Assembly: GCA_049701195.1 (NCBI GenBank)
Contig: JBNATU010000005.1
Coordinates: 9,015-73,014, forward strand
Length of the DNA: 64,000 nt
Reading direction: 5' to 3'
Source of the DNA: Moorellaceae bacterium
Lineage (GTDB): Bacteria; Bacillota; DSM-521; Neomoorellales; Neomoorellaceae
Shown: in pieces, positions 1 through 64,000 of the stretch
How the letters are laid out: each line of letters opens with the position of its first letter
How positions within the stretch are numbered: the first letter of the stretch is position 1
Translations under genes and position numbers: made by a program
The notes under the pieces: generated by a model
Told to the model about the DNA's origin: nothing
The model's input: only the letters and a program-made list of their open reading frames with translations
The model's database searches: none

Positions 1-31
1 AAAAGCGAAAGCCATTTTCGAAGGAGATTCT

Positions 32-64
32 AAAACAAGCCGGGGTATTTCCCCGGCTTGTTTT
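32..64 (-). terminator. Rho-independent terminator hairpin downstream of ppdK (symmetric, could act in both directions)
   Basis: AAAACAAGCCGGGG-tattt-CCCCGGCTTGTTTT forms a perfect 14-bp stem flanked by an A-run and a T-run. It lies about 55 nt past the ppdK stop at 118. Confidence 0.7.
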
Positions 65-117
65 AGAATTATTCCCGACTCGCTGGTACGCTCTCTGGCT
101 CGTGCTTTTATAACGGT

Positions 118-2793
118 TTATTCCGTGCTGTACTTTTCCGCGGTACCCCGCTTTTCCCTGATAGCTGCCTGCGCCGCAGCCAAGCGCGCTACCGGTACCC
201 TGAAGGGTGAACAGCTCACATAGTTGAGACCGATTATATGGCAGAATTCTACGGAGCTGGGGTCACCACCGTGCTCACCGCAGATACCTATTTCCAGGTC
301 GGGTCTGGTCTTGCGGCCCAGCTCTACTGCCAGGCGCATAAATTTGCCTACTCCTTCCCGGTCGAGCACGATGAAGGGATTTTCCTTCAGGATCTTCTCT
401 TCCAGGTATTGGGGCAGGAACTTGGCTTCGGCGTCATCACGGCTGAAGCCGAAAGTGGTCTGGGTCAGGTCATTGGTGCCGAAGGAGAAGAACTCCGCTT
501 CCTGAGCGATCTCGTCAGCCGTAGCGCACGCCCGGGGCATCTCCACCATGGTACCTACTTTGTATTCGAATTCTACACCGGTCTCCTTTTTAACTTGGGC
601 TGCCACTTCATCTACCAGCTGCCGCAGCCGGCGCAACTCGTTTACATGGATGACCAGGGGAATCTCCACCTCGGGAAGAACGTTAATGCCTTCCTTCTTC
701 AACTGAGCCACGGCCTGGAAGATAGCCCTCGCCTGCATGGCGTATACTTCCGGATAAGTGATGCCCAAGCGGCAACCCCGGTGCCCCAGCATGGGGTTGA
801 ACTCTTCGCGTGCCCGGACTTCTCTTAAAAGGGCCCGCTTAGCTTCGAGCTCTCCTTTATCTCCTCCGGTAGCCTCTAGCCTGGTAATCTCTACCAACAA
901 CTCTTCCGAACTAGGCAGGAATTCGTGTAAAGGCGGATCGAGAAGGCGGATGGTTACCGGTAGGCCTTCCATTACTTTCAGGATTTCGTAAAAGTCGCCC
1001 TGCTGCATAGGCAGAAGCTTGGCCAAAGCAGCCTCGCGCTCTTCCTTGGTCTTAGCCAAGATCATCTGCTGTACCACCGGCAGACGATCTACCGCCATAA
1101 ACATGTGTTCCGTACGGGTAAGACCAATTCCTTCGGCGCCGAATTCTCTGGCCCGCCGTGCATCCTCCGGGGTATCCGCGTTGGCCCGTACCTTCAGCCG
1201 CCGCGCCGCATCGGCCCATTGGAGCAAAGTCTGGAATTCGGGAGTAAGCTGCGGTTCTACCAGCGGTACTTCTCCCAGCATGACCTGCCCCGTGGCCCCG
1301 TCAATCGAAATAATCTCTCCTTCCTTTACCTCCAGCTCGCCTACAAAGAATCTCTTGCCGCCTACGTCGATCTTTAGTTCACCGCAGCCCACTACCGCCG
1401 GCTTGCCCATACCACGCGCTACTACGGCTGCGTGGCTGGTCATGCCGCCACGGGCGGTCAGTACTCCCTGGGCCTGGACGATGCCGTGGATGTCGTCGGG
1501 TGTGGTCTCGTTACGCACCAAAATGACTTTTTCCCCGTCCAATCCCAGCTTCTCCGCCTCATCGGCGTCGAACACCACCTTGCCGGAAGCCGCCCCCGGA
1601 GAGGCCGGCAAGCCTTTAGCTATTACCTTAACCTTAGCATTCGGATCTACCCGACGGTGCAGAAGTTGAACCACCTGATCGGGATCTACCCTCAATACTG
1701 CTTCCTCTTGAGTGATCAAGCCCTCGGCCACCATATCTACGGCTATTTTTACGGCCGCCGCCGCCGTGCGCTTACCCACGCGGGTCTGGAGGATATACAG
1801 CTTGCCCCGTTCGATGGTAAACTCGATATCCTGCATATCGCGATAATGTCTCTCGAGTAAGGAACAGATTTCTTCAAACTGCCGGTAGGTGTCCGGCATC
1901 TCCTGCTTCAATTCTGCGATAGGTTTCGGTGTGCGAATGCCGGCTACTACATCCTCTCCCTGGGCGTTGAGAAGGTATTCCCCGTAAATACCCTTTTCTC
2001 CCGTAGAGGGGTTACGGGTGAAAGCTACGCCTGTACCGCTGGTGGGCCCCATATTCCCGAAGACCATGGTTTGGATGTTTACTGCCGTACCCAGGTCATC
2101 GGGAATCTTGTTGATTTTACGGTATACAATGGCACGCGGATTGTTCCAGGAATCGAACACCGCCCTTATAGCCATGCGGAGCTGTTCCTGAGGATCTTGG
2201 GGGAAGTCGCGGCCGGTTTCTTCTTTAATCAATGCTTGGTATTCGGCAATAATTTCCTTCAAGGCCTCCGGGGTCAGTTCGTTATCGAATTTGACCCCCA
2301 GGCGCTCTTTATGCTTCTCCAGGATGGCTTCAAACTTAGCGTGCTCCACATTCAGAACTACGTTCCCGAACATCTGTATGAAGCGACGATAGCAGTCCAG
2401 GGCGAAGCGCTCGTCACCGGTGTTGGCAGCCAGCGCTTTGACGGATACATCATTTAATCCCAGGTTCAAAATGGTATCCATCATTCCCGGCATAGAGACC
2501 GGCGCACCGGAGCGCACGGAAACCAAGAGAGGATCCCGAGGATCGCCCAATTTCTTGCCCATCGTGTTCTCTAAATCCTGGAGCCGGGCTTTAAGCTCCT
2601 CCTCTAACCCCGGCGGGAATTGCCTGCCCAGACGGTTATATTCGTTACAGGCTTCGCAGGTGATGGTGATACCCGGCGGTACCGGCAGGCCGATATTGGT
2701 CATTTCGGCCAGGTTGGCCCCCTTACCGCCTAATAGGTTCTTCATATCGGCTCTACCTTCAGAGAATAGATAGATGTACTTTTTACCTGCCAT
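118..2793 (-). CDS. ppdK: Pyruvate, phosphate dikinase
   Basis: 891-aa ORF. It has an N-terminal ATP-grasp region ([10 protein letters not shown]), the phospho-His swivel motif [13 protein letters not shown] and a C-terminal PEP-utilising barrel ([10 protein letters not shown]). Confidence 0.95.
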
Positions 2794-3595
2794 CTTTTTC
2801 CCCCCGATAATAAATTTGAAGTATTTTAATGGCCGTATCTTCTACAGCCTTATTGGTAACATCGATAACCGGGCAGCCCAAGCGCTGCATAACTTCCTCC
2901 GCGTAGGCCAGCTCTTGCTTAATGCGCTCCATAGTAGCATAATCGGCCCGCGGCGGTAAGCCTATGGTTTTTAGCCTTTCCTGTCTTATTTGGTAGAGGT
3001 GATCCGCATCTATGGTGAGCCCGATTATTTTTCCCCGGGGTAACGAGAGAAGTTCTTCCGGTAGCGGTACTTCGGGTACCAGTGCCAGGTTGGCCGCGCG
3101 CAGCCTCTTATGGGCCAGATACATGCATACCGGCGTCTTGGAGGTGCGGGAGACGCCTATAAGAACTAGATCGGCGTGGAGAAGGCCCCGCGGGTCCTTA
3201 CCGTTGTCGTACTTAACCGCGAAATCAATGGCCTCCATTTTGAGGAAGTAATCTTCATCCAGGCGCCTTATCAGTCCCGGCTCCAAGCGGGGGGCCTTCC
3301 CGGTGACCTGGGCAATGGCTTCCAGTATGGGCCCCAGCAAATCCACTGCCGGCACGCCATAGTGGCCGGCCAACTCCAGCAGCCTCTTTTTCAGCTCGGG
3401 CAGAACGAGGGTAAAGGCTATTAATCCTTTTTCCTGGGCTGCTTCGGCCACTATTTCTTCCAAGTGTTCTAACTCGGTAACATAAGGTATACGGCGGATG
3501 TCCAATTCCGCCCCATCAAACTGGCTAGCTGCCGCCCGGGCAACATATTCCGCAGTCTCCCCCAAAGAATCGGAAACGACATAAATGACCCCGAT
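2783..3595 (-). CDS. Pyruvate, phosphate dikinase regulatory protein (PDRP/DUF299, YqfL-like kinase/pyrophosphorylase)
   Basis: Family N-terminus [20 protein letters not shown] and P-loop-like GVSRTSKTP. The stop overlaps the ppdK start by 11 nt. The ORF-track TTG (3565) cuts into the conserved N-terminus. Behind AAGGAGG, the only in-frame start candidates are ATC (3595) and ATT (3586). Confidence 0.85.
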
Positions 3596-3611
3596 GGCAG
3601 AGCCCTCCTTT

Positions 3612-4250
3612 CTACCTGCCGGCCGTTCCCAATTCCACCAGTAGCCTGGTTATGGTGGTCTTGGTGATGCGGCCGACGACTTCCAATTTGTTAGGGGCAT
3701 CCCCAACTGGGCGCACTACCGGCAGCGCATCTACTTCATGCTCGATAATTTTTCTGGCTGCCGCCAAAACGCTCTCCTCCGGAGTAGTACAGATGATGTT
3801 GGGCATGCGCGTCATTACTACGGAAACGGGCATCTGCTGCAAGTTTATATTACCACCAATAGCCGCTTTTAGAAGGTCTTTGCGCGACACTACGCCCTCT
3901 AAATGCCCTTCGGCGTTCACTACCATTAAGGTGCCAACATCCTCGATAAATAATGCGACTATAGCATCATATACCGAAGCCTCGCGGCGAATAACCTTGG
4001 GCAGCCCTTTAACATCACCTACTTTAATCTTTTTTATTTCTTCGGCCACCAATGCCTGTACCGATCTGCCCTGATAAAAATAACCTACCCGCGGACGCGC
4101 TTCCAATATACCTGACATGGTGAGAATGGCCAGATCCGGGCGCAGAGCGGCCCGGGTCAAATTCAACATAGAAGCAATCTGTTGGCTAGTGATAGGACCG
4201 TGGCGCTTGACTATCTCTACGATTTTCTCTTGCCGCGGCGAAAGCTGCAC
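3612..4250 (-). CDS. ccpN: CcpN-like transcriptional repressor (HTH plus tandem CBS domains)
   Basis: 212 aa with an N-terminal HTH ([21 protein letters not shown]) and two CBS domains. It sits immediately upstream of the PDRP gene, as in the B. subtilis ccpN-yqfL operon. Confidence 0.7.
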
Positions 4251-4282
4251 GGCTTCACCACCCTTAACCAGCCACCAGCCGC

Positions 4283-4318
4283 GTTGTACACACTGTATAC
4301 ATAGTTACGTATACAACA
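4283..4318 (-). promoter_or_regulatory. Inverted-repeat candidate operator in the ccpN upstream region
   Basis: The forward strand reads GTTGTACACACTGTATAC-atagttac-GTATACAAC (TGTATAC/GTATACA arms). It lies 33-68 nt upstream of the ccpN start. Confidence 0.3.
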
Positions 4319-4355
4319 CAGCTCGGCATTTTCCTGCTTACCCGCAAAAATTTCA

Positions 4356-6452
4356 CTATGCAGGAATTAAGCGGGAAAAATCGGCCACCTTTAACACCAA
4401 ATCGGTTATTTCCTGTAAGAGAGCCAACCGATTGCGCCGCACTTCCGGCTCAGGAGCCATCACTAAAACCCGATCAAAGAAAGTATCGATAGGCTCTCGT
4501 AAGGCTACCATTTGGTTCAGGGCTCTTAAATAATCCCCTCTGCTCAAGCAAGGGCGTGTCGCCTCCTTCACGGTAGTCAGAGCCCGGTATAATTCTTGTT
4601 CTGCCTCCTCTTTAAGCTGCCCGGGTTCGACAAAAACCGCGCCTCCTTCTTTAGCCTGTCGGGCCAGATTAAAGGCCCTGGTAAAGGCGGTATGCAAGGC
4701 GGCAAACTCGCCCTGTCGGCGGAACGCCTCCAAATCCCGGGCTCGCTGATAGGCATCAGCCAAATCGTCCCAACCCACGGCCAGCACGGCATCCGCTACA
4801 TCATACCGTATCCCCTTTTCGCCCAAAAGATGCTCCAGCCGGGCCCGGAAAAAGCCCAGGAGATCCTCCTTCACTTGCGTCAAGGTTCTGGGCAGCCTTA
4901 TATGGCTGTCTTCATAGATCTGGTAGGCGGTGGTGATGGCTTCCTCCAGGGAAAATTTCAGGTTAAGCTCTACGGCCATAGCCACTACTCCTTGAGCATG
5001 CCGGCGAAGGCCAAAAGGATCTTGGGAGCCGGTGGGAATGAGCCCGCTGGCAAAGCATCCCACCAAGGTATCCGTGCGGTCGGCTAAACCCACCGCCATC
5101 CCGGTCAAAGAGTCGGGTAAGCGATCGCCCCCAAAGCGCGGCCAGTAATGCTGCCTGATACCGCGGCACACCTCTTCTTGTTCGCCATCCAGCGCAGCAT
5201 AATGCGCCCCCATAATCCCCTGGAGTTCGGGAAACTCATATACCATGCTGGTAACCAGATCGGCCTTGGCCAGCTCAGCCGTCCTTTCCACCAACGGCCA
5301 GAGTTTCTCCGGCAAATCCAGGGTCCGGGCGAAGTAAAGGGATAGTTTTTTTAAGCGTATCACTTTGGCCATCATGGTACCCAAGTTTTCCTGGAAAAGA
5401 ATGTGCTCCAGCTTGGGAACTTTACTGGCCAGGGGGGCCTTGCGATCCTCTTGATAAAAGAAGGTCGCATCTGCCAGACGAGCCTTGAGTACCTTCTCAT
5501 ATCCCCGGCGTATATTATCCAGGTGATCTTCCGTCCCATTGTGTACCGCTATAAAGAGAGGCAACAACCTTTCTCCCTGAGGGGCCCAAACGGGAAAGTA
5601 ACGCTGGTGTTCGCGCATGGGCGTAGTAACTACTTCACGGGGGAGTTGTAAATATTTTTCTTCTATGCGACCGCAAACGGCCGCGGGATACTCTACCAGA
5701 AAGGTTATTTCTTCCAATAGTTCAGGGTCCTCCTGTACTATACCGCCCTCTTCCCGGGCCAGGTTGACTACTTTTTCCCAGACCATCTGCCGCCGCCGGC
5801 GATGATCGGCAATTACGTAGTTCTGCTCCAGTACGCGGAAATAATCCCGGGGAAGATCTACCCGATGAGGTCCAGGAGCCAGAAAGCGATGCCCGTAGGT
5901 AAAGCGATCCGCCTTCAGCCCGGCTAGCTCTAGAGGTACTACCTCCGGACCAAAGAGGGCCAATAACCAGCGGATAGGGCGGATAAAACGGATTTCCAAA
6001 TCGCCCCAGCGCATAGGACGAGGGAAGGTCAGTTCTTCTACTACTCGTTTTAAAATAGCCGGCAGGGCGCTCAGCGTTGGACGGCCCGCTTCCCGCTTAA
6101 CGGCAAAGACATAAGCGCCTGCCGGGAGCTGGCGTACCTCCAGCTCGTCCACCTTTACCCCCTGATTTTCGGCGAAACCCAGAGCAGCCCGGGTAGGCTT
6201 ACCCTCGGCATCAAAAGCCGCCTTGGCCGGGGGACCTTTGATTTCTCGGACTAGTTCCTGCTGTACTTCGGCCAGCCCGGTTATATAAAGGGCCAGACGG
6301 CGGGGCGTGGCAAAGGCGGTCAGGCTGTGGTAAGAGAGACGCTCTTCGTGCAATAGTCTGGCGGTCAACTCTTCCATCTGTTCCAGAGTGGAAGGTAGTA
6401 TGCGGGCCGGCATTTCTTCTGTCCCTATTTCGAAGAGAAGATCGCGTACCAA
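4356..6452 (-). CDS. glyS: Glycine--tRNA ligase beta subunit
   Basis: 698-aa ORF with a typical GlyS N-terminus (LLFEIGTEEMPA), directly downstream of glyQ. Confidence 0.95.
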   Translation of the reverse strand: MVRDLLFEIGTEEMPARILPSTLEQMEELTARLLHEERLSYHSLTAFATPRRLALYITGLAEVQQELVREIKGPPAKAAFDAEGKPTRAALGFAENQGVKVDELEVRQLPAGAYVFAVKREAGRPTLSALPAILKRVVEELTFPRPMRWGDLEIRFIRPIRWLLALFGPEVVPLELAGLKADRFTYGHRFLAPGPHRVDLPRDYFRVLEQNYVIADHRRRRQMVWEKVVNLAREEGGIVQEDPELLEEITFLVEYPAAVCGRIEEKYLQLPREVVTTPMREHQRYFPVWAPQGERLLPLFIAVHNGTEDHLDNIRRGYEKVLKARLADATFFYQEDRKAPLASKVPKLEHILFQENLGTMMAKVIRLKKLSLYFARTLDLPEKLWPLVERTAELAKADLVTSMVYEFPELQGIMGAHYAALDGEQEEVCRGIRQHYWPRFGGDRLPDSLTGMAVGLADRTDTLVGCFASGLIPTGSQDPFGLRRHAQGVVAMAVELNLKFSLEEAITTAYQIYEDSHIRLPRTLTQVKEDLLGFFRARLEHLLGEKGIRYDVADAVLAVGWDDLADAYQRARDLEAFRRQGEFAALHTAFTRAFNLARQAKEGGAVFVEPGQLKEEAEQELYRALTTVKEATRPCLSRGDYLRALNQMVALREPIDTFFDRVLVMAPEPEVRRNRLALLQEITDLVLKVADFSRLIPA

Positions 6453-6455
6453 AAC

Positions 6456-7412
6456 TCACCCCTCCTTGATATCCAAGCTGTCTTTGGTGTCTTTCCCACA
6501 AAAAGGCTTGTCTGCCACCAGCAGGTCGCTCCCCTTTACGGAAGCAGTCTTCAGGAGGGGATAACCCAACTTCTCTCGTTGTTCCAGGTAAGCCACCGCA
6601 CATAAGCGGGCCAGGTGACGCACTCTGGCTATGTAAGCTGTCCTTTCCGTAACGCTGATGGCCCCCCGGGCGTCTAACAAGTTAAAGGTGTGAGAGCATT
6701 TTAAGACGTAATCGTAAGCCGGTTGGACTAGTTTCTGTTCTATAACGCGTTTAGCTTCAGCTTCATAGATGTTAAAAAGGGAAAAGAGCATATCGGTGTC
6801 CGCGGCATTAAAATTATAGTGAGAATAATCCACTTCGGTTTGGTGGTGAATGTCCCCATAGGTTATGCCGTCCGCCCACTCAATGTCAAAAACGCTATCC
6901 ACTTCTTGGATATACATGGCCAGCCGCTCCAGGCCGTAGGTGATTTCCGCGCTAACCGGCTTGAGGTCGAAGCCGCCGCATTGCTGGAAATAGGTGAACT
7001 GGGTGATCTCCATTCCGTCCAGCCATACTTCCCATCCCAAACCCCAAGCCCCCAGCGTGGGCGATTCCCAGTTGTCTTCTACGAAGCGGATGTCGTGTTC
7101 TAAAGGGTTAATACCTATCGCCTGCAAACTTCTAAGATAAACTTCCTGCACGTCCGGCGGAGAGGGTTTCAAAATAACTTGGAACTGGTAATAATGCTGC
7201 AACCGGTTCGGATTTTCGCCGTAACGGCCATCCGTAGGACGCCGGGAAGGCTCTACATAGGCTACCCGCCAAGGTTCCGGGCCTAAAACCCGCAGGAAGG
7301 TCGCCGGGTGCATAGTACCTGCACCTTTTTCCAGATCATAGGGCTGCTGAATTACACAATTTTGCTCGGCCCAAAAATTTTGCAAAGCCAGGATAAGCTG
7401 TTGAAAATTCAC
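6456..7412 (-). CDS. glyQ: Glycine--tRNA ligase alpha subunit
   Basis: 318 aa with a highly conserved GlyQ core ([17 protein letters not shown]...[10 protein letters not shown]). GTG start behind GGGAG. It has a C-terminal extension of about 25 aa. Confidence 0.95.
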
Positions 7413-7476
7413 GGTAAAAGCACTCCCATTCGGTTTTGGTTAAGGCTAATTCGGGGGAGAGGTGGCCTTTTCCCAC

Positions 7477-7505
7477 ATAAAAAACCCGCCCCACCCCGGG
7501 ACGGG
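7477..7505 (-). terminator. Rho-independent terminator between the DUF4342 gene and glyQ
   Basis: The minus strand reads CCCGTCCC-ggggt-GGGGCGGG followed by TTTTTTAT. Confidence 0.7.
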
Positions 7506-7550
7506 AGCTTCTCCTCCTCTTAAATAATTTAACAGAGTAAGCGTACGATG

Positions 7551-8000
7551 TCAACTTCCGGTATTTCCGGCCTCTTTATCCGGCAGATTCAAGGTATGCT
7601 CTTCCACCTGTCCGCCGGGACGTTCGAGCTCCAGCGTATAGCGATTAAACAGGGCGGCCACCGTGCTGATTCCCGCCAGAATGGCCAGCTCGGTGCTGGC
7701 CAATACTCCCATAACGCCCAGGGCACCGGCAGTAGCGGGGATTTCAGCTACGGTTTTACCGTCTTTTTTGATCTTTATCTTGGTAGCATTTCCCTTTTGC
7801 AGGATCTCTTTAATACGCGCTAAAAACTTTCCTCCCCAGGATTCCAGCTGTTCTATGACCTCCTCTTTCTTGCCCTCCTCAAACCTGATCAAGGCTTCTA
7901 CCACGTCGCCGCCGGCTTCGTCCAGGGCCTTTTTGGCCTCCCGGTAAGTGAGCCCTAAACGTTTACGCAAGATGTCAATTTTCTCTAGTTCCGTACTCAT
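7551..8000 (-). CDS. DUF4342-like protein with N-terminal UBA/EF-Ts-N-like domain
   Basis: The N-terminus (LEKIDILRKRLGLTYREAKKALDEAGGDVVEALI) is UBA-like. I prefer ATG 8000 (GAGGGGGA RBS, 5-nt spacer) over ATG 8006. Confidence 0.65.
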   Translation of the reverse strand: MSTELEKIDILRKRLGLTYREAKKALDEAGGDVVEALIRFEEGKKEEVIEQLESWGGKFLARIKEILQKGNATKIKIKKDGKTVAEIPATAGALGVMGVLASTELAILAGISTVAALFNRYTLELERPGGQVEEHTLNLPDKEAGNTGS

Positions 8001-8754
8001 AGGCATCCCCCTCGATTTTTTCTATTAAAGCGCGGGATTTTAACTTCCTGTCTAAATAGTATTCCAAATAAGCAGGCATAACTTCCGCCAGTTCGCTTTT
8101 ACACCGGGGCGAGAGTTTTAGCCGCCGGAGGTAGTATATGCTTGTCTCCATTAATCGCCGCCAGACGGCCAGAGTCTCCTTAGATAAAAGGTGTTCTGGC
8201 CCATGCTTTCCCCGGCAGTTCCGGCATAGAGCGCCGCCGGCTCCAGGAGCTACGGTTATAGCTCTTTCACCTTCCAAGGGGCTTTCGCAGGCCGCGCAAA
8301 CGCTCAGCCGGGGAGCAACCCCCAAGAGATGGATCATACGAGCTTCAAAGGCCCGGGCTACCAGAAAAGGTTCCTCCCGGGTTAGGAGGTGCAGGCTCTT
8401 TTGCAATAGCCAAAACATACCGGCATTGGCCTGCCCTGGGAGGGTGGCCGCTTCCGCTATTTCGGCCAGGTAACAGGCGTTAAGCAGCCTGGTAAGATCT
8501 TCCCTCAAAGGGCCGAAGAAATCCTCTACCTGGCACTGGGTAACCGTGGCCATACTCTTCCCTTCGTAAAGCAAGAAACGGGCCAGACACAAGCGTTGCG
8601 TACCGCTTCTTAAGCTACTTTTGGCCTTACGCACCCCCTTGGCGATGGCCGTGATTTTTCCGCGGTTAGGGGTTAAAATATGCAGAATCCGATCTGTCTC
8701 CTGAAAATCCCGGGTGGAAAGAACTATTCCTCTGACTTGATAAAGGCCAGACAT
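7975..8754 (-). CDS. recO: DNA repair protein RecO
   Basis: 259 aa with an OB-fold N-terminus (GIVLSTRDFQETDRIL) and a Cys4 zinc motif (CAACESP...CRNC). era-yqzL-recO synteny. Confidence 0.9.
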   Translation of the reverse strand: MSGLYQVRGIVLSTRDFQETDRILHILTPNRGKITAIAKGVRKAKSSLRSGTQRLCLARFLLYEGKSMATVTQCQVEDFFGPLREDLTRLLNACYLAEIAEAATLPGQANAGMFWLLQKSLHLLTREEPFLVARAFEARMIHLLGVAPRLSVCAACESPLEGERAITVAPGAGGALCRNCRGKHGPEHLLSKETLAVWRRLMETSIYYLRRLKLSPRCKSELAEVMPAYLEYYLDRKLKSRALIEKIEGDAYEYGTREN

Positions 8755-8845
8755 TTTGTTTACCTGCCTAGTGTCAATTTATTATCCCGAAAATAATTTT
8801 TAGCCATTTTCTCCTCTAAAGGTGCCGTGCTGGTGGCATAAGGGT

Positions 8846-9007
8846 CTACCCTATTATAGAGTTCTTCGGCTCCTCCCTTGATATCTCTGCTCCGTTCTGG
8901 TGCCAACCTATTTTAAATTCGTATTCTTGATGTCGTTTGTAGAGCAAATAAATGCCTATATGCCCTGTAGCTGCAAAAATCTCCCAAAAAATTTCGCTAG
9001 GTCTCAC
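8846..9007 (-). CDS. YqzL-like small protein (53 aa, below the ORF-track threshold)
   Basis: GTG start 6 nt after AGGAGGGG. Translation: MRPSEIFWEIFAATGHIGIYLLYKRHQEYEFKIGWHQNGAEISREEPKNSIIG. The FW.IF..TG.I..YLLYK pattern and the position between era and recO match B. subtilis yqzL. Confidence 0.55.
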   Translation of the reverse strand: MRPSEIFWEIFAATGHIGIYLLYKRHQEYEFKIGWHQNGAEISREEPKNSIIG

Positions 9008-9100
9008 AGGTTTCCCCTCCTAAAAAGGGACGTCCTTTAACCTATAGGCTTGCCCAAAACCAGCGGCCTATACTGGTCTCCTTTTGCCAACTTTCCGGCC

Positions 9101-9997
9101 TTAACGATACCCTAGTTGCTTCAGAGCCGATTCCTGCCGACGCCAGTCTTTTTTTACCTTGACCCTCAAGTCCAGATAGATTGGATTCCCCCAAAGCCCT
9201 TCTATTTCCTGGCGAGCTAGCGTGCCTATTTCTTTTAGCTTTCCCCCCCCTTTACCGATGAGAATGCCTTTTTGCGAATCTCTTTCTACGTATATAGTGG
9301 CTGCAATATAGAGACGACCTCCGCCACGCGGAGTTATTTCTTCGACCACCACGGCTACCGAATGGGGCACCTCTTCTTCGGTTAACAGTAAAATCTTTTC
9401 CCGCACGAGTTCGGCAATAATCAAGTTTTCCGGCTGATCCGTCACCTGCTCGGGCGGATAGTACAGGGGGCCAAAGGGGAGGTATTGTATTATCAAAGGC
9501 GGTAACTCACTCACATTAGTTCCTTTTAAAGCCGAAACGGCCAGTACCGCTGCCGGTGCAAACCGGGCGCGAAAAAACTCCTCCACTCGCACCAGTTGGG
9601 CTGGTGCAGTCAGATCCATTTTGTTCAATACTAGAATAACCGGTGTGCTTATTCCTTTAAGAGTATCCAGGATATATTCCTCTCCCCCACCGGGCTCTAC
9701 CGAAGCATCCACTACATAAACGATAACCTCTACTTCACGTAAAGTCTGTTGCGCCACTTTAACCATATACTCACCCAAAAGATGCTTGGGCTTATGTATG
9801 CCCGGGGTATCGAGAAAAATAATCTGAGCTCGGTCATCGGTATAAACTCCCAGAATCTTATGGCGTGTAGTCTGGGGTTTATCGGACATAATGGCTACTT
9901 TGCGCCCTACCAAAGCATTAAGCAAAGTGGATTTTCCGGCATTAGGCCGGCCAATAATCCCTACGAATCCTGAACGGTAGGCTTCTTTCTTCTCCAT
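9101..9997 (-). CDS. era: GTPase Era
   Basis: G1 motif GRPNAGKST, G3 motif DTPG, NKMD, and a C-terminal KH domain. Confidence 0.95.
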   Translation of the reverse strand: MEKKEAYRSGFVGIIGRPNAGKSTLLNALVGRKVAIMSDKPQTTRHKILGVYTDDRAQIIFLDTPGIHKPKHLLGEYMVKVAQQTLREVEVIVYVVDASVEPGGGEEYILDTLKGISTPVILVLNKMDLTAPAQLVRVEEFFRARFAPAAVLAVSALKGTNVSELPPLIIQYLPFGPLYYPPEQVTDQPENLIIAELVREKILLLTEEEVPHSVAVVVEEITPRGGGRLYIAATIYVERDSQKGILIGKGGGKLKEIGTLARQEIEGLWGNPIYLDLRVKVKKDWRRQESALKQLGYR

Positions 9998-10003
9998 AAC
10001 CGC

Positions 10004-10402
10004 CTACTCCTTAAAATTAAAGGCGTCGGGTAAAAGTTCGCTCAGCCGTCTTAAGACGAGGCTCTGCCCGGGTTGGCCGGTTATTATCTCTAAATCCGGA
10101 GCGAATTCCACCAAGACCTGTCGGCAAGCGCCACAAGGAAAGCATGCGGGCAGTTCGCCTCCCACTACCGCCAGGGCTACAAAACTCCGCTCTCCTTCCG
10201 AAAGAGCTTTCCAGAGGGCCACCCTTTCCGCGCAGACGGTCAGCCCATAAGAAATATTTTCAATGTTACATCCCTGATAAATCCTGCCGCGGCTAGTAAG
10301 CAGAGCTGCTCCTACTCGAAAGCCCGAGTAAGGAGCATAGGCGCTCTTCTGGGCGTCCGCCGCAGCTCGGAGCAGCTCTTCCCGATCATAGGTTTTCATC
10401 AT
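10004..10402 (-). CDS. cdd: Cytidine deaminase
   Basis: 132 aa with zinc motifs CAER and PCGACRQ. cdd-era synteny. Confidence 0.9.
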   Translation of the reverse strand: MMKTYDREELLRAAADAQKSAYAPYSGFRVGAALLTSRGRIYQGCNIENISYGLTVCAERVALWKALSEGERSFVALAVVGGELPACFPCGACRQVLVEFAPDLEIITGQPGQSLVLRRLSELLPDAFNFKE

Positions 10403-10499
10403 TATTATAGCTCCTTATTATAGCTCTTTCGAGATCATGTCCATCCGGACCGTTTCGCCGCCCAACCTGGTTTTTCATCATTATTATAGCTCCTTCGAG
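10391..10499 (-). repeat. Duplicated cdd translation-initiation region
   Basis: The 26-nt unit GGTTTTCATCATTATTATAGCTCCTT (10391-10416) recurs with one extra T as GGTTTTTCATCATTATTATAGCTCCTT, followed by CGAG (10469-10499). An extra ATTATAGCTC copy lies at 10417-10426. Confidence 0.85.
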
Positions 10500-10601
10500 C
10501 GCTAAAAACATCGATATATGGAGCAGGAATTGGGCGAAAAAAATATAATCTAATTAAATAATAACCCTAAGTATGGAAAATTAAAACTGGAGGAGCTTAA
10601 A

Positions 10602-11087
10602 TTGTCACGCAGCTATCCCTGTGAACCTATGGTGGGCGTAGGGGCTGTTATCTTGAAGGGTGAGGAATTGCTCCTGGTAAGGCGGGGACAACAGCCGGCC
10701 CGTGGACTATGGAGTATACCCGGAGGCCGGGTAGAAACAGGCGAAACTCTAATCCAAGCCCTGGAAAGGGAGATCGCCGAAGAATGCGGCATTAGCATCC
10801 TGGTCGGCCCGCCTGTAGCCGTCCTGGACAGCATTCATACCGATTCCGAGGGTAAAGTAAAATATCATTATATACTGGTGGATTTCTGGGCTGAATATGC
10901 CTCCGGTGAGCTTCGTCCAGATTCCGATGTGCTGGAGGCCCGCTGGGTGCCGTTGAAACAAATCAGTGAGTACCGCCTTACTTCCGGCACCTTGGATTTA
11001 ATAGCCGAACTAGGCCTGCTCTCCCCCGGGCCTTATACTAAGCCATCTGGAATATTTTACCGTACCATCAGAGGAACTAGCCTATAA
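10602..11087 (+). CDS. NUDIX hydrolase
   Basis: Nudix box GGRVETGETLIQALEREIAEECGI. TTG start 6 nt after GGAGGAG. Confidence 0.85.
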   Translation: MSRSYPCEPMVGVGAVILKGEELLLVRRGQQPARGLWSIPGGRVETGETLIQALEREIAEECGISILVGPPVAVLDSIHTDSEGKVKYHYILVDFWAEYASGELRPDSDVLEARWVPLKQISEYRLTSGTLDLIAELGLLSPGPYTKPSGIFYRTIRGTSL

Positions 11088-11430
11088 TAAGCCTCAACAG
11101 TTTGGGTAAAAAAATTAGGAGGCCGATGACCACCGCTCCCAAAGCGGTCAGTAAGACTGCGCCGGCCGCCACATCTTTAGCCACCCGAGCCAGAGGATGG
11201 TAGCGAGGGCTGTAAAGGTTGACCACCACTTCCACGGCCGTGTTCATCATTTCCGCCGCCAGCACTAGAACTATGGTTAAAACTAAGGTCACCCATTCCC
11301 ATTCCTGTACTTTCAGATAATATCCCAGGAAGATCGCCACGGCAGCCGCGCTCAGGTGCACGGCCATATTAATTTGGGTGCGCAAGGCATACCAAAGGCC
11401 GCTCAAGGCCGGTTGAAATTTTCTACGCAC
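11077..11430 (-). CDS. dgkA: Diacylglycerol/undecaprenol kinase (DgkA family)
   Basis: DgkA family pattern (GLWYALRTQINMAVHL...EMMNTAVE) with three TM helices. I prefer GTG 11430, which overlaps the ybeY stop. The ORF-track maximum extends to 11508. Confidence 0.8.
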   Translation of the reverse strand: MRRKFQPALSGLWYALRTQINMAVHLSAAAVAIFLGYYLKVQEWEWVTLVLTIVLVLAAEMMNTAVEVVVNLYSPRYHPLARVAKDVAAGAVLLTALGAVVIGLLIFLPKLLRLIIG

Positions 11431-11893
11431 GCACCAGCCCCACCTTGGATAAAATCTCTTCTTGGCGGCGGAGCATGGTCTCTTCGGCCTCTTTAGTAGC
11501 GTGATCATATCCTAACAGGTGGAGAAAACCATGGAGCGCCAGAAAGCCTATTTCTCTTTCCAGAGAGTGGCCATAAGCTACCGCCTGGCGTCGGGCAGTT
11601 TCTAAGGAGATAAAAATATCCCCCAGGAGCAGCCCTTCTTCCTCACCCTGGACCTCCGGTTCCTCCGGGAGCTTTTCTTGAAGAGCAAAAGACAGAACGT
11701 CGGTACTGCTATCCACTCCGCGATAGGCGCGGTTCAACTGGCGCATCTGGGTATCATCCACCAGAGTCAGGCTTACCTCCGCTTCCTCCGGTACGCCCTC
11801 CAGGCGAGCCGCCTCCGTCAAAAGATTTTTTAACAATTCTTCCCAGGCAGGGTCCAGGGGCTCAGCCAGCTGATTGTTTATGAAGCACTCCAT
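11423..11893 (-). CDS. ybeY: rRNA maturation endoribonuclease YbeY
   Basis: Zinc motif HGFLHLLGYDH. Confidence 0.9.
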   Translation of the reverse strand: MECFINNQLAEPLDPAWEELLKNLLTEAARLEGVPEEAEVSLTLVDDTQMRQLNRAYRGVDSSTDVLSFALQEKLPEEPEVQGEEEGLLLGDIFISLETARRQAVAYGHSLEREIGFLALHGFLHLLGYDHATKEAEETMLRRQEEILSKVGLVRA

Positions 11894-14027
11894 TCCGGCT
11901 CTTTCTCCTTTCCATTTCCTTTAGGACCGCTTCTGGATACTCTACCCGCGAATGGAAGATGCCGTTCAAAACGCGCACAAAAGCATCGCTTATTATAGCT
12001 AGCTCTCTAAAGGTGAGATTGCTGTTTTCTAATTGTCCATCTTCCAGCTTTTCTTTAATGATTTTGCGGACAAAACCTTCCATGCGCCCGGGCGTTAGCT
12101 TGGGCAGAGACCGGATTCCTGCTTCTACGCTGTCTGCCAGCATTACTATAGCTGCTTCTTTGCTTTGAGGTTTAGGGCTCTCATAGCGGAAGTCTTCCTC
12201 ATCTACCTCACCACTATGATTTTTTTCGCAGGCTTTATGGTAGAAGAAGGATATGAGAGTAGTACCGTGATGCTGAGCGATGATATCCTGCACCACTTCC
12301 GGCAGATGGTATTCCCGGGCGAGGTCCAGCCCGTCCTTTACATGGCAGGAGATAATCAAGGTACTTAAAGAGGGCGACAGCTTATCATGGGGATTTTCAT
12401 TGCCTACCTGGTTCTCTATGAAAAAGTACGGCCTCTTTAGTTTGCCGATATCGTGATAATAAGCTCCCACCCTGGCCAATAGAGAGTCCGCCCCCACGGC
12501 ATCGGCAGCCGCCTCGGCCAAATTGCCTACCAGAATGCTGTGGTGGTAAGTTCCCGGCGCTTCCAAAAGCAGCCTCTTCAACAGAGGATGGTTGGGATTA
12601 GAGAGCTCCAGGAGCTTAACCGGAGTAGTAAGGCCAAAGGTATTTTCCAAAAAAGGAAGGAAGCCGATGGTTAATACGGTGGACAGAACCCCGTTGGCCA
12701 GAGCTAGCCCTACTGCAATGCTCAGTTGAAATAGAGAATGATTCATGAGCAACCCCAGGGCGACCACCGCGAGCATATTGGCCAGAGTCAGGTGGAGGCT
12801 GGACCTGGCGAGGCTGGAATGCTGGTCCAAGTGGGAAACGCAATAGATTCCGGTCAGTCCGCTTATAATACCGACGATGATAAATTGGGAGTAATTACCG
12901 CTAATAATGCCCGCCTCTAAAGCTAAAAATAGAGTAAAGACCACCGCCACCTGAGCTTCCAGAAGGATGGCAGTCAGCATGGAACCGGCAGCTACCGGGA
13001 TGAGATAGCCCACCAACTTGGAGACCTCGGGGCGGTTACCCAGGCTTATGGCTGTCACCCCGCGGGCGAAAAGAAGAAATATCAGCCAAAGGAGCCCCAG
13101 CAAAAACAAAAGACGGTCACTGGCGTAGATCTGTTTCTTAAAGCTGCGTAAGTAAAAGAGAACTAAAAATACCAAAACCCCTTGTAAAAATATCAAGCCC
13201 AACAGGCTGCTCCAGGAAGAATCCGACCGCAGAAGGCCCAATTTTTGCAAAGCTTCAATATCCTCTTCGGTGACGATCTCTCCGTCCCCTACGATCTTTT
13301 CTCCCTGACGAATGGTCACCTGTACCGGCGCCACTTCTGCCCGCGCTTTTTCCTGCCTTTGGAGAGTAGCGGATACGTCATAGATCAAGTTGGGTTTCAG
13401 GTCCAGGTGTTGGATAACCGCCACCAAGAAAGGCTTGAATTTGGCCTCTATCTTCAAGTCCTCTATTTCGGACTGCATCTTCTGTCGGGTGGATTCCAGA
13501 GCGTCCGCCGAAATAGCCCCTTGCATGTTGCGGCGTATAATCTGAACCAGTTGTTCCTCCAGATTGTTTAATTGAACCCCGTCGGCCCCGGCCAGGACTT
13601 CCTTGGTGGTGCCGTTCAGTTCTATTGCGGACAGAGCGGCCTCCATTTGAGCAACTCGCTCTTTTAAATCCGTACCCGGGCTGTTGATTTGCCGTAGGCT
13701 CTGGAAAATTGCATTTACCTGGGTTATGAGGCGTTCGGTTACGGTGGTATCTATTTTATAAATGGGTTCTACCTTGCGAGCAGCTTCTTCTCTTGCTCGG
13801 GCCGTCAATACTTCGCTCTCATATACGATCCCCTGAGGCGCTTTGAAATCTCTGGGACTGGGCTGACCGACCTTTAGATCCATTTTCTGCGGCAGAAAAT
13901 CTATAGCGGTAATGGCGATGCCCAGCAAAAATAAAACCCCTCCCCAGAGGGTACGCCTAGTAACCAGGTTACGTTCCGTGCGAGCCCAAAGTGAACGTAG
14001 CTGGCCTAGGAGCCATTGCCACGCCAC
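11862..14027 (-). CDS. pgpH: 7TM-HD membrane phosphohydrolase (PgpH/YqfF-like cyclic-di-AMP phosphodiesterase)
   Basis: 721 aa with an extracellular N-terminal region, a 7-TM block and a C-terminal HD domain (HHSILVGNLAE, YHDIGK). phoH-yqfF-ybeY synteny. Confidence 0.85.
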   Translation of the reverse strand: MAWQWLLGQLRSLWARTERNLVTRRTLWGGVLFLLGIAITAIDFLPQKMDLKVGQPSPRDFKAPQGIVYESEVLTARAREEAARKVEPIYKIDTTVTERLITQVNAIFQSLRQINSPGTDLKERVAQMEAALSAIELNGTTKEVLAGADGVQLNNLEEQLVQIIRRNMQGAISADALESTRQKMQSEIEDLKIEAKFKPFLVAVIQHLDLKPNLIYDVSATLQRQEKARAEVAPVQVTIRQGEKIVGDGEIVTEEDIEALQKLGLLRSDSSWSSLLGLIFLQGVLVFLVLFYLRSFKKQIYASDRLLFLLGLLWLIFLLFARGVTAISLGNRPEVSKLVGYLIPVAAGSMLTAILLEAQVAVVFTLFLALEAGIISGNYSQFIIVGIISGLTGIYCVSHLDQHSSLARSSLHLTLANMLAVVALGLLMNHSLFQLSIAVGLALANGVLSTVLTIGFLPFLENTFGLTTPVKLLELSNPNHPLLKRLLLEAPGTYHHSILVGNLAEAAADAVGADSLLARVGAYYHDIGKLKRPYFFIENQVGNENPHDKLSPSLSTLIISCHVKDGLDLAREYHLPEVVQDIIAQHHGTTLISFFYHKACEKNHSGEVDEEDFRYESPKPQSKEAAIVMLADSVEAGIRSLPKLTPGRMEGFVRKIIKEKLEDGQLENSNLTFRELAIISDAFVRVLNGIFHSRVEYPEAVLKEMERRKSRNGVLHKQSAG

Positions 14028-15001
14028 ACCCGTTCGCTCCTTTCGTAGGCTTTGATAATATCTTGGACCAGCGGGTGCCTTACTACATCGGCTTCGGTTA
14101 GATACTCAAAGGCAATCCCTTCAATCCCCTGAAGGATACGCTGAGCCTCTACTAATCCGGAAGGCACCTCCCGCGGCAGATCTATCTGCGTCACATCGCC
14201 GGTAATAACCGCGCGGGAGCCGAAGCCGATGCGCGTTAAAAACATCTTCATCTGTTCGGAGGTGGTGTTCTGGGCTTCATCCAGGATTATAAAAGCATCA
14301 TCCAGGGTACGTCCGCGCATATAAGCCAGGGGCGCTACTTCAATGATATTCTTCTCCATATATTTCTGTGCCAGTTCCATCCCCAGAACATCATACAGCC
14401 CATCATACAACGGGCGCAAATAAGGGTTTACTTTTTCTTGGAGGTCTCCCGGCAGAAAGCCCAGCTTCTCTCCCGCCTCTACTGCCGGGCGTGCCAGAAT
14501 TATACGCTCTACGCTTCGCGAACGCAACGCACTTACCGCCATAACTACGGCCAGGTAGGTTTTACCCGTTCCGGCAGGTCCAATGCCGAAAACGATGTCG
14601 TGCTGCCTCATGGCCTGTACATAGCGCAATTGGCCCAAGGTCTTGGGCCGGATCTGCTTTCCTCTCGGGGTAATATAAAGAACCTCTCCTAAAGCTTCAG
14701 CCAAATCCGGGCTCCAATTCACCTTCTTCTGGCGCTGGCGCACTTGGTTCCAAGCGTAGTTTATAGTGGCCGTATTGATATTAGTGCCCAATCGAACCAG
14801 CCCCATCAATTGGCGAAAAAGCTCTTCTATCTCTTGCACTTCGGCCTTTTCGCCCGAAATATACACTTCATTCCCTCTGGCGATAATCCTGGCTCCTGCG
14901 TGTTCCTCAATATACCTCAAGTTTTCATCACGGTTACCGAAGAGAGTAGCAGCCTCGCCGTTGTTCCCCAGTACAAGTTTAACTTCCAGTTGTTCGGCCA
15001 A
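14006..15001 (-). CDS. phoH: PhoH family ATPase
   Basis: Walker A GPAGTGKT and PhoH core (ILDEAQNTT). Confidence 0.9.
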   Translation of the reverse strand: MAEQLEVKLVLGNNGEAATLFGNRDENLRYIEEHAGARIIARGNEVYISGEKAEVQEIEELFRQLMGLVRLGTNINTATINYAWNQVRQRQKKVNWSPDLAEALGEVLYITPRGKQIRPKTLGQLRYVQAMRQHDIVFGIGPAGTGKTYLAVVMAVSALRSRSVERIILARPAVEAGEKLGFLPGDLQEKVNPYLRPLYDGLYDVLGMELAQKYMEKNIIEVAPLAYMRGRTLDDAFIILDEAQNTTSEQMKMFLTRIGFGSRAVITGDVTQIDLPREVPSGLVEAQRILQGIEGIAFEYLTEADVVRHPLVQDIIKAYERSERVWRGNGS

Positions 15002-15090
15002 ACTTGACCCTCAACCTCCTCGATGTTACTTGTGCGACAATTTATTATACTCCATTCTCCCGTTACAGTAAAGCGCAGGGGTCCCGGGAA

Positions 15091-16332
15091 TTATTCTTTA
15101 GTAAGGGTTACTGTCTGGCCAATTTCTTCTTCGGTCTCCACCATCACTCCAACTCGCCAATGCCCTCCTTCCTCCCAGGTTTGTACTATCTTTTCTCCCA
15201 GTATCCTAGAGCGGGCCGGTATTACCCTTCTTAGAGCAGCTAAGGCCTGCTCTTGAGCTCGGGCTTCGGCTTGTTTCCGGGTGAGGAGCGCCCGCTCTAC
15301 TGAGGTTTCAAAATAAGTCATAATAATCAGTTCGACAGGTATAGTAAAATTCCTCCAGGAAGGCAGGCGCAAAATCTTATTTTCTTGCCTGTAGGTAGTG
15401 AAAGGAGAGGCTGCTTCCCCCTTTAGCAGGATTTCACGATGGGGCAGACGTAACAACAGGGCTGTGGCCTGTCGCCCGGTCAAAATCTCTTTAACTTCCT
15501 CTTTCCCGACTTCGGCCTCAACTTCATACCAGACGCGGGCCCGTACAATACCCCTGGCCCGGACCAGGCGGGGCTGTAGCGGGGAGGTGTTCTGTGTACC
15601 AGATTCCGGTGGTCCTTCGGCCGGTGGCGGCAAAATTATGCCGGAAATGAGAATATCCCCTTGGCGAACCGTATCGCCCACGGCTACTCTTCCCTGGCCG
15701 CTTAAAACTAGTATTTCAGTAATAAGGCCGTCCTTGGCCGCCAGGATGTGCGCCGGCAGTTCGGTTTCCGTTCCCGGAGGAGGAAAGAGTTTTTCTACTA
15801 CCTCTATCCGGGCCGTAGCCCCCCGAAAGCTCACCCCCACCCACGCCAGTTGGGGCACCTTCAATAATATTTCCTGTTCTATATGGCGCACGTTCAATTT
15901 GCCTTTCCAGGCCCCCCTACCTAAACCGGAAGATTCTGCTGCGGCCAGTATTTGTTCACGGCTAACTTTTTTAAGTTCATTTAAAGGTAGCACGTCCACT
16001 ACCCAGACAAAGGTGGAGAGAAGATAGAGGCCCGCAAGGAAAAGAAGGAACCCGGAAAGAAACACCCGCCTCTTTCTCAGCCGACGCCACCAAAAATACG
16101 GTCCCTGTTTGTCCAGGATCCGCACGCGACAACCGGTCTGACGAACCACCGGCCGCAGGCGCAAGAAATGGCGGAGAGACATGCAGGCTTGTATTTTCTC
16201 TCCAGATAGGCGATTGAGGTCCCAGAAAGTAATATTGCGGTTGAGGGCCAGGTTGAAAAACTTCTCTAGCTTCTGGCCTTGAATTTCTATAATGACGTAA
16301 CCTTCTGGGAAGGCCATCCATCTGCGCCACAT
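15091..16332 (-). CDS. yqfD: Sporulation protein YqfD
   Basis: 413 aa with the YqfD-type N-terminus (GYVIIEIQGQKLEKFFNL) and a central TM helix. It follows yqfC. Confidence 0.85.
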   Translation of the reverse strand: MWRRWMAFPEGYVIIEIQGQKLEKFFNLALNRNITFWDLNRLSGEKIQACMSLRHFLRLRPVVRQTGCRVRILDKQGPYFWWRRLRKRRVFLSGFLLFLAGLYLLSTFVWVVDVLPLNELKKVSREQILAAAESSGLGRGAWKGKLNVRHIEQEILLKVPQLAWVGVSFRGATARIEVVEKLFPPPGTETELPAHILAAKDGLITEILVLSGQGRVAVGDTVRQGDILISGIILPPPAEGPPESGTQNTSPLQPRLVRARGIVRARVWYEVEAEVGKEEVKEILTGRQATALLLRLPHREILLKGEAASPFTTYRQENKILRLPSWRNFTIPVELIIMTYFETSVERALLTRKQAEARAQEQALAALRRVIPARSRILGEKIVQTWEEGGHWRVGVMVETEEEIGQTVTLTKE

Positions 16333-16351
16333 GGGCCAGTTTTCCTCCCTA

Positions 16352-16654
16352 TCACCCCAGGCTTATCCTTTTGATTATCCCTTCCACCGTAATGGCCTCC
16401 GGGCGAACAACCCTGAGTTTTAGATCCTCACCGTTAATTTTTATTTCTCCCAAAGTGACGCTAACCTGGACCAGGTCTTTCTCATAGGCGATAAGGCCGC
16501 GGTGGTTTTCCACGATAAGTCTGCTATTGCCGATGAGGGTTAAGCGGGGCAAATCTAAGACCGCTTCAGGGGGTAAATCTAAGAAGTCAGTCACCTGCCT
16601 TTTAGCCTGCCGGATACGGTTGGCCAGCCTTCTGGCCTTAAGGCGTCTGGCCAT
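16352..16654 (-). CDS. yqfC: Sporulation protein YqfC
   Basis: 100 aa with the YabP/YqfC family pattern (LTLIGNSRLIVENHRGLIAYE). Confidence 0.85.
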   Translation of the reverse strand: MARRLKARRLANRIRQAKRQVTDFLDLPPEAVLDLPRLTLIGNSRLIVENHRGLIAYEKDLVQVSVTLGEIKINGEDLKLRVVRPEAITVEGIIKRISLG

Positions 16655-16858
16655 AGCCGCCCCTCCCTCCCACTAATCTATGCCTTTTCCCCCAGAAAAA
16701 GACCCTCCTGAACGAGGTTATCGCCCCTTTTCTCTAGGAGCTTCTTATGTGTGCCTTATGCGAGGCTGTTTCGCTGGGTTTTACGCCGGCCCAACAGCCC
16801 GGCCGAGAATCATCCCCACTTCTTCTGTCTCCCCCTGCGAAAAGCAGCCACCCGGCAT

Positions 16859-16888
16859 AAAAAAGCCCGGCCTAAAACAGACCGGGCT
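16859..16888 (-). terminator. Rho-independent terminator after rpsU
   Basis: The minus strand reads AGCCCGG-tctgttttagg-CCGGGCT followed by TTTTTTAT. Confidence 0.7.
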
Positions 16889-16984
16889 TCCTTTCTCAGT
16901 AGTCGCTTTGACGGGCAGACTTAAAGCAAACTCTCTGGAGGGAAGGCAAAACACTCAAGCGTAAACCCTTTCCCCTTTCTTCCT

Positions 16985-17161
16985 TTAGCGCCAGCGCCGC
17001 CTCTTAGCGGCCTGCGATTTCTTTTTGCGCCTGACACTAGGCTTTTCATAATGCTCACGTTTACGGATCTCCGCGAGCACTCCTGCTTTCTGGCAAAGAC
17101 GTTTAAATCGACGCAAGGCACTGTCCAAGGTTTCATCTTTACCAACTCTAACCTCGCTCAC
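16985..17161 (-). CDS. rpsU: 30S ribosomal protein S21 (58 aa, below the ORF-track threshold)
   Basis: GTG start 6 nt after GGAGGGAGGGATAAGG. Translation: [58 protein letters not shown]. Confidence 0.9.
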
Positions 17162-17331
17162 CTGACCTTATCCCTCCCTCCGGCCCTACTGCGACTACTA
17201 ATAGAGGACCTAATGATCATTAAGAACCCCGCGTACTTCACCATCTTGCGCTATCTTAAGCTCCCTTAATCCTTTTTTGCCCTTGTACTTATACTTCCCT
17301 TACTACTTATCTTTTACTTTCCTTACCCCAG

Positions 17332-17370
17332 GTTTCCTGTGGCTGTTTCCTGTGGCTGTTTCCTGTGGCG
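17332..17370. repeat. Perfect tandem repeat, 3 x 13 bp (GTTTCCTGTGGCT)
   Basis: GTTTCCTGTGGCT GTTTCCTGTGGCT GTTTCCTGTGGCG, 170-210 nt upstream of the rpsU start. Confidence 0.9.
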
Positions 17371-17398
17371 CTCGCTCTGTATGCCCCTATAGCTATTT

Positions 17399-17425
17399 AT
17401 TCCACACATTTTGCCGTTTTCCTCT
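17399..17425 (-). promoter_or_regulatory. Sigma-H-type promoter candidate (proximal, upstream of rpsU)
   Basis: The minus strand reads AGAGGAAAA-cggcaaaatgt-GTGGAATAA. This matches the B. subtilis sigma-H consensus RNAGGAWWW-N11-12-RNNGAATWW. Confidence 0.4.
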
Positions 17426-17471
17426 CGCCAGGCCCAAGTTAAATTCTTCGTTGCCGCCTAATACTTTTGGT

Positions 17472-17534
17472 ACGGAAATAGCCTTTAGGTGTATTTCCAT
17501 AAAATGGTTACACCCCTCGGGCATGACCGGTTAG
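17472..17534 (+). repeat. Copy A of a ~65-nt hairpin-containing repeat
   Basis: ACGGAAATAgcctttaggtgTATTTCCATAAAATGGTTACACCCCTCGGGCATGACCGGTTAG. A reverse-complement homologue lies at 53483-53556. Confidence 0.6.
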
Positions 17535-17612
17535 TAAGAAAACAACCCTATTTTCATGCGTGGCCGTACCCCAGGAGCTGATTACTCTGTCTATCCTCTA
17601 CGGATTTACTTT

Positions 17613-17639
17613 ATTCCACATTTATCTCTTTTTTCCTCT
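17613..17639 (-). promoter_or_regulatory. Sigma-H-type promoter candidate (distal, upstream of rpsU)
   Basis: The minus strand reads AGAGGAAAA-aagagataaat-GTGGAATAA. It is part of a ~45-nt segment duplicated 214 nt downstream, at 17399-17425. Confidence 0.4.
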
Positions 17640-17790
17640 CAGCCTTACAGGGACTTTATCCTTGCCTTGTGCAACGTAGCTGCTCCCTTGTTCCCGGCGT
17701 CACGTCAGATCATTCTTATGGCCAATTGGGGACATACTTCCGTACAGTAACCGCATTTCATCGGTTATCCCCTCTAACTAAGTTTAGCTT

Positions 17791-18132
17791 TCAGCAAAGG
17801 TTCCTGAGCTGTCTTCCTCCCAGGAGGTGAAAATGGAGATGGTATATGACCTGCCCGCCCTCCTGTTTACAATTATTCACCAGGCGAAAGCCCCGGTCGG
17901 CCAATCCCTGTTCACGGGCCAGATTAACGGCTACCAGATGAAGGTGACCGATAATCTTGGCGTCCTCCTCCGTAATGGCCGTTAGGTCCGGAATATGCTT
18001 GCGAGGAACTAACAAAATATGCACCGGAGCTACCGGTCGAATATCCTTAAAAGCAACTACATATTCATCCTGGTAAACCATTTCTGCCGGCAGTTCTCCG
18101 GCTATTATTTTGCAAAAAATGCATTCGGACAT
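17791..18132 (-). CDS. HIT family (histidine triad) nucleotide hydrolase
   Basis: 113 aa with the histidine triad HLHFHLLGG. Confidence 0.9.
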   Translation of the reverse strand: MSECIFCKIIAGELPAEMVYQDEYVVAFKDIRPVAPVHILLVPRKHIPDLTAITEEDAKIIGHLHLVAVNLAREQGLADRGFRLVNNCKQEGGQVIYHLHFHLLGGRQLRNLC

Positions 18133-18243
18133 AAATCTTTGGGCCCCCTCTATAATAAATCTATAATTTGTTCGGTAAATAGCCGCTATTGTATTCCTTC
18201 TCCCTTTCTGGCCAAAATCCTTCCCGCAAACCGCTTGCCGTTC

Positions 18244-19564
18244 TTAGGAAATTTTTTCGCCCCAAACTTTGTCCGTACGCCATTCCAGAAGCCGCACCGG
18301 CAGCAAGCGTCCTGTCCAATCTCCTGCTGCAGCAAAAACGACCGTTAGATAATTACCGGTATGGCCCTCCCAAAGACTTTCTTTTTCACTTATCATCTCC
18401 TCGGCCAGAACCTCCATAACCTCTCCTAAAAAGCTCCTGGCATATTCCTCTTCCAGCCTTTTAGCCAGACTCCTTAGGCGGGCCACGCGCTCTTTCTTAA
18501 CTTCGGGTTCTACTTGCTCCGGCATGGCGGCCGCCGGCGTACCTGCCCGAGGAGAATAGGGAAATACATGGATACGGGCAAAGGCGGCCTCTTGGGCTAC
18601 TTCCAGAGTATGGCGGAAATGCTCCTCTTTTTCACCCGGGAAACCCACTATAATATCGGTAGTTATAGCGGCGCGAGGCCTTCCGGAACGCAGTAGGCGA
18701 AGCAGATGTAAATATTCCCTGCTGGTATACCGCCTTCCCATGCGCTGAAGGATAAAGTCATCTCCGCTTTGGAGAGGAATGTGAAAATGAGGGCAGATCT
18801 TTTCCTCTTCCGTTAAAGTACGGATCAATTCCGGCGTAAAATCCAAGGGATCGATGGAGCTCACCCGGATCCGCCCCAAGCCGGGCAGTTTCAGGAGTTG
18901 CCGGAGCAAATAACTCAAATCGATGCCCTGCTGCGCATCGCGGCCATAGGCACCGGTGTGGACCCCGGTCAAAACTATTTCTTTATAACCGGCCGCCACC
19001 AGCTTTCGGACTTCTTCTACCACCAGTTCCGGGGCTCTACTGCGCAAGGGCCCCCGTGCGTAAGGGACTATACAGTAAGTACAATACTCCTCACAGCCCT
19101 CCTGAATTTTTATAAAAGCCCTGGCCCTGTGGACCTGACTTACAGGTAACTCCTCAAAGGGCTCGCCCTCTTCCAGTTCCCTTACCGCGTTGATAATTTT
19201 CCCGGTACGGCGAGCCTCTTCTACCAGTTCTACCACCCGGGATCTATCTTTGGTGCCCACTACCACATCCACCCCGGGAATGCCCAGAACCTCTTCCGGG
19301 GCCACCTGGGCATAGCAGCCGGTAACCGCCACCACCGCCTCCGGATTGTTGCGCAGGGCCCGGCGAATCATCTGTCGGGATTTCCGGTCGCTCAGGTGGG
19401 TAACCGTACAGGTATGCACCACATAAACGTCCGCCCGGTCCTCGAAGGGCACTATTTCGTAGCCGGCAGAGCGAAAAAGACCTTTAAAAGCTTCCAATTC
19501 GTTCTGGTTCACTTTACACCCCAAGCTGGTCAGTGCCACCCGCGGTGCTGCCATCCCCAGCACC
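18244..19564 (-). CDS. mtaB: tRNA t6A37 methylthiotransferase MtaB
   Basis: MTTase N-terminal domain (LGCKVNQ), radical-SAM CEEYCTYC and a TRAM C-terminus. I prefer ATG 19564 behind GGGAGGAGG. The ORF-track maximum is 19587. Confidence 0.9.
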
Positions 19565-20314
19565 TCCTCCCAGATCTCCCCATTCATACATAAGGGCGGC
19601 CAGACAGACCAAACCCGCTGTCTCGGTGCGCAAAATACGCGGTCCCAAGCCTATCACCCGTCCTCCTGCCTGCCGGGCCAGTTCCACTTCCGTACGGCTT
19701 AAGCCCCCTTCCGGACCTACCAGAAGGGCCACATGAGCAGGAGGTTTTACCCTGGACAACACCTCCTTTAATCCCAGGCTCCGCTCTTCTTCCCAAAGTA
19801 CCAGCAGGAGAGTTTGGCCGGGAAGCCGGGTCAGAGCTGAAGCCAGCTCTATAGGACCCTCTACCAGGGGTACATAACTGCGGCGGCTCTGCTGAGCCGC
19901 CGCCCTGGCTATCTTCTGCCAGCGCTCTTTCTTCCTGGCCGCCGTCTTATCCTCCAAGTGGGTTATTACCCTTTCCGTAAGTACCGCCACTATCCTCTTA
20001 ACTCCCAATTCGGTACATTTCTCTATAATTAATTCCATCTTGTCGCCCTTGGGTATTCCCTGCAACAAAGTAACGGATAAGGGGGGCTCACTGGAGGCAA
20101 GGGGCTCCAACACGTCTGCCTCCACTTCTCCCTTACGAACTGCTGTCACCCGCCCTTTGAAAAGTCCTCCCCGGCCGTCAGCTAAGGTTATCTCCTCCCC
20201 TATTCTCAAGCGTAAAACCCGAGAAGCATGATGGCCCGTTTCCCCTCGAAGAATCACCTTGGGGCTATTAAGCTGCTCATCAGGTATAAAAAAATGGTGG
20301 GCCACGTGGCTCAC
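19514..20314 (-). CDS. rsmE: 16S rRNA (uracil1498-N3)-methyltransferase RsmE
   Basis: HHFFIP N-terminus and SPOUT motif GPEGGLSRTE. GTG 20314 overlaps the prmA stop (GTGA); GTG 20305 is an alternative. A Gly-rich C-terminal tail overlaps mtaB by 51 nt. Confidence 0.85.
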   Translation of the reverse strand: MSHVAHHFFIPDEQLNSPKVILRGETGHHASRVLRLRIGEEITLADGRGGLFKGRVTAVRKGEVEADVLEPLASSEPPLSVTLLQGIPKGDKMELIIEKCTELGVKRIVAVLTERVITHLEDKTAARKKERWQKIARAAAQQSRRSYVPLVEGPIELASALTRLPGQTLLLVLWEEERSLGLKEVLSRVKPPAHVALLVGPEGGLSRTEVELARQAGGRVIGLGPRILRTETAGLVCLAALMYEWGDLGGGAGDGSTAGGTDQLGV

Positions 20315-21174
20315 CCTTTCCTCGCCACCAGGGTCACCCAATCTCCCTGGACCTTTTGCGCCCTTAGAGTAAACCCCTCAGCCTTCAGCGCTGCCCTCAT
20401 TTCGGGGGAGCGCGGGCTAATAATACCTCCTAGAATAATATGCCCTCCCGGACGCAGAACTCTGGACGCTTGGGGGAGCAAAACCAGGAGTACGTCGGCC
20501 ACAATGTTGGCCACCACCAAATCGGCCAGATCCTTCACTCCACGCAGCAAATCGCCTTGTTGAACTTTAACTTTGTCCGCCACCCCGTTGCGCTCTACAT
20601 TCTCCTGGGCCGCCTTCAAGGCCACCGGATCGTTATCGATAGCCACTACGCGGCCGGCACCCAGCAAAGCCGCAGCTATGGCTATAATCCCCGACCCGGT
20701 ACCTACATCATATACCGTAGCTCCCGGTTCTAGCCACTTTTCCAGCATTTCCAAGGCCATGGCCGTAGTAGCGTGGGTACCCGTGCCAAAGGCCATCCCC
20801 GGGTCCAGCTCAATAATTATCTCCCCGGACCCGGGTACATAATTCTCCCAGCTCGGTTTGACTACCAGGCGACTGCCTATTCTTACCGGCTTATAATAAG
20901 CCTTCCAAGCGTTAGCCCAGTCTTCTTCCTTCACGGTCTTACAAGAAAGCCCGACCAAGCAATCCGGAAAATATCGGCCTAGCCGGTTTAAACCTTCTTT
21001 CAGCTTTTCCCAACGGTCAGGCCATAATGCATCCTGGGGTAAATAACCCCGAATGATGAGGGGGCTTCTCTCATCTTCGATGATCAGGCCTTGAGCCCCA
21101 ACTGCATAAAAAATATCAGCCGCCGCCTCGCCGGCCTCCTCGGCAATGGTAATACTAATCTCCTGCCACTTCAT
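20311..21174 (-). CDS. prmA: Ribosomal protein L11 methyltransferase
   Basis: MKWQEISI N-terminus and SAM motif DVGTGSGIIAIAA. Confidence 0.9.
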   Translation of the reverse strand: MKWQEISITIAEEAGEAAADIFYAVGAQGLIIEDERSPLIIRGYLPQDALWPDRWEKLKEGLNRLGRYFPDCLVGLSCKTVKEEDWANAWKAYYKPVRIGSRLVVKPSWENYVPGSGEIIIELDPGMAFGTGTHATTAMALEMLEKWLEPGATVYDVGTGSGIIAIAAALLGAGRVVAIDNDPVALKAAQENVERNGVADKVKVQQGDLLRGVKDLADLVVANIVADVLLVLLPQASRVLRPGGHIILGGIISPRSPEMRAALKAEGFTLRAQKVQGDWVTLVARKG

Positions 21175-21184
21175 AGTCTTATTA

Positions 21185-22351
21185 TTAACCCATAAAAGCA
21201 TCTTTTACTTTCCTAAAAAAGCCTTTGTCTTTATTATTCCTGTCCTCTTCCGAGGGCTCCCAGCCGGAAAGACGGGCGAATTCTCGCAGCAACTCTTTCT
21301 GCTTCTCCGTGAGATTCTTAGGAATGACTACGCGTACCAATACATGCTGGTCGCCCCGGCCTGCGCCGTTTAGGCGGGGAATCCCCTTGCCTTTGAGGCG
21401 AAAAGAAGTGCCGCTCTGCGTTCCTTCAGGTATGGTTAATCGGGCTTTGCCGTCCAAAGTAGGCACTTCTATCTCATCACCCAGAGCAGCCTGTACCATG
21501 GATATAGGTATCTCGCATATCACGTCAAACCCTTCACGGCGGAAGATCTTATGGGGCCGGACATTAATATATACGTAGAGATCACCCGCAGGCCCGCCCC
21601 GCTCGCCCGCTTCTCCTTCCCCTACCAGACGCAGCCGTGCGCCGTTATCCACTCCGGGCGGAATTTTGACCTTAATCTTACGCGTACGGTGTACTTGACC
21701 ACGGCCGCGACAAGTTTTACAAGGGTTGGGGATAATAGTACCCGTCCCCTGGCACTGGTGACAGGTACGGATGCTTTGAAAATAGCCGAAGGCCGTGCGC
21801 TGGGATACCCGGACCTGTCCCGTACCCTGGCAGGTCGGGCAGCTTACCGGATAAGTGCCCGGAGCAGCACCGGACCCACCGCAGTCAGGGCACTTCTCCA
21901 GCCGTGGTACCCCGATTTCTTTTTCCGCCCCAAAAGCCGCCTCTTCAAAAGAAATATCCAGGTCCACCCGTATATCGGCACCGCGCTGGGGACCCGGTTG
22001 GCGCCTTCGGCTGCCGCCGAAAGCCTCCCCAAAAAACATGTCGAAGAGGTCGCCGAAGCCCCCAAAGTCCGTAGCCGAGCCGCCGAAATCAAACCCGCCA
22101 AAGCCGGGACCGGCGCCCGGTCCACCTTCTACGCCGGCGTGACCGAATTGATCATAACGGGACCTCTTCTCCGGATCGCTTAACACCTCATAGGCTTCCT
22201 GGATTTCCTTAAACTTTTCTTCCGCCTCTTTGTTACCCGGATTCAAGTCCGGGTGATACTGCCGTGCCAGGCGCCGGTAAGCTTTTTTTATTTCCTCCTG
22301 TGAGGCCCCCCGTTCCACCCCCAGGACCTCATAATAATCGCGCTTCGGCAT
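21185..22351 (-). CDS. dnaJ: Molecular chaperone DnaJ
   Basis: J domain with HPD, a G/F-rich linker and four CxxCxG zinc repeats. I prefer the [12 protein letters not shown] start. The ORF-track maximum is 22366. Confidence 0.95.
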
Positions 22352-22366
22352 GACCATCACCGGCAC

Positions 22367-24217
22367 TTATTTCTTATCATCATCCATAACACGGTAATCG
22401 GCGTCTACCACCTTATCCCGGCCCGATCCAGGACCTTCCGTCCCGGTAGCCTGCCAAGCCTGCCCGGAGGCTCCCTGAGCCTGCTGATAAACCTTGGTGG
22501 TGAGGCCGTAGAGGGCCTGGGACAAGGCTTCCATTTTCTCCTTAATCTTACCGATGTCTGCGCCACCCAGGGCGTCCTGAAGCTCCTTCTTGGCCTGTTC
22601 AATGCGCTCTACATCTGCCTTGTCGGCCTTCTCCTTAAACTCCTTCAGCGTACGCTCTACCTGATAGATAAGGGAATCCGCCTGGTTCCTCGTCTCCACC
22701 TCTTCCTTGCGCCGCCGGTCAGCTTCAGCATACGTTTCGGCTTCCTTAATCATACGCTGAATTTCTTCTTCGCTTAAGCCGCTGGAAGATTTAATGGTTA
22801 TGGCCTGCTGCTTGCCGGTGGCTAAATCTTTAGCCGATACGTGGACAATGCCGTTGGCGTCTATATCAAATTTGACTTCAATTTGGGGTACACCCCGCGG
22901 CGCCGGCGGGATTCCCGTCAACAGGAAGCGGCCCAAGCTCTTGTTGTCAGCCGCCATGGGACGTTCGCCTTGGAGCACGTGGATTTCCACCGTCGTCTGG
23001 TTATCCGCCGCTGTAGTGAAGATTTGGCTTTTAGAAGTAGGAATGGTGGTATTGCGCTCAATAATCTTGGTAAATACTCCGCCCAAGGTTTCGATACCCA
23101 GAGATAGGGGCGTAACATCCAGCAGCACTATATCCCTTACTTCTCCGGACAAGACTGCGCCTTGAATGGCCGCCCCCATGGCCACGCACTCGTCAGGATT
23201 GATCCCTTTGTGGGGTTCCTTACCTAAAATTCTCCTTACCGTTTCCTGTACCAAAGGAACACGCGTGGAACCACCGACTAAGATTACCTTATCGATATCC
23301 TCGGGCTTAAGCCCGGCATCCGCCAAAGCTTGCCGGATGGGCTCTACCGTTTTTTCTACCAGGTCGGAAATAAGCTCTTCAAATTTGGCCCGCGTCAAAG
23401 TAACATCTAGGTGAACCGGACCACTGGAAGTAACTGCAATAAAGGGCAAGTTGATATTGGTACTGGTAACGCTGGAGAGCTCGATCTTAGCCCTCTCGGC
23501 AGCTTCCTTTAGGCGCTGCATGGCCATCCTATCCTGGCGCAAATCCACACCATGTTCGCGCCGGCAGATATCTATAAGGTAATTCATGATACGTTCATCA
23601 AAATCATCGCCGCCCAAGCGGTTGTTGCCGCTGGTGGCCTTCACTTCAAAGACTCCATCGCCCAGCTCCAGGATAGATACGTCAAAGGTGCCCCCACCCA
23701 GGTCGTAAACCAATATCGTCTGGTCTTCGCCCTTGTCCAGACCATAAGCCAGGGCCGCCGCTGTGGGCTCATTTATGATGCGTAAAACTTCTAGTCCGGC
23801 AATGCGGCCGGCATCCTTGGTAGCCTGCCGCTGGCTGTCGGTAAAATAAGCCGGAACGGTGATAACGGCTTGGGTGACCTTCTCTCCCAGATAAGCCTCG
23901 GCATCGGCCTTTAATTTCTGCAAAATCATGGCCGAAATTTCCTGAGGAGTATATTCTTTATCATCTATCCTCACTTTATGGCTGGTTCCCATATGCCGCT
24001 TAATGGACATAATCGTGCGCTCGGGATTCATAATAGCCTGGCGCTTGGCAGCCAGGCCCACCAGGCGCTCACCTTCCTTGGTGAAGGCCACCACCGAAGG
24101 GGTGGTCCTTCCACCTTCGGCATTGGGAATTACTACCGCTTCACCGCCTTCCATAATGGCCATACAAGAGTTGGTAGTACCTAGATCAATACCCAGCACT
24201 TTGCCTTTATTCGCCAT
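22367..24217 (-). CDS. dnaK: Molecular chaperone DnaK (Hsp70)
   Basis: Hsp70 signatures [16 protein letters not shown] and VILVGGSTR. Confidence 0.97.
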
Positions 24218-24228
24218 AATGCTACCCC

Positions 24229-25032
24229 CTATTCCTCCTCAGATTCTCGTGGAATTTTCTCTTCCCGTTCTTCGCCCTTTCCCTCTTGAACGGCGGAACC
24301 GCCGGCCACTGCCACTTTTACCAGGGCCGGTCGCAGAAGACGCCCGTGCAAGAAATAACCTTTGCGCAGTTCCGCCATCACCAAGTTATGCCGAGCTACA
24401 TCTTCCGTTTCTTCCGTAGCTACTACTTCATGGTAGGCAGGATTAAAGGGTTGCCCTACGGCCTCCACCTCGGTTAACCCTTGCCTATGCAAAATGTCCC
24501 AGAGTTGGCGACTAACCATTTCTATACCGGTTAACAGTGACCCCTTTTCTCCCCCGGCTCTGCCGGTTTCCAAGGCCCAGCCTAGATTATCCAGTACAGG
24601 CAAAAGCTCCCTTATAAGGTTAGCCGCAGCTTTTTCTTGGGCTTCTTGCTGTTCCCGCCGGACACGCTTGCGATAGTTGTCAAAATCCGCCTGTAAACGC
24701 ACCAGCTGGGAACGGAGTGTCTCTATCTCCCTCTGTTTGGCCGCCAGCTCTTCTTTAAGGGCCGCGATTTCGCCTTCCTCAATTCTCTCTTCCTCACTTT
24801 TCTCGACTACACCGGCTTCATCTATGCTTTCTATCTCTCGTCCTTCTGCTTCGCCTTCCTCTAAACCTGCGGCCGGGGCTCCCTCGGGTGTACCGTTCTT
24901 GCCCGTATCCTCCTCGGTCCCTTCCTCGACGCCCCTTTTATTGATAGATACGGATATGCTGTCTCTACCTTGGCCGCCGCCGTTCGTGTCGTCCTGCAAT
25001 TTTCTCACCTGTTCTTCCTTTTCCTTAGCCAT
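24229..25032 (-). CDS. grpE: Nucleotide exchange factor GrpE
   Basis: GrpE C-terminal fold (DFDNYRKRV...) after a long acidic N-terminal region. I prefer ATG 25032 (MAKEKEE). hrcA-grpE-dnaK-dnaJ gene order. Confidence 0.9.
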
Positions 25033-25088
25033 AAACTTCCCCTTCACCCCTTCCGGCAAAAAGACCAAACACACCTCCAAGTGCCGGC

Positions 25089-26123
25089 CTAACCGCATAA
25101 CTTTTCTAAAGCCCGGGAGAGATTGCGCGCCACATATTCCAGAACAGAAATGGTGCGAGAATAATGCATACGCGTAGGTCCCAGAACTCCTACATTACCG
25201 ATAACTTCTCCGTTTATTTCATAGGTTACGGTGAGTATGCTGCAATTATTAATGTCCTTATACTTGTTTTCCCGCCCGATCTTAACGGTAAGCCCTGCCG
25301 GAGGGCCTTCGGCAAACAGTTCGCGTAACGTTTCGGTCCTTTCCAGGAGAGATAACAGCCCTTTAACTTTATCAATACTCCTGAATTCGGGTTGTTCGAA
25401 AAGGTTAATAGTGCCGTCCAAAAAGATTCTCTCTTCTTTTTCCAATCTGCTCAGCTGTTCCAGCAGCTCTATCAAAAGGGAACAAAGTTCCTTATGCTCG
25501 GAAACAAGTTCCCGATAAACATTGTTTAACACTGCCGGTTTCAACTCTTCCAACATTACGCCTTGCAGGCGCTCATTTAACATACAGGAAAGACGGAAAA
25601 GTTCGGGGCTGCTTACTCCTTTCGGCACATTAAATAGATGGTGTTCTACCAACCCGTTGCTGGTAACCACTACCAGCAAGGCTTTGCCCGGAGACAGATA
25701 TAACAGCTGTACCTGCTGAATATGCGACTTCCCCTGATAAGGTCCCACCGCCACCGCTGCATAGCTGGTCATTTCGGCAATTAGTCGGGTAGCGTCGGCC
25801 AGAACCTGTTCGATTTCCCCTATTTTTTGCTCGAACCGCCGGCGAATATATTCCTTTTCGGCAGCACTAAGCTCATGCTTCTCCATAAGACAGTCCACGT
25901 AATAACGATAACCTAAATCAGATGGGATGCGGCCGGCAGAAGTATGAGGCTGCTCAATAAGGCCGAGTTCCTCCAGGTCGGCCATTTCATTGCGGATGGT
26001 GGCCGGACTCACCCCTAAATTGTAGCGCCGGGCAATGGTACGGGAACCTACCGGCTCTCCCGTAGCAATATAATCTAAGATAATAGCCTCTAGAATCTTC
26101 CTTTTCCGTCCCTCCACCCGCAT
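25089..26123 (-). CDS. hrcA: Heat-inducible transcription repressor HrcA
   Basis: 344 aa with a winged-helix N-terminus (RKILEAIILDYIATGEPVGSRT). It is the first gene of the dnaK operon, and a CIRCE element lies upstream. Confidence 0.95.
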   Translation of the reverse strand: MRVEGRKRKILEAIILDYIATGEPVGSRTIARRYNLGVSPATIRNEMADLEELGLIEQPHTSAGRIPSDLGYRYYVDCLMEKHELSAAEKEYIRRRFEQKIGEIEQVLADATRLIAEMTSYAAVAVGPYQGKSHIQQVQLLYLSPGKALLVVVTSNGLVEHHLFNVPKGVSSPELFRLSCMLNERLQGVMLEELKPAVLNNVYRELVSEHKELCSLLIELLEQLSRLEKEERIFLDGTINLFEQPEFRSIDKVKGLLSLLERTETLRELFAEGPPAGLTVKIGRENKYKDINNCSILTVTYEINGEVIGNVGVLGPTRMHYSRTISVLEYVARNLSRALEKLCG

Positions 26124-26143
26124 GGATACTCACCTTCTTTTGA

Positions 26144-26170
26144 TTAGCACTCAGGTATGTCGAGTGCTAA
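26144..26170 (-). promoter_or_regulatory. CIRCE operator (HrcA binding site) of the hrcA-grpE-dnaK-dnaJ operon
   Basis: TTAGCACTC-aggtatgtc-GAGTGCTAA is a perfect match to the CIRCE consensus TTAGCACTC-N9-GAGTGCTAA. Confidence 0.9.
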
Positions 26171-26184
26171 AAACTTTCATTAAA

Positions 26185-26213
26185 AACATAGCACCCGCCC
26201 GGCGATTTGTCAA
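26185..26213 (-). promoter_or_regulatory. Sigma-A-type promoter of the hrcA operon
   Basis: The minus strand reads TTGACA-17 nt-TATGTT, immediately upstream of CIRCE. Confidence 0.55.
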
Positions 26214-26225
26214 GCAAATTCCGCC

Positions 26226-26494
26226 CTGGTGTATCCCCACTTTTTGCAGGGGAGGCCTGCTTGGACTTGAAAGCGAGCGAACAAGCCTTCGCGGTAGTCA
26301 AACTTAATGAAGCCGAAAGCGAAGGCGGACCCGAGGCTTTTGAGAGGCCTGAGGCCGGCAACTGAGACAGGATATTTAAATTCTGCCGGGAAGTCCGCCT
26401 TAAGCTCTAAAGCTGAATGATAGTTTGGCCCGCGAGGGAAACTTTCGCGAGCGAAAGCCAAGCAGACCTAGGAGCAAAACTGGGGATACGTCAG
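26226..26494 (+). mobile_element. MITE-like element, family A, copy 1 (269 bp)
   Basis: The ends are CTGGTGTATCCCCAC... and ...CTGGGGATACGTCAG, within ~45-bp imperfect TIRs. It is flanked by a perfect 9-bp direct repeat AATTCCGCC (26217-26225 and 26495-26503). There is no credible ORF inside. Confidence 0.75.
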
Positions 26495-26553
26495 AATTCC
26501 GCCTCCTCTCCCAAGAGTGGGGATACGCCAGAATTCCGGCGGTTCGCCCGGGC

Positions 26554-27681
26554 CTACATAAAGGCTACAAAGACTTCGTTAGCCAGGGGTATACCCTTCT
26601 CTGTAAGACGAAGATGATCGCCCTGTACTTCCACCAGTCCCCAAGCAGTTAGGCGCTCTAGTTCTTTCTGGTAAACATCCACCAATTCTTCTCCAAAGCG
26701 GTTTCTAAATTCCTTTAAACTAAGCCCGCGCAGCAGGCGCAGGCCCAAAAAAACGGTTTCCGCCATCTGTTGGCGTCGGGTCAATATCTCCTTTTCCGCT
26801 ATAGGCCACTTTCCCTTTTCCACGGCCTCGCAATAAGCCTCTAAAGAGGCATAATTTTGCCATCGCTCCCCCTCCCAATGGGAAGCGGCTCCCGCGCCTA
26901 AGCCCAAGTAAGGACTATTCTCCCAGTAAACCAGGTTGTGCTGGCACTCCCAACCGGGGCGGGCAAAGTTGGATATTTCGTATTGCTCATATCCTGCGGC
27001 TCTCAACTTGGCCCTGGCCCTATCATACATAGCCACCATCTCTTCCTCGGCGGCCGGACGAAGTTTTCCCGCCGCTTGCCGCCGGCCCCAGACGGTTTCC
27101 GGCGTTAGCTCCAGAGCGTAGGTAGAGAGATGCTCGGGTTCCAGGGCCAGAGCCCGATTCAAGGTATCCTCCCAGTCAGATAAACTTTGGCCCGGCAGAC
27201 CATATATCAGGTCCAGGTTTATGTTCTCAAACCCCGCTTTCCGGGCCCAATCAAAGGCCTGGTATATCTCCTCGGTCCGGTGTATGCGGCCCATAGCCCG
27301 CAGCATATTATCGTTAAAGGACTGGGCTCCCAGAGAAAGACGGTTAACTCCGACAGCGCGCAAGGCTTTTAACTTGGGCAGCGTAACCGTCCCGGGATTG
27401 ACCTCCAGGGTAATCTCGGCCGTTTCTTCTATACCCAAGATATTCCTGACCCGAGATATTAATCCCAATAAGTCGCCACCGGACAGATAGGTGGGAGTGC
27501 CGCCTCCCAGGTAAAGGGTATCGGCTTTACCCGGACGCAAAGCAGCGGCTACCAGTTCCATTTCCCGGGTCAGGGCTTGCAGGTAGCGCCGGACTCCGGA
27601 GGCGGAGACCCCGGGATAGGAATGGAAGTCACAATAGTGACACTTCTTTCTACAAAAAGGAAGGTGGATGTAGAGGTTCAC
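26554..27681 (-). CDS. hemW: Radical SAM heme chaperone HemW (HemN-like)
   Basis: CRKKCHYCDF radical-SAM motif and a HemN_C domain. lepA-hemW synteny. Confidence 0.9.
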   Translation of the reverse strand: MNLYIHLPFCRKKCHYCDFHSYPGVSASGVRRYLQALTREMELVAAALRPGKADTLYLGGGTPTYLSGGDLLGLISRVRNILGIEETAEITLEVNPGTVTLPKLKALRAVGVNRLSLGAQSFNDNMLRAMGRIHRTEEIYQAFDWARKAGFENINLDLIYGLPGQSLSDWEDTLNRALALEPEHLSTYALELTPETVWGRRQAAGKLRPAAEEEMVAMYDRARAKLRAAGYEQYEISNFARPGWECQHNLVYWENSPYLGLGAGAASHWEGERWQNYASLEAYCEAVEKGKWPIAEKEILTRRQQMAETVFLGLRLLRGLSLKEFRNRFGEELVDVYQKELERLTAWGLVEVQGDHLRLTEKGIPLANEVFVAFM

Positions 27682-29481
27682 CTAATCCACCCTCAATACG
27701 GCCATAAAAGCTTCCTGGGGTATTTCTACTTTCCCTATCTGTTTCATCCTCTTTTTACCTTCTTTTTGTTTCTCCAACAATTTGCGTTTTCGGGTAACGT
27801 CCCCGCCGTAACACTTGGCCAAGACGTTTTTGCGCAAAGCCCTTATGGTTTCTCGGGCAATTACCCTGCTTCCGATGGCCGCCTGTATAGGTACGTCAAA
27901 AAGCTGCCGCGGAATAAGCTCCTTTAAGCGCTCCACCAAAGCCCGACCGCGCTGGTAAGCCCGGTCGCGGTGGACGATTACCGAAAGGGCATCCACGACT
28001 TCATTGTTGATCAGAATATCCAGCTTTACCAGGTCGGAAGGCCTGTAACCCACGAGTTCATAGTCCAGCGAAGCATACCCGCGAGTACGGGATTTCAATT
28101 GGTCGAAGAAATCATATATAATCTCCGCCAGCGGCAGTTCATAAGTAAGAATTACCCGCTTTTCCGAAAGATACTCCATCCCCAAAAAAAGGCCCCGCCT
28201 TTCTTGACAGAGCTCCATAACTGCGCCCACGTATTCGGAGGGCAACATCAGGGTAGCCTTCACATAAGGTTCTTCCATGGAAGCAATAGTCCCCGGAGGG
28301 GGAAGATGAGTGGGGTTATCCACCATAAGTACTTCCCCGCCGGATTTTATCACTTTATAGACTACGCTGGGAGCGGTAGTAATAAGCTCTAAATCGTATT
28401 CCCTCTCCAGGCGCTCCTGGACAATCTCCATGTGGAGGAGCCCCAGAAAACCGCAGCGAAAGCCGAAGCCCAGGGCAGCCGAAGTCTCCGGTTCAAAGAC
28501 CAAAGCTGCATCATTCAACTGAAGCTTTTCTAAAGCATCCCTCAGGTCATCGTATTTTTCCGAATCCACCGGATAAAGGCCGCAATATACCATAGGCGTA
28601 ACTCGCCGATACCCGGGCAACGGAGCGGCAGCCGGCCTATCGGCGCTGGTAATGGTATCTCCGACCCGGGTATCCCTTACATTCTTAATCCCGGCAGCCA
28701 AATACCCCACTTCGCCGGCCTCCAGGGATTCTACCGGCTTGGGCGCCGGGGTAAACACCCCGGCTTCAGTTATCTCAAACTCCTTGCCGGTGGACATCAT
28801 GCGGATGACCATCCCCTTGGCAATGCGCCCGTGGACCAACCGCACGTAAGGGATAGCGCCCCGGTAGGAATCGAAATGGGAATCAAAGATCAAAGCTTGT
28901 AAAGGTTGACTCACGTCTCCTTTAGGAGGTGGAATGCGCTGGACAATAGCTTCTAAAATTTCCTCCGTACCCTGGCCCGTTTTGGCCGAAGCCAGAATCA
29001 CGGTACTGCCGTCCAACCCGAGAACCTCTTCCAGCTCCCGCCGCACGCGTTCCGGTTCCGCATTAGGAAGATCTATTTTATTGATTACCGGTATAATCTC
29101 CAGGTTGTGCTCTAATGCCAGGTAAAGATTAGCCAGAGTCTGGGCTTCAATGCCCTGGCTGGCGTCTACCACCAGCAGGGCCCCCTCGCAGGCCGCCAGG
29201 CTCCGCGAAACTTCATAGGTGAAGTCCACATGGCCCGGTGTATCGATTAAATTTAAAATGTACTCCTGACCGTTGCGGGCCCGATAGGAGAGGCGTACAG
29301 CCTGTAGCTTTATAGTAATACCCCGTTCCCGCTCCAGTTCCAGAGTATCCAACACCTGGTCCACCATTTCCCGCGGGCTCAAGGCACCGGTATATTCCAA
29401 TAAACGGTCGGCCAGGGTAGACTTGCCGTGGTCTACATGGGCAATAATGCAGAAATTGCGGATACGCTCTTGCTTGGTCAA
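27682..29481 (-). CDS. lepA: Elongation factor 4 (LepA)
   Basis: [21 protein letters not shown] and a LepA C-terminal domain. I prefer TTG 29481 ([10 protein letters not shown]), because GTG 29493 abuts the GGAGG RBS. Confidence 0.95.
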
Positions 29482-29510
29482 AACAACCGGCACCTCCTCT
29501 CCCCATTATA

Positions 29511-29547
29511 ACAAAAAGCGGGCCGGGCTAAAAGCCCGGCCCGCTTT
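29511..29547 (-). terminator. Rho-independent terminator upstream of lepA
   Basis: The minus strand reads GCGGGCCGGGC-tttta-GCCCGGCCCGC followed by TTTTTGTT. Confidence 0.75.
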
Positions 29548-29556
29548 CGGCCGCAC

Positions 29557-29895
29557 TTAGCGCAGCTCCGTGGGCACAAAGGCATCGATGACCCCGATTA
29601 CCAGGGCTGCCAAGAGCGCACCCAGTACATTTACCCGCAGAACATTAGGTACCAGGAATTGCGCCAGGTAAATTACCACCGCCGCTACGATGAAACCTAC
29701 TATGCCCCGGCTGCGAGGCGAAATGCGTTTACCCAATAAGGTTTCTGCCAACCAGCCCAGAGCAGCGATGACCACCGCCGCAATAAGGGCCCCGGTAAAA
29801 CCGGCTACCCGTATACCCGGCAGCAGATAACCCACTAACATGAGCACTAAAGCGGAAACAATAAATCGGATGACAACACCCAGCCAGTTGTTCAC
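29557..29895 (-). CDS. Phage-holin-superfamily-IV-like small membrane protein (DUF360/YvlD-like)
   Basis: 112 aa with four predicted TM helices. The sequence pattern is typical of the family (GFIVAAVVIYLAQFLVP...GALLAALVIGVIDAFV). Confidence 0.65.
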   Translation of the reverse strand: MNNWLGVVIRFIVSALVLMLVGYLLPGIRVAGFTGALIAAVVIAALGWLAETLLGKRISPRSRGIVGFIVAAVVIYLAQFLVPNVLRVNVLGALLAALVIGVIDAFVPTELR

Positions 29896-29961
29896 TTCCT
29901 TTCACCTCCTCTGCGGCTTTAACCATAGCTTTGCCCAAAAAGGAGGCGAATTATACCATTA

Positions 29962-30714
29962 CTACCTTTTAAGCCTGGTAATAGACGTGGCCAGAGCCGC
30001 GGCTCCAAACCCGTTATCTATGTTGACTACCCCCACGCCGGTAGCGCAGCTATTAAGCATGGTCAGTAAGGCCGCCAGGCCCCCAAAACTCGCCCCATAA
30101 CCCACACTGGTAGGCACCGCAATGACCGGCTGGGCTACCATCCCGGCCACTACGCTGGCCAAAGCCCCTTCCATACCGGCCACTACAATGACCACATCTA
30201 CCTGGCGTACTTTTTCCATCTGGTCCAGCAGACGGTGAATACCCGCCACACCTACATCATATATCCTTTCCACTTCATTGCCCATTACTTCCGCCGTGAC
30301 CGCAGCTTCTTCAGCTACCGGCAGGTCAGCCGTACCGGCGCTCAAGACGGCCACCCTGCCCCCGGTAGGAGGTATTTCTCCTGCCGGTACCACAATGGTA
30401 CGGGCCAGAGCATTAAATTGGGCCTGGGGCAATTTTTCAGCCACAGCTTTATATACACTTTCGTTGGTCCTCGTTACCAGTACAGTAGTCTCGGCTGCCG
30501 CCAGGCGGCAGGCGATGGCTACAATTTGTTCTTCGGTCTTCCCCTGCCCAAAAATTACTTCCGGGAAACCGTTACGCAAGGCCCGGTGGTGATCTACTTT
30601 AGCAAAACCCAGCTCTTCATACCCCAGAACTTTTAGTTTTTCCAGGGCTTCCTCCAAGCTAACCCGCCCCTGCTTAAGGGCTAGCAACAACTGCTTTAGC
30701 CTTTCCTCCGTCAT
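29962..30714 (-). CDS. larB: Nickel-pincer cofactor biosynthesis protein LarB (PurE-like)
   Basis: PurE/AIR-carboxylase-like C-terminal half (SAGTADLPVAEEA...VVAGMEGALASVVAG...VPTSVGYG). I prefer ATG 30714 (MTEERLKQ). Confidence 0.75.
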   Translation of the reverse strand: MTEERLKQLLLALKQGRVSLEEALEKLKVLGYEELGFAKVDHHRALRNGFPEVIFGQGKTEEQIVAIACRLAAAETTVLVTRTNESVYKAVAEKLPQAQFNALARTIVVPAGEIPPTGGRVAVLSAGTADLPVAEEAAVTAEVMGNEVERIYDVGVAGIHRLLDQMEKVRQVDVVIVVAGMEGALASVVAGMVAQPVIAVPTSVGYGASFGGLAALLTMLNSCATGVGVVNIDNGFGAAALATSITRLKR

Positions 30715-30826
30715 TATATTCCCCCCATCGAACTTGAGTATATTTTGCCCTAATCGGTGCCGGAGTTCAACTCCCACCTGGTCTAAAAGAAAGCGGGCAG
30801 GAATAAAATGGCTGTAGCAAGGGGGA

Positions 30827-31858
30827 GTGCCCTTGAATATTTATTTCATTACCAATTGGCATACCAGAAGGGTATGGAAGGTCTGGCTACGAGCCTTGTT
30901 CTTCTTGCTGGCAATTTTTTTATGCCTTAGGGGTTCCGGACGTCTGACACCCTTTTTCCGCCAGGTGACGGCGACGATAGCCGGCTACTCTTATTCCTTG
31001 CCTTTATCTTTTTGGGAAGCCATTTTAAACGAAGGGATGCCCACCCTGATCCTTAAAGCGGGTGACCAGCCCGGTTACAGCGACGCCCGTATCTGGCCGT
31101 CCGCCCTTCAGGCTTTGAACCCCAGTCTGGCCCAGTTCTTAAGCGCCGAAGAAGAATATCCTCTGCCCGAAGGGCAGGAAAGCCCCCCTCCACCGCCTCC
31201 TTTAGACCTGAGCAAGGTGGAAGAAGGGAGCCAACATCCTCTAGTAGCCATTTATAATACCCATAATGCCGAAGCTTACGCCCCCAGCGACGGAGTGGAA
31301 AAAGTGCCGGGAAAGAACGGCAGTATCGTTACCGTGGCAGCCACCCTGGCCCAAAGCCTGATCCAGGAATATGGTATACCGGTGGTGCGGTCCGACACCA
31401 TCCATGACTATCCGGACTTTACCCTGGCCTATGCTAATTCGGAAAAGACCGTGCGGCACCTGCTGGCCGAATATCCTTCTATTCAGGTGGTGCTGGATAT
31501 TCACCGGGATGCCGGCCTCCAGGAGCCCCCGATAGCTTATATCGACCATCAAGAGGTAGCTCAGATCTTAATTATTGTCGGCAGCGATGCCCGGCTGGAG
31601 CATCCCCACTGGCGCCAGAATGAAGCTTTTGCCCGGAGGCTGGCCGCCAAAATGGATGAGCTATATCCCGGTCTGTGTCGCGGCGTGCGCGTGCAGCAGG
31701 GCCGCTACAACCAGCACCTGCACCCCCGCGCCCTGCTGCTGGAGATAGGCAGCAGCAACAATACCCTGGATCAGGCCGAAAGAGCGGCCGGCCTGCTGGC
31801 GCGGGTGATAGCCGAAGTTTTACGGGATTTGCGCCAGGAAAATCCCTGGTCGAGATGA
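30827..31858 (+). CDS. spoIIP: Stage II sporulation protein P
   Basis: N-terminal TM helix and SpoIIP amidase domain (IYNTHNAEAY...VLDIHRDA). TTG 30833 is an alternative start. Confidence 0.85.
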   Translation: MPLNIYFITNWHTRRVWKVWLRALFFLLAIFLCLRGSGRLTPFFRQVTATIAGYSYSLPLSFWEAILNEGMPTLILKAGDQPGYSDARIWPSALQALNPSLAQFLSAEEEYPLPEGQESPPPPPPLDLSKVEEGSQHPLVAIYNTHNAEAYAPSDGVEKVPGKNGSIVTVAATLAQSLIQEYGIPVVRSDTIHDYPDFTLAYANSEKTVRHLLAEYPSIQVVLDIHRDAGLQEPPIAYIDHQEVAQILIIVGSDARLEHPHWRQNEAFARRLAAKMDELYPGLCRGVRVQQGRYNQHLHPRALLLEIGSSNNTLDQAERAAGLLARVIAEVLRDLRQENPWSR

Positions 31859-31879
31859 CCATGCTTTTCACCCCAGCAT

Positions 31880-32317
31880 TCATCCCAGCAATTGCCTTAC
31901 TATTTCATTGGCTTTTCTGCCGTCCGCTTTACCGCGAATTTTCGGCATGAGAGCAGCCATAACTTTGCCCACGTCTTTACCCGACTTGGCCCCCAGCTCC
32001 TCGATAGTTTCTCGAATAAGGGAAGTGAGTTCCTCTTCGCCGAGCTGCTGAGGTAAGTATCCCTCCAGCACCCGTATCTCCGCTTCGGTCTGCCGTACCA
32101 GGTCTTCCCGCCCACCTCTGGCAAACTGCTCCAGGGCTTCCCTGCGGATTTTTATCTCCCGCTGGATTAGATTAACAATTTCTTCTTCATTCAAAGGACG
32201 CTGTTTATCGATTTCCGCATTTTTAATGCCGGCTAAAACCATGCGAATGGTTTGGAGCCTGATTTTATCTTGGCTCTTCAAAGCTTCTTTCATATCTGAA
32301 GTCAACCTGTCCTTCAC
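31880..32317 (-). CDS. yqeY: GatB/YqeY domain protein
   Basis: 145 aa with a YqeY-type sequence (LTSDMKEALKSQDKIRLQTIRMVLAGIKNAEID). Confidence 0.85.
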   Translation of the reverse strand: MKDRLTSDMKEALKSQDKIRLQTIRMVLAGIKNAEIDKQRPLNEEEIVNLIQREIKIRREALEQFARGGREDLVRQTEAEIRVLEGYLPQQLGEEELTSLIRETIEELGAKSGKDVGKVMAALMPKIRGKADGRKANEIVRQLLG

Positions 32318-32597
32318 CGCTTTTATCTCCTTTCTGTAGGTTTTTTCTTCACCTCCGGTTCCTCCACTTTACTCTAATACAGTTTTACCCAAAATACAAT
32401 CTTGTCCCGTGAACCGGGGAAAAGTTATCCCTGTGTACCTGATAACTGCCCTTTACTCTAACACTGTTTTTCTAATACAGTTTTACCCCAAATTATACCG
32501 GTGAATTATAAAAACGGCTGGACTTTAAAATAGCCGGAGGCTATAATCAGCTTTAAATAAATTTAGATAAAGCCCTACCGGAAGGGGGTTGCTTCCT

Positions 32598-33230
32598 ATG
32601 TCGACTTGGGGCCTGCCCATGGAAAATTTAAGATCTAAAGTGGCCCAGCATAAAAGCGATATTATGGACGTTAACTTGTATAACCGCTCCGCCGTGTTAG
32701 TTCCCCTGGTACGGGAAAGAGAAGGTAATTATGCCGTGGTTTTTGAAGTGCGTTCCGCCAAATTGGCTACTCAGCCCGGAGAAATATGTTTCCCGGGAGG
32801 GCACCTAAACCCTACTGAGGCTCACGCCGAGGAAGCGGCTATAAGGGAAACCTGTGAAGAGCTGGGTGTACCTCCCTCTTCTGTGGAAATATGGGGGAGG
32901 CTGGACATTCTGGTTACCCCCTTTAAGCAAATTATATATCCCTTTGCAGGCTATTTAAAAGAGCCGGAGCGCATTCGGCCCAATCCCCAGGAAGTGGAAG
33001 AGGTTTTTATGGTCAAGCTTGACTTTCTTCTGAGCCTCGAACCTGAATACCACGAAATAGCTATTAAAGTACATCCGCCTGACGACTTCCCTTTCCATAA
33101 AATCCCCCACGGCCGCGCATATCCCTGGCGTACCGGTACGTGGCCGGAATTCTTTTACGAGATTGAAAACCACGTGGTCTGGGGAATGACGGCCAGAATC
33201 TTACATCACTTCCTGGAAATTATAAGGTAA
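32598..33230 (+). CDS. NUDIX hydrolase, CoA pyrophosphatase-like
   Basis: Nudix box GGHLNPTEAHAEEAAIRETCEELGV. I prefer ATG 32598, 9 nt after GGAAGGGGG. Confidence 0.8.
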   Translation: MSTWGLPMENLRSKVAQHKSDIMDVNLYNRSAVLVPLVREREGNYAVVFEVRSAKLATQPGEICFPGGHLNPTEAHAEEAAIRETCEELGVPPSSVEIWGRLDILVTPFKQIIYPFAGYLKEPERIRPNPQEVEEVFMVKLDFLLSLEPEYHEIAIKVHPPDDFPFHKIPHGRAYPWRTGTWPEFFYEIENHVVWGMTARILHHFLEIIR

Positions 33231-33373
33231 AAAGGAGATTATAAGCTAAAGCTTCGGCGAGTAGTAATGGCCTTTCTAGTTTTACTGCTCTGGCCAGTGG
33301 AGACAGACTACTACTGTCGAAGGGGCTACAGCTAGCAGTCTACTGCCCGGGAAAAAGCTTGCCCCCTAGGTTT

Positions 33374-33400
33374 AGAGGAAATAGTCGGTTCCGGTAGAAT
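33374..33400 (+). promoter_or_regulatory. Sigma-H-type promoter candidate (repeat R1)
   Basis: AGAGGAAAT-agtcggttccg-GTAGAAT matches RNAGGAWWW-N11-RNNGAAT. Confidence 0.4.
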
Positions 33401-33441
33401 TCTTTATCCTGGGTATAGAATAAAGCCAAGCCTCCACCTTT

Positions 33442-33468
33442 AGAGGAAATAGTTGGTTCCGGTAGAAT
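33442..33468 (+). promoter_or_regulatory. Sigma-H-type promoter candidate (repeat R2)
   Basis: AGAGGAAAT-agttggttccg-GTAGAAT. An extended -10 (TGGTATAAT) follows at 33474-33482. Confidence 0.4.
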
Positions 33469-33547
33469 AGGTTTTGGTATAATGATTGAAGGCAGGCGGA
33501 ATTGCTTGGATAAAATGGTTCGTTCCGGTAGAATCCGGTAAAAGGTA

Positions 33548-36028
33548 TTGATAGATAGAAGGTACTTACCGACTATGCCTTCGCACCCTATGGTTTGGGC
33601 TGCCCTCGCTTACATATGCGGGCTTTTGCTGGCGCCCTTCATCCCGGTGAAGCCGGTCTGGCCGTGGGCCCTAGCCACTGCTTCGGGGGTTCTGGCCTGC
33701 CTTTCCCGGCAATCTCGTTTTCAGCGGCCCGCCCGGCCCGGAGTCTGGTTAACGTTATTCTGTACCGGGTTTATGGCCCTGGGGCTGGGAATAGGTAACT
33801 GGGATAGCTACCGGAACCGGAGCCAGCTAACGGAGGACTGTAATACTTTTCTTTATCTTACGGGCATAGTCACCCGAGAGCCTGATGTTTATCCCCGCCG
33901 GGTAGTCTATACTATAGCGGCGCGGGAAATAATGCAGGGGCCTTACCGGAAAAAGGTTAACGAGTTAGTACAAGTCATCCTTTATCGCCCTGGGCCGAAC
34001 GAAGAATTTCCCCTTTACGGCTACGGAGATAACCTCCGCATCCACGGCCAGCTGACCCTCCCCTCTGGTGCCCGCAACCCCGGCGAATTCGACTATAAAG
34101 CTTATCTGGCGCGGCACTATATTTATTGCCAAATGATAGTAAAAAACCCGGGTGACATAATGAAAACAGGATCTAACCCGGGAAATCTTCTGGTATCCCT
34201 GGCTCTAAGCGCCAAAAAAAGAGCCGGCCAGAATATCACCGCGGCTTTACCCCCGCGAGAGGCGGGAATTCTCCAGGCCCTACTTTTTGGCGATAAAGAA
34301 CACCTGGAGCAAAACGATGTGGAAACCTTTAGCACCCTGGGTGTGCTTCATATATTCGCTGTGAGCGGCCTGCATGTGGGTTTTGTTCTCCTGTTTCTTA
34401 TGAGCTTGTGCGGTATCTTGGGGCTCCCCCTGAGCAGCGCCGTAATTATAACCATAGCGGGCCTTGTCTTCTATGCTGCCATAGCCGGGTTCACACCCTC
34501 GGTTGACCGGGCCGTCATCATGGGAGGGGTGGGGCTCCTGGCCTATGGGAAACGGGAAAAAGCCTCCTTTTATGACTCGCTGGCCCTGGCGGCCCTGATC
34601 ATATTGCTCCTACAGCCGCGTTCTCTTTATGAACCCGGCTTCCAGCTCTCTTTCCTGGCTACTTGGGGCCTAGTCTATCTGTATCCCCTAGGCGACGTCC
34701 TCCTCTCCCGCCTGCCTGCCTGGCGGCGTTACCTGATAGCCCCCCTTACCGCCCAGGTGGCCGTATGGCCCCTCACTGCTTATTACTTTAATATCCTTCC
34801 CCTTTTAGGCCTCCCCGCCAACCTGGTAGCCGTAGCCCTGGTAGGCCTTATTGTCACCCTGGGCCTAGCCGCCTTTGTTCTGGCCCAAATTTTTCCACCT
34901 GTAGCCATAGCCATCGCCTCCGCTACCTGCCCCTTACTGCAAATCCTCCTGTACTCCCTCGGACAACTGAGCAAAGTACCGGGCGCCTCTATAACAATGG
35001 CCCTTCCCTCTTGGGGCTGGATAACGGGATACTATGCCGGGCTGATACTGATCCGAGAGATAGCTTTAAGATGGAATCAACCCCGGCTGATCTGGTGGCG
35101 CACGCGGCATTTAAAGAAAAAAGTATTACCTGCCGGTACTGCGCTATTGGCTTTACTTATTCTGTACTTCTCTCTCGGGGGCCATACCCGGACCACCCCG
35201 GTCCTCCAGGTAACCTTTCTAGATGTAGGTCAGGGAGACGCTATTTTCATTAGGACTCCTCAAGGTAAATATGTACTTTTAGACGGCGGCGGCCGGCCGG
35301 AAGAAGATATGGGTAGTGAGGTGGGGCAGCGTATAGTGGTGCCCTTTTTGCGCCGTCAGGGAGTAAAAAGCCTGGATACCGTCATCAGTACCCACCCGGA
35401 CGCCGACCATATGGGCGGGCTGCTGGCGGTGATAGAAGAAATTCCTGTATCTCTGGTGGTCCTGCCACCCTTAAGGGATACCTTCCCGCAGGAATATAGG
35501 CCCCTGCTGGAAAGGCTAAAAGCCCGAAAAATACCCTGGTCTGAGGCCGGCCGAGGAGACAGCCTGCACCTAGATCCCTCAATAGAGTTTGCCGTCTTTA
35601 ACCCCGGCCCAGCGTTCCACAATACGCGCTCGGATGATAACAATAATTCTCTGGTAATACGCCTGGCCTACGGGGCCGCCGGTTTCTTGTTCAGCGGGGA
35701 TATAGAAGCTGAAGCCATGTCCGAATTAGCCGGTAGCCAGTTGAACCTGGCCAGCACCGTGTTTCAAGTCCCCCACCATGGCAGCCGTTACGGCCTGCAG
35801 AAAGAGTTTCTGGAGAAAGTAAATCCCCGCCTGGCGATCATCTCGGTAGGAGCCCGTAATAGCTTCGGCCATCCCTCCCCGGAAGTGCTAAATTATTGGC
35901 AGAAGCAGGGCATACCTGTATTCCGTACCGATCGGCAAGGGGCCATTACTATTTGCACCGACGGCCGCCAAGTCAAAATAAGAGATATGGTGGGAACCGA
36001 GTATATAATATTAGCAAACAACCTGTAG
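33548..36028 (+). CDS. comEC: DNA internalization competence protein ComEC/Rec2
   Basis: 826 aa with a multi-TM competence domain and a C-terminal metallo-beta-lactamase domain ([13 protein letters not shown]). Confidence 0.9.
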
Positions 36029-36261
36029 GGCCGCTGATTATCTTACCCGCCAGACCTTCCTCCAGCCACCTGTCCTCTCCAGCCATTCTCCTCAGGTTCC
36101 ATCCTCCCTGCATTAGGTCCCGGCAAGGCCCCAGGCGTATACCCTACCTCTCGCAGTTGCCTCCTGGTAAGAGCCCTCGGAGCCCGGATACGAACGCCTC
36201 TTCTTTCTGTTTTATTTTTTATGGTAATATTTTATTATGAACCCTGGTATACGAGGCTGAG

Positions 36262-37401
36262 GTGAGGACGGTGCTGGAGGCCAGCGTCCTAGACCGTATC
36301 CTGCAAGAAACCATCGAAGCTATCGAACGGAGTCAAACCCAAATCTTTGAAATTGCCGAAAACACGCGGGCCGAAGTAAAACAGGTCAATAACGAACTGG
36401 CTCAGGTGACCCGGGAATTAAGTGAAGTTATAGAAGAGGTGGATAAGCTGGAGCGTGCGGAAAGACGCGCCAGAGTGCGCCTGGCAGAAGTGAGCAAAGA
36501 TTTTCACCGCCATACGGAAGCCGATATTAAAGCTGCCTATGAGACGGCCCACCATTTACATATCGAGCTCATTAAACTCCGGGAAAAGGAAAAACTATTG
36601 CAATACCGCCGCAATCACCTAGAAGCGAGCTTGCGGCGCTTACAGCTAACCCTCCAAAGGGCTGAACAGCTGGCCTCCCAAGTGGGTGTAGTGCTCAATT
36701 TCCTAAGCGGTCAACTCCAGGACTTAAGCTCCAAGCTCGGAGAATTACAGCAAACCCAGCAGTTGGCCTTGAGCATCATCCGGGCGCAAGAAGAAGAACG
36801 CCAACGTGTAGCCCGAGAGATTCACGATGGCCCGGCTCAATCGCTGGCCAACATTATTCTACAAGCTGAGTATTGCCTAAAGCTTTTAGATAAAGATCCA
36901 GACCAAATCCGCAAAGAGTTGCAGGCCCTACAAAATATCGTCCTGCTCAGCCTTCAGGACATACGCAAGATCATTTTCGATCTACGGCCCATGGCTCTAG
37001 ACGATTTAGGATTAGTCCCGGCCTTAAAGCGCTATTTTGATACCTACCGACAGCAGTACGGCCTAGAAGTGGAATTTGTCTTTTTCGGGCATGAGCGGCG
37101 CTTGAACAATGTGCTGGAAGCGGCTCTCTTCCGGATTATTCAAGAAGCGGTAAACAACATCCGAAAACACGCGGGTGTCAAAAATGCTCTGGTCAAAATG
37201 GAAATGTTGCCCCATAAGGTAACCGTATCCATCCGTGACCAGGGACGGGGTTTCGATTTGCACAGTGTCCAAAAAGGCAGCGGAGGTTATGGACTCATCA
37301 GTATGCGCGAAAGAGTACAGCTTTTGAAGGGGCAGATAAAAATCGCTACTGCCCCGGGCCAAGGTACGAGTATAAATATTGCTATTCCTGTAGAGGACTG
37401 A
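36262..37401 (+). CDS. DegS-like cytoplasmic sensor histidine kinase (HisKA_3/NarL type)
   Basis: Coiled-coil DegS-type N-terminus, H-box REIHDGPAQ and HATPase_c (GGYGLISMRERV). No TM segments. Confidence 0.8.
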   Translation: MRTVLEASVLDRILQETIEAIERSQTQIFEIAENTRAEVKQVNNELAQVTRELSEVIEEVDKLERAERRARVRLAEVSKDFHRHTEADIKAAYETAHHLHIELIKLREKEKLLQYRRNHLEASLRRLQLTLQRAEQLASQVGVVLNFLSGQLQDLSSKLGELQQTQQLALSIIRAQEEERQRVAREIHDGPAQSLANIILQAEYCLKLLDKDPDQIRKELQALQNIVLLSLQDIRKIIFDLRPMALDDLGLVPALKRYFDTYRQQYGLEVEFVFFGHERRLNNVLEAALFRIIQEAVNNIRKHAGVKNALVKMEMLPHKVTVSIRDQGRGFDLHSVQKGSGGYGLISMRERVQLLKGQIKIATAPGQGTSINIAIPVED

Positions 37402-37467
37402 CTTTCAGCCGGAGAAGAAAGCTAGTACAAAAAAGGCCTTAAGATAGAGGCTACCGGAGGCGAGAGA

Positions 37468-38454
37468 ATGACCTGGTTAGAGCTACAACAGGAATTGTCC
37501 CAAGGATTTATTGCGCCCGTATACCTACTGTATGGAGGGGAGGACTACTTGCTGGAGCAGGCCGTAACCGCTTTAAGAAACAGACTCTTGCCTCCAGAAG
37601 CCCAGCTTTTTGATTATCAGGAGTTAACGGGCGCAGAAGTCGCTCCGGAGAGTCTCTTGGCCGCAGCCTATACGCCTCCAGCGTTGGCAGAAAGACGGCT
37701 GATTCTCCTCCGGAACGCCCCGCTGGATAATGAAGGTTTGCTCTCTTATCTGGAGCGGCCCTCGCCTACGACTTGTTTGGCATTAATAGCCGAAGGGGAA
37801 ATAGATAAGAGAAAGAAAGCCTTCAAAAAGATCCAAGAGGTAGGCCGCGTTATCGAATTCGCTCCTTTAAAGCCTGCTGCTCTAGCCGGTTGGTTAAAAC
37901 AAGAGGCTAAAAAGTTGGGCCGCCGGATGGAGAACCCTGCGGCCCAAGCTCTGGCGCAGGTAGCCAGCAACTTATATCAAGCTTTAACGGAGCTCAACAA
38001 GCTAGATCTATACCTTCCGCCGGGCTCTCCTATTACTCTAAAAGACGTGCAAGCCTTAACCCCGGACACTTTAGCTGCCGATGCTATCTTTCACCTGGTG
38101 GACGCCCTAGGCAACGGCCAGGCCTCCCTGGCCGTCAGCCTGTGTCGTAAGCTGCTGGCTGCCGGTGAAGCCCCGCTAGCTATTCTAGGCATGATGGTGC
38201 GCCAGTTCCGCCTAATCTTGCAAGCTAAGATTACCGCTCTGCCCGTCCCCGATTTGACCAAGCTCCTCAACGTGCCTCCCTTTGTGGCGCAAAAAATAGT
38301 GCGGCAATCGGAGAGATTTTCCCTGGAAACCATAGCCCGAGTCCTAGAAAGCCTCCTCAAGACCGATACAGCCATAAAAACGGGAGCCGGCGATCCTGCC
38401 TTTCTATTAGAGCATGCTATCTGGGACATTACTAAACGCAAGGGAACGGGCTAG
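37468..38454 (+). CDS. holA: DNA polymerase III delta subunit
   Basis: 328 aa with a delta-subunit N-terminal pattern (APVYLLYGGEDYLLEQ). comEC...holA/rpsT synteny. Confidence 0.9.
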   Translation: MTWLELQQELSQGFIAPVYLLYGGEDYLLEQAVTALRNRLLPPEAQLFDYQELTGAEVAPESLLAAAYTPPALAERRLILLRNAPLDNEGLLSYLERPSPTTCLALIAEGEIDKRKKAFKKIQEVGRVIEFAPLKPAALAGWLKQEAKKLGRRMENPAAQALAQVASNLYQALTELNKLDLYLPPGSPITLKDVQALTPDTLAADAIFHLVDALGNGQASLAVSLCRKLLAAGEAPLAILGMMVRQFRLILQAKITALPVPDLTKLLNVPPFVAQKIVRQSERFSLETIARVLESLLKTDTAIKTGAGDPAFLLEHAIWDITKRKGTG

Positions 38455-38478
38455 TTTTTCACCCGTCCCCTTTTGTTT
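38442..38478 (+). terminator. Terminator hairpin after holA (possibly bidirectional)
   Basis: GGGAACGGG-ctagtttttca-CCCGTCCCC followed by TTTTGTTT. Confidence 0.55.
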
Positions 38479-38725
38479 CTACCTGCTACGCTCTCGCTCG
38501 TTTTTATCCTTAGCCGTCTTGGCTCCTCCCACTGGCCCCGGCGTCACTTCAGGCCCAAACTCAAATTCACCCACGCCCGTGGCCGGCCTGGCAGGAGCGG
38601 GGCCGAGGGTCCGCCTATCTCTGGCCCCTTTTTCTTTCTCCTTATCCGTCAAAACGAATCCCCCCTTTCCATTAATTCTGTTGTTAGTATGCCTTGGGAA
38701 AGGGGGGATTACACTCGGAAAATTT

Positions 38726-38995
38726 TCAACTGGCGATGGCCCGGTTAAAGCGCAGCTGCAATCTAGATTTTTTCCGGGCGGCCGTATTGGGATGTAAAAC
38801 GCCCTTAGTCACCGCTTTATCGATAGTCCGGATAGCCTGCCTTAACTGCTCTTTAGCCTTTTCCATTTCCCCGCCGGCTAAAGCTATTTCGAATTTCTTG
38901 ATGGCAGTTTTTACCATAGATTTAATGGATTTATTGCGCAAAGTGCGCTTCCGAGTAAGCTCAATACGTTTTTTGGCCGATTTCGTGTTGGCCAC
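38726..38995 (-). CDS. rpsT: 30S ribosomal protein S20
   Basis: The ANTKSAKKRIELTRKRTLRNKS N-terminus is typical of S20. I prefer GTG 38995, 7 nt after GGAGGAGGTGA. The ORF-track maximum is 39028. Confidence 0.9.
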   Translation of the reverse strand: MANTKSAKKRIELTRKRTLRNKSIKSMVKTAIKKFEIALAGGEMEKAKEQLRQAIRTIDKAVTKGVLHPNTAARKKSRLQLRFNRAIAS

Positions 38996-39018
38996 TAATG
39001 TGTCACCTCCTCCGGTGT

Positions 39019-39047
39019 ATTTTATCATGCCTGGATCCCCTACGCAA
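39019..39047 (-). promoter_or_regulatory. Sigma-A-type promoter candidate for rpsT
   Basis: The minus strand reads TTGCGT-17 nt-TAAAAT. Confidence 0.4.
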
Positions 39048-39059
39048 CGGGGTTGGCTA

Positions 39060-39447
39060 CCGAGTTATCCCCACTTTTGCCTCTAGGCCTGCTTAGCTTG
39101 CGCTCGCTCCAAAAACCCTCGCGGGCAGGACTTTTGCTCGACCTAAAAGCTTAAGGCGGGGTTCCCTCGACAGTTGGCATTCTTGCCGCCGGGCCGGTCT
39201 TAGGCCGTCTTAGGCCTCTCTATCCTAAAACCCCGCCTCCGCTTTCGGCCTCGTTAAGTTTGACGAAAGGCGAAAAGATTGGCCTGAGGCCCCAATAGCC
39301 TCGCGGACGACAACCGAGACAGGAAGTTTGAGTTCTGCCGGAAAGCCAGCTCTTTCAGCCTTTAAGCCCCGTAAAAGTCCTGCCCGCGAGGGAAGCCCTA
39401 AGCGAGCCGAAGCCGAGCCCTGTAAGAACGGGGGGATGATAACTCAG
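39060..39447. mobile_element. MITE-like element, family A, copy 2 (388 bp, rearranged head-to-head)
   Basis: The ends are CCGAGTTATCCCCAC... and ...GGGGGGATGATAACTCAG. Both outer arms carry the same arm type (GCTCGCTCCAAAAACCCTCGCGGGCAGGAC and its reverse complement). The flanks GGTTGGCTA and GGTTAACTG match at only 6/9. Confidence 0.6.
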
Positions 39448-39449
39448 GG

Positions 39450-40235
39450 TTAACTGCGCCAGACCTCTACGATTAAAACCAGGGCCGCAAGTAAAAACCG
39501 GTACCAGGCGAAGAGCGCATAACTGCCACGGCGCAAGTATTGCAAAAGAAACTTGATGGCCAGAAAGCCTACTGCAGCGGAGGTAATTACACCCACGGCA
39601 AAGGCCACATTTATTTCCTGCCAGGTTAAATTTCTAAATTCCCATAGAGCTGCACCCGCGATAATGGGGATGGACATTAAAAAAGAAAAACGAGCTGACG
39701 TTTCCCGGGTCATTCCCAAAAGACACCCGGCCGTCATCGTTATACCCGAGCGCGATACTCCGGGTATAATAGCCAAGGCCTGAGATAGGCCCACCAGAAT
39801 ACTGTCCACCGCGTTGATTTCCTCCAGCTCTCTCCTCTTAGAGCCCCTGCGGTCGGCCGCCCATAGGCCAATACCCATCAAAGAAAGAGTCAAGGCTATC
39901 AACATAGGGGTGCGAAAGACGGTTTCCGCCTGTTCTTCTAGCATTACTCCGAAAAGGGCTCCGGGAATAGAAGCCAGAACTATATAATAGAGCAGACGCC
40001 CATCCTCACTGCGGGGTTGACTTAAGCCCTTACTTATTATCACCAGCAATTCCCGCCAGAAATAAGCCACCACCGCTACCAAAGTCCCCAGGTGAAGGGC
40101 TACATCAAAAGTAAGGCCGGGATCAGGCCAGCGAAAAAGAAAGCGGGCCAATACCAGGTGAGCCGAACTGGAAATGGGCAAAAACTCCCCCACTCCTTGA
40201 ACCAGGCCTAAAACCAAGGCCTGCCAGATAGTCAT
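39450..40235 (-). CDS. uppP: Undecaprenyl-diphosphate phosphatase
   Basis: 261 aa with the BacA/UppP pattern (GEFLPISSSAHL...PGVSRSG). Confidence 0.9.
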   Translation of the reverse strand: MTIWQALVLGLVQGVGEFLPISSSAHLVLARFLFRWPDPGLTFDVALHLGTLVAVVAYFWRELLVIISKGLSQPRSEDGRLLYYIVLASIPGALFGVMLEEQAETVFRTPMLIALTLSLMGIGLWAADRRGSKRRELEEINAVDSILVGLSQALAIIPGVSRSGITMTAGCLLGMTRETSARFSFLMSIPIIAGAALWEFRNLTWQEINVAFAVGVITSAAVGFLAIKFLLQYLRRGSYALFAWYRFLLAALVLIVEVWRS

Positions 40236-40331
40236 CCTCTTAAACCCTTCCTTCAGCTAGTATACAGCCACAAAGACAGTTTAGCTTGCTCAGAGGAAAA
40301 TTGTCAACAGAAGGCCAGCTAAAGCTCTGTT

Positions 40332-40952
40332 CTACCGAACAGTAATCAAATCCTTAAGCTCTTCAAACCGTTTAACTCCGATGCCCGATACGTTTTGCAG
40401 ATCTTCTATAGTTCGAAAGGGACCATGCTGCTGGCGGTAATCCAGGATCCGCTGGGCCAAGGCGGGTCCTATGCCCGGAAGAGTATCCAGCTCCTCCAGC
40501 CCAGCCGTATTAATGTTTATCTTACCCTTAGATCTATTCCCGGCCGCATCGGAAGCCGCACCGGCGCTTGCTTCTTCCCCGGCCCGCGGTACTACTATTT
40601 GTTGGCCGTCTTTTAACGGCGCGGCCAGATTCAAAGCATGAGGATTAGCTTCCGGCAGCGGCCCGGCCAGCTGCACGGCTTCGCTCACCCGGGCTCCGGC
40701 CGGTAACTGATAGACCCCCGGCCGCGCCACAGCCCCTGCTACGTGAACAGTTATGGCACCCTGCTCCTCTTTATTTTCCTGGGAGGCAGCCCCTACTTTA
40801 TCTACCGCCGGCGCACCCGGCCCCTTCTCCACCACCGGTACCGCTGCTTCCTTCCCCTGACGCCAACGTCCATACTGCACGCCTGCTCCAAAGAGCAGGG
40901 CTGCTATGACCAGCAGCCCCACCCAGCGCACCCGGCTATCCCATTCCCACAT
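40332..40952 (-). CDS. comEA: Competence protein ComEA (DNA receptor)
   Basis: N-terminal TM helix, SLBB-like domain and C-terminal tandem helix-hairpin-helix (ININTAGLEELDTLPGIGPALAQRI). Confidence 0.85.
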   Translation of the reverse strand: MWEWDSRVRWVGLLVIAALLFGAGVQYGRWRQGKEAAVPVVEKGPGAPAVDKVGAASQENKEEQGAITVHVAGAVARPGVYQLPAGARVSEAVQLAGPLPEANPHALNLAAPLKDGQQIVVPRAGEEASAGAASDAAGNRSKGKININTAGLEELDTLPGIGPALAQRILDYRQQHGPFRTIEDLQNVSGIGVKRFEELKDLITVR

Positions 40953-40989
40953 ACCCTTCCCTCCGAACCGTTATGGTAGGGCTTTCCTC

Positions 40990-41020
40990 ATTATACCACA
41001 TTTACCTACTATTTTCCTGC
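40990..41020 (-). promoter_or_regulatory. comEA promoter candidate (extended -10, also sigma-H-like)
   Basis: The minus strand reads GCAGGAAAA-tagtaggtaaat-GTGGTATAATG. It contains TGGTATAAT (an extended -10) and a near match to the sigma-H motif. Confidence 0.45.
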
Positions 41021-41035
41021 ATCTTAGCCTACTAC

Positions 41036-41172
41036 CAGTGCTGACACATAAAAAATCGCTATCCACCTTATCTGTCAAAGATTTGTGTCTGAGATTTTTG
41101 CGATAACAAGTTTTGCGTGTTCCTCTGAACTTCTTCTACAATGCCGGGTTTACGATTCATGCGTCAGCACTG
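41036..41172. mobile_element. MITE-like element, family B (137 bp)
   Basis: TIRs CAGTGCTGACACAT and ATGCGTCAGCACTG (13/14). It is flanked by a perfect 9-bp direct repeat GCCTACTAC (41027-41035 and 41173-41181). Confidence 0.55.
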
Positions 41173-41190
41173 GCCTACTACATTATTCCG

Positions 41191-41319
41191 CCTTGTAAGC
41201 GAACGAGTACGCCTTCGCAGTAGCCAAACTCAAGCTCAGCGCAAGGCGGAAGCGGTTCCGAAGAAAGAAACGGCTCGGCCGGGAAGGGGCTTGCCCGTCT
41301 TAAGTTTCGCCGGAAAGCC
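41191..41319 (+). mobile_element. Truncated, degenerate family-A copy 3
   Basis: CTTGTAAGCGAACGAGTACGCCTTCGCAGTAGCCAAACTCAAGC...GTTTCGCCGGAAAGCC aligns with the interior of copies 1, 2 and 4. It ends at the transporter stop codon. Confidence 0.4.
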
Positions 41320-42774
41320 TCACCGGAAAAACAGTAAGGTATCCAGGATGAAGAGCGGTATAAGAATGCAAACGGACCAGCCCATATAGCCGAAGAAGCT
41401 GGGCATCTTGATTTGGTTCTCTTCGGCAATAGAGCGCACCATAAAATTGGGAGCATTACCTATATAGGTATTCGCACCCATAAAAACCGCCCCGCAAGAT
41501 ATCGCCATAAGCATTTTGGGAGCCACCAGCCCCAAGGTAGTCTGCACGCCCGCAGTCGCCCCCAGGCTGGTAGCGGTAGTAAGAAATACCAGGTAAGTAG
41601 GCGCATTGTCTAAGAAACTGGAGAGAGCTCCCGTGGCCCAGAAAAAGTGAGCCGGCTGGGTAAGCCCGAGTTCTGCCCCGCGGGCGTGGAGGATTTCCAG
41701 AGCAGGAATCATGGTCATAAAAATCCCGGCGAAAAGGGTGGCCACTTCCTTGATAGGCCCCCAGGTGAAGCGGTTATCCCGGCGGATAACGTAAGGTGTA
41801 GTCCGGAAGGAAAGATAAGCGGCCAAAAGTATCAACAAGTCCCGGATGAGATTAATATAAGGGAGTACTAAAGTCTCTTCTCCGTGGCGCCATAGAACGA
41901 TACCGTACAGGTCCCCGGTCTTCTGGTCGGCGAAGGCCGGATTCTTGGCCAGAAAACCGCTCAAAATGACGGAACCCACGATCAGGCCCAGATAAAAAAG
42001 ATTCTGCAACCCTTCTACCCGGAGGGGTTCAGGGGCTTGAACCCTTTCGGGAATATTTTCTTTCCGGTAGTAATAACTATCCACCAGGAAGTAAAGGATT
42101 AAGAGGATTATAACGTTAAAGCCCATAGGGACTATGAGCTTCATAGTCCAGAAGAAAGGCACACCCCTTAAGAAACCCAAAAAAAGCGGCGGGTCTCCCA
42201 AGGGAGTAAGCGAACCACCGATATTGGATACCAAAAAAATAAAGAAAATGATAATATGCGTCTTATAGCGCCGCCATTCGTTGGCCCTTATGACGGGCCT
42301 GATCATCAGCATACTGGCCCCGGTAGTACCGATCCAGCTGGCCAGGAAAGTGCCTACTAAGAGAAGTAAAGTATTTACGGCCGGCGTACCCCGGAGAGTG
42401 CCGCGCAAAATTATACCCCCGGATACCACGAAAAGACCGAATAAGAGGATGATAAAGGGCAGATAGTCGAGCAAGTAGACCTCTATAGCTTTCACCAAAG
42501 CGGTTTCCCCGCCGAAGGAAAGCAAGAAGGGTACAAAAAAGATTAGGGACCAGAATAGGCTCACCTTGCCCATATTATGTTCCCACCAGTGGGGGTTCAC
42601 CAGGGGGCAGATGGCAATAGAGAGCAACATGCCCACGAAAGGAAGCACGCTCCATAGGGGCAACACCCGTCCTAATTCTTTCCCCCCTGAGGCCCAGGCT
42701 ATACTCGGCACCAGAGCAACCCCGACGGCGGCCAACAGAGAAATTAGCAGGAAGGCTGGGTGTGGCTTTTTCAT
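41320..42774 (-). CDS. ArsB/NhaD-superfamily ion transporter (sodium:proton antiporter-like)
   Basis: 484 aa with about 12 TM helices and a signal-like N-terminus. The family assignment is by overall pattern only. Confidence 0.7.
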   Translation of the reverse strand: MKKPHPAFLLISLLAAVGVALVPSIAWASGGKELGRVLPLWSVLPFVGMLLSIAICPLVNPHWWEHNMGKVSLFWSLIFFVPFLLSFGGETALVKAIEVYLLDYLPFIILLFGLFVVSGGIILRGTLRGTPAVNTLLLLVGTFLASWIGTTGASMLMIRPVIRANEWRRYKTHIIIFFIFLVSNIGGSLTPLGDPPLFLGFLRGVPFFWTMKLIVPMGFNVIILLILYFLVDSYYYRKENIPERVQAPEPLRVEGLQNLFYLGLIVGSVILSGFLAKNPAFADQKTGDLYGIVLWRHGEETLVLPYINLIRDLLILLAAYLSFRTTPYVIRRDNRFTWGPIKEVATLFAGIFMTMIPALEILHARGAELGLTQPAHFFWATGALSSFLDNAPTYLVFLTTATSLGATAGVQTTLGLVAPKMLMAISCGAVFMGANTYIGNAPNFMVRSIAEENQIKMPSFFGYMGWSVCILIPLFILDTLLFFR

Positions 42775-42877
42775 GCTTTACCAATCCTCCTAAAAATAAT
42801 AGCTCGGCTTTCACCGGCCCTCTACAACCCAAGTTTTAGTCCCTCGGCCCATTATCTCTTTAAATCTTTTAAATATA

Positions 42878-42903
42878 AATAGGGACACTAAATGGGGACA
42901 CTA
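42878..42903. repeat. Tandem 13-bp direct repeat upstream of the transporter gene
   Basis: AATAGGGACACTA AATGGGGACACTA (12/13 identical), 104-129 nt upstream of the start at 42774. Confidence 0.85.
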
Positions 42904-42995
42904 CTGGAACCCCGCCTGAAGAGCACACAATGTTATTCAATTCTACCTGCTAATAAAAAATCCTGCTCTTATCGCCAAATTTTCCTTAAATATAT

Positions 42996-43021
42996 GGGAA
43001 AAGCGGGATTACTTCCCGCTT
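42996..43021 (-). terminator. Terminator overlapping the stop of the MTH1187-family gene
   Basis: The minus strand reads AGCGGGA-agtaa-TCCCGCT followed by TTTTCCC. Confidence 0.55.
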
Positions 43022-43344
43022 TCTCCACCTTCTGCCAGCTTTTGTTCTACTGCAGCCAGCTTTCCCTCTATAGTTACTTTTTTATCTATACGCTCATCAA
43101 TACTAATGTTGGTCACCACCCTTAGGGCGCCTTTCTTGAAGGGCAGTTCGTGCATACGCCGAAAGACGGCAAAGAGCACATCTAATTCGCCTTCAATAAC
43201 GGTAGACATGGGCGTAAGCTGATATTTAATCCCTTCTACCTGGCTTAAAAAAAGGTGCAGGTCGGCTACATAGGAGCTCAGGCTGGGCGAACCCGGTGCC
43301 CCTATGGGTATCACCGTTATCTGCGCCACCGGCATATCACTCAA
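43009..43344 (-). CDS. MTH1187/YkoF-family (DUF77) thiamine-binding-like protein
   Basis: 111 aa with the family pattern (VAQITVIPIG...YQLTPMSTVIEGELDVLF). Confidence 0.75.
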   Translation of the reverse strand: MSDMPVAQITVIPIGAPGSPSLSSYVADLHLFLSQVEGIKYQLTPMSTVIEGELDVLFAVFRRMHELPFKKGALRVVTNISIDERIDKKVTIEGKLAAVEQKLAEGGESGK

Positions 43345-43355
43345 CCCCTCCTTCT

Positions 43356-45854
43356 TTAGCCTGCTTTACGCACCACCAAATTCACCAATTTATCCGGCAC
43401 TACTATTATCTTAACCACCTGCTGTCCCTTCAGCAAAGCCGCCACCTTTTCCCTGGCCAGCACGGCCTGCTTCAACTGCTCTTCTCCCAATCCGGCGGGT
43501 ACCCTAACGCGGTCCCGCACCTTACCGTTGATCTGCACTACTACCATCACTTCTTCGGTCAACAGGGCTTGAGGATCATACTCCGGCCACCTCTCTAAGT
43601 GTACGCTGGTTTCCCGGCCTATACCCTGCCACAGCTCCTCCGCTATATGAGGGGCAAAGGGGGCCAGCAAAGTAATCAGCTTGGTCAGACCTTCCTTCAC
43701 CAAAGGCAAATTCTGTTCTTCTTCCGGCACGCTATCCTGATAATGATAGAAGCCGTTGACCAGCTCCATAATGGCGCTGATGGCCGTATTAAAGTTAAAG
43801 CGCTCCTCAATGTCCTCCGTCACCTTCTTAATAGTAGCGTTCACCAGACGGTAAAGCTCCTTATCCGCCCGGCTGGTCAAGCTTATCTCCCGTCCGGCCG
43901 ACTCTATCCCGCGCACCCGGGAGCTATAATTATAGGCCAAACGCCACACTCTATTTAAGAAACGATAACATCCCTCCACGCCCTGGTCGCTCCACTCCAG
44001 GTCCCGCTCCGGCGGCGCGGCAAAAAGGATAAACAGGCGCGCCGTATCCGCTCCATAACGCTCAATAATCTCTTCCGGGCTCACCACATTACCCTTGGAC
44101 TTGGACATCTTACCCCCGTCTTTAAGGACCATGCCCTGGGTCAAAAGATTCTGGAAGGGTTCTTCCACCCCCACCAGGCCGAAATCATACAGGGCCTTGG
44201 TGAAAAACCTGGCATACATGAGATGGAGAATGGCGTGCTCCACGCCCCCGATATACTGGTCTACATTCATCCAGTAGTCCACCTTGTCCCGCTCAAAGGG
44301 TTTCTCCTGGCTGTGAGGGCTGGTGTAGCGCAAGAAATACCAGGAAGAACAGACGAAAGTGTCCATAGTATCCGTCTCCCGGCGCGCCGGCTGTCCGCAA
44401 TTGGGACAAGTAGTATGCACAAACTCAGGACAACTCTTGAGCGGCGATTCCCCGGTAGGTTTGAACTCCACTCCCTCAGGGAGGATTACCGGCAGGTCTT
44501 CCTCGGGAACCGGTACTATCCCGCAGCGTTCGCAGTAGATTATAGGGATAGGCGCTCCCCAATAACGCTGCCGCGAAATCAGCCAGTCCCGAAGCTTATA
44601 ATTGACTTTCTTCCCGCCCAGCCCTTTCTCTTCCAGGTATTTAACTATCCTTTGTTTACCCTCTTCGCTGGGCAGACCGCTAAAGGAACCGGAATTAACC
44701 ATTATACCGGGATCTACATAGGCCTCCGTCATAGTAGCCCCGTCCAGCTCCCGGTCCGGCGGCCGGATAACTACCTTTACAGGCAATCCGTACTTGCGGG
44801 CGAAAGCGAAATCCCGCTCGTCATGGCCCGGCACACCCATTACCGCTCCTGTACCGTATTCCATCAGGACGTAATTGGCAATCCATATAGGGACCCTTTC
44901 CTCATTGACCGGGTTAACCGCATAGGCGCCTATAAAAATTCCTTCCTTCTCCTTTTCGGTCGCCGTGCGGTCCAGGGCGCTTAAATGTCGGGCCGCCTCC
45001 ACAAACCGCTTCACCGGCTCTTCATAGGGGGTTCCTTTGGTCAGCTTCTCCACCAGGGGATGCTCCGGCGCCAGCACCATATAGGTTACGCCAAAGAGAG
45101 TATCCGGCCGGGTGGTGAACACGGGAATCCTTTCCCCGGTACCGTCCACCCGGAAAACCACTTCGGCCCCTACGCTCTTGCCGATCCAGTTTTCCTGCAT
45201 TACCTTGACTTTTTCCGGCCAGCCGGGCAATTTCTTAAGATCGGCCAGCAACCGCTCGGCATAATCCGTAATACGGAAAAACCACTGTTCCAGGTCGCGG
45301 TGGGTGACCGGCGTGCCGCAGCGCTCGCAGGCGCCGCCCACCACCTGCTCATTAGCCAGTACCGTGGCGCAAGAAGGGCACCAGTTGACGGCCGCTTTCT
45401 TACGGTAAGCCAGGCCGTGTTTATACATCTGCAAGAATAACCACTGGGTCCACTTATAATAGCTGGGGTGGCAGGTGGCTACCTCCCGATCCCAGTCATA
45501 GCTTATTCCCATAGCCTGGAGCTGCCGGCGCATATTGGCGATATTTTTCCAGGTCCATTCCGCCGGATGAATGCCGTGTTTAATGGCGGCATTTTCTGCG
45601 GGCAAGCCAAAAGCATCCCATCCCATAGGGTGCAGAACATTAAAGCCTCTCATGCGCTTGAAGCGGGCCACCACATCCCCTATGGAATAGTTGCGCACAT
45701 GTCCCATATGCAGATTTCCCGAGGGGTAGGGAAACATCTCCAGACAATAAAACTTAGGCTTGTCACCCTCCTCGGTAACCCGGTAAAGGTCGCTCGCTTC
45801 CCACCGGCGTTGCCATTTAGGTTCAATCTCTTTAAAGTTATACCTGGCCTCCAT
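43356..45854 (-). CDS. leuS: Leucine--tRNA ligase
   Basis: 832 aa with class I motifs HMGHVRNY (HIGH) and KMSKS, plus a CP1 editing domain. Confidence 0.97.
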
Positions 45855-45874
45855 ATCCGCCCTTTCACTCCTTT

Positions 45875-46222
45875 TTATTCTTCAAGTTCCACCACTTCGG
45901 CGTCGCCCCAAAGACGCTCCAGGTCATAAAACCTGCGGTCTTCTTCCAAAAACACGTGGACCACCACGCCGCCGAAATCCAATAGAACCCACCGCGCCGA
46001 AGCAAAACCTTCCCGTCGCAAGAGCCGACCTCCTGCTTCTCCCACTTTCTCCTCTACCTCCCGGGCAATGGCCTGCACCTGGGCGGTAGAAGTGCCATGG
46101 GTGATAACAAAATAGTCGGCTATTAAGGAGATTTTGCGTATATCCAGAATGACCACCTGCTGCCCCTTCTTATCGCGCGCAGCTCGAGCAGCCGCTTGCG
46201 CTACACGTAAGGTTTCCTCCAA
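45875..46222 (-). CDS. rsfS: Ribosome silencing factor RsfS
   Basis: 115 aa with the Iojap/RsfS pattern ([15 protein letters not shown]...[14 protein letters not shown]). Confidence 0.9.
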
Positions 46223-46861
46223 TCAATCTAAACCCCCTTTGTTTTGACCGCCGGCCATCGCACCACCGCCTCGTTCGCTTTCTCTTCTCCACCCGCGACC
46301 TTCTTCTTTTAACAACAAGTAATTGCGCGCCTCTACCGTCGCCGGGTGCAAAGGATGGCCCTTCTCTAAAACATAATAGATACTGCTCTCCAAAGCCTTG
46401 AGCAGCCCCCCGTCGAGGTCCGCCTCGACCAAACGACGCAGCTCCTCCACCCCGGGATATTGCCGCCCCGGCTCCAGCGCATCCGCCAGGTAAACTATTT
46501 TATCCAAGGGGCTCATGGCCGGAGATCCTACCGTATGGCGGCTTATGGCCTGCAAAATTTCCTCATCCTCCAGGCCCAATTCCGTCCTCAATAACCACGC
46601 CCCTACGGGCGCATGTAGCAGCACCGGAAACCTTTTTTCTATCTCCTGCCCGATTAAACCCGCTTTCTCTCCGAGAGCTAGAAGCTCCTGCTCTGGCAGG
46701 TCTCGGGCGTAATCATGCATCCAACCGGCCAGTTCGGCCTTATCGGGGGATACCCCGTACCTTAGGGCCAATTTGACCGCATAGGTAGCCACCCCCTGGC
46801 TGTGGCGCCAACGCCGGGGCGTCAACCTGGAGGCCAATAGCGTCTTATAATATTCTAGCAT
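46223..46861 (-). CDS. yqeK: HD-domain Ap4A hydrolase YqeK
   Basis: HD motif (RWRHSQGVA...HD). nadD-yqeK-rsfS synteny. Confidence 0.85.
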   Translation of the reverse strand: MLEYYKTLLASRLTPRRWRHSQGVATYAVKLALRYGVSPDKAELAGWMHDYARDLPEQELLALGEKAGLIGQEIEKRFPVLLHAPVGAWLLRTELGLEDEEILQAISRHTVGSPAMSPLDKIVYLADALEPGRQYPGVEELRRLVEADLDGGLLKALESSIYYVLEKGHPLHPATVEARNYLLLKEEGRGWRRESERGGGAMAGGQNKGGLD

Positions 46862-46910
46862 GGCTAAAAGCAGCTCCCGTTTGAAGAAAAACCCCCTAGC
46901 AAGTAGGAGG

Positions 46911-47537
46911 TCAAGTTAAGTATAAGCCCTCTCGCCTTATATATTCCTCCACCGCCTCGGGCAAAAGATACTTGATCGTTTTCCTTTCTCTAACGCGTCG
47001 GCGAATATCCGTGGAGGAGATGGCCAGGGCCGGAACTTCAATAATATGTATGCGCTGCCAGCACTCCAGAGGCAGCAGGGGTTTTAAATCCTCCAGTTTC
47101 TCCAAAAGAAAACCCGGTCGGGTGGCCGCTATAAAACGGCATTTCTTAAGCAGCTCGCCGACATCCTTCCAGTGCAATATTTCCAGAATAGCATCCGCGC
47201 CCGTAATAAAATAGAGTTCCGGCTCAGGTCCCAGCAACCGGCGAAACTCCGTCACCGTATCTATAGTATAGGAAACTCCCGGCCGCTCGATCTCTATCCG
47301 CGAGACTTCAAAAAAAGGGTTACTGCTGGTAGCCAGCACCGTCATCCGATAGCGGTGTTCGGCCGCCGTCACCTGGTAGCCTTTCTTGTGCGGAGGTTGG
47401 CCGGAAGGGATGAAAATCACTTTGTCGAGATTAAATTCGCAACGAGCGGCCTCGGCCGTAACTAAATGGCCGTAATGAATCGGATCGAAAGTCCCGCCCA
47501 TTAATCCTATACGCTGTAAACCCGTAGTGACGGCCAT
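46911..47537 (-). CDS. nadD: Nicotinate-nucleotide adenylyltransferase
   Basis: [11 protein letters not shown] nucleotidyltransferase motif and ISSTDIR. Confidence 0.9.
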
Positions 47538-47580
47538 CTTCCCCTCCGGCTCCTGATGCCATACAGTAGTATTTTAACAA

Positions 47581-48837
47581 TTACTGGCGGACCTGTCCAC
47601 TCCCGAAAACAATATACTTAAAGGTGGTCAGCTGCTCCGGCCCCATAGGTCCCCGGGCGTGTAGCTTCTGCGTACTAATGCCGATCTCCGCGCCGAAGCC
47701 GTACTGAAAACCGTCGGTAAAGCGGGTAGAAGCATTCACATAAACCGCCGCGGCGTCTACCCGGCGCAAGAACTCCAAAGCGCGGCTATAATTATTGGTG
47801 ACAATGGCTTCGGAGTGTTTGGTCCCATAGGTAGTAATATGCTCTATGGCCTCCTCCAGGTCCCCGACTACCTTTACGGCCAGGATGAGGTCCAAGTACT
47901 CCGTGGCCCAATCCTCCTCGGTAGCTTCTTTAGCGAAAGGTACTAAAGACCGGGTATGCGGGCAGCCGCGCAGCTCCACGCCCAGGTCCTTAAGCCTTTC
48001 CGCCACTACCGGAAGAAATGCCGGAGCTATGTCCCGGTGCACCAGCAGGGTTTCCATGGCATTGCATACTCCCGGGCGCTGCGTCTTAGCATTGATCACG
48101 ATATTTATGGCCATATCCAGGTCCGCGTCCTTATCTACGTACACATGGCAATTGCCTACGCCTGTTTCAATGACGGGCACGGTGGCATTTTCCACTACGG
48201 TACGGATAAGTCCTGCTCCTCCGCGGGGGATTAAAACATCGATATAATCATGGAGGCGCAGCATCACCTGTACCGCTTCCCGATCCGTGGTATCCACCAA
48301 CTGGATGGCCCCTTCGGGCACGCCCGCAGCCGTGGCCGCGGCACTAATAATCTTCGTTATAGCGCGGTTGGAATGTATAGCCTCCGACCCGCCGCGTAAA
48401 ATCACCGCATTCCCCGTCTTCAGACATAAGCCGGCCGCGTCCACCGTCACATTAGGCCGGGCTTCGTAAATTATGCCTATTACTCCCAAAGGCACTCGCA
48501 TCCGGCCGATCTGCAGGCCGTTAGGCCGCGTCCACATAGCCGTCACTTCCCCTACAGGATCGGGAAGATTCACCAGAGTTTCCAATCCCTCGGCCATCTC
48601 CTGAATGCGCTTTTCGTTGAGCAACAGGCGGTCCAGCAGTGCGCGGGAAAGACCCCGGGCCGCTCCCGCCTCCATATCCAGCGCATTGCTTTGGAGGATT
48701 TCCGCCGACCTCTCTCTTAAAGCCTCAGCCATAGCCTTAAGGGCTCTGTTCTTAACTTCCGTATTCAAAGTAGCCAGCTTGGCCGCTGCCGTCTTAGCCC
48801 TCTTGCCCAGGGCTATCATTTCTTCCCGCACCGTCAT
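47581..48837 (-). CDS. proA: Glutamate-5-semialdehyde dehydrogenase
   Basis: 418 aa in the aldehyde-dehydrogenase-like ProA family (NASTRFTDG). It follows proB. Confidence 0.95.
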   Translation of the reverse strand: MTVREEMIALGKRAKTAAAKLATLNTEVKNRALKAMAEALRERSAEILQSNALDMEAGAARGLSRALLDRLLLNEKRIQEMAEGLETLVNLPDPVGEVTAMWTRPNGLQIGRMRVPLGVIGIIYEARPNVTVDAAGLCLKTGNAVILRGGSEAIHSNRAITKIISAAATAAGVPEGAIQLVDTTDREAVQVMLRLHDYIDVLIPRGGAGLIRTVVENATVPVIETGVGNCHVYVDKDADLDMAINIVINAKTQRPGVCNAMETLLVHRDIAPAFLPVVAERLKDLGVELRGCPHTRSLVPFAKEATEEDWATEYLDLILAVKVVGDLEEAIEHITTYGTKHSEAIVTNNYSRALEFLRRVDAAAVYVNASTRFTDGFQYGFGAEIGISTQKLHARGPMGPEQLTTFKYIVFGSGQVRQ

Positions 48838-48857
48838 CGGTCTTAGAGCACCCCCGT

Positions 48858-49994
48858 TTAAACCAGTACAATTAAGTTGTCCCGGTGTACTACTTCATCA
48901 TAATCCTTATGGCCCAGAATTGCAAGAATTTCGCCGGTCTTCTTACCCTGTATGCGGCGTATCTCTTCCGCCGCATAGTTGGTCATCCCCCGGGCTATCT
49001 CCCTGCCTGCCGGATCCACCAGGCTGACCAGGCTTCCCTGTTCAAATTCGCCTTCCACCCCGGTTATGCCGCTGGGGAGAAGACTTTTCCCGCTCTGGAG
49101 GATAGCCCGCGCTGCGCCTGCATCCACCCAAATCTTACCTTGGACCGCGGGACCGTAGGCCAGCCACTTCTTGCGACCAGGAGCTTTGTGTTCGCGCGGC
49201 AAAAAAAGAGTGCCTATCTCCTCGCCCTTCAGAATGGCTGCCACTTGGCCCGGCAGCAAGCCGCTGGCAATAATGACGGGTATGCCGAAATTAGTGGCCA
49301 AGCGCGCGGCCTGCAACTTGGTAACCATTCCCCCCGTAGCCCAGGTACCGCGGGTCCCTCCGGCCAATCCTTCCACTTCGGGAGTTATTTCTTCCACTAC
49401 AGGGATGAGCCGGGCCTCCGGGCAGGAGCGGGGATCGGCCGTATACAATCCCTGGCTGTCGGTCAAAAGAATCAAAGCGTCCGCATCTACCAGTCCCGCC
49501 ACCAGGGCGGATAGCGTGTCGTTATCTCCCACCCGGATTTCCTCCACGGCTACCGTATCATTTTCATTGACAATGGGGAGGACCCCCAAGCGCAACAGAG
49601 TGCCCAAGGTATGGCGGGCATTAAGGTAACGCCGGCGTTCCGCCAGGTCGTCCTTGGTCAGCAAGACCTGAGCCACGGTGAGACCGTATTCGGCGAAAAA
49701 CTTTTCATACATATGCATTAGCATACCCTGACCCACCGCTGCCGCCGCCTGCTTTTCGGGCAGGGTACGCGGGCGGCCTTTCAGCCCCAGGCGACCCATA
49801 CCCGCACCTACCGCGCCCGAAGTGACTAAAATCACCTGCCGGCCGGCATTTACCTGATCCGCCAACTCCCTTACCAGCCGCTCCATGCGCTCCAGATTGA
49901 GCTTGCCTGTCTGGTGGGTAAGAGTACTGGTGCCCACCTTCACTACCAGTCTCTTGCTCTCTGCCAAAGCCTGCCGGCAATCGCCTGCCGTCAA
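48858..49994 (-). CDS. proB: Glutamate 5-kinase
   Basis: Amino-acid kinase domain ([10 protein letters not shown]) and a C-terminal PUA domain. Confidence 0.95.
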
Positions 49995-51280
49995 GGGTTA
50001 CTCCCCCCATCCTCATCCTCCAGTTGAAACTCCTGATCCCGGATACGGACGGTATCACCCGGACGGGCGCCGGCGCGGCGCAAAGCCTCTTCCACTCCCA
50101 TGCGCTTTAGAGCCTGCTGCAGGCGACGGACCGCTTCCTCGTTATGGAAATCGGTCATAGCCACCCGGCGCTCCACTTTCCGTCCGGAGACTATAAAAAC
50201 GCCCCGGTCGCGCCTGATGGTGAACATCTCCTCCGGAACGGCCACCTTTTGAGGCCCATCCGCACCCGCGATACTCCTGCTCTCCGGCAAAGTATCCAAG
50301 AGCTCGGCCAAGTACCACAGAAGAGGCTCGATACCTCTACCCTGGACGGCCGAAAGGGGGAAAATGCGATAATCCTTCCCCAGCTCTCGGGTCAGAAATT
50401 GTACGTTCTCCTCCGCTCCCGGCAAGTCTATCTTATTAGCCGCAATAACTTGGGGCCGCTGGAGCAGCTCCGGGCTATAATGTTCCAGCTCCCGGTTCAC
50501 TGTTCTAAAGTTGCGCAAGATCTCTTCTCCCTGGGTAGACCCTACATCCAAAACGTGTACCAGAACCCTGGTCCTTTCAATGTGACGCAGGAACTTTAGC
50601 CCTAAGCCTGCACCCCGGTGGGCTCCTTCTATAAGGCCGGGAATATCGGCCACCACAAAAGAACGCGTTTCGTCCAAGCGTACCACACCCAGGTTGGGCG
50701 TCAGCGTAGTAAAAGGATAGTCGGCAATCTTAGGCCGGGCTGCCGATATGCGGGAAATCAAAGTTGATTTCCCGGCATTGGGAAGGCCGATAAGCCCCAC
50801 GTCGGCCAGCAACTTCAACTCCAGCAATATCCAGCGCTCTTCCCCCGGCTCTCCTTTCTCCGCAAAGGTGGGGGCTTGTTCGCGAGGATTGGCAAAACGC
50901 GCGTTTCCTCTGCCTCCTCGGCCCCCCGCAGCAACCACTACCCTCTGTCCGGGGGTCACCAGGTCGGCCAACAGCTCACCTGTAAGAGCATCGCGGACCA
51001 CCGTACCTACAGGTACCCGCAAAACCAGGTCGGGCGCGCTCCGACCGTGTTTGTTCTTCCCCTGTCCGTGTTCCCCGCGCTCCGCCCGGTAATGGGCCCG
51101 GTAGCGGAAATCCACCAGCGTACGTAAGCCGGGGTCGGCTTCTAAAATTACACTGCCCCCCCGTCCCCCATCGCCGCCGCTGGGCCCGCCCCGCGGCACA
51201 TATTTCTCCCGGCGGAAGGCCACGGCGCCGTTACCCCCGTCGCCTCCGCGCACATATATTTTAGCTTCGTCGTAAAACAC
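49991..51280 (-). CDS. obg: GTPase Obg/CgtA
   Basis: Gly-rich Obg fold (GGDGGNG, GGRGG), G domain (GLPNAGKST) and an Obg_CT domain. Confidence 0.95.
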
Positions 51281-51297
51281 GAGCTCTTATCCCCGCC

Positions 51298-51849
51298 TTA
51301 TCTTCGCGGCAAAACTAAAATAAGTTCAAAAACCTGGGGAGACCAGCTTAAAGAAACACCGTACTCCGCCGCGCGGCTTTGCAATTCGTCCCAAATAGGG
51401 CCTGCATCTACCCCTGCTCCTCCGGGAACCCCGAAAAAGCGCCAGCTATAACCTCCTGCAGTTTCCCGGATCTCCAGATTCAGCCTTCCCTCCGCCTCTT
51501 CACTTTCCGCTGCCGACAAAGCCAATTGCCAGGCAGGTTCCAAAAGCCGGGTAGCTTCTTCTCCACTTAAAAGTAGCCCTTCCATCTCGGTAGCCATCTC
51601 CACCTCCACCCGGATCTGGCGTCGGGCTGCCTCTTCCAACTTAAATTGGCTTTGCAAGGCCAGCTCCGGAGGCTTCAGGCGCATAAGCCGTCCGAGTTTC
51701 TCCATACGGGCCGCCACATCCTTAGTATAGACCAACGCCCGTTCCGGCTTTCCCAGCTGCAAGAACCCGCAAATAACCTGTAAGTGATTCAAGAAATCGT
51801 GCTTCTGTCCCCGCAGTAGAGACAAAAAATCGCCCGTCTCCCCACCCAT
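51298..51849 (-). CDS. spo0B: Spo0B-like sporulation phosphotransferase
   Basis: 183 aa. The N-terminal helical hairpin has a candidate phospho-His (QKHDFLNHLQVICGFLQLG). The C-terminal half is a degenerate ATPase-like fold. The position between rpmA and obg matches B. subtilis spo0B. Confidence 0.6.
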   Translation of the reverse strand: MGGETGDFLSLLRGQKHDFLNHLQVICGFLQLGKPERALVYTKDVAARMEKLGRLMRLKPPELALQSQFKLEEAARRQIRVEVEMATEMEGLLLSGEEATRLLEPAWQLALSAAESEEAEGRLNLEIRETAGGYSWRFFGVPGGAGVDAGPIWDELQSRAAEYGVSLSWSPQVFELILVLPRR

Positions 51850-51887
51850 AATTTTTTTACACCTTCTTATACCCCAAAGTATTTATT

Positions 51888-51911
51888 GACCCCTGGATTA
51901 TTCCAGGGGTC
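51888..51911 (-). terminator. Strong hairpin between rpmA and the spo0B-like gene (weak U-tract, possible attenuator)
   Basis: GACCCCTGGA-ttat-TCCAGGGGTC forms a perfect 10-bp stem. On the minus strand it is followed by AATAAATACTTT. Confidence 0.4.
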
Positions 51912-51921
51912 GGAAAAATCT

Positions 51922-52203
51922 TTAAGCATAAGCGTAAACGCTGACCTGTTTTTTATCCTTGCCCTTGCGCTCGAACTTTACATAACCATCGATAAGCGCG
52001 TACAGCGTGTCGTCTTTACCTATACCCACATTGCGGCCCGGGTGTATCTTGGTCCCCCGCTGGCGGACCAAAATATTGCCCGCGGTAACAAACTGCCCGT
52101 CGTACCTTTTGACACCCAAGCGTTTAGATTCGCTGTCACGACCGTTGCGGGAACTGCCTACACCCTTTTTATGGGCAAATAACTGCAAATCCATCTTCAA
52201 CAT
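51922..52203 (-). CDS. rpmA: 50S ribosomal protein L27 (with Prp-cleavable N-terminal extension)
   Basis: [25 protein letters not shown] prefer ATG 52203, 6 nt after GAGGAGGTG. Confidence 0.95.
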
Positions 52204-52538
52204 CCTTCCCACCTCCTCGATTTCAACCGTACGAAGCGCCTATAGCTCTCGGCTATGGCCTCAAGGCCCAGTTCCAAAGTGCCCAAAATAGCCTCCGCCT
52301 TCTCCCAGTCCGTTAAGGACATGCTCTCAGGCAGCAGGCATTGTAGCCTTCCTTCTGAGATTTCTACCCGTGGCTTTTCACTCAAGAACTCCTCCAGCCC
52401 CAGGACCGCCGCCTGAGTCAAAGCCGATACTGCGGCGCAGATTATGTCCTGACCCCGCGGACGGTAACCGGCGTGGCCGCGAACCAGGAAACCCACCCTG
52501 CGGTCAGCCGCATCACTCCAAAGGGTTACCTCAATCAT
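52197..52538 (-). CDS. prp: Ribosomal-processing cysteine protease Prp (YsxB)
   Basis: 113 aa with a His/Cys dyad context (GHAGY...[10 protein letters not shown]). It lies between rplU and rpmA. Confidence 0.85.
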
Positions 52539-52577
52539 ATCGCCCTACCGCCGTCATCTTACGCCCCTGAAGCTCGC

Positions 52578-52892
52578 TCAAGATATCTCGATCTTTTCAA
52601 TGCGTACAGCCGTAAAGGGTTGACGGTGCCCCTGCTTGCGCCGGTAGTTCTTCTTGGGCTTATACTTAAAGATAATAATCTTCTCGCCCTTGCCGTGACC
52701 TTCCACCCGTCCCACCACTTTAACATTAGCGAGGTAAGGCCTGCCCACCTGTAAACCGTGGTCGTCCCTCACGGCCAGCACTTTCTCCAGCACCACGGTC
52801 TCCCCTTCCGGGACCGGCAACTTCTCTACCTTAAGGAGATCCCCCTCGCTCACCCGATACTGCTTGCCACCGGTTTCAATAATCGCATACAT
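52578..52892 (-). CDS. rplU: 50S ribosomal protein L21
   Basis: [15 protein letters not shown]-terminus. Confidence 0.95.
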
Positions 52893-53002
52893 TTTCCCTT
52901 ACTCCTCCCAAGCTAAGACTCGCCGGCCTCAGGTATCCTGCCCCTGCAGGAGTTTGAAACCTTCCCCGGGCGGTTTAAAACTTGAGCTACGCTCGCTTTT
53001 GC
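52893..53002 (-). promoter_or_regulatory. Structured 5' leader of rplU (candidate L21 leader)
   Basis: A ~110-nt leader follows the promoter. Helices read by eye: AGCTCAAG/CTTAGCT closing AAACC..GGTTT and TCCTGC-agggg-GCAGGA. The closing helix abuts the GGGAGGAG RBS. Confidence 0.45.
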
Positions 53003-53032
53003 AGTGTAGCACATCTCCCAAATGCCTGTCAA
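53003..53032 (-). promoter_or_regulatory. Sigma-A-type promoter of the rplU-prp-rpmA operon
   Basis: The minus strand reads TTGACA-18 nt-TACACT. Confidence 0.55.
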
Positions 53033-53044
53033 GACAGTCGGACC

Positions 53045-53315
53045 CTGGCGTATCCCCAGTTTTCGCTCGCAAGGCCTGCTTGGACTTGAGAGGCGAACGA
53101 CTAAACCCGAGCGGTAGCCAAACTCAAGCGTGGCGAAAGGCGAAGGCAGGCCCGAGGCTTTTGAGAGGCCCGAGGCCGGCAACCGAGACAGGATGTCGAG
53201 TTTGCCGGGAAGCCTGCCGGAGCCTTGAGCCAAGCAAAAGTCCTGCCCGCGAGGGTTTTTGGAGCGAGCTTTAAGCCCAAGCAGGCCTATAAGAACAAAA
53301 CCGGGGATGCGCCAG
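53045..53315 (+). mobile_element. MITE-like element, family A, copy 4 (271 bp)
   Basis: The ends are CTGGCGTATCCCCAGTTTT... and ...AAAACCGGGGATGCGCCAG, within ~45-bp TIRs. The 9-bp flanks are AGTCGGACC and ATTCGGACC (8/9). Confidence 0.8.
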
Positions 53316-53482
53316 ATTCGGACCCCGGCCCGCTCCCCCTCTGTTTTTTCGCCGGATTCCTTTCGCTGGTCCTCCGTTCCATCTACCCTTTCACACCACT
53401 TTCACGCCGCTTTCACTCCACCGCACTATCCGGGTGAGAAAAATTGTGGCGAAAATCATCTTCGGAAATACTTTTTAGAAAG

Positions 53483-53556
53483 CTAACCGGTCATGCCTGG
53501 GGGCACAACTACTTATGAAAATAGCGCCGATAATAGCGCCGAGGGCTATTTTCGTG
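53483..53556 (-). repeat. Copy B of the ~65-nt hairpin-containing repeat (inverted relative to copy A)
   Basis: The reverse complement reads CACGAAAATAGC..GCTATTTTCATAAGTAGTTGTGCCCCCAGGCATGACCGGTTAG and aligns with 17472-17534. Confidence 0.6.
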
Positions 53557-54210
53557 TTAATCCAAAGGAGTAAGCAAAGCGCTATCGCAGCGGGTATATA
53601 GCTCCGTGCGCCGGATAGAAATAATACTTATCCCCGGTGCCAGGGCCCTCACCACCTCCTCCGGCCGCACGGTGAGCTGAGAGCTACAGGCCAGAAGCAT
53701 GGTAAGGAGGCGGTCGCCTTCCAGCTCTAACCGGTACAAGCCCGGCCGGAGGTCCACCTCGCGCTCTCCTCGCTTGGTCTGACGTCGCACCCACACCTCG
53801 TTCTTCCCCAGCAGATTGCGGATAGCCCGTTCCAATTCCTCCCGGGCCATTCCTTCTACCTCTACGCAGTAAGCGGCGCACCGGATAGCTTCCGTCAAGG
53901 CCGGAGCTCCTTGCGGCAGCGGTTTAACCGCCAGTATTTCCAAGCCCGGCGGCATCTCCCGAGCCAGAGAGTGCAGCACCTCTGCGGGAGGACGGGGCTC
54001 TCTTAATTCCAGATCCAGGTATTCCGCCTCGCTTTCCCTGCCTACGGCCAGAGCGGGACCAAAAGAAAAACGCGGATGGGGGTTAAAGCCCTGGCTGAGT
54101 GCTAGGGGCAACCCGGCCCGCCGGGCGGCCCGGTGAAAGCTGCGCATCACTTCCAGCTGGCTTAAGAATCGGCCGGTCCCCCGCTTGGCAAATTTAATCC
54201 GCAGCCGCAA
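53557..54210 (-). CDS. Radical-SAM-associated protein (DUF2344/TIGR03936-like)
   Basis: 217 aa. It overlaps the upstream radical SAM gene by 17 nt, and the pairing is typical of this two-gene module. Confidence 0.8.
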   Translation of the reverse strand: MRLRIKFAKRGTGRFLSQLEVMRSFHRAARRAGLPLALSQGFNPHPRFSFGPALAVGRESEAEYLDLELREPRPPAEVLHSLAREMPPGLEILAVKPLPQGAPALTEAIRCAAYCVEVEGMAREELERAIRNLLGKNEVWVRRQTKRGEREVDLRPGLYRLELEGDRLLTMLLACSSQLTVRPEEVVRALAPGISIISIRRTELYTRCDSALLTPLD

Positions 54211-56074
54211 AGGGCCCTCCCTCCCCCTTAAGCTTTAAGCCCACTTTTAATCCCGTACATACTCCGCAACCTGCACAGCGGCCGGAACGGCAGTCGAGGG
54301 TTCTCTTACCCTCCAGGGCTCGCCGGTGCTCTTCTATAAGAAATCGCTTGCTCACCCCGAAATCCAGGTGGTCCCAGGGAAGCTTTTCCCCGTATTCCCG
54401 GCGCCGATAAGCATAGAAAGCCGGGTCTATCCCGCAGCTCTCCAAGGACCGTTGCCAGACCTCATAGCTAAAGTGCTCGGACCAGCCTTCCAATTTCGCC
54501 CCTCCCTGCCAAGCTTGCACCAACACCCGGGCCAACCGGCGATCTCCCCGGGCCAAAACTGCTTCTACGAAGCTCATCTCCGGCTGGTGCCAGCTAAACT
54601 GCAAACCCGGGCCTTTAAGGCGCGACCGCAGGAAACTCTGTTTCTCTCGCAGCTCCCCCAGCTCGGCCTGCGGTTCCCACTGAAAGGGAGTATGGGGCTT
54701 GGGTACAAAAGAAGAAACGCTCACCGTAACCGTGGGTTTCGCGCCGCGCAGCAAGCGCCGTCCTTGGTCCAACACCTGCCGGGCCAGCTCTACTATGCCT
54801 TCCAGATCTTGCTCTGTTTCCGTAGGTAAACCGATCATGAAGTACAGTTTTATATGGCGCCAGCCGGCCGTAAAGGCTTCCGCCGTGGCCTCCAGCAGGT
54901 CCTCGGCCGTCACCCCCTTGTTTATAACCCCCCGGAGGCGCTGGCTGCCGGCTTCCGGCGCCAAGGTAAGCGTGCTTTTTTTACGAAACCGTTGTAAGGC
55001 TTGAGCTAATTTAACGCTAAAAGCATCCACCCGCAAAGAAGGCAGAGAAACGTTAAGCCCCAGCTCGGCATAGGCTTCGGCCAGCGCTCGAGCTAAAGTT
55101 TCTATCCCGGAATAATCGGCCGTGCTCAAAGAAGTAAGGGAAACCTCTTCATACCCGGTATGCCGCACCAGTTCGGCCGCCTGGCGCAATAAAAGGTTTA
55201 CCTCTCTTTCTCTTACCGGCCGATAAATGGCTCCTGCCTGGCAAAAACGGCAACCCCTGGTGCAACCCCGCATGACTTCCAGCATTATGCGGTCGTGGAC
55301 TATCTCCAAAAACGGCACGATAGGCCTGGTGGGAAAATAGGCCGTATCCAAGTCCTGCACTACGGCTTTCTTCACTACCTCCGGGGCTTCCGGCCTCACG
55401 GGCTTTATCCGGTCTATGGTGCCGTCGGCGCCGTAACTAACCTCGTAAAAGGAAGGGACGTAGACGCCGGGCAGGTGCGCCGCGCGGCGCAAAAACTCCT
55501 CCCGATTAAGGGGGGCATCGGGAGCGCCTTTTAAATCGCGTATAAGGTTTAAGATTTGCGGCAAGGCCTCTTCCCCGTCCCCCAACACCAGACAATCGAA
55601 AAAGGGGGCCAGAGGCTCGGGATTGGAGGCGCCCGGGCCGCCGCCGATAACCACCGGATGTTCGGGACCGCGTTCCGCCGCCCACAAAGGCACGCCCGCC
55701 AGGTCCAGCATATTAAGAATGGTAGTGTAGCTCAACTCGTACTGGAGGGTAAAACCTATAACGTCGAAATCGACCAGCGGCCGGTAGGACTCCAGAGAAA
55801 ACAGAGGAAGCCCTTCCTCGCGTAAAATCGCCTCCAGATCCGGACCGGGAGCGAAGACGCGCTCCATGAGCATGTCCTCCCGTTCGTTGACCAGACCATA
55901 AAGGATGGCCAAGCCCAAATGCGACATGCCCACCTCGTAAAGGTCCGGAAAGGCGAAGACCATGCGTACCGGAGTTTTATCCCAGTCCTTATGTACGCTG
56001 TTCCATTCCGTCCCCAGGTAGCGGGTCGGTTTCTCTACCCGGGGAAGTATCTTTTCCAGTATAAATTCGCGCAT
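54194..56074 (-). CDS. B12-binding-domain radical SAM protein (TIGR03960-like)
   Basis: 626 aa with CTRGCRFCQAG and an N-terminal B12-like domain. Confidence 0.85.
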   Translation of the reverse strand: MREFILEKILPRVEKPTRYLGTEWNSVHKDWDKTPVRMVFAFPDLYEVGMSHLGLAILYGLVNEREDMLMERVFAPGPDLEAILREEGLPLFSLESYRPLVDFDVIGFTLQYELSYTTILNMLDLAGVPLWAAERGPEHPVVIGGGPGASNPEPLAPFFDCLVLGDGEEALPQILNLIRDLKGAPDAPLNREEFLRRAAHLPGVYVPSFYEVSYGADGTIDRIKPVRPEAPEVVKKAVVQDLDTAYFPTRPIVPFLEIVHDRIMLEVMRGCTRGCRFCQAGAIYRPVREREVNLLLRQAAELVRHTGYEEVSLTSLSTADYSGIETLARALAEAYAELGLNVSLPSLRVDAFSVKLAQALQRFRKKSTLTLAPEAGSQRLRGVINKGVTAEDLLEATAEAFTAGWRHIKLYFMIGLPTETEQDLEGIVELARQVLDQGRRLLRGAKPTVTVSVSSFVPKPHTPFQWEPQAELGELREKQSFLRSRLKGPGLQFSWHQPEMSFVEAVLARGDRRLARVLVQAWQGGAKLEGWSEHFSYEVWQRSLESCGIDPAFYAYRRREYGEKLPWDHLDFGVSKRFLIEEHRRALEGKRTLDCRSGRCAGCGVCTGLKVGLKLKGEGGPFAAAD

Positions 56075-56172
56075 AGAGTCCTTCCTTTTTTTGCTTTGGT
56101 TTTTGGGGTTTTGTTTTTTACTTCAGTGTTTTGCTGGGTTTCTTTGCCGGGTTCTTTACTTGCCTTATTGTT

Positions 56173-56352
56173 CCAGGTTATCCCCGGCTCTTCTCCCGAA
56201 ATTTACGAGTTTGAAGCTACTTTCCCGTATCGTCCTAAGATTTCTGTCGTCCTAGATTGCCGTTCCCGGCTTTAAAGCCCGGAACGGCCGCGAAGGCCGG
56301 CTCGCTTTCAGGTCCCGACAAACCTGCCGGGCAAAAAGCGGGGATAACGCGG
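56173..56352. mobile_element. Possible short, degenerate family-A-related element (180 bp)
   Basis: Facing ends CCAGGTTATCCCCGG and GCGGGGATAACGCGG. The interior has a 12-bp hairpin at 56259-56288. The flanks match only 5/9. Confidence 0.3.
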
Positions 56353-56392
56353 CTATATCTTTAGTATAGCAAAAACCGCCGCCTGTAAACAC

Positions 56393-57265
56393 TTAAACCT
56401 TAAGGAGCCGGTCTATCGTTTCCGCAGAACGGCCGCTCCCCAGAGCTCTAAGGATCTCCCCTTCACTGACCATACCCTTGATCTGCCCTCCGGGTCCTAA
56501 GACTACCACTATATTATACCTGCCGGATTTAAACCCCTTCACAATGCGGGTCAGCGGTTGTTCTCCGGTAGCGGCCAGCCAGCAAACCTCGGCCAACAAC
56601 CCCTTCTCTTCTCTGCGGTGACGCCAGAACTCTCGCCAAAACAAGTAGGGATAAACCTCCTTTTCCCTGGTAGCCTCCTGAAAGATAAAGAGAGCCACTA
56701 TAAGGCTTTGCAGGTCGGTAACTCGCAGCCAAAAGCCCAGGCTACCTCCAACAGCCAGACATACGGCTACGGTCTGTCCCAAAACCGCGCCTTCCCAGGT
56801 GGCCCGCGCCGGACCGGCCCGCCCCGCGCGCCAAGCGCGGAAAACGCGCCCCCCGTCCAAAGGCAGGCCGGGGAGCAGGTTAAAACATCCCAGGACTAAA
56901 TTGACCTGCAAGAGAAACCGCACCCACGCCGTCTCCCACTTTAAGACCGCCGCAGCCCCATGCAGGAAAACGGCTAAAACCAAACTGCCCAAAGGTCCGG
57001 CTAAAGCTATTCTTATCTCCCGGTCAGGGTAAAAGCTTAAAGGTGAGGAAAAGCGGGCCACTCCGCCGAAAGGAAACAGCTCTATGCTCTGAGGCGGAAA
57101 ACCGACTTTCCGGGCGGCGACCAGGTGACAAAATTCATGCCAGGCTACGGCCGTAAACAGCAGCAGCGCTTGGGGCAACACACCCAGCAGAAAATAGACA
57201 CCTAGAAGTAACAGGAAATAATCGTTAACCTTAACGTCCGACCCGGCCACTTTTCCTAAGCGCAT
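56393..57265 (-). CDS. spoIVFB: Site-2 (M50) intramembrane metalloprotease with CBS domain, SpoIVFB-like
   Basis: HEFCH (HExxH), NLLPGLPLDGG and a C-terminal CBS domain. It lies downstream of an M23-domain gene, as in spoIVFA-spoIVFB. Confidence 0.75.
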   Translation of the reverse strand: MRLGKVAGSDVKVNDYFLLLLGVYFLLGVLPQALLLFTAVAWHEFCHLVAARKVGFPPQSIELFPFGGVARFSSPLSFYPDREIRIALAGPLGSLVLAVFLHGAAAVLKWETAWVRFLLQVNLVLGCFNLLPGLPLDGGRVFRAWRAGRAGPARATWEGAVLGQTVAVCLAVGGSLGFWLRVTDLQSLIVALFIFQEATREKEVYPYLFWREFWRHRREEKGLLAEVCWLAATGEQPLTRIVKGFKSGRYNIVVVLGPGGQIKGMVSEGEILRALGSGRSAETIDRLLKV

Positions 57266-57288
57266 AGCTTTTCAGAGCTTAATCCTTT

Positions 57289-58038
57289 TCAAATTTTGTC
57301 CATGGGTACCAAATAAGCCATAGGATCTAGCGGTTGGCCGTTCCGGCGAACCTCAAAATGAAGCTGAACTGCCGTGCCGGAAGCCAGTACGGCTATAGTA
57401 TCCCCTTGGCGTACCGTCTGATTCGGTTGCACGTATATCTCCCCCAGCGTACCGTACACGGTTGTCCAACCGTCCCCGTGGTCTATCTCTAGTATCTTAC
57501 CCAGACGAGGGTCTTCCCCCGCCCGGGTCACCCGGCCATCCATAACGGACTTGACCGGGCTCCTTCCCTTAGCCTTAATATCTATACCGCTATGGAAGTA
57601 CCTCCCACCGCCGTCCTCCGCCCACCCGTAACTCCGGAAAATCTCTCCGGATACCGGAACGGCCATCTGGGGATAATGGGGGGCGGTTTCTTCGGGTCTA
57701 AAGGCCGGCAGCGCCTCGGCTCCGGATCTAAACCCGTGGTAAACCCAGCGGTCATAAGCATCCAGCCACAAGACATCTTGCACTACTTCCGCGATCCTGG
57801 AGGTCTGATCCGCAGCCGGGTCCCTCAGGTAATAGCGCAGGGCTTGCTGCCACCGTCCGGCCCCTGCACCCTCCAGCCGGAAAACCAGCGTAAAGGCTAA
57901 AAAAAGCAGGCCGGCAGCCAGCACTTGTTTCCATAGCTGCCGGAAGAAATAAGCAGGAGGTAGAGAGCGCGCCGGACCCTTAAGCTCCCCCAGCGGCACC
58001 CCTTTAATATCCTCCCAATCCCAATCATAACGCTTCAT
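57289..58038 (-). CDS. spoIVFA: M23/LytM-domain membrane protein, SpoIVFA-like
   Basis: TM helix and a C-terminal LytM domain (FHSGIDI, EIDHGDGWTTVYGTL). The usual second catalytic His of the HxH motif is replaced (YGTL). Confidence 0.6.
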   Translation of the reverse strand: MKRYDWDWEDIKGVPLGELKGPARSLPPAYFFRQLWKQVLAAGLLFLAFTLVFRLEGAGAGRWQQALRYYLRDPAADQTSRIAEVVQDVLWLDAYDRWVYHGFRSGAEALPAFRPEETAPHYPQMAVPVSGEIFRSYGWAEDGGGRYFHSGIDIKAKGRSPVKSVMDGRVTRAGEDPRLGKILEIDHGDGWTTVYGTLGEIYVQPNQTVRQGDTIAVLASGTAVQLHFEVRRNGQPLDPMAYLVPMDKI

Positions 58039-58113
58039 TGCGGTAGCCCCCCGGACAGGCAGTATCTCTTACCTAAATGTTTATGCATGTCCCTGGGGGG
58101 TATGACTATCCCT

Positions 58114-58152
58114 ATAAAAATGAAGAGGATACCCTTTTTACGGGTATCCTCT
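58114..58152 (-). terminator. Rho-independent terminator after groEL
   Basis: The minus strand reads AGAGGATACCC-gtaaaaa-GGGTATCCTCT followed by TCATTTTTAT. Confidence 0.75.
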
Positions 58153-58168
58153 GGCGAGACATGCGCCT

Positions 58169-59785
<1,617 letters not shown>

Positions 59786-59807
59786 TTACCAACCTCCTTC
59801 AAACGGA

Positions 59808-60095
59808 TTATTTTTCTCTCACCGCCAGAATATCGCTCTCGCGGATTATCAGGTATTCCTCTCCATTCACCTTTACCTCGGTGCCGCTGTACTTGGCGAA
59901 AACCACCCTATCTCCTACTTTGACTTCCGGTGTAATCCTGCTGCCGTTGTCCAGGATCCTGCCCGGACCCACAGCCACTACTTCACCTTCCTGGGGTTTT
60001 TCCTTAGCCGTATCCGGCAGAACGATGCCTCCCTGTGTCTTCTCTTCCTGCGTGATCACTTTTAATACTACCCGGTCACCAAGAGGCCGGAGCAT
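59808..60095 (-). CDS. groS: Co-chaperonin GroES
   Basis: [14 protein letters not shown]-terminus. I prefer ATG 60095, 7 nt after GGGAGGAG. Confidence 0.95.
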
Positions 60096-60127
60096 GAAGT
60101 AACTCCTCCCTTCAACTGAAAGATTTG

Positions 60128-60154
60128 TTAGCACTCACTTGTGGCAAGTGCTAA
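60128..60154 (-). promoter_or_regulatory. CIRCE operator of groES-groEL
   Basis: TTAGCACTC-acttgtggc-AAGTGCTAA has one mismatch to the consensus. Confidence 0.85.
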
Positions 60155-60167
60155 CAGCCAAGTATTA

Positions 60168-60196
60168 TATTAATACAACGGTTTTTTGCTTGTCAA
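60168..60196 (-). promoter_or_regulatory. Sigma-A-type promoter of groESL
   Basis: The minus strand reads TTGACA-17 nt-TTAATA (or 18 nt-TAATAT), just upstream of CIRCE. Confidence 0.5.
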
Positions 60197-60209
60197 TAGG
60201 TTCGCCCTT

Positions 60210-61346
60210 TCAAAAGAGAATTTTTTGCCTCCTGAGGTTAACGTTGATGACTATACCCAGGGCCAGCAAGTTGCTCAGCATGGAGCTGCCTCCATAACTG
60301 AACAGGGGGAGGGGAATGCCGGTAACCGGCATTATGCCTATGGTCATACCCACGTTTACCAATAAGTGAAAAGTAAACATGGAACAAACACCGGCTACCA
60401 AAAGTGCGCCGAAAAGATCCTTGGCCTGAGAAGCGATGCGTATCATGCGATAGAGCAGAAGGAAGTATAGCCCTAACAATCCCAGTGTGCGGAAAAACCC
60501 CAGCTCTTCCCCCACCACGGAGAAAATAAAGTCCGTGTGGTGCTCAGGCAAAAAATTAAGCTGCACTTGAGATCCCTGGTGCAGGCCCTTACCCCACAGG
60601 CCCCCGGAACCGATGGCCACCTGCGATTGGATTATATGATAACCCGCGCCGCGGCCTCCTTCACCGTCGTTGTAAGGATTTAACATCACCACCAGCCTTT
60701 TGAGCTGGTATTCTTCCAGGGGGAGGGGTAACCCCCAGTGGAAGTGGGCAAATAGGGCTAAGGTTACGGCCAGCACGCTTCCGGTTACCAGGCCTAAAAA
60801 CAATCGGGTATTAACCCCCCCTATATATAACATTCCACCTAGGATGGCCACAAATACCAGGGCGGTCCCCAGATCCGGCTGTTTAAGCACCAGTAGCATG
60901 GGTAGGGCTACGTGCAAGAAGGGAATAGTCAAATCCCTCAGCCGGTTCAGTTGGCCCTGGCGGCTTTCCAACAGGCGGGCCAAGGTGATGATGACTATCA
61001 ACTTGCTGAACTCCGAGGGTTGGAACTGAAAGGCTCCCATGCTGATCCAGCGCTGGGCACCTTTAGCTTCGCTGCCCACCACCAGGACCGAGGCCAGAAG
61101 CAAGAGATTCAAAAGGTATAAGGCCCAGTGGTAGCGTTTAAGCTGCTGATAATCGAAGGACAGGGTGACTATCATGCCTATCAGCCCGATCACTATCCAT
61201 AAAAGCTGCTTTTTTACATAGTAATCCGGCCGGGAGGTAATACTGGCGGCCGCGCTATCCAGAACCAAAAGGCTTATGCCTATTATGGCTACCACGGTGC
61301 CTACCAGGATATAATCCAAATTGCGCCAGAGTTTGCGGTTAAACAT
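60210..61346 (-). CDS. rodA: Rod shape-determining protein RodA (SEDS family)
   Basis: 378 aa in the FtsW/RodA/SpoVE family with 10 TM helices. It follows minCDE, as is typical in Clostridia. Confidence 0.85.
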   Translation of the reverse strand: MFNRKLWRNLDYILVGTVVAIIGISLLVLDSAAASITSRPDYYVKKQLLWIVIGLIGMIVTLSFDYQQLKRYHWALYLLNLLLLASVLVVGSEAKGAQRWISMGAFQFQPSEFSKLIVIITLARLLESRQGQLNRLRDLTIPFLHVALPMLLVLKQPDLGTALVFVAILGGMLYIGGVNTRLFLGLVTGSVLAVTLALFAHFHWGLPLPLEEYQLKRLVVMLNPYNDGEGGRGAGYHIIQSQVAIGSGGLWGKGLHQGSQVQLNFLPEHHTDFIFSVVGEELGFFRTLGLLGLYFLLLYRMIRIASQAKDLFGALLVAGVCSMFTFHLLVNVGMTIGIMPVTGIPLPLFSYGGSSMLSNLLALGIVINVNLRRQKILF

Positions 61347-61371
61347 TTTTTCGCCTCTCCGCTCCCATTAT

Positions 61372-61409
61372 ACAAAAAAATAAACCCCGCCGGTAGCTTA
61401 GGCGGGGGG
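61372..61409 (-). terminator. Rho-independent terminator after minE
   Basis: The minus strand reads CCCCGCC-taagctacc-GGCGGGG followed by TTTATTTTTTTG. A TATAAT box for rodA follows at 61367-61372. Confidence 0.75.
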
Positions 61410-61434
61410 CCGACAAAATTTCTTAATCCCGGTT

Positions 61435-61731
61435 TTAATACATTACACTATGTTCCTCAGCAGTCTTAAAAGTCCGCTTGATGCGCAAAATAGGGATGTT
61501 GGCTACCAGAGCCACCGTATCGTTTTCCCGGCTTAAATTTACTTCCAGCCCTGCCGGATCTATTTCCAGATATTCGGAAATGACTTTGATCAAATCTTCC
61601 TTAAGAGCTTCTAAGAGGTGGGGAGATACTCCTACCCGATCGTGAACCAGGACGAGGCGCAACCGCTCTTTGGCCACTTTCTTGCTGGCAGTCGTTTCCC
61701 GTCCCAAGAAGCGCAATATGAAATCCCACAC
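61435..61731 (-). CDS. minE: Cell division topological specificity factor MinE
   Basis: 98 aa with a MinE pattern (KKVAKERLRLVLVHDR). Confidence 0.85.
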   Translation of the reverse strand: MWDFILRFLGRETTASKKVAKERLRLVLVHDRVGVSPHLLEALKEDLIKVISEYLEIDPAGLEVNLSRENDTVALVANIPILRIKRTFKTAEEHSVMY

Positions 61732-61744
61732 TGTTCGTCCCCCC

Positions 61745-62539
61745 TTAAGTCAGGCCAAAGAGCTTTTTCAGCTTGGCCACCAGGCCTTCGTTCCCTTCCA
61801 GGTTGAGCAAGGGCACTTCCTCCCCCAGGAGGCGCCGGGAAATATTGTGGTAGGCCTGTCCCGCCCGGGAACGCTTATCCAGAATGGCCGGTTCGCCTTT
61901 ATTGGTGGAAACGACGATCATTTCATCCTCCGGCACCACACCCAGAAGCTCAATAGCCAGTATCTCCAGCATATCCTCAATGTCCATCATGTCTCCCCGG
62001 CGTACCATGTCGGGCCGCACCCGATTAATGATAAGCCGGGGTGCTTCCATCTCCGCCGCCTCCAACAGCCCTATGATGCGGTCGGCATCGCGCACGGCGG
62101 CCACTTCCGGTGTGGTAACCACCAGGGCCTTTTCCGCCCCGGCGATGGCATTCTTAAAGCCCATCTCAATCCCCGCAGGACAGTCGATAAGTACAAAATC
62201 GAAATCTTCTTTGAGCTGGTCGCAAAGATCCATCATTTGGTGGCGGGTTACTGCCGTCTTGTCCCGCGTCTGGTTGGCCGGCAGGAGATACAAATTTTCC
62301 ATCCGCTTGTCCTTGATCAGAGCTTGCTTCAGGCGGCACCTTCCTTCTACCACATCCACCAGGTCGTAGACGATACGGTTTTCCAGTCCCAGCACCACGT
62401 CCAGATTCCGCAGGCCTATGTCCGTATCTACCATTACTACCTTCTTGCCCAGCAGGGCCAAACCGGTCCCCAAATTGGCCGTAGTCGTCGTTTTACCTAC
62501 GCCACCTTTGCCGGAGGTAATAACTATTACTTCACCCAT
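61745..62539 (-). CDS. minD: Septum site-determining ATPase MinD
   Basis: Deviant Walker A SGKGGVGKTT. I prefer ATG 62539, 7 nt after GAGGAGG. The ORF-track maximum is 62560. Confidence 0.95.
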   Translation of the reverse strand: MGEVIVITSGKGGVGKTTTTANLGTGLALLGKKVVMVDTDIGLRNLDVVLGLENRIVYDLVDVVEGRCRLKQALIKDKRMENLYLLPANQTRDKTAVTRHQMMDLCDQLKEDFDFVLIDCPAGIEMGFKNAIAGAEKALVVTTPEVAAVRDADRIIGLLEAAEMEAPRLIINRVRPDMVRRGDMMDIEDMLEILAIELLGVVPEDEMIVVSTNKGEPAILDKRSRAGQAYHNISRRLLGEEVPLLNLEGNEGLVAKLKKLFGLT

Positions 62540-62972
62540 CTTGTTCCTCCTCTTTGGCAAAATTACCTGGATTTAAGTAGCGCCTCTCGCCGCCAGGTTG
62601 ATACCTTTCAATTATTACCGTTCCCTCCTGCACTCTGGCAATCTCGGGTTGCTTGAGCGGCTTGTCTCCCCCATCAGGAGGCCGGGCAATATAGCCGGCT
62701 ATGCGCAACTGAGTGGGTTGCAGGTCGAAGGCAATAACTACCGCACCTTCATCACCTTCCGCTCCCGCATGCACTATCCCCTTCAAGGCCCCCATAACGA
62801 TTACATGCCCACCGGCCACCACTTCACCTCCCGGGTTAACATCTCCCATTATCACTACGTTGCCGTGATAATCTATACGTTGACCTGAACGAACCGTACG
62901 CCGCACCAGCAAAGTCTGTCCGGAAGGGCGGGAAGAATGGCCCAGGCGAATTGTTTCCTGAAGAGACACCAT
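62532..62972 (-). CDS. minC: Septum site-determining protein MinC (short form, C-terminal beta-helix domain only)
   Basis: The MinC_C pattern (RSGQRIDYHGNVVIMGDVNPGGEVVAGGHVIVMGALKG) begins about 30 aa from the start. Total length is only ~146-151 aa. Confidence 0.75.
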   Translation of the reverse strand: MVSLQETIRLGHSSRPSGQTLLVRRTVRSGQRIDYHGNVVIMGDVNPGGEVVAGGHVIVMGALKGIVHAGAEGDEGAVVIAFDLQPTQLRIAGYIARPPDGGDKPLKQPEIARVQEGTVIIERYQPGGERRYLNPGNFAKEEEQDG

Positions 62973-63007
62973 ACTCTCCTCCGTCAAGTATGGATGATGT
63001 TTTCTTC

Positions 63008-63036
63008 TTTTCTACGCCTCCTCAGGTAAATCCTGC
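63008..63036 (-). promoter_or_regulatory. Sigma-H-like promoter candidate upstream of minC
   Basis: The minus strand reads GCAGGATTT-acctgaggaggc-GTAGAAAA, with one mismatch in the GAAT core. Confidence 0.35.
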
Positions 63037-63129
63037 CGCCGAAAGGAAAATGACCGGGGCTTTTTTCCTCTCCCTTCTTGCAAAATACGACAAACTCTTC
63101 CCTTACCCGCTGCACTATAGAAGTTCACT

Positions 63130-63397
63130 CTGGCGCATCCCCAGTTTTACCTCTAGGCCTGCTTGGGCTTAAAGCTCGCTCCAAAAACCCTCGCGGGCCA
63201 AACTAGCGCTTGGCTCAAGGCTCCGGCAGGCTTCCCGGCAGGATTTAAGCATCCTGCCTCAATTGCCGGCCTCGGCCATCCATGGCCTCGGGCCTGCCTT
63301 CGCCTTTCGCCACGCTTGAGTTTGGCTACCGCTCGTGTTTAGTCGCTCGCTTCTAAGCCTAAGCAGGCCTCCCCAGCAAAAACTGGGGATAACTCAG
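63130..63397 (-). mobile_element. MITE-like element, family A, copy 5 (268 bp, inverted relative to copies 1 and 4)
   Basis: The ends are CTGGCGCATCCCCAGTTTT... and ...AAAACTGGGGATAACTCAG. It is flanked by a perfect direct repeat AAGTTCACT (63121-63129 and 63398-63406). Confidence 0.8.
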
Positions 63398-63401
63398 AAG
63401 T

Positions 63402-64000
63402 TCACTCCGTTGCGCTTCCCCCTGCGCCGGTCGGGGAAAGTTGGCCGGTCAATCCGAAATACCGGGCAAAGACGTCCCGCGCCACCACTCCGGCGGAATC
63501 GCCACCATGGCTGGCATACTCGATCACCCCGGCAAAGGCGATCTGGGGATCATCATAAGGCGCAAAGGCGACAAAAATACCGTAAAAATCGCGGCTCTTG
63601 TCATCCCCCACCAGTCCCGTCTGGGCCGTTCCCGTCTTGGCCGCCACTTTTATATTCGGCGGAAAATCGCGAAAAAGGAAGGAGGCGGTTCCTTGGGAGG
63701 ATTGGGTTACGGCCAGCATGCCTTTCCGCACCTCTTCCAAAATAGAGGCCGGAACATTTACTTTTTGCACTATTTCCGGAGAATATTCCTGTTTTACCTG
63801 ACCTTCCGGAGACAGCACCCTTTTTACCAGATAAGGGCGGTAGCGGGTCCCGCCGTTAGCCAGGGTGGCTACGTAATTCGCCAGCTGAAGGACGGTATAA
63901 TTGTTGGCTCCCTGTCCGATAGAGGTATTGTAAGTATCGTATGGATGCCAGGTAGTTTCAAAATTAAAGTTGATCTCATATTGAGCCTTCAATTGGCGCA
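63402..64000 (-). CDS. mrdA: Penicillin-binding protein 2 (MrdA-like transpeptidase), C-terminal part; the gene runs off the window
   Basis: Transpeptidase-domain motifs (SIGQG, KTGTAQ) with a stop at 63402. The reading frame is open to the window edge. Confidence 0.85.
   Translation of the reverse strand, partial: RQLKAQYEINFNFETTWHPYDTYNTSIGQGANNYTVLQLANYVATLANGGTRYRPYLVKRVLSPEGQVKQEYSPEIVQKVNVPASILEEVRKGMLAVTQSSQGTASFLFRDFPPNIKVAAKTGTAQTGLVGDDKSRDFYGIFVAFAPYDDPQIAFAGVIEYASHGGDSAGVVARDVFARYFGLTGQLSPTGAGGSATE

Follow-up and report, generated by a model that had tools for sequence, protein, structure and literature searches.

Layout of the hemW-hrcA spacer

The window, by which we mean the whole 64,000-nt stretch of DNA analyzed, corresponds to positions 9015-73014 of contig C5 in a 2.89 Mb genome assembled in 64 contigs. 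The spacer between the hemW and hrcA genes holds the hrcA control region, a complete copy of a MITE (M2), a stub of another copy (M1) and three copies of a 9-bp target (T1, T2 and T3), arranged as follows.

25089-26123, minus strand: hrcA coding sequence (344-aa ORF)
26144-26170, no strand: CIRCE operator, TTAGCACTC-N9-GAGTGCTAA, read directly and kept in the spacers of relatives
26185-26213, minus strand: hrcA promoter, with the -35 hexamer TTGACA at 26213-26208, a 17-nt spacer and the -10 hexamer TATGTT at 26190-26185
26214-26216, no strand: 3-nt spacer GCA that separates the -35 hexamer from the duplicated target
26217-26225, no strand: T1, AATTCCGCC, promoter-proximal 9-bp target duplication of M2, matching 26495-26503 at 9/9 positions
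26226-26494, plus strand: M2, complete 269-bp MITE, left arm adjoining the promoter; probably the younger insertion
26495-26503, no strand: T2, AATTCCGCC, second target-duplication copy of M2
26501-26531, minus strand: M1 stub, probably the older copy; left-type arm positions 1-31, which read CTGGCGTATCCCCACTCTTGGGAGAGGAGGC inward from 26531
26532-26540, no strand: T3, outer target copy AATTCCGGC, running straight on into the native flank
26554-27681, minus strand: hemW coding sequence (radical-SAM HemW/HemN-like, 375-aa ORF), its stop codon 13 nt past T3

The HrcA protein is 59% identical to Neomoorella carbonis HrcA and 80-86% identical to the orthologues of the five closest relatives. In a consensus scan the hrcA promoter has 10/12 consensus matches with a TG extension, and its stretch TTTGTCAAGC is kept in five relatives that lack the element. 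A search of Rfam with positions 25000-28000 returned nothing except one chance microRNA match, M2 belongs to no Rfam family, and a terminator scan of the hemW-hrcA spacer found none.

M2 starts with CTGGTGTATCCCCAC and ends with ACTGGGGATACGTCAG, and its nearest genomic copy is 92% identical. Direct reading confirmed the 269-bp element between perfect AATTCCGCC repeats that had been described from the sequence alone. A solo terminus, TGGGGATACGCCAG, lies 14 nt past T2 at 26518-26531 and is followed by T3, as also described; the 15-mer GTGGGGATACGCCAG given for it begins at 26517 rather than 26518. The last 3 nt of T2, GCC (26501-26503), double as the inner end of the stub, which is 28 nt long when they are assigned to T2. 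T1 and T2 differ from T3 at a single position, position 8, which lies inside these three stub-derived nucleotides. The extra end had been judged to be more like a left end than like the adjacent right end, and comparison with the family bears this out: left ends match it at a mean of 22.4/34 positions (best 27), right ends at 18.8/34 (best 21). The accompanying proposal of a duplicated end-plus-target junction is not supported, as the 13-14 nt before the solo terminus have left-arm subterminal homology and do not resemble the adjacent right end, and the sequence past the third 9-mer is native flank.

Folded as single-stranded DNA, 26217-26540 has a free energy of -69.4 kcal/mol (z = -4.9). In this fold the partner of the left arm is the outer solo terminus and not M2's own right end, and the stub is a better inverted repeat of the M2 left arm than that right end is.

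The spacer is empty in related genomes

The spacer was compared through the hrcA orthologues of the five closest genomes. None of the five has a MITE or a solo terminus in the hemW-hrcA spacer. In each of them TTTGTCAAGC(A/C) is followed by one 9-mer, with the hemW stop codon 2-8 nt after it. The native 9-mers are AATTCAGAA, GATTAACCC, GATTGTCCG, AATTCAGGA and AATTCGGGG. Since the relatives' spacer is empty apart from one 9-mer, both the MITE and the solo terminus are acquisitions specific to the lineage of the window and the 9-mer is native; the site is not an ancient fixed sequence, in keeping with the mobile origin claimed by the sequence-only reading. In three relatives the place of T3 reads AATTCAGAA, AATTCAGGA or AATTCGGGG, and position 8 of the 9-mer is G in two of these three (G008 and G004), the same as in T3, which is probably the unaltered native 9-mer. 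An orthologous empty site was not found for the stub locus on contig C22 described below, the region being absent from all relatives.

The element belongs to an IS10-like MITE family

A blastn search with the element as query showed that the window's own genome contains about 50 full-length copies and many partial ones at 68-92% identity. A 24-nt terminus matrix with a threshold of 12 bits finds 214 termini at or above that threshold in the genome and 7 in the shuffled genome; the solo terminus scores 24.8 bits. Of 63 paired elements, 29 have a perfect 9-bp target duplication and 7 more have one with a single mismatch. When the ends are aligned, the 9-bp direct repeats beside the copies differ in sequence, which identifies the copies as a mobile MITE family. 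A 9-mer that matches the target at no fewer than 8/9 positions directly after a terminus is expected by chance with a probability of ~1e-4 (28/4^9).

The consensus terminus is CTG(A/G)(G/C)(G/T)TATCCCCA(C/G)TTTT. The IS10 ends on plasmid R100, located beside an annotated IS4-like transposase, read CTGATGAATCCCC and CTGAGAGATCCCC; CTGAG..ATCCCC is identical between these ends and the family terminus, and overall about 14/22 positions agree. The family combines IS10-type ends (5'-CTG...ATCCCC, 3'-terminal CAG), a 9-bp duplication and short, non-coding, multicopy elements (M2 is overlapped only by short ORFs of 52-83 aa) with an autonomous partner, the last being known from elements of relatives and not from the window's own assembly. 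It is an IS10-like non-autonomous derivative (MITE) of the IS4 family, IS10 group. As to whether two terminus subtypes exist, variants at positions 4-7 (AGTT, GCGT, GCGC, ACGT and GTGT) occur at both ends and differ in frequency, and the true difference between left and right lies at positions 15-27.

Several other remnants were seen in the genome. At C31:28709-28957, C21:42740-43003, C20:39491-39755, C2:164608-164871 and C16:60-327, the right-hand target duplication is directly followed by 13-20 nt that repeat the left tip of that very element, rare variants included (CCGAG..., CTGGCGCCTCC..., CTGCTGT...). These look like tandem second copies that were later truncated, perhaps derived from a sister-chromosome hop into the same promoter-anchored site. 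Two mini elements, C32:24641-24698 (58 bp) and C9:69454-69519 (66 bp), have both termini and perfect 9-bp duplications, their two arms being joined at AGGCCT palindromes. The termini at C31:13236, C32:20956 and C33:1823 run past GGCCTGC into a different interior (GCAAGA.CC...) and are probably a second MITE family with the same ends.

Autonomous partners are found in relatives

The IS10 transposase was used as a query across the order. Elements of about 1.2 kb with the family termini are present in three related genomes, G024, G023 and G007, the last in degenerate form (C4). The G024 element (C21) is ~1216 bp long with an ORF of 393 aa, and the G023 element (C231) is ~1214 bp long with an ORF of 405 aa. 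Both ORFs encode IS4-family transposases, with NF033591 scores of 227 and 213 bits, respectively (cut-off 152), and a PF01609 match. The MITE was presumably moved by an IS10-like IS4-family transposase of this kind supplied in trans.

The window's own assembly contains no intact autonomous IS and no matching transposase, only IS-end remnants. At C2:1-32, a contig edge, and at C39:18464-18500 a terminus is followed by AAATTTCCGGCATCA, the IS end sequence in G007 and G023. These remnants imply that the genome either formerly held the IS or has an unassembled copy. Other candidate partners were rejected. The two PF01609 matches in the own genome (C43 and C20), which we take by eye to be IS1634-like, lack the family termini; three abundant DDE transposases of G007 (454, 554 and 577 aa) belong to elements with other inverted repeats; and the match at L122 is due to chance.

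Insertions are in register with the -35 box

On one flank of nearly every copy the layout is the same: terminus, 9-bp duplication, 3 nt and TTGAC(A). Counted outward, TTGAC starts at position 13 for 37 of the 214 termini, at position 14 for 3, and at any other position for at most 1. The motif occurs on exactly one side in 46/63 pairs and on both sides in none. A -10 hexamer (at least 5/6 matches, spacing 16-18 nt) accompanies 51% of the 37 position-13 sites, versus 4% of all 3926 genomic TTGAC. The position-13 rule is also seen in another genus and for autonomous IS copies. In the window, the target's TTGACA is the hrcA -35 box, followed by 17 nt, TATGTT and CIRCE. The ruler for landing thus appears to be the promoter -35 box and not the duplicated 9-mer. 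The second insertion at hrcA held the 3-nt register even though three of its nine target bases belonged to the stub, from which it follows that the register is taken from the -35 box rather than from the 9-mer.

Re-use of the promoter-side target was found at other loci. The duplication made by the later copy comprises, on C22 and C12, 5-6 native nt together with GGC(C) taken from a stub. The arrangement in G007 is GTCAA-tcc-CCTGCCGGC[IS]CCTGCCGGC[MITE arm...], and that in G024 is [terminus]GGCGAGTCG[IS]GGCGAGTCG-agc-TTGACG-17-TAAGAT. Two termini lie exactly 9 nt apart at five loci in the own genome. Literature searches on MITEs in Moorella, TTGACA-directed targeting and IS4-family MITEs at promoters found nothing relevant. 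At the C22 stub locus, two small ORFs (C22:26810-27250) are under the control of the promoter TTGACA-17-TAAAAT; by eye, their reading frames look like a putative HicA/HicB-type toxin-antitoxin pair.

A 31-nt stub recurs at promoters

The stub found upstream of hrcA is present at seven other promoters, five in the own genome and two in a sister genus (G012). At all eight loci it consists of arm positions 1-31 ending in AGGC, followed by 9 nt and then TTGAC, usually with a good -10 hexamer after it; the arm of the C30 stub has one extra base (32 nt). Three stubs of the own genome stand alone (C30:4096, C2:111867 and C5:83043) and two, besides that of the window, lie beside a full copy (C22:26508 and C12:71336), so a full copy is absent beside 5/7 of the other stubs. 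A later full insertion is present at 3/6 stub-bearing promoters in the own genome. At these three loci (the window, C22:26545 and C12:71373) the second same-direction terminus lies exactly 37 nt past the right end of the full copy, and no other spacing of a second terminus beyond a full copy was found in the own genome. The intact copy is always on the promoter side and the stub on the far side. No same-direction double termini were found in the copy-rich sister genomes G007, G010 and G012.

The inner break falls at the same arm position in eight loci and two genera. The match to the arm, followed by X-drop extension, which was applied to the short stubs only as it is too strict for diverged full copies, ends at position 31, in the AGGCCT palindrome common to both arms and just before an internal CTG. 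In 6/8 stubs the 6 nt after AGGC repeat the final six positions of the outer 9-mer (6/6, 6/6, 7/7, 5/6, 6/6 and 6/6), while the first 3 nt of the 9-mer agree with the stub at about the chance level, e.g., CTT or TAG where the stub has GGC. The most fitting description of the stub is thus 31 nt of arm joined to the final 6 nt of the target copy on the promoter side. The stubs on C22 and C12 are bordered on the outside by a 9-mer that is no match to the inner duplication; these loci had further changes, and their history is more complicated or more decayed.

All eight stubs are of the left-arm type. No right-arm stub was found in the own genome, and the cross-genome pattern search took the left-arm form only. 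Excision from a cryptic end at the internal CTG is an attractive source of the inner break, but it lacks independent support, since no sub-elements starting at this CTG (position 32) with duplications of their own were found.

In both arms (e.g., window 26253-26272 and the family consensus), AGGCCTGCTTGG is followed by TTGAAA (left) or TTGCGC (right), 9-10 nt after AGGC. This spacing resembles the target geometry of 9 nt and then TTGAC, and the R-type terminus contains TTTTGA(T/C). Upstream of the stub at G012:C62 (L142), AACCTTAAATCAC occurs twice within 1470-1500, 2 nt apart, giving three target copies at that promoter; the doubling is possibly the footprint of another insertion and loss.

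History of the site

We consider it likely that two separate insertions of one MITE family occurred at the same 9-bp site, both positioned from the hrcA -35 hexamer. The empty spacers in relatives, the mobile family with its 9-bp duplications and the separate left-arm-type remnant uphold the earlier claim of repeated transposition at one site. At a point 3 nt upstream of TTGACA, M1 would have entered the native AATTCCGGC, its left-type arm facing away from the promoter. It would then have been cut to left-arm positions 1-31, joined to the final 6 nt of the target copy next to the promoter, a step whose product is seen in the DNA and whose mechanism we infer. The outcome would be a terminus 40 nt from the -35 hexamer and promoter-side 9 nt composed of AATTCC+GCC. 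A complete M2 would next have landed 3 nt from the -35 box, as the repeats show, its 9-bp staggered cut comprising 6 native nt and 3 inner stub nt (AATTCC+GCC). Duplication of 6 native and 3 stub nt accounts for the perfect identity of T1 and T2, both AATTCCGCC, with the outer T3 keeping the native AATTCCGGC. Trimming before the arrival of M2 is the simpler order because stand-alone stubs exist, but M1 could still have been full length at that time. The left-arm-only bias of all eight stubs is not accounted for by the two-insertion model and counts against it, as do the unmatched outer 9-mers on C22 and C12 and the absence of an intact autonomous IS from the own assembly. Of the internally deleted second insertion proposed by the sequence-only reading, the separate copy stands; the internal deletion does not, as a single terminus (arm positions 1-31) was kept.

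The same two insertions may have been followed by trimming in the other order, with M1 complete and inverted when M2 landed. As opposite arm types of M2 and M1 face outward, the full pair would form a long palindrome, here a 270-bp near-palindrome with a 9-nt centre; such a structure would be unstable, and hairpin processing or microhomology joining would reduce M1 to its far 28-31 nt. The three stub-plus-full-copy junctions do show 3-4 nt of possible microhomology, GCC or GGCC. We nevertheless regard this order as unlikely: identical stubs lie at five promoters without an adjacent full copy, so stub formation needs no neighbour, and the breakpoint is the same where the junction nucleotides are not shared with the stub's GGC, at G012 C62 (CTT) and C5:83043 (TAG). 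A second transposition would not be needed at all if the right-end-plus-target junction had been duplicated locally, through replication slippage or unequal exchange. This reading draws on the 23 nt TGGGGATACG(T/C)CAG+AATTCCG(C/G)C, which occur twice, 37 nt apart and 21/23 identical, and on the short duplicates of target and own left tip that follow the right-hand duplication at the loci on C31, C21, C20, C2 and C16. The two units are not alike throughout as adjacent tandem units would be, however. The 14 nt after each 23-mer are unrelated, so that only 23/37 nt are common; over the rest, one unit has left-arm sequence where the other has native flank; and the sequence that leads up to the solo terminus, 13-16 nt, is of left-arm subterminal type and not that of the adjacent right arm. 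The solo end shares no private variants with the right end of M2, and the same stub is found alone elsewhere, all of which makes a junction duplication very unlikely.

The locus might also be read as one element of 306 bp (26226-26531) that has a left-type arm at each end and an 8/9 duplication (T1 and T3), and that acquired an internal right end and target copy later. The pairing of the left arm with the outer solo terminus in the fold of 26217-26540 fits such an element, and without the 35 nt at 26469-26503 the sequence would read as a plausible left-type arm in reverse orientation. Against it, we know of no process that puts a copy of an external target inside an element. On C22 and C12, moreover, a matching duplication is seen at the inner terminus (9/9 and 8/9) and not at the outer, and no other genomic copy with the 306-bp double-ended structure and the same inner 9-mer was found. 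We consider a single element of this kind highly improbable. Mis-joining of reads from different MITE copies would be a concern in a draft of 64 contigs with MITE copies at many contig ends. The site, however, lies deep inside a long contig, its stub is identical to no other copy (best 27/34), and independent loci, as well as another genome assembly, show the same architecture, leaving an assembly artefact barely credible.

Among the stubs, the same breakpoints recur without a shared base between the last 3 nt of the stub and the first 3 of the outer 9-mer, so simple repeat slippage is insufficient; GCC/GGCC microhomology could explain some stub junctions but not those without any. The 40-nt distance from the terminus to the -35 box is close to the natural distance from the terminus to the subterminal TTG(A/C) in the arms (AGGC plus 9-10 nt). 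This suggests that proteins holding the terminus and TTGAC set both breakpoints. It is conceivable, if doubtful, that the transposase itself made the 31-nt stub, its complex gripping the far terminus and the promoter TTGAC together in a mimic of the element's own arms, with loss of the looped-out DNA.

Relation to known systems

The family resembles IS10/Tn10 in its CTGA/G...ATCCCC termini, in its 9-bp duplications and in the IS4-family transposases encoded by its partners. IS10 itself favours a symmetric hotspot within its 9 bp, NGCTNAGCN. The window's family instead takes its position from a TTGAC(A) that stands outside the duplication, on one side and at a distance of 3 nt, and that is usually a genuine -35 box. 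Hotspots are re-used by elements without target immunity, and the hrcA site is similar in that it took several insertions whose neighbours share a target (T[M]T[M]T); it differs in that the second hit kept its register with 3/9 target bases replaced by stub.

Nearly precise excision of Tn10 reportedly leaves a short terminal remnant between target duplications, with breakpoints said to lie at short repeats in the inverted ends and with both ends kept. The window's stub is likewise a short terminal remnant of a transposon. The 58-bp and 66-bp mini elements fit this type of excision, whereas the stub does not: the Tn10 remnant has both termini, and the stub has one terminus and a promoter-side break 3 nt inside the target copy. 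The combination of both termini with short direct repeats inside the arms is accordingly not what is found in the window's stub. Among eukaryotic elements, Ty3 integrates at Pol III start sites, a promoter-tethered integration carried out by a retroviral-type integrase. The window's family shares with Ty3 a nucleotide-precise distance from a core promoter element; the enzyme class and host machinery are different, and this family is not known to have a tether.

Promoter-anchored targeting, a multi-hit site and a fixed one-ended stub are new features of the IS10-like family, and we found no published description of a one-ended 31-nt stub with fixed breakpoints. Stubs and multi-hit sites of this kind lie directly upstream of housekeeping promoters, here that of hrcA, and could easily be misread as regulatory motifs. 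The site amounts to a natural experiment on target choice by an IS10-like family, with the same outcome at two other promoters, and the stub offers a concrete, testable way to learn which regions of the end and of the target are gripped by the transposase or by a host partner. If the stubs are transposase-made, the residue would be a pseudo-end composed of 31 nt of transposon and the host -35 box, and the stubs would be natural footprints of the two DNA contacts behind promoter-anchored targeting. They may then also keep the promoter a favoured landing pad.

Follow-up and report, generated by a model that had tools for sequence, protein, structure and literature searches.

The analysed stretch of DNA (the window) is 64 kb long and corresponds to C5:9015-73014 of a Moorellaceae draft assembly (labelled G000; 2.89 Mb in 64 contigs). 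Copies of a short repeat lie within it, three of which precede the promoters of hrcA, rplU and rpsT on the minus strand (Table 1). The original prediction had described the same layout at these three genes, namely an element terminus, a 9-bp target duplication, 3 bp and then a -35 hexamer. All three cases were confirmed in position and strand, with a weak duplication at rpsT, where the distal repeat agrees at only 6 of 9 positions. The prediction had also placed the element at or near the stop codon of the upstream gene, which applies to hrcA and rpsT but not to rplU, where the nearest upstream ORF ends ~230 bp away.

Downstream of the rplU promoter, the L21 leader model matches over its full length with 31.2 bits and E = 2.5e-4, just short of the gathering score (36 bits). 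The leader sequence is conserved in relatives of other genera and probably represents a divergent but real L21 leader in Moorellaceae. The rplU copy of the repeat is predicted to fold into one long hairpin (-139.6 kcal/mol, z = -8.5). An assignment of the element to a known RNA family was rejected, as nothing in the 64-kb window matched Rfam at gathering thresholds. At hrcA, the promoter is followed by a perfect CIRCE operator, and a solo terminus beyond the distal duplication is left over from an earlier insertion into this site. The fourth copy in the window abuts a TTG site unlike a promoter, with no recognisable -10 after TTGCGC.

A second, unrelated inverted-repeat element of 137 bp is present at 41036-41172, with ends CAGTGCTGACACAT / ATGCGTCAGCACTG and a perfect 9-bp duplication, GCCTACTAC. 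It has no TTG at the corresponding distance (flanks TAA-GATGCA and ATT-ATTCCG) and does not share the register. Directly adjoining it is a fragment of the main repeat (41189-41319, profile positions 98-226), and several mobile-element remnants are gathered in this spacer.

Table 1. Repeat copies, flanking promoter features and full-length insertion sequences (IS).
Feature	Location	Strand	Sequence features	Basis
rplU MITE copy, 271 bp	53045-53315	-	inverted ends CTGGCGCATCCCC / GGGGATACGCCAG; terminus GGGGATACGCCAG at 53057-53045	
rplU proximal 9-bp duplication	53036-53044	-	GGTCCGACT; distal copy GGTCCGAAT at 53316-53324, 8/9 match	
rplU spacer and sigma-A promoter	53003-53035	-	GTC 53033-53035; TTGACA 53027-53032; 18-nt spacer; TG-TACACT 53003-53008	promoter scan
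L21 leader RNA, between promoter and rplU	52906-52985	-	rplU ATG at 52892	RF00559 match
hrcA MITE copy, hemW-hrcA spacer	26226-26494	-	perfect 9-bp duplication GGCGGAATT at 26217-26225 and 26495-26503	
hrcA spacer, promoter and CIRCE	26144-26216	-	TGC; TTGACA 26208-26213; 17 nt; TATGTT 26185-26190; CIRCE 26144-26170	sequence
hrcA solo terminus	26518-26540	-	followed by third near-copy of the duplication, GCCGGAATT	sequence
rpsT copy, rearranged, 388 bp, between uppP and rpsT	39060-39447	-	sub-family with ends CYGAGTTATCCCC	profile and sequence
rpsT 9 bp, spacer and promoter	39019-39059	-	TAGCCAACC 39051-39059; CCG; TTGCGT 39042-39047; 17 nt; TAAAAT 39019-39024	sequence
Fourth window copy	63130-63397	+	duplication AAGTTCACT at 63121-63129 and 63398-63406; CCG; TTGCGC 63410-63415	
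IS copy, 1,120 bp, transposase gene internally deleted	G007:C4:17613-18732		same ends; 9-bp duplication CCTGCCGGC	
Full IS, Neomoorella thermoacetica, copy 1	CP136417.1		GGC-TTGACC after perfect 9-bp duplication	
Full IS, Neomoorella thermoacetica, copy 2	CP136417.1		TTG-TTGCTT-17-TAAAAT upstream of S20 (rpsT); perfect 9-bp duplication	
Full IS, Moorellales MAG			AGC-TTGACG	
Full IS, Logan contig			GCG-TTGACA	

Insertion register and promoter status of the targets

A profile of the repeat was made from 14 copies, and for each copy in the genome both ends were refined and the flanks were read outward. The genome contains ~60 near-full copies together with many fragments, amounting to ~196 recognisable ends. 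Copies are typically ~265 bp long (245-282 bp), with inverted ends CTGGCGYATCCCC and a 9-bp target duplication. The family has the attributes of a MITE: it is short, non-coding and present in many copies, its insertions are flanked by a target duplication and its ends match those of an IS. Recent activity is not demonstrable here because copies in this genome are at most 92% identical.

Outward offset 12 corresponds to the 9-bp duplication plus 3 bp beyond the element tip. At this offset, TTG is found at 64 of the 196 ends (fragments and solo ends included), compared with a mean of 2.8 and a maximum of 8 ends at the remaining 39 offsets (Poisson P ~8e-64). The offsets adjoining 12 have 3 and 8 ends with TTG, and the end positions of decayed copies may be 1 bp off. 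The distance of 3 bp between target duplication and -35 hexamer, which the original prediction had drawn from three genes, is thus a genome-wide peak against the Poisson null. In 39 copies both ends could be placed and the duplication matched at 7 or more of 9 positions; 37 of these have TTG at offset 12 on exactly one side, none has it on both sides, and 22 have TTGAC. The duplication is perfect in 22 of 39 copies. The consensus of the occupied sites is C (71%), T, T, G, A (63%), C (69%), with no preference at the sixth hexamer position. Column counts over the 9 bp of the clean copies reveal a weak G/C preference at the first base and no strong consensus. Genes downstream of further occupied sites encode, or are, secG, an Lrp-type regulator, a NuoE-like subunit, homoserine dehydrogenase, gatA, ileS, hslO, tadA and DAHP synthase.

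We scored a -10 element as TAnnnT at 16-18 spacing from the hexamer. This element is present at 40 of the 64 sites with TTG at offset 12 (62%) and at 23 of the 35 sites with TTGAC, compared with 129 of 842 unoccupied intergenic TTGAC sites (15%; odds ratio 10.6, p = 9e-11 for the TTGAC sites). Under crude gene calls (3,351 ORFs, by which 20% of the genome counts as intergenic), ~15% of predicted intergenic promoters with TTGAC plus a -10 are occupied, versus 1.7% of intergenic TTGAC sites that lack a -10. Together with the CIRCE operator or L21 leader found downstream, these frequencies indicate that most targets are true promoters.

The ~9-fold higher occupancy of sites with a -10 would be explained by tethering, in which region 4 of sigma-A or RNA polymerase holoenzyme at the -35 box guides the transpososome and integration occurs at the upstream edge of the complex. 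The frequency of TAnnnT among the targets, and the verified promoter contexts marked by CIRCE and the L21 leader, are consistent with such guidance. Against it, C at -36 is preferred well above its frequency in unoccupied predicted promoters (71% versus 37%, p = 2e-6), and the sixth hexamer position has no preference for A (31% versus 42%). Moreover, about one third of the occupied sites have no -10, including the site at 63410 in the window and one (C10:67530) inside the terminus of another MITE; the MITE subterminal sequence TTTTG(A/C) resembles the target motif. The alpha C-terminal domain in the holoenzyme complex occupies a region that overlaps the 9-bp target, as is textbook knowledge, and selection could also yield the enrichment of -10 elements. 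The favoured C at -36, the indifferent sixth position and the third of sites that lack a -10 suggest direct readout of the DNA motif instead. We consider guidance by bound sigma factor or polymerase unlikely and keep it under consideration because of the strong -10 enrichment; beyond the hexamer, occupancy of the promoter by sigma or RNA polymerase, DNA melting or some other DNA property of promoters could contribute.

An autonomous IS4-family partner and the register in other genomes

Searching genome G007 for the MITE end motif led to an autonomous partner, a 1.2-kb IS that shares the MITE ends, is flanked by a 9-bp duplication and carries a single ORF (359 amino acids). The transposase gene of the G007 copy is internally deleted; an intact copy in G023 encodes the 359-aa transposase. 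This protein matches NCBIfam NF033591 (transpos_IS4_2, IS4 family transposase) with 213.5 bits (cut-off 152), and the deleted G007 copy matches Pfam PF01609 (DDE_Tnp_1 type; E = 2e-9). A review of the IS4 family names a Y-(2)-R-(3)-E-(6)-K motif that surrounds the catalytic E (PMC2266710). The motif is present in our transposase, where it reads YGHRMEIEEKFKDFK, and Y254, R257, E261 and K268 are invariant across 25 homologues. A search of the transposase sequence against solved structures gave no match, so the relationship to Tn5 had to be reached by a fold search. The AlphaFold model (pLDDT 88.7, pTM 0.88) has Tn5 transposase as its best PDB matches (1MUH and 4DM0; E = 4e-11, TM 0.60-0.66 over the whole length). 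No additional domain was apparent in the model, and a Tn5-like protein without an obvious domain for asymmetric DNA reading would favour tethering. Perfect 9-bp duplications surround IS copies L061, L062, L064, L065 and L066, which, with the inverted ends, agrees with the 9-12 bp (roughly one helical turn) expected of the IS4 family. The partner is classified here as an IS4-family IS with a predicted Tn5-like fold, and the repeats, judged by sequence, are non-autonomous derivatives (MITEs) of this 1.2-kb element.

No transposase ORF was found in the assembly of the genome under study. Contig C2 starts with the final 32 bp of the IS, followed by ACCTACTAA-CTC-TTGACA, and many contigs terminate within MITE or IS copies (C2:1-32, C3:153, C12:59, C16:60, C13:2-144, C53:2-131, C46:1-208, C4:2-115 and C61:1-55). 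As many contigs end in MITE copies, the full IS has probably been lost from the draft assembly, and the repeat content is underestimated because contigs break in these copies and the transposase gene is absent. Pairs of ends 1.7-2.5 kb apart were considered as full IS candidates in this genome and rejected, being chance matches or solo ends beside housekeeping genes. Two contig ends (C39:18899 and C46:12705) share the terminal sequence CTGGCATATCCCCTTTAGGTCTGGCCTATCCGTTTGTCTCCC, probably the end of another, related IS that broke the assembly.

The MITE family also occurs in at least seven other genomes, covering four genera within the same family plus two genomes from other families. The best match per genome has TTG at offset 12 in all seven. 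In G012, 10 of 18 copies are in the exact register and four more are at offset 11, while 9 of 18 copies are in the exact register in G007, where copies are older; several of the older copies in these two genomes deviate by 1 bp. All four close full-length IS copies flanked by perfect duplications carry TTG(AC) at offset 12 (Table 1). Of two more distant IS relatives, each 47% identical, one reads GGG-TTGACA at this offset and the other (L066) lacks TTG there. The register is common to the IS and the MITE and is reproduced in several genera. In G002, which belongs to another genus, the rplU promoter at the start of a contig (L096, G002:C20) is preceded by a MITE end (...AAAACTGGGGAGTCAG), then TGCTGGCGA, ACC and TTGACA. 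With the MITE at rplU in G002 and the IS at rpsT in N. thermoacetica, orthologous promoters were struck independently.

Origin of the hexamer and repeated insertion

The hemW-hrcA spacer is uninterrupted in three genomes from two other genera (G012, G008 and G004). There, the stop codon is followed by a few bases and then GAATT-TGC-TTGACAA-17-TAT(G/T)TT-CIRCE, and the identical GAATT-TGC-TTGACAA stands after the element at hrcA in the genome studied here. Six genomes from three other genera retain the rplU promoter. Five of these relatives have no insertion there, and in them TGC-TTGACA-18-TACACT is preceded by unrelated, non-repeat DNA. Because relatives carry both promoters uninterrupted, the promoters are older, the element having entered later with a 9-bp duplication that ends 3 bp from the -35 box.

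The MITE is a near-palindrome with identical ends, its interior is oriented 20:17 relative to the hexamer, and the 9-bp duplications differ at every site. We rejected the idea that TTGAC is part of the element, or of an outward-facing hybrid promoter, since the hexamer lies beyond a variable duplication, orientation is random and empty promoters exist in relatives.

An alternative is that positive selection keeps copies at this position because their ends serve as a module with an UP-like, insulating or terminating role. A 20-bp terminus, the same in every case, lies at about -48 to -67, and the very stable hairpin might stop or process read-through transcripts. However, the element does not place A+T-rich UP-like DNA at -40 to -60; outward from -48 it supplies GGGGATACGCCAG, a G+C-rich sequence unlike an UP element. 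Likewise, no terminator-like site was found, the orthologous promoters of relatives work without the element, and the full-length IS takes the same position. Function would in any case create no register without targeting. The UP-like or insulating role raised in the original prediction found no support in the G+C-rich end, the near-even interior orientation or the search for a terminator-like site, and we regard it as very improbable.

Since the target motif survives an insertion, a second one should come to lie on the promoter side of the first copy, with the same 9-mer used again. A further terminus (at most two mismatches) stands exactly after the distal 9-mer, at offset 9, at 5 of 37 sites, compared with a null of 2.5% that applies to a looser criterion. 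In G007 the order is promoter, 9-mer, IS, 9-mer and MITE, with one 9-mer shared.

Two other arrangements of neighbouring copies were observed. A JGI metagenome contig (L071, Ga0080004_1104410) has a full-length IS between two other termini, which start 9-10 bp away from it on either side; no matching duplication is present, and the arrangement resembles piled-up elements or the product of recombination between copies. In the genome under study, two MITE copies ~1 kb apart (C22:19604-19868 and C22:20684-20953) have near-identical 9-mers and promoter flanks, GCTTAATAA-GTC-TTGACC gtgacggtattttt and GCTTAACAG-GTC-TTGACG gtgatggtatttttt, pointing to the duplication of a segment that contained both the element and its promoter.

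Target choice and its implications

The original prediction had offered selection as one explanation. As the sole cause, it would mean that insertion is essentially random and that a copy survives only where it has room between a stop codon and a promoter. Of the 3,024 TTGAC sites that lie within genes, none was noted to carry a copy (from crude gene calls and not a direct count), and many spacers are short; in relatives, for example, the hemW stop codon is ~15-25 bp from the hrcA -35 box. Selection alone cannot fix a register to the single nucleotide, given 64 ends at offset 12 and 3 and 8 at its neighbours. The register is kept where there is ample room, as at rplU with ~230 bp free upstream, and it is shared by IS and MITE across several genera. 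Nor would selection alone predict that copies stack on one shared 9-mer, or that C is preferred at -36. We therefore judge random insertion followed by selection to be extremely improbable as a full account of the register and of stacking; selection probably does account for the absence of copies inside genes and for part of the -10 enrichment.

Targeting by the transposase, also among the explanations first proposed, is retained in a sharper form: preference for promoter-bound or bent DNA gives way to a nucleotide-fixed position at C-TTGAC, which is found with the IS and in other genera as well. We infer that the transposase itself reads the DNA motif and that selection removes insertions elsewhere. 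It is likely, in our assessment, that the transpososome selects its target by C-TTGAC and that selection then filters the survivors. The transpososome would cut with the usual 9-bp stagger at a target picked by the asymmetric motif 5'-C-TTGAC-3', which starts 3 bp beyond one end of the stagger. As this motif is the -35 hexamer of sigma-A promoters, insertions would fall at about -39 to -47. They would be tolerated and accumulate because the core promoter and the downstream gene are left intact. The motif would outlast each insertion and leave the same promoter open to renewed insertion, with the newest copy always beside the promoter and older copies pushed outward, where they would decay.

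In structure, the elements are a typical MITE and a typical IS4-family member; target choice is what differs. Bacterial DDE transposons are in general described as having weak or symmetric target preferences, whereas precise homing has been associated chiefly with Tn7-like, IS110 and IS200/IS605 systems. Like IS10 and IS50 (of Tn10 and Tn5), the IS described here has a single-ORF DDE transposase with YREK, a Tn5 fold and a 9-bp duplication, and its inverted ends, which start CTG...ATCCCC, resemble the IS10 outside end. The targets of Tn10 and Tn5 have a weak symmetric consensus inside the 9 bp (for Tn10, NGCTNAGCN). No such consensus was found here, where specificity resides in an asymmetric C-TTGAC 3 bp outside the duplication. 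IS186, also an IS4-family element with a sequence-defined hot spot in a promoter region, inserts into the E. coli lon promoter at a G-run/C-run motif and disrupts that one promoter, whereas the element described here docks beside -35 boxes in general. Ty3/Ty1 and Tn7 (at attTn7) integrate upstream of transcription units or downstream of glmS, respectively, via tethering factors (TFIIIB or Pol III; TnsD). They resemble our element in their 'safe-haven' insertion at a fixed distance from a conserved host landmark; unlike them, it encodes only a Tn5-like transposase, and Tn7-like selector proteins (TnsD/TniQ, TnsC) are absent from the 1.2-kb IS with its single transposase ORF.

IS1397 and ISPpu9/10 target REP elements (PMC1525189, PMC12288879), and the ISPpu9 paper places ISPpu9 in the IS110 family. 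Such elements likewise home to a short, repeated intergenic host motif and avoid genes, but their target is a palindromic repeat and not a functional promoter element. A full-text literature search found no description of -35-anchored insertion by a bacterial transposon, and a term search of the IS4-family review did not return the word 'promoter' (PMC2266710).

A plain Tn5-like transposase appears to set its element, to the nucleotide, beside the -35 boxes of hrcA, rplU, rpsT, ileS, gatA, secG and hslO, and about 15% of this genome's predicted strong promoters are occupied. This poses a puzzle, as the transposase dimer is symmetric and the flanking motif that it would read is asymmetric. Were tethering to prove true, the elements would form an IS4-family clade with promoter-tethered integration, a bacterial analogue of Ty3 (Ty3/Ty1) at Pol III promoters. 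If recognition of C-TTGAC is true, it would represent a new gene-sparing strategy for an IS and might provide a basis for tools that insert DNA at set positions upstream of promoters. It would also provide a natural marker for promoter positions in poorly studied thermophilic acetogens, and would act as a force by which the DNA upstream of about -47, including UP elements and activator sites, is replaced recurrently at many promoters.

Follow-up and report, generated by a model that had tools for sequence, protein, structure and literature searches.

An apparently undescribed MITE family of Moorellaceae and related genomes, with many copies directly upstream of sigma-A promoters

The 64-kb window analysed here (i.e. 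the whole stretch of DNA, the nearest named relatives of which are Thermanaeromonas and Moorella) is occupied by core housekeeping DNA, as stated in an earlier note made from the sequence alone, and includes rplU-prp-rpmA-obg, hrcA, hemW, minC, PBP2 and a radical-SAM pair. Among these genes, at 53045-53315, lies a non-coding imperfect palindrome, which the earlier note took for one copy of a family of non-autonomous MITEs. The -35 hexamer of the rplU promoter stands exactly 3 bp away from the target duplication of this element, and the promoter is followed by an L21-leader-like RNA and then by rplU itself. The locus therefore raises three questions: whether the element is indeed mobile, which enzyme moves it and why it is found in this precise position.

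The answer that we consider likely is that the element belongs to a high-copy, non-autonomous MITE family, which would be mobilized in trans by an IS10-like enzyme and which inserts upstream of TTGAC(A) hexamers, many of them -35 boxes. A MITE as such is ordinary; the unusual part is the single register beside TTGAC(A), often the -35 hexamer of working housekeeping promoters.

The element, its copies and their mobility

Re-reading of the sequence confirmed the coordinates and ends given in the earlier note for the element, as well as its flanking 9-mers, which agree at eight of nine positions (table 1). The imperfect terminal inverted repeats described there are also found, and each of them takes up about 40 bp and is made of two parts, namely a terminal 19-mer, with consensus CTGAGTTATCCCCAsTTTT and general form CTGnnnTATCCCCAsTTTT, and, after a variable spacer of 5-9 bp, an inner box AGGCCTGCTTGG. 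Across 42 aligned copies, the terminal 19-mer and the 12-bp inner box alike are almost invariant at both ends. In keeping with the earlier statements that the unit contains no protein-like ORF and was not recognized as a named RNA family, the ORFs that cross 53045-53315 have no protein-family match in Pfam, and neither a tRNA nor an Rfam family was found on the element, with Rfam searched both at the gathering threshold and at E<=1.

Table 1. Positions of the MITE copies, their parts and the neighbouring promoters in the window.
Feature	Position	Strand	Evidence and details
Full-length MITE copy (exemplar), 271 bp, non-coding, imperfect palindrome	53045-53315	+	family nhmmer, E=1.6e-67
Left terminal inverted repeat, two-part	53045-53083	+	sequence read; terminal 19 bp CTGGCGTATCCCCAGTTTT at 53045-53063, inner box AGGCCTGCTTGG at 53072-53083
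Right terminal inverted repeat	53277-53315	-	inner box CCAAGCAGGCCT at 53277-53288, terminal 19 bp AAAACCGGGGATGCGCCAG at 53297-53315
Left 9-bp target duplication, AGTCGGACC	53036-53044	.	sequence read; 9-mer single in L162 empty site
Right 9-bp target duplication, ATTCGGACC, 8/9 against left	53316-53324	.	sequence read
rplU promoter, TTGACA (53032-53027), 18-nt spacer, TACACT with TG before	53003-53032	-	promoter scan
Second full MITE copy, 269 bp, 74% identity to exemplar	26226-26494	+	blastn, profile
hrcA promoter, TTGACA-17-TATGTT with TG	26213-26185	-	promoter scan
Solo MITE-end remnant	26501-26531	-	weak nhmmer match, E=0.42; terminal pattern
Third full MITE copy, 268 bp, 85% identity to exemplar, between PBP2 stop codon and minC	63130-63397	-	blastn, profile
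Composite, two partial copies head to head, upstream of rpsT	39062-39436	.	profile positions 70-263 (minus strand) and 78-257 (plus strand)
Truncated MITE relic	41190-41320	+	profile positions 39-169, E=2e-14
Left-end MITE relic	56285-56350	-	profile positions 3-72

Besides one composite and three relics, blastn and an nhmmer profile of the family built from 42 copies revealed three full copies in the window, and matches to the terminal pattern number eight, as compared with 0.16 expected from shuffles. In the blastn comparison the match to the inverted copy covers 63130-63391, and the partial matches at the composite and at the truncated relic cover 39067-39392 and 41199-41261, respectively. 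At least five copies had previously been counted in the 64 kb. The direct copy at 26226 and the inverted one at 63130 proved to be full copies, the rearranged or truncated relatives near 39060 and 41191 correspond to the composite and to the truncated relic, respectively, and two of the seven copies and relics, the left-end relic and the solo remnant, are new. Both the second and the third full copy are flanked by perfect 9/9 duplications, AATTCCGCC at 26217-26225 and 26495-26503 in the former, and AAGTTCACT at 63121-63129 and 63398-63406 in the latter. At the 26226 site a third copy of the 9-mer (AATTCCGGC, 8/9) is found at 26532-26540, directly after the solo remnant; together, remnant and third 9-mer suggest an older insertion, in which case the hrcA target would have been used twice.

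Whether other copies carry such duplications, and whether related strains differ in the presence of the element, had been proposed in the earlier note as tests of mobility, and both were carried out. The 9-bp duplication is general, being perfect in 32 of 61 two-ended copies and matching at 8/9 in another 10, so that 42 of the 61 reach at least 8/9; the flanking 9-mers have an identity of 0.80 when compared in register, which falls to 0.23-0.34 when they are slid by 1-3 bp. Insertion polymorphism is provided by the Logan contig L162, which is ~95-97% identical to the window and is free of the 53045 and 63130 copies, i.e. two of the three full ones. In their place it has precise empty sites in which each 9-mer is single (GGTCCGACT and AGTGAACTT), in agreement, at both places, with a staggered cut of 9 bp. 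Window and L162 had, therefore, already separated when the two insertions took place; the relic at 56285-56350, being present in both genomes, is older than that split. The 53045 element belongs to a genuine MITE family that was mobile in recent times.

The search for further copies beyond the window, also proposed earlier, revealed many of them in at least four other assemblies. When a family-specific end pattern (ATCCCCAGTTTT-N5-9-AGGCCTGCTT) was used to scan a genome collection, at least 83 loci were found, which, among the matches listed, belong only to the isolate Moorellaceae bacterium AZ2 (~73-80% DNA identity to the window), the Peptococcaceae MAG UBA12545 and the Clostridia MAG DJKA97; the same scan of a metagenome collection yielded 54 loci, all in the LDZR01/LDZS01 assembly. 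The MITE loci of the four assemblies (AZ2, UBA12545, DJKA97 and LDZR01) thus exceed 130, which is a lower bound. UBA12545 and LDZR01 represent one organism; exact-sequence duplicates were removed, and the target 9-mers of the resulting set are all distinct (42/42). More than 60 two-ended copies are present in the related Moorellaceae/Peptococcaceae assemblies, and 52 of the 61 distinct ones that were measured are 255-275 bp long. Shorter derivatives also occur, some of ~178 bp, one of ~143 bp and one of 57 bp, which consists of the two ends alone, and every family end with sufficient adjoining sequence runs on into MITE sequence. A MITE copy is also found at one locus of AZ2 (L082) at which the window has none, the intergenic DNA being too diverged there for base-precise alignment.

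Outside these assemblies, the specific end pattern had 0 matches among viral contigs, and the 15-base terminal pattern had 77 single matches in them, i.e. chance level. The plasmid NZ_CP061968.1, labelled Klebsiella, was set aside as a fold-back artefact of non-Klebsiella source, with one MITE copy at its centre.

The putative mobilizing enzyme

The movement of the family would be of the cut-and-paste type: a DDE transposase, acting in trans and cutting the target with a 9-bp stagger, would catalyse it, and the enzyme would be supplied by an IS4-family, IS10-like element. On the basis of the ends and of the 9-bp duplication such an enzyme is the best candidate, and most likely the supplier.

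The resemblance of the termini to those of IS10, pointed out in the earlier note, holds when an actual IS10-like copy is used for the comparison. The reference was an IS4-like ISVsa5/IS10 copy of E. coli, 1329 bp long, with ends CTGATGAATCCCC and CTGAGAGATCCCC (in longer reads, CTGATGAATCCCCTAATG... and CTGAGAGATCCCCTCATA...) and with the 9-bp duplication GGCCAAGCT on both sides. The first 13 bp of the MITE termini (CTGAnnnATCCCC) match the outside and inside ends of IS10 at 10-11 of 13 positions, and the match is as close as that between the two ends of IS10 itself (10/13), although, given the number of IS families, an end match of this size to one chosen family is of only modest significance. 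With regard to the further claim that termini starting with CTG together with 9-bp duplications are the hallmark of the IS4 family, ends and duplication length do agree, but 9 bp alone is not diagnostic, since ISAba12 and MITEAba12 also give 9-bp duplications (PMC6382973).

A parent element was sought in the form of paired ends separated by 0.5-5 kb and flanked by 9-mers that match. No transposase-coding element with CTGAnnTATCCCC ends was found in ~1.1 Mb of loci or among the viral contigs, nor did phmmer find a match to the IS10 transposase among all ORFs of the ~1.1 Mb of loci, and a metagenome scan in which IUPAC 'not-T' positions excluded the MITE arms gave 0 matches for the parent. The transposase search proposed in the earlier note was run with a negative outcome in these loci, and an IS4-family parent is what we infer from ends and duplication; the non-autonomous nature of the MITE, also proposed there, is supported, and its mobilization in trans would be the task of an IS4-type transposase. 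Two end pairs recovered in the search (L090 and L149) were discarded as MITEs interrupted by assembly gaps, the sole other recovery being the IS10 control, and the ends at L133, L177 and L205, which had seemed not to run on into MITE sequence, are truncated relics beside ordinary genes.

The sole transposase seen near copies of the family is that of a 1393-bp ISL3-family IS in AZ2. It was rejected as the parent: its ends (GGCTCT...) match those of the MITE at 1-2 of 13 positions and no matching duplication was seen on the flanks of either of its copies, the usual duplication of the ISL3 family being 8 bp. Each of the two copies of this unrelated IS in AZ2 ends 9 nt upstream of TTGACA.

An alternative, which we regard as possible though rather doubtful, is that the MITE is genuine but is moved by a transposase outside the IS4/IS10 group, either of the IS5 group with 9-bp duplications or of an undescribed family, the IS10-like end being the result of convergence or chance. 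It would account for the lack of an IS10-like transposase in the ~1.1 Mb of loci, and the example of ISAba12/MITEAba12, in which 9-bp duplications go with unrelated ends (PMC6382973), speaks in its favour. So does the target preference of the MITE, which is unlike that of IS10. The target consensus of IS10 is the symmetric NGCTNAGCN, of which there is no trace in the 9-bp target of the MITE, where the information is at most 0.21 bits per position. Set against this reading are the agreement of the termini with both IS10 ends, together with that of the duplication length, and the fact that the only transposase seen near copies, of the ISL3 family, fits neither by its ends nor by its duplications. 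An IS10-like supplier is, for these reasons, preferred.

Register of insertion beside TTGAC(A) hexamers

From the copies with duplications of at least 8/9, 42 pre-insertion targets were rebuilt. A sharp signal appears outside the duplication, in the form of T, T, G at positions 4-6 on one side, or of the mirror C, A, A on the other. Of the 42 sites, 34 have TTG at a distance of exactly 3 bp from the duplication, as compared with 2.6% expected (P~7e-47), with consensus cTTGAC; the TTG is on one side in 23 sites, on the other in 12 and on both in 1. The same register emerges from 227 distinct element ends, 75 of which have TTG at offset 13, where ~3 are expected per offset, against 14 and 9 at offsets 12 and 14, respectively, and 0-9 at the remaining ones. 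TTGACA (13), TTGACT (9), TTGACC (6) and TTGACG (6) are the commonest hexamers, and neither MITE arm is preferred next to TTG (14 versus 21, in our own tally). As the motif is already present in both L162 empty sites, the TTG is not brought by the element. This register, although the most unusual property of the family, was absent from the earlier note.

When the sites are oriented on TTG, the pattern T-A-w-A-A-T emerges 17 nt past the hexamer, often with TG before it, and TAnnnT at 16-18 nt spacing is found in 15 of 35 sites, the background being 3.8-4.0% (P~1e-12). The genes downstream include rplU, hrcA, rpsT, infC, rpsF, gyrB, those of a pyrophosphatase and an ArsR regulator, and tRNA genes. 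A crude promoter test based on ORF direction (12 codirectional, 11 opposite, 6 none) is noisy in GC-rich DNA, and reliance is, therefore, placed on the -10 statistics and on the named downstream genes. A large fraction of the copies are found directly upstream of recognizable sigma-A promoters, their duplication spanning about -47 to -39, a position in which neither the core promoter nor the gene is disrupted; in roughly 40% or more of the sites the hexamer is the -35 box of a recognizable sigma-A promoter.

The window itself illustrates the range of sites. The rplU promoter beside the 53045 copy is already found in the L162 empty site, i.e. without the MITE; the 26226 copy is 3 bp from the -35 hexamer of the hrcA promoter, which has a CIRCE operator downstream; and TTGCGT lies 3 bp beyond a degenerate 9-mer (6/9) at the composite, where TTGCGT-17-TAAAAT, read by eye and below the threshold of the promoter scan, is probably the rpsT promoter. 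Beyond the duplication of the 63130 copy TTGCGC is found, again at 3 bp, at the 3' end of PBP2 and with no evident promoter. Indeed, about one third of the TTG-adjacent sites are not evident promoters, as they either have no -10 box or point towards a converging gene at its 3' end, and the conserved C directly in front of TTG is no part of a promoter.

In the simplest reading, the transposase would recognize a DNA half-site, in that a single cTTGAC, located 3 bp away from the staggered cut on one or the other side, would suffice, and selection would then purge insertions in genes, so that real promoters become enriched among the survivors. This half-site reading is favoured precisely because about a third of the sites are not evident promoters and because the C before TTG is foreign to promoters. 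The targeting data concern surviving or fixed insertions only, in which transposase preference and selection are inseparable as far as the promoter association goes, but selection alone, without an insertion preference, cannot produce a single-base register.

The promoter link could also arise from guidance by a protein, namely the RNA polymerase holoenzyme (through sigma-A region 4 or the alpha C-terminal domain) or the bend that it imposes on DNA upstream of -35, in analogy to yeast Ty3, which is positioned by TFIIIB; we hold this to be unlikely. The fixed register relative to the -35 hexamer, the strong -10 signal, which an extended TG often accompanies, and the highly expressed targets (e.g. 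r-protein, tRNA, infC and gyrB genes) are what it would lead one to expect, as are the one-sided motif with neither arm favoured on the TTG side (14 versus 21) and the position, also 9 nt upstream of TTGACA, of the two unrelated ISL3-family copies in AZ2, a point that consists of two copies only. It is at odds with the third of the TTG-adjacent sites that face converging 3' ends or are devoid of a -10 box, such as that of the 63130 copy, and with the conserved C before TTG. For the family and its transposase to home to promoters as such, with integration set by sigma-A/RNA polymerase at -35 or by a sigma-like transposase domain that reads TTGACA, would be an attractive but improbable scheme, and recognition of the half-site in DNA is retained as the preferred explanation. 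The two ISL3-family copies give a hint that, in these genomes, transposition in general may favour the upstream edge of promoters as a hot spot.

Fold, known systems and significance

The whole 53045 element is predicted to fold into a single long hairpin on either strand (-142.7 and -139.6 kcal/mol, z=-7.4 and -8.5, respectively). The subfamilies differ blockwise in the central part and yet pairing is kept, 97.4% of the alignment cells being paired over 42 copies. The covariation check proposed in the earlier note to separate pairing of the terminal inverted repeats from a conserved RNA fold was carried out, and neither a strand-specific fold nor more than weak covariation beyond the subfamily differences was found: 10 pairs are altered on both sides, a number that 51 of 500 shuffles also reach, and the alterations track the subfamilies. 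This pairing pattern fits a maintained DNA palindrome, not a strand-specific RNA gene. All the refuting conditions set out in the earlier note (further copies, duplications, insertion polymorphism and RNA fold) were decided in favour of a MITE.

That the copies are genes of structured non-coding or cis-regulatory RNAs, and not primarily mobile, is, accordingly, very improbable in our view: the very stable predicted fold and the central-stem pairs that change on both sides between subfamilies are countered by the equally good folding of the two strands, by the frequency with which shuffles reach the same count of such pairs, by the target duplications and precise empty sites, which denote transposition, by the occurrence of copies in either orientation to neighbouring genes and by the absence of an Rfam match. 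A REP/REPIN-type extragenic palindrome spread by a RAYT (IS200/IS605-like) enzyme, which would likewise be palindromic, mostly intergenic and high in copy number, is hardly credible, as 9-bp duplications are the rule in the MITE family, whereas target duplications and CTG...CAG inverted termini are, to our knowledge, both foreign to REP/REPIN elements.

With IS10/Tn10 the MITE family shares the 9-bp duplication and termini that agree with the inside and outside ends at 10-11 of 13 positions; unlike IS10, it has a longer, two-part inverted repeat with the inner AGGCCTGCTTGG box, a one-sided cTTGAC at 3 bp from the duplication in place of the symmetric NGCTNAGCN preference, and a host in a thermophile-related Firmicute lineage. 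In being short, non-coding, for the most part intergenic and of high copy number, with terminal inverted repeats and duplications, the family is similar to other bacterial MITEs, such as MITEAba12, Correia elements, RUP and Nezha, but there is no sequence similarity to any of these, the ends of MITEAba12 being GGCTTTGTTGCACAAA. We know of no report of MITEAba12, Correia, RUP or Nezha inserting in a fixed register to -35 hexamers. For MITEAba12, mobilization in trans is presumed and 9-bp duplications are found, as for the Moorellaceae MITE (PMC6382973). A literature search of incomplete coverage found no description of this MITE family, or of MITEs in Moorella or Pelotomaculum, and no case of a bacterial IS or MITE that targets sites next to -35 hexamers. 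The family is apparently undescribed.

Insertion at safe sites is a feature of the REP-targeting IS IS1397 and ISKpn1, of group IIC introns, which insert at terminators, and of yeast Ty3, which inserts at Pol III start sites. The MITE is like these in that it inserts at a defined non-coding landmark and avoids damage to genes, an analogy of strategy, not homology, and is unlike them in that the landmark is a sigma-A -35-like hexamer. Should the preference lie in the transposase, the family would be a clear case of 'safe-haven' targeting by a bacterial DDE element and, at the same time, a compact natural system for placing DNA just upstream of promoters without destroying them; were homing to promoters true, it would be a bacterial counterpart of the Ty3-type targeting to transcription-initiation complexes. 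Each insertion shifts the DNA upstream of -40 (e.g. UP elements and activator sites) by ~270 bp, and through this displacement the family may have rewired the regulation of core genes across the lineage.

A practical aspect is that the MITE breaks short-read assemblies, many copies being found at contig ends; indeed, many family matches lie 40-80 bp from the end of a contig, as would be expected of such a repeat.

Short derivatives and the ends of the MITE family

Beyond the full-length copies of about 270 bp, the non-coding MITE family includes short derivatives on relatives' contigs, the smallest of which consists of nothing but the two MITE ends (table). One of the derivatives of approximately 178 bp, that on L156, is flanked by a perfect 9-bp duplication, which suggests that the ends alone suffice for mobility.

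Features located in the window and on the contigs compared with it
Feature	Sequence	Positions	Strand	Detail
CIRCE operator, perfect	window	26144-26170		TTAGCACTC-N9-GAGTGCTAA
rpsT (ribosomal protein S20)	window	38726-38995	-	TIGR00029, 102 bits
L21-leader-like RNA	window	52906-52985	-	RF00559, 31.2 bits
Terminator-like hairpin	window	53523-53540	-	GGCGCTATTATCGGCGCT then ATTTTCAT
57-bp element, two MITE ends only	L207	9150-9206		
Short MITE derivative	L154	322-499		~178 bp
Short MITE derivative	L156	2833-3011		~178 bp
Short MITE derivative	L138	4805-4947		~143 bp
ISL3-family IS (PF01610)	L136	578-1970		AZ2; 1393 bp
ISL3-family IS (PF01610)	L108	2289-3694		AZ2; 1393 bp
MITE copy	L168	19520-19778		NZ_CP061968.1, 'Klebsiella pneumoniae plasmid unnamed3'

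Insertion at the upstream edge of promoters

At the hrcA locus, where the CIRCE operator is placed between the promoter and hrcA, the MITE copy lies 3 bp upstream of the -35 box. One 9-mer is seen three times around this copy (window 26495-26540 region), as AATTCCGCC, AATTCCGCC and AATTCCGGC, and a 28-bp element-end remnant separates the last two; the site looks like the product of two successive insertions into one target. In the Moorellaceae isolate AZ2, which also carries MITE copies, an ISL3-family insertion sequence with the ends GGCTCTAT... is present twice; in both cases TGTCAA, which is the -35 box of a promoter reading leftward, is 9 nt from the left end, and the right end adjoins a MITE copy. 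These two ISL3 copies are a hint of a possible general hot spot for insertion along the upstream side of promoters in these genomes.

Genes and spacers adjoining the window copies

Between the rplU promoter and rplU, an RNA match spans the full RF00559 model and, at a score under the gathering score of 36, is probably a genuine but divergent L21 leader. A segment of about 63 bp (window 53491-53554), directly 3' of the DUF2344 gene stop and containing the terminator-like hairpin, is missing in L162, a relative's contig approximately 95-97% identical to the window; it is a second indel polymorphism of the spacer that holds the 53045 MITE, and has no relation to the latter. As for rpsT, the start codon is most likely GTG; the mechanical ORF list places the start further upstream, at the ATG at 39028, and a gene of that length would run into the probable promoter.

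A plasmid record attributed to Klebsiella

A further MITE copy is found in NZ_CP061968.1, an unannotated record of 27 kb and 56% GC, at the centre of an inverted repeat (12259-19558 against 19740-27033, 99.6%); over 12259-27033 this 'plasmid' is a fold-back artefact. The remaining DNA is Moorellaceae-like, with 64% identity to an AZ2 locus, and unlike Klebsiella, the record being probably contaminant DNA.

What the first reader, a model, noticed from the sequence alone, without database searches (positions are those of the whole stretch)
63121..63406. Inverted family-A copy 5 inserted at the stop codon of the PBP2 gene, with a perfect TSD
The element at 63130-63397 is flanked by AAGTTCACT at 63121-63129 and 63398-63406. 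Identity extends to AGAAGTTCACTC if the ambiguous boundary bases are included. The right-hand duplicate contains the TGA stop of the PBP2 gene (63402-63404). The insertion therefore occurred within a few bases of the stop codon and separates mrdA from the minCDE promoter region. Its orientation is opposite to copies 1 and 4, so orientation is not constrained by the direction of local transcription.
Basis: seen in the sequence. Interest (0 to 1): 0.6.

Follow-up and report, generated by a model that had tools for sequence, protein, structure and literature searches.

The report
Miniature transposon inserted after PBP2 stop
A 268-bp non-coding miniature transposon landed four bases after the stop codon of the cell-wall gene PBP2, and a sister strain still shows the untouched site, so this is an ordinary, recent insertion by a family that normally homes to a fixed spot beside promoter -35 boxes.

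Summary
Window 63130-63397 is a 268-bp MITE with termini CTGGCGCATCCCCAGTTTT / AAAACTGGGGATAACTCAG. It is flanked by a perfect 9-bp duplication, AAGTTCACT, and the PBP2 TGA stop (63404-63402, minus strand) lies in the right-hand copy.

A Logan contig from run SRR6986903 comes from a sister strain with about 98% nucleotide identity. It carries the empty site: one AGTGAACTT, no element, and a PBP2-minC spacer of 152 nt, which equals 429 minus 277. More distant Moorellaceae relatives also lack the insert, and their PBP2 ends at the same Glu-stop.

The genome assembly holds about 43 full copies, 24 of them with perfect 9-bp duplications. The termini match a 1120-bp IS4-family insertion sequence found in a related genus.

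The family inserts so that the duplication is followed by 3 nt and then (C)TTGAC. TTG is present in 35 of 37 sites, and 23 of 35 also have a -10 box. This copy belongs to the minority class: TTGCGC, inside the PBP2 coding end on the opposite strand, with no -10 box.

Orientation is unconstrained.

The parts
63121..63129 (.). Left copy of the 9-bp target-site duplication, AAGTTCACT
   Evidence: The sister strain has only one copy.
63130..63397 (+). 268-bp MITE (non-autonomous IS4-family derivative). It is a near-perfect long palindrome with no coding capacity.
   Evidence: About 43 full copies in the genome at 70-96% identity. No Rfam match. Folds as RNA at -156 kcal/mol, z = -10. Absent from the sister strain.
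63130..63148 (+). Left terminal inverted repeat, CTGGCGCATCCCCAGTTTT
   Evidence: Family consensus is CTGRCGYATCCCCASTTTT. It is identical to the right end, and differs at one base from the left end, of the 1120-bp IS in G007.
63379..63397 (-). Right terminal inverted repeat (AAAACTGGGGATAACTCAG on the + strand), the 'AGTT' end variant
63398..63406 (.). Right copy of the duplication, AAGTTCACT. It contains the PBP2 stop codon.
63402..63404 (-). TGA stop codon of PBP2, orthologous to the stop in relatives
63410..63415 (+). TTGCGC, 3 nt beyond the duplication. This is a weak version of the family's (C)TTGAC target motif. It lies antisense inside the last PBP2 codons and has no -10 box.
63402..64000 (-). 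3' part of the PBP2 (mrdA-like) gene. The ORF runs off the window; the gene called in the sister strain encodes 692 aa.
   Evidence: Pfam Transpeptidase, 9.8e-28. Homologues are named penicillin-binding protein 2.
62532..62972 (-). minC (146 aa, C-terminal domain only). It is followed by minD, minE and rodA.
   Evidence: Pfam MinC_C, 1.1e-34. Gene order is shown.
63008..63100 (-). Conserved non-coding block between the insertion point and minC (GTCGTATTTT...AAAAAAGC.CCGG...GCAGGATTTACCT...GTAGAAAAG)
   Evidence: Matched at 77-83% in eight further genomes of the family, belonging to two other genera; alignment.

Best explanation
The element is one copy of a non-autonomous miniature transposon (MITE). 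It was mobilised in trans by the DDE transposase of a 1.1-kb IS4-family insertion sequence that shares its 19-bp ends. The transposase makes cuts staggered by 9 bp in the target, and repair duplicates the 9-mer. In the lineage of this strain, the element inserted into AAGTTCACT, which overlaps the PBP2 stop codon. PBP2 keeps its original stop, and the 268-bp palindrome now sits 4 nt downstream, inside the co-directional radC-mreBCD-PBP2-minCDE-rodA cluster. The site was chosen because TTG lies 3 nt beyond the duplication, in the family's target register (9-mer, N2, C, TTGAC). Here that motif is a fortuitous partial match in coding DNA, not a promoter. The insertion is probably neutral or mildly polar: it leaves both reading frames and the conserved pre-minC block intact. 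Shown here: the element anatomy, the duplication, the empty site, the family, the partner IS and the target register. Inferred: the identity of the mobilising enzyme, direct read-out of TTG, and the lack of phenotype.
For: - Termini and the 9/9 duplication.
- 43 full copies, 24 with perfect 9-bp duplications.
- Empty site in a sister strain of about 98% identity, with the exact 277-nt length difference.
- Absence of the insert from two 87%-identical PBP2 loci and from five genus-level relatives.
- Partner IS at G007:C4:17613-18732, with matching ends, a 9-bp duplication (CCTGCCGGC) and a transposase scoring 162.9 bits on NF033591 (IS4 family, cut-off 152). The Y-x2-R-x3-E-x6-K motif is visible in YGHRMDIEEKFKDFK.
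- Target register: TTGAC starts exactly 3 nt past the duplication in 20 of 39 sites, against about 0.08 expected. TTG is present in 35 of 37 sites, and C precedes it in 25 of 35.
- The register was replicated in 18 copies from two other genomes.
- Both IS insertions seen follow the same rule.
- A second copy (53045-53315) is also absent from the sister strain. Its empty site reads GGTCCGACT-gtc-TTGACA-N17-TGCTACACT.
Against: - No transposase gene of this IS is in the assembly of the window's genome. Only its last 32 nt are present, at the start of contig C2, plus a remnant on C39.
- The G007 transposase is split into 67-aa and 267-aa frames, so no demonstrably intact enzyme was seen.
- The base next to the duplication differs between the strains (window 63120 is G, against T).
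- In principle the sister strain could have lost the element by precise excision.
- No expression data could be obtained.
Confidence: 0.93

Rival explanations
1. The element is ancestral at this site, and the sister strain lost it by host-mediated precise excision (slippage between the 9-bp direct repeats, stimulated by the long palindrome).
For: The 9-bp direct repeats flanking a 268-bp near-perfect palindrome are the substrate known for Tn10/Tn5 precise excision (established knowledge). Only one empty-site strain was found.
Against: All outgroups lack it: two 87%-identical loci and genera G012, G007, G010, G008 and G004. The duplication is perfect, and the copy is 96-97% identical to two other copies, which fits a young insertion. 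A second copy 10 kb away is also absent from the sister strain.
Confidence: 0.04
2. The copy has been co-opted as a regulatory RNA element. Transcribed with PBP2, its 130-bp hairpin acts as an RNase III site, a 3' stabiliser for the PBP2 message, or a roadblock that uncouples minCDE-rodA from the upstream mre promoter.
For: It lies inside a co-directional gene cluster. The predicted hairpin is very stable, at -156 kcal/mol with z = -10. The hairpin is maintained across copies: 60 pairs, 96.8% of cells paired, and 10 pairs with changes on both sides.
Against: No intrinsic-terminator or promoter pattern was found in or beside it, and there is no Rfam family. The sister strain does without it. 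The hairpin is a property of every copy wherever it sits, so it says nothing about this locus. No RNA data are available.
Confidence: 0.15
3. The flanking identity is part of a local duplication or an assembly artefact unrelated to transposition.
For: None beyond the 12-nt identity itself.
Against: Identity stops at 12 nt. The ends coincide to the base with the termini of about 43 other copies that have unrelated flanks and their own 9-bp duplications. The empty site was observed.
Confidence: 0.01

Closest known systems
IS10/Tn10 and IS50/Tn5 (IS4 family) and their non-autonomous derivatives
   Same: The transposase is a DDE enzyme with the YREK signature. The ends begin 5'-CTG, and ...ATCCCC... 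resembles the IS10 outside end as I recall it. The target duplication is 9 bp. Precise excision between the duplications is possible.
   Different: The partner IS is only 1120 bp, with a transposase of about 330 aa. The target preference is a one-sided (C)TTGAC lying 3 nt outside the duplication, not a symmetric consensus inside it such as IS10's NGCTNAGCN (from memory). Subgroup membership was not tested because ISfinder was not available.
Bacterial MITEs that share only their ends with an IS (for example Correia, RUP, Nezha and Chunjie; general knowledge, review PMC3184786)
   Same: It is a short non-coding element of about 265 bp with terminal inverted repeats and a fixed-length duplication. 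It is present in many copies, folds into a long hairpin, lies mostly between genes, and differs in presence between strains.
   Different: The sequence family is not found in the searched literature. Insertion is registered to the base relative to -35-like hexamers.
REP/BIME-targeting or site-specific IS elements (IS1397, ISKpn1, ISPpu9/10; IS200/IS605 penta-nucleotide targets such as TTGAT for ISDra2)
   Same: Target choice is dictated by a short sequence next to, not within, the joined site.
   Different: Those elements are either IS3/IS110-type elements aimed at palindromes, or HUH single-strand transposons without inverted ends or duplications. This one is a classical DDE element with a 9-bp duplication.

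Membership tests
Bacterial MITE (non-autonomous DDE transposon) | Terminal inverted repeats | tested here: met
   Positions 63137-63148 and 63379-63390 are 12/12 complementary within 19-nt ends. The ends are conserved in all copies.
Bacterial MITE (non-autonomous DDE transposon) | Target-site duplication of fixed length at each copy, with unrelated sequence between copies | tested here: met
   9/9 at this copy; 24 of 43 copies perfect and most others 7-8/9; 18 of 18 copies in two other genomes at 8-9/9.
Bacterial MITE (non-autonomous DDE transposon) | Small, multi-copy and without a transposase gene | tested here: met
   The element is 268 bp. There are about 43 full copies and about 90 further ends or fragments. 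Only short chance ORFs are present.
Bacterial MITE (non-autonomous DDE transposon) | Ends shared with an autonomous IS that makes the same duplication length | tested here: met
   The IS at G007:C4:17613-18732 has ends CTGGCGAATCCCCAGTTTT and AAAACTGGGGATGCGCCAG and a 9-bp duplication.
Bacterial MITE (non-autonomous DDE transposon) | Presence/absence polymorphism with an intact empty site | tested here: met
   The sister strain is empty at this site and at the 53045-53315 site.
Bacterial MITE (non-autonomous DDE transposon) | Mobilisation by the partner transposase | not testable with these tools
   This needs a transposition assay.
IS4 family (partner IS) | Transposase matches a curated IS4 model above its cut-off | tested here: met
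   NF033591 scores 162.9 bits against a cut-off of 152. Pfam DDE_Tnp_1 gives 2.2e-9.
IS4 family (partner IS) | Y-(2)-R-(3)-E-(6)-K signature around the catalytic E | tested here: met
   YGHRMDIEEKFKDFK was read in the 267-aa frame. That this signature defines the family is from memory (De Palmenaer et al. 2008).
IS4 family (partner IS) | Intact single transposase frame | tested here: not met
   The only complete copy seen is split into 67-aa and 267-aa frames that overlap at L047 613-635. The other copies are cut by contig ends.
IS10 subgroup of IS4 | Phylogenetic placement with the IS10 transposase | not tested
   No ISfinder library was available. The PDB sequence search gave no transposase match.
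Intrinsic terminator | GC-rich hairpin followed by a U-run | tested here: not met
   No terminator-like sites were found in 62400-63700 on either strand.
Any Rfam RNA family | Covariance-model match | tested here: not met
   The only hit was a chance one, at E = 0.14 and far below the gathering score.

The most novel reading that the evidence does not exclude
The IS4-family transposase behind this MITE reads the -35 hexamer sequence (C)TTGAC directly and on one side only. It places its 9-bp staggered cut exactly 3 nt upstream, so the family colonises the -39 to -47 region of sigma-A promoters. The PBP2-stop copy (TTGCGC, no -10 box, antisense in coding DNA) would then be an off-promoter event, showing that DNA sequence rather than a bound RNA polymerase is what is recognised.
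Probability: 0.45. Interest if true: 0.7.

Novelty: new member of a known kind. Interest (0 to 1): 0.42.

Why it matters
For this locus the result is mainly tidy confirmation: a textbook insertion with its empty site in hand. It has two wider uses.

First, the filled and empty strains form a natural pair. They allow a direct test of whether a 268-nt perfect hairpin inside the mre-PBP2-min-rodA cluster changes expression of the division-site genes.

Second, this copy helps to dissect the family's unusual target rule. 23 of 35 sites are real -35/-10 promoters, but this copy and 11 others keep the TTG without any -10 box. That favours sequence read-out by the transposase over tethering to RNA polymerase.

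A DDE element that lands at a fixed register upstream of promoters was not found in the literature I searched. It could become a tool for placing cargo beside promoters.

Tried and rejected
- Exact-match scans of the metagenome collection for the predicted empty junction, and for the PBP2-side flank, found nothing.
- Look-ups of the window's MinD and L21 proteins by identity found no contigs.
There was therefore no RNA-seq test of read-through, no read-level search for empty-site variants, and no check for the IS in the raw reads.
- The apparent 1401-bp pair of ends on contig C35 was a false pairing, not an IS.
- The two PF01609-positive ORFs in this genome (C43, C20) have no family termini nearby, so they are not the partner.
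- A tblastn and blastn search of the G007 IS against this genome found only the 32-nt end on C2 and a remnant on C39.
- The PDB sequence search with the transposase gave no relevant hit.
- The literature searches returned no description of this family or of a -35-registered IS.
- No mirror-image half-site exists on the other side of the duplication.
- Neither element orientation nor end type correlates with the motif side.
- I looked for an outward promoter created at the junction towards minC and found only poor -35 matches by eye, in agreement.

Full report
**Observation**

The stretch reads ...CACTATAG AAGTTCACT | CTGGCGCATCCCCAGTTTT ... AAAACTGGGGATAACTCAG | AAGTTCACT CCGTTGCGC.... The repeat finder returns AGAAGTTCACTC at 63119-63130 and 63396-63407. 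It also returns nested inverted repeats covering almost the whole 268 bp.

An alignment of 48 copies from the same genome puts every element start at CTG and every end at CAG. The duplication is therefore the 9-mer AAGTTCACT. The extra AG and C are coincidences between the flanks and the element's own end bases.

The minus-strand ORF 63402-63998 carries the C-terminal part of a Transpeptidase domain. MinC_C, MinD, MinE and RodA follow on the same strand. The full PBP2 frame ends ...GGSATE* with the TGA at 63404-63402.

**The family**

The genome holding the window has 2.89 Mb in 64 contigs. It contains 97 BLAST segments of the element and 187 end-like sites, 43 of them paired at 240-302 bp. 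Of those 43 pairs, 24 have a perfect 9-bp duplication. Most others have 7-8/9 or a boundary shifted by one base. Several copies sit at contig ends, so the repeat breaks the assembly.

The element has no Rfam match. As RNA it would fold into one long hairpin of -156 kcal/mol, z = -10. That hairpin is kept across 33 copies: 96.8% of cells are paired, and 10 pairs change on both sides.

The family is abundant in at least three other genera of the same family. It also occurs in other families of the order and phylum. One carrier is 'Moorellaceae bacterium AZ2', described in a 2026 preprint as Thermobium azorense. That preprint does not mention repeats. The closest named PBP2 is from Thermanaeromonas toyohensis, at 79%.

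**The partner IS**

In relative G007, two ends lie 1120 bp apart. The interval G007:C4:17613-18732 has ends CTGGCGAATCCCCAGTTTT and AAAACTGGGGATGCGCCAG and a 9-bp duplication, CCTGCCGGC. It carries a transposase that scores 162.9 bits on NCBIfam NF033591 (IS4 family, cut-off 152) and contains YGHRMDIEEKFKDFK, the YREK signature. Its frame is split into 67 and 267 aa.

The MITE shares only about 19 terminal nucleotides with this IS.

The window's genome assembly has no such gene. However, contig C2 begins with the last 32 nt of the IS at 100% identity, followed by ACCTACTAA-ctc-TTGACA. The smallest contig kept is 2.7 kb. A collapsed 1.1-kb IS contig could therefore have been dropped; this is an inference. 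Elsewhere the transposase is seen only as fragments at contig ends in G012 and G002.

**The empty site**

No same-genus genome is held, so I searched with the full PBP2 protein. The best hit (99% identity) lies on Logan contig SRR6986903_2151. There PBP2 ends at locus position 5079 and MinC starts at 5232, a spacer of 152 nt. In the window the spacer is 63401-62973, or 429 nt. The difference of 277 equals 268 + 9.

The contig reads GCAACGGAGTGAACTTATATAGTGCAGCGGG. The single difference (window 63120 is G, against T) sits in a stretch with several other substitutions.

The two strains are 98.4% and 97.6% identical on either side of the site.

Two loci with 87%-identical PBP2 and five genus-level relatives also lack any insert. 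All of them end PBP2 at the same Glu-stop. The insertion is therefore derived and left PBP2 unchanged.

Extending the sister-strain contig shows that the copy at 53045-53315 is absent there too. Its empty site reads GGTCCGACT-gtc-TTGACA-N17-TGCTACACT, just upstream of rplU. The family has therefore moved within species-level divergence.

**The target rule and where this copy stands**

I reconstructed 39 empty sites from this genome. TTGAC starts exactly 3 nt beyond the duplication, on one side, in 20 of them and is shifted by one base in 2 more. About 0.08 such sites are expected by chance.

In the 35 sites with at least 3/5 matches:
- T13, T14 and G15 are present in essentially all.
- C12 is present in 25 of 35, A16 in 21 of 35 and C17 in 27 of 35.
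- There is no mirror half-site on the other side.

Of these 35 sites, 23 also have a -10-like hexamer at a spacing of 16-18. The same is true of only 7.8% of all genomic TTGAC, and of about 25% of TTGAC whose insertion point is ORF-free.

The rule holds in 18 copies fetched from G012 and G007 and for both IS insertions seen. It is not independent support, but I re-tested it here.

The present copy has AAGTTCACT-ccg-TTGCGC and no -10 box, antisense inside the last PBP2 codons. It keeps only the TTG core. It is one of 12 non-promoter sites, and all 12 still carry TTG. That favours direct sequence read-out over tethering to polymerase, but selection against intragenic insertions can explain part of the promoter excess.

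**Orientation**

This copy is inverted relative to the copies at 26226-26494 and 53045-53315, while the local genes are all on the minus strand. Relative to the target motif, all three have the same orientation. Genome-wide, however, the split is 19:14, and the two end variants are proximal to the motif 7:7. Orientation is free.

**Consequences at the locus**

Pattern scans find no promoter or terminator in 62400-63700. The element sits about 30 nt upstream of a non-coding block conserved across genera. That block is a candidate internal regulatory region for minCDE-rodA.

**Verdict**

The observation and the interpretation are both correct. The object is an ordinary, young MITE insertion. Its family appears undescribed and has a noteworthy register-specific target preference that this scan had already flagged.

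Noticed in passing
window 53045-53315 (and L061 17850-17910): The MITE copy upstream of rplU is also absent from the sister strain. The empty site reads GGTCCGACT-gtc-TTGACA-N17-TGCTACACT, so an unoccupied promoter shows the target register directly.
   Followed up: yes
window 63008-63100, minus strand: A conserved non-coding block lies upstream of minC in many Moorellaceae genera (GTCGTATTTT, AAAAAAGC.CCGG..TTTT, GCAGGATTTACCT-N-GTAGAAAAG). AGGATTT followed 15 nt later by GAAA resembles a sigma-H-type promoter as I recall the consensus.
   Followed up: partly
G000 contig C2:1-32 and C39:18464-18500 (outside the window): Contig C2 begins with the last 32 nt of the partner IS at 100% identity to G007, followed by ACCTACTAA-ctc-TTGACA. 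The genome probably holds at least one full IS that the assembly lost.
   Followed up: partly
L031 (NZ_CP061968.1, 'Klebsiella pneumoniae plasmid unnamed3') 2960-3220: An unannotated 27-kb 'plasmid' contains a family member (81% identity). The flanks on its two sides are reverse complements of each other, and GC skew flips at the element. This looks like a palindromic long-read artefact of a contaminant, not Klebsiella DNA.
   Followed up: partly
window 56087-56268 versus L061 15077-15166: This is a strain-variable stretch, 181 nt here against 91 nt in the sister strain. Both versions contain remnants of family ends (CCGGGGATAACCTGG here; AAAACTGGGGGATACGC there).
   Followed up: no
window 53489-53558: An indel of about 64 nt separates the two strains between the DUF2344 gene and the rplU-proximal MITE site.
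   Followed up: no
window 62532-62972: MinC is only about 146 aa, consisting of the C-terminal beta-helix domain alone. The same is true in the sister strain and in the 87% relatives (145-154 aa).
   Followed up: no
window 63120: The base directly beside the left duplication is G here and T in the empty-site strain. This G is what extends the apparent repeat to 12 nt.
   Followed up: yes
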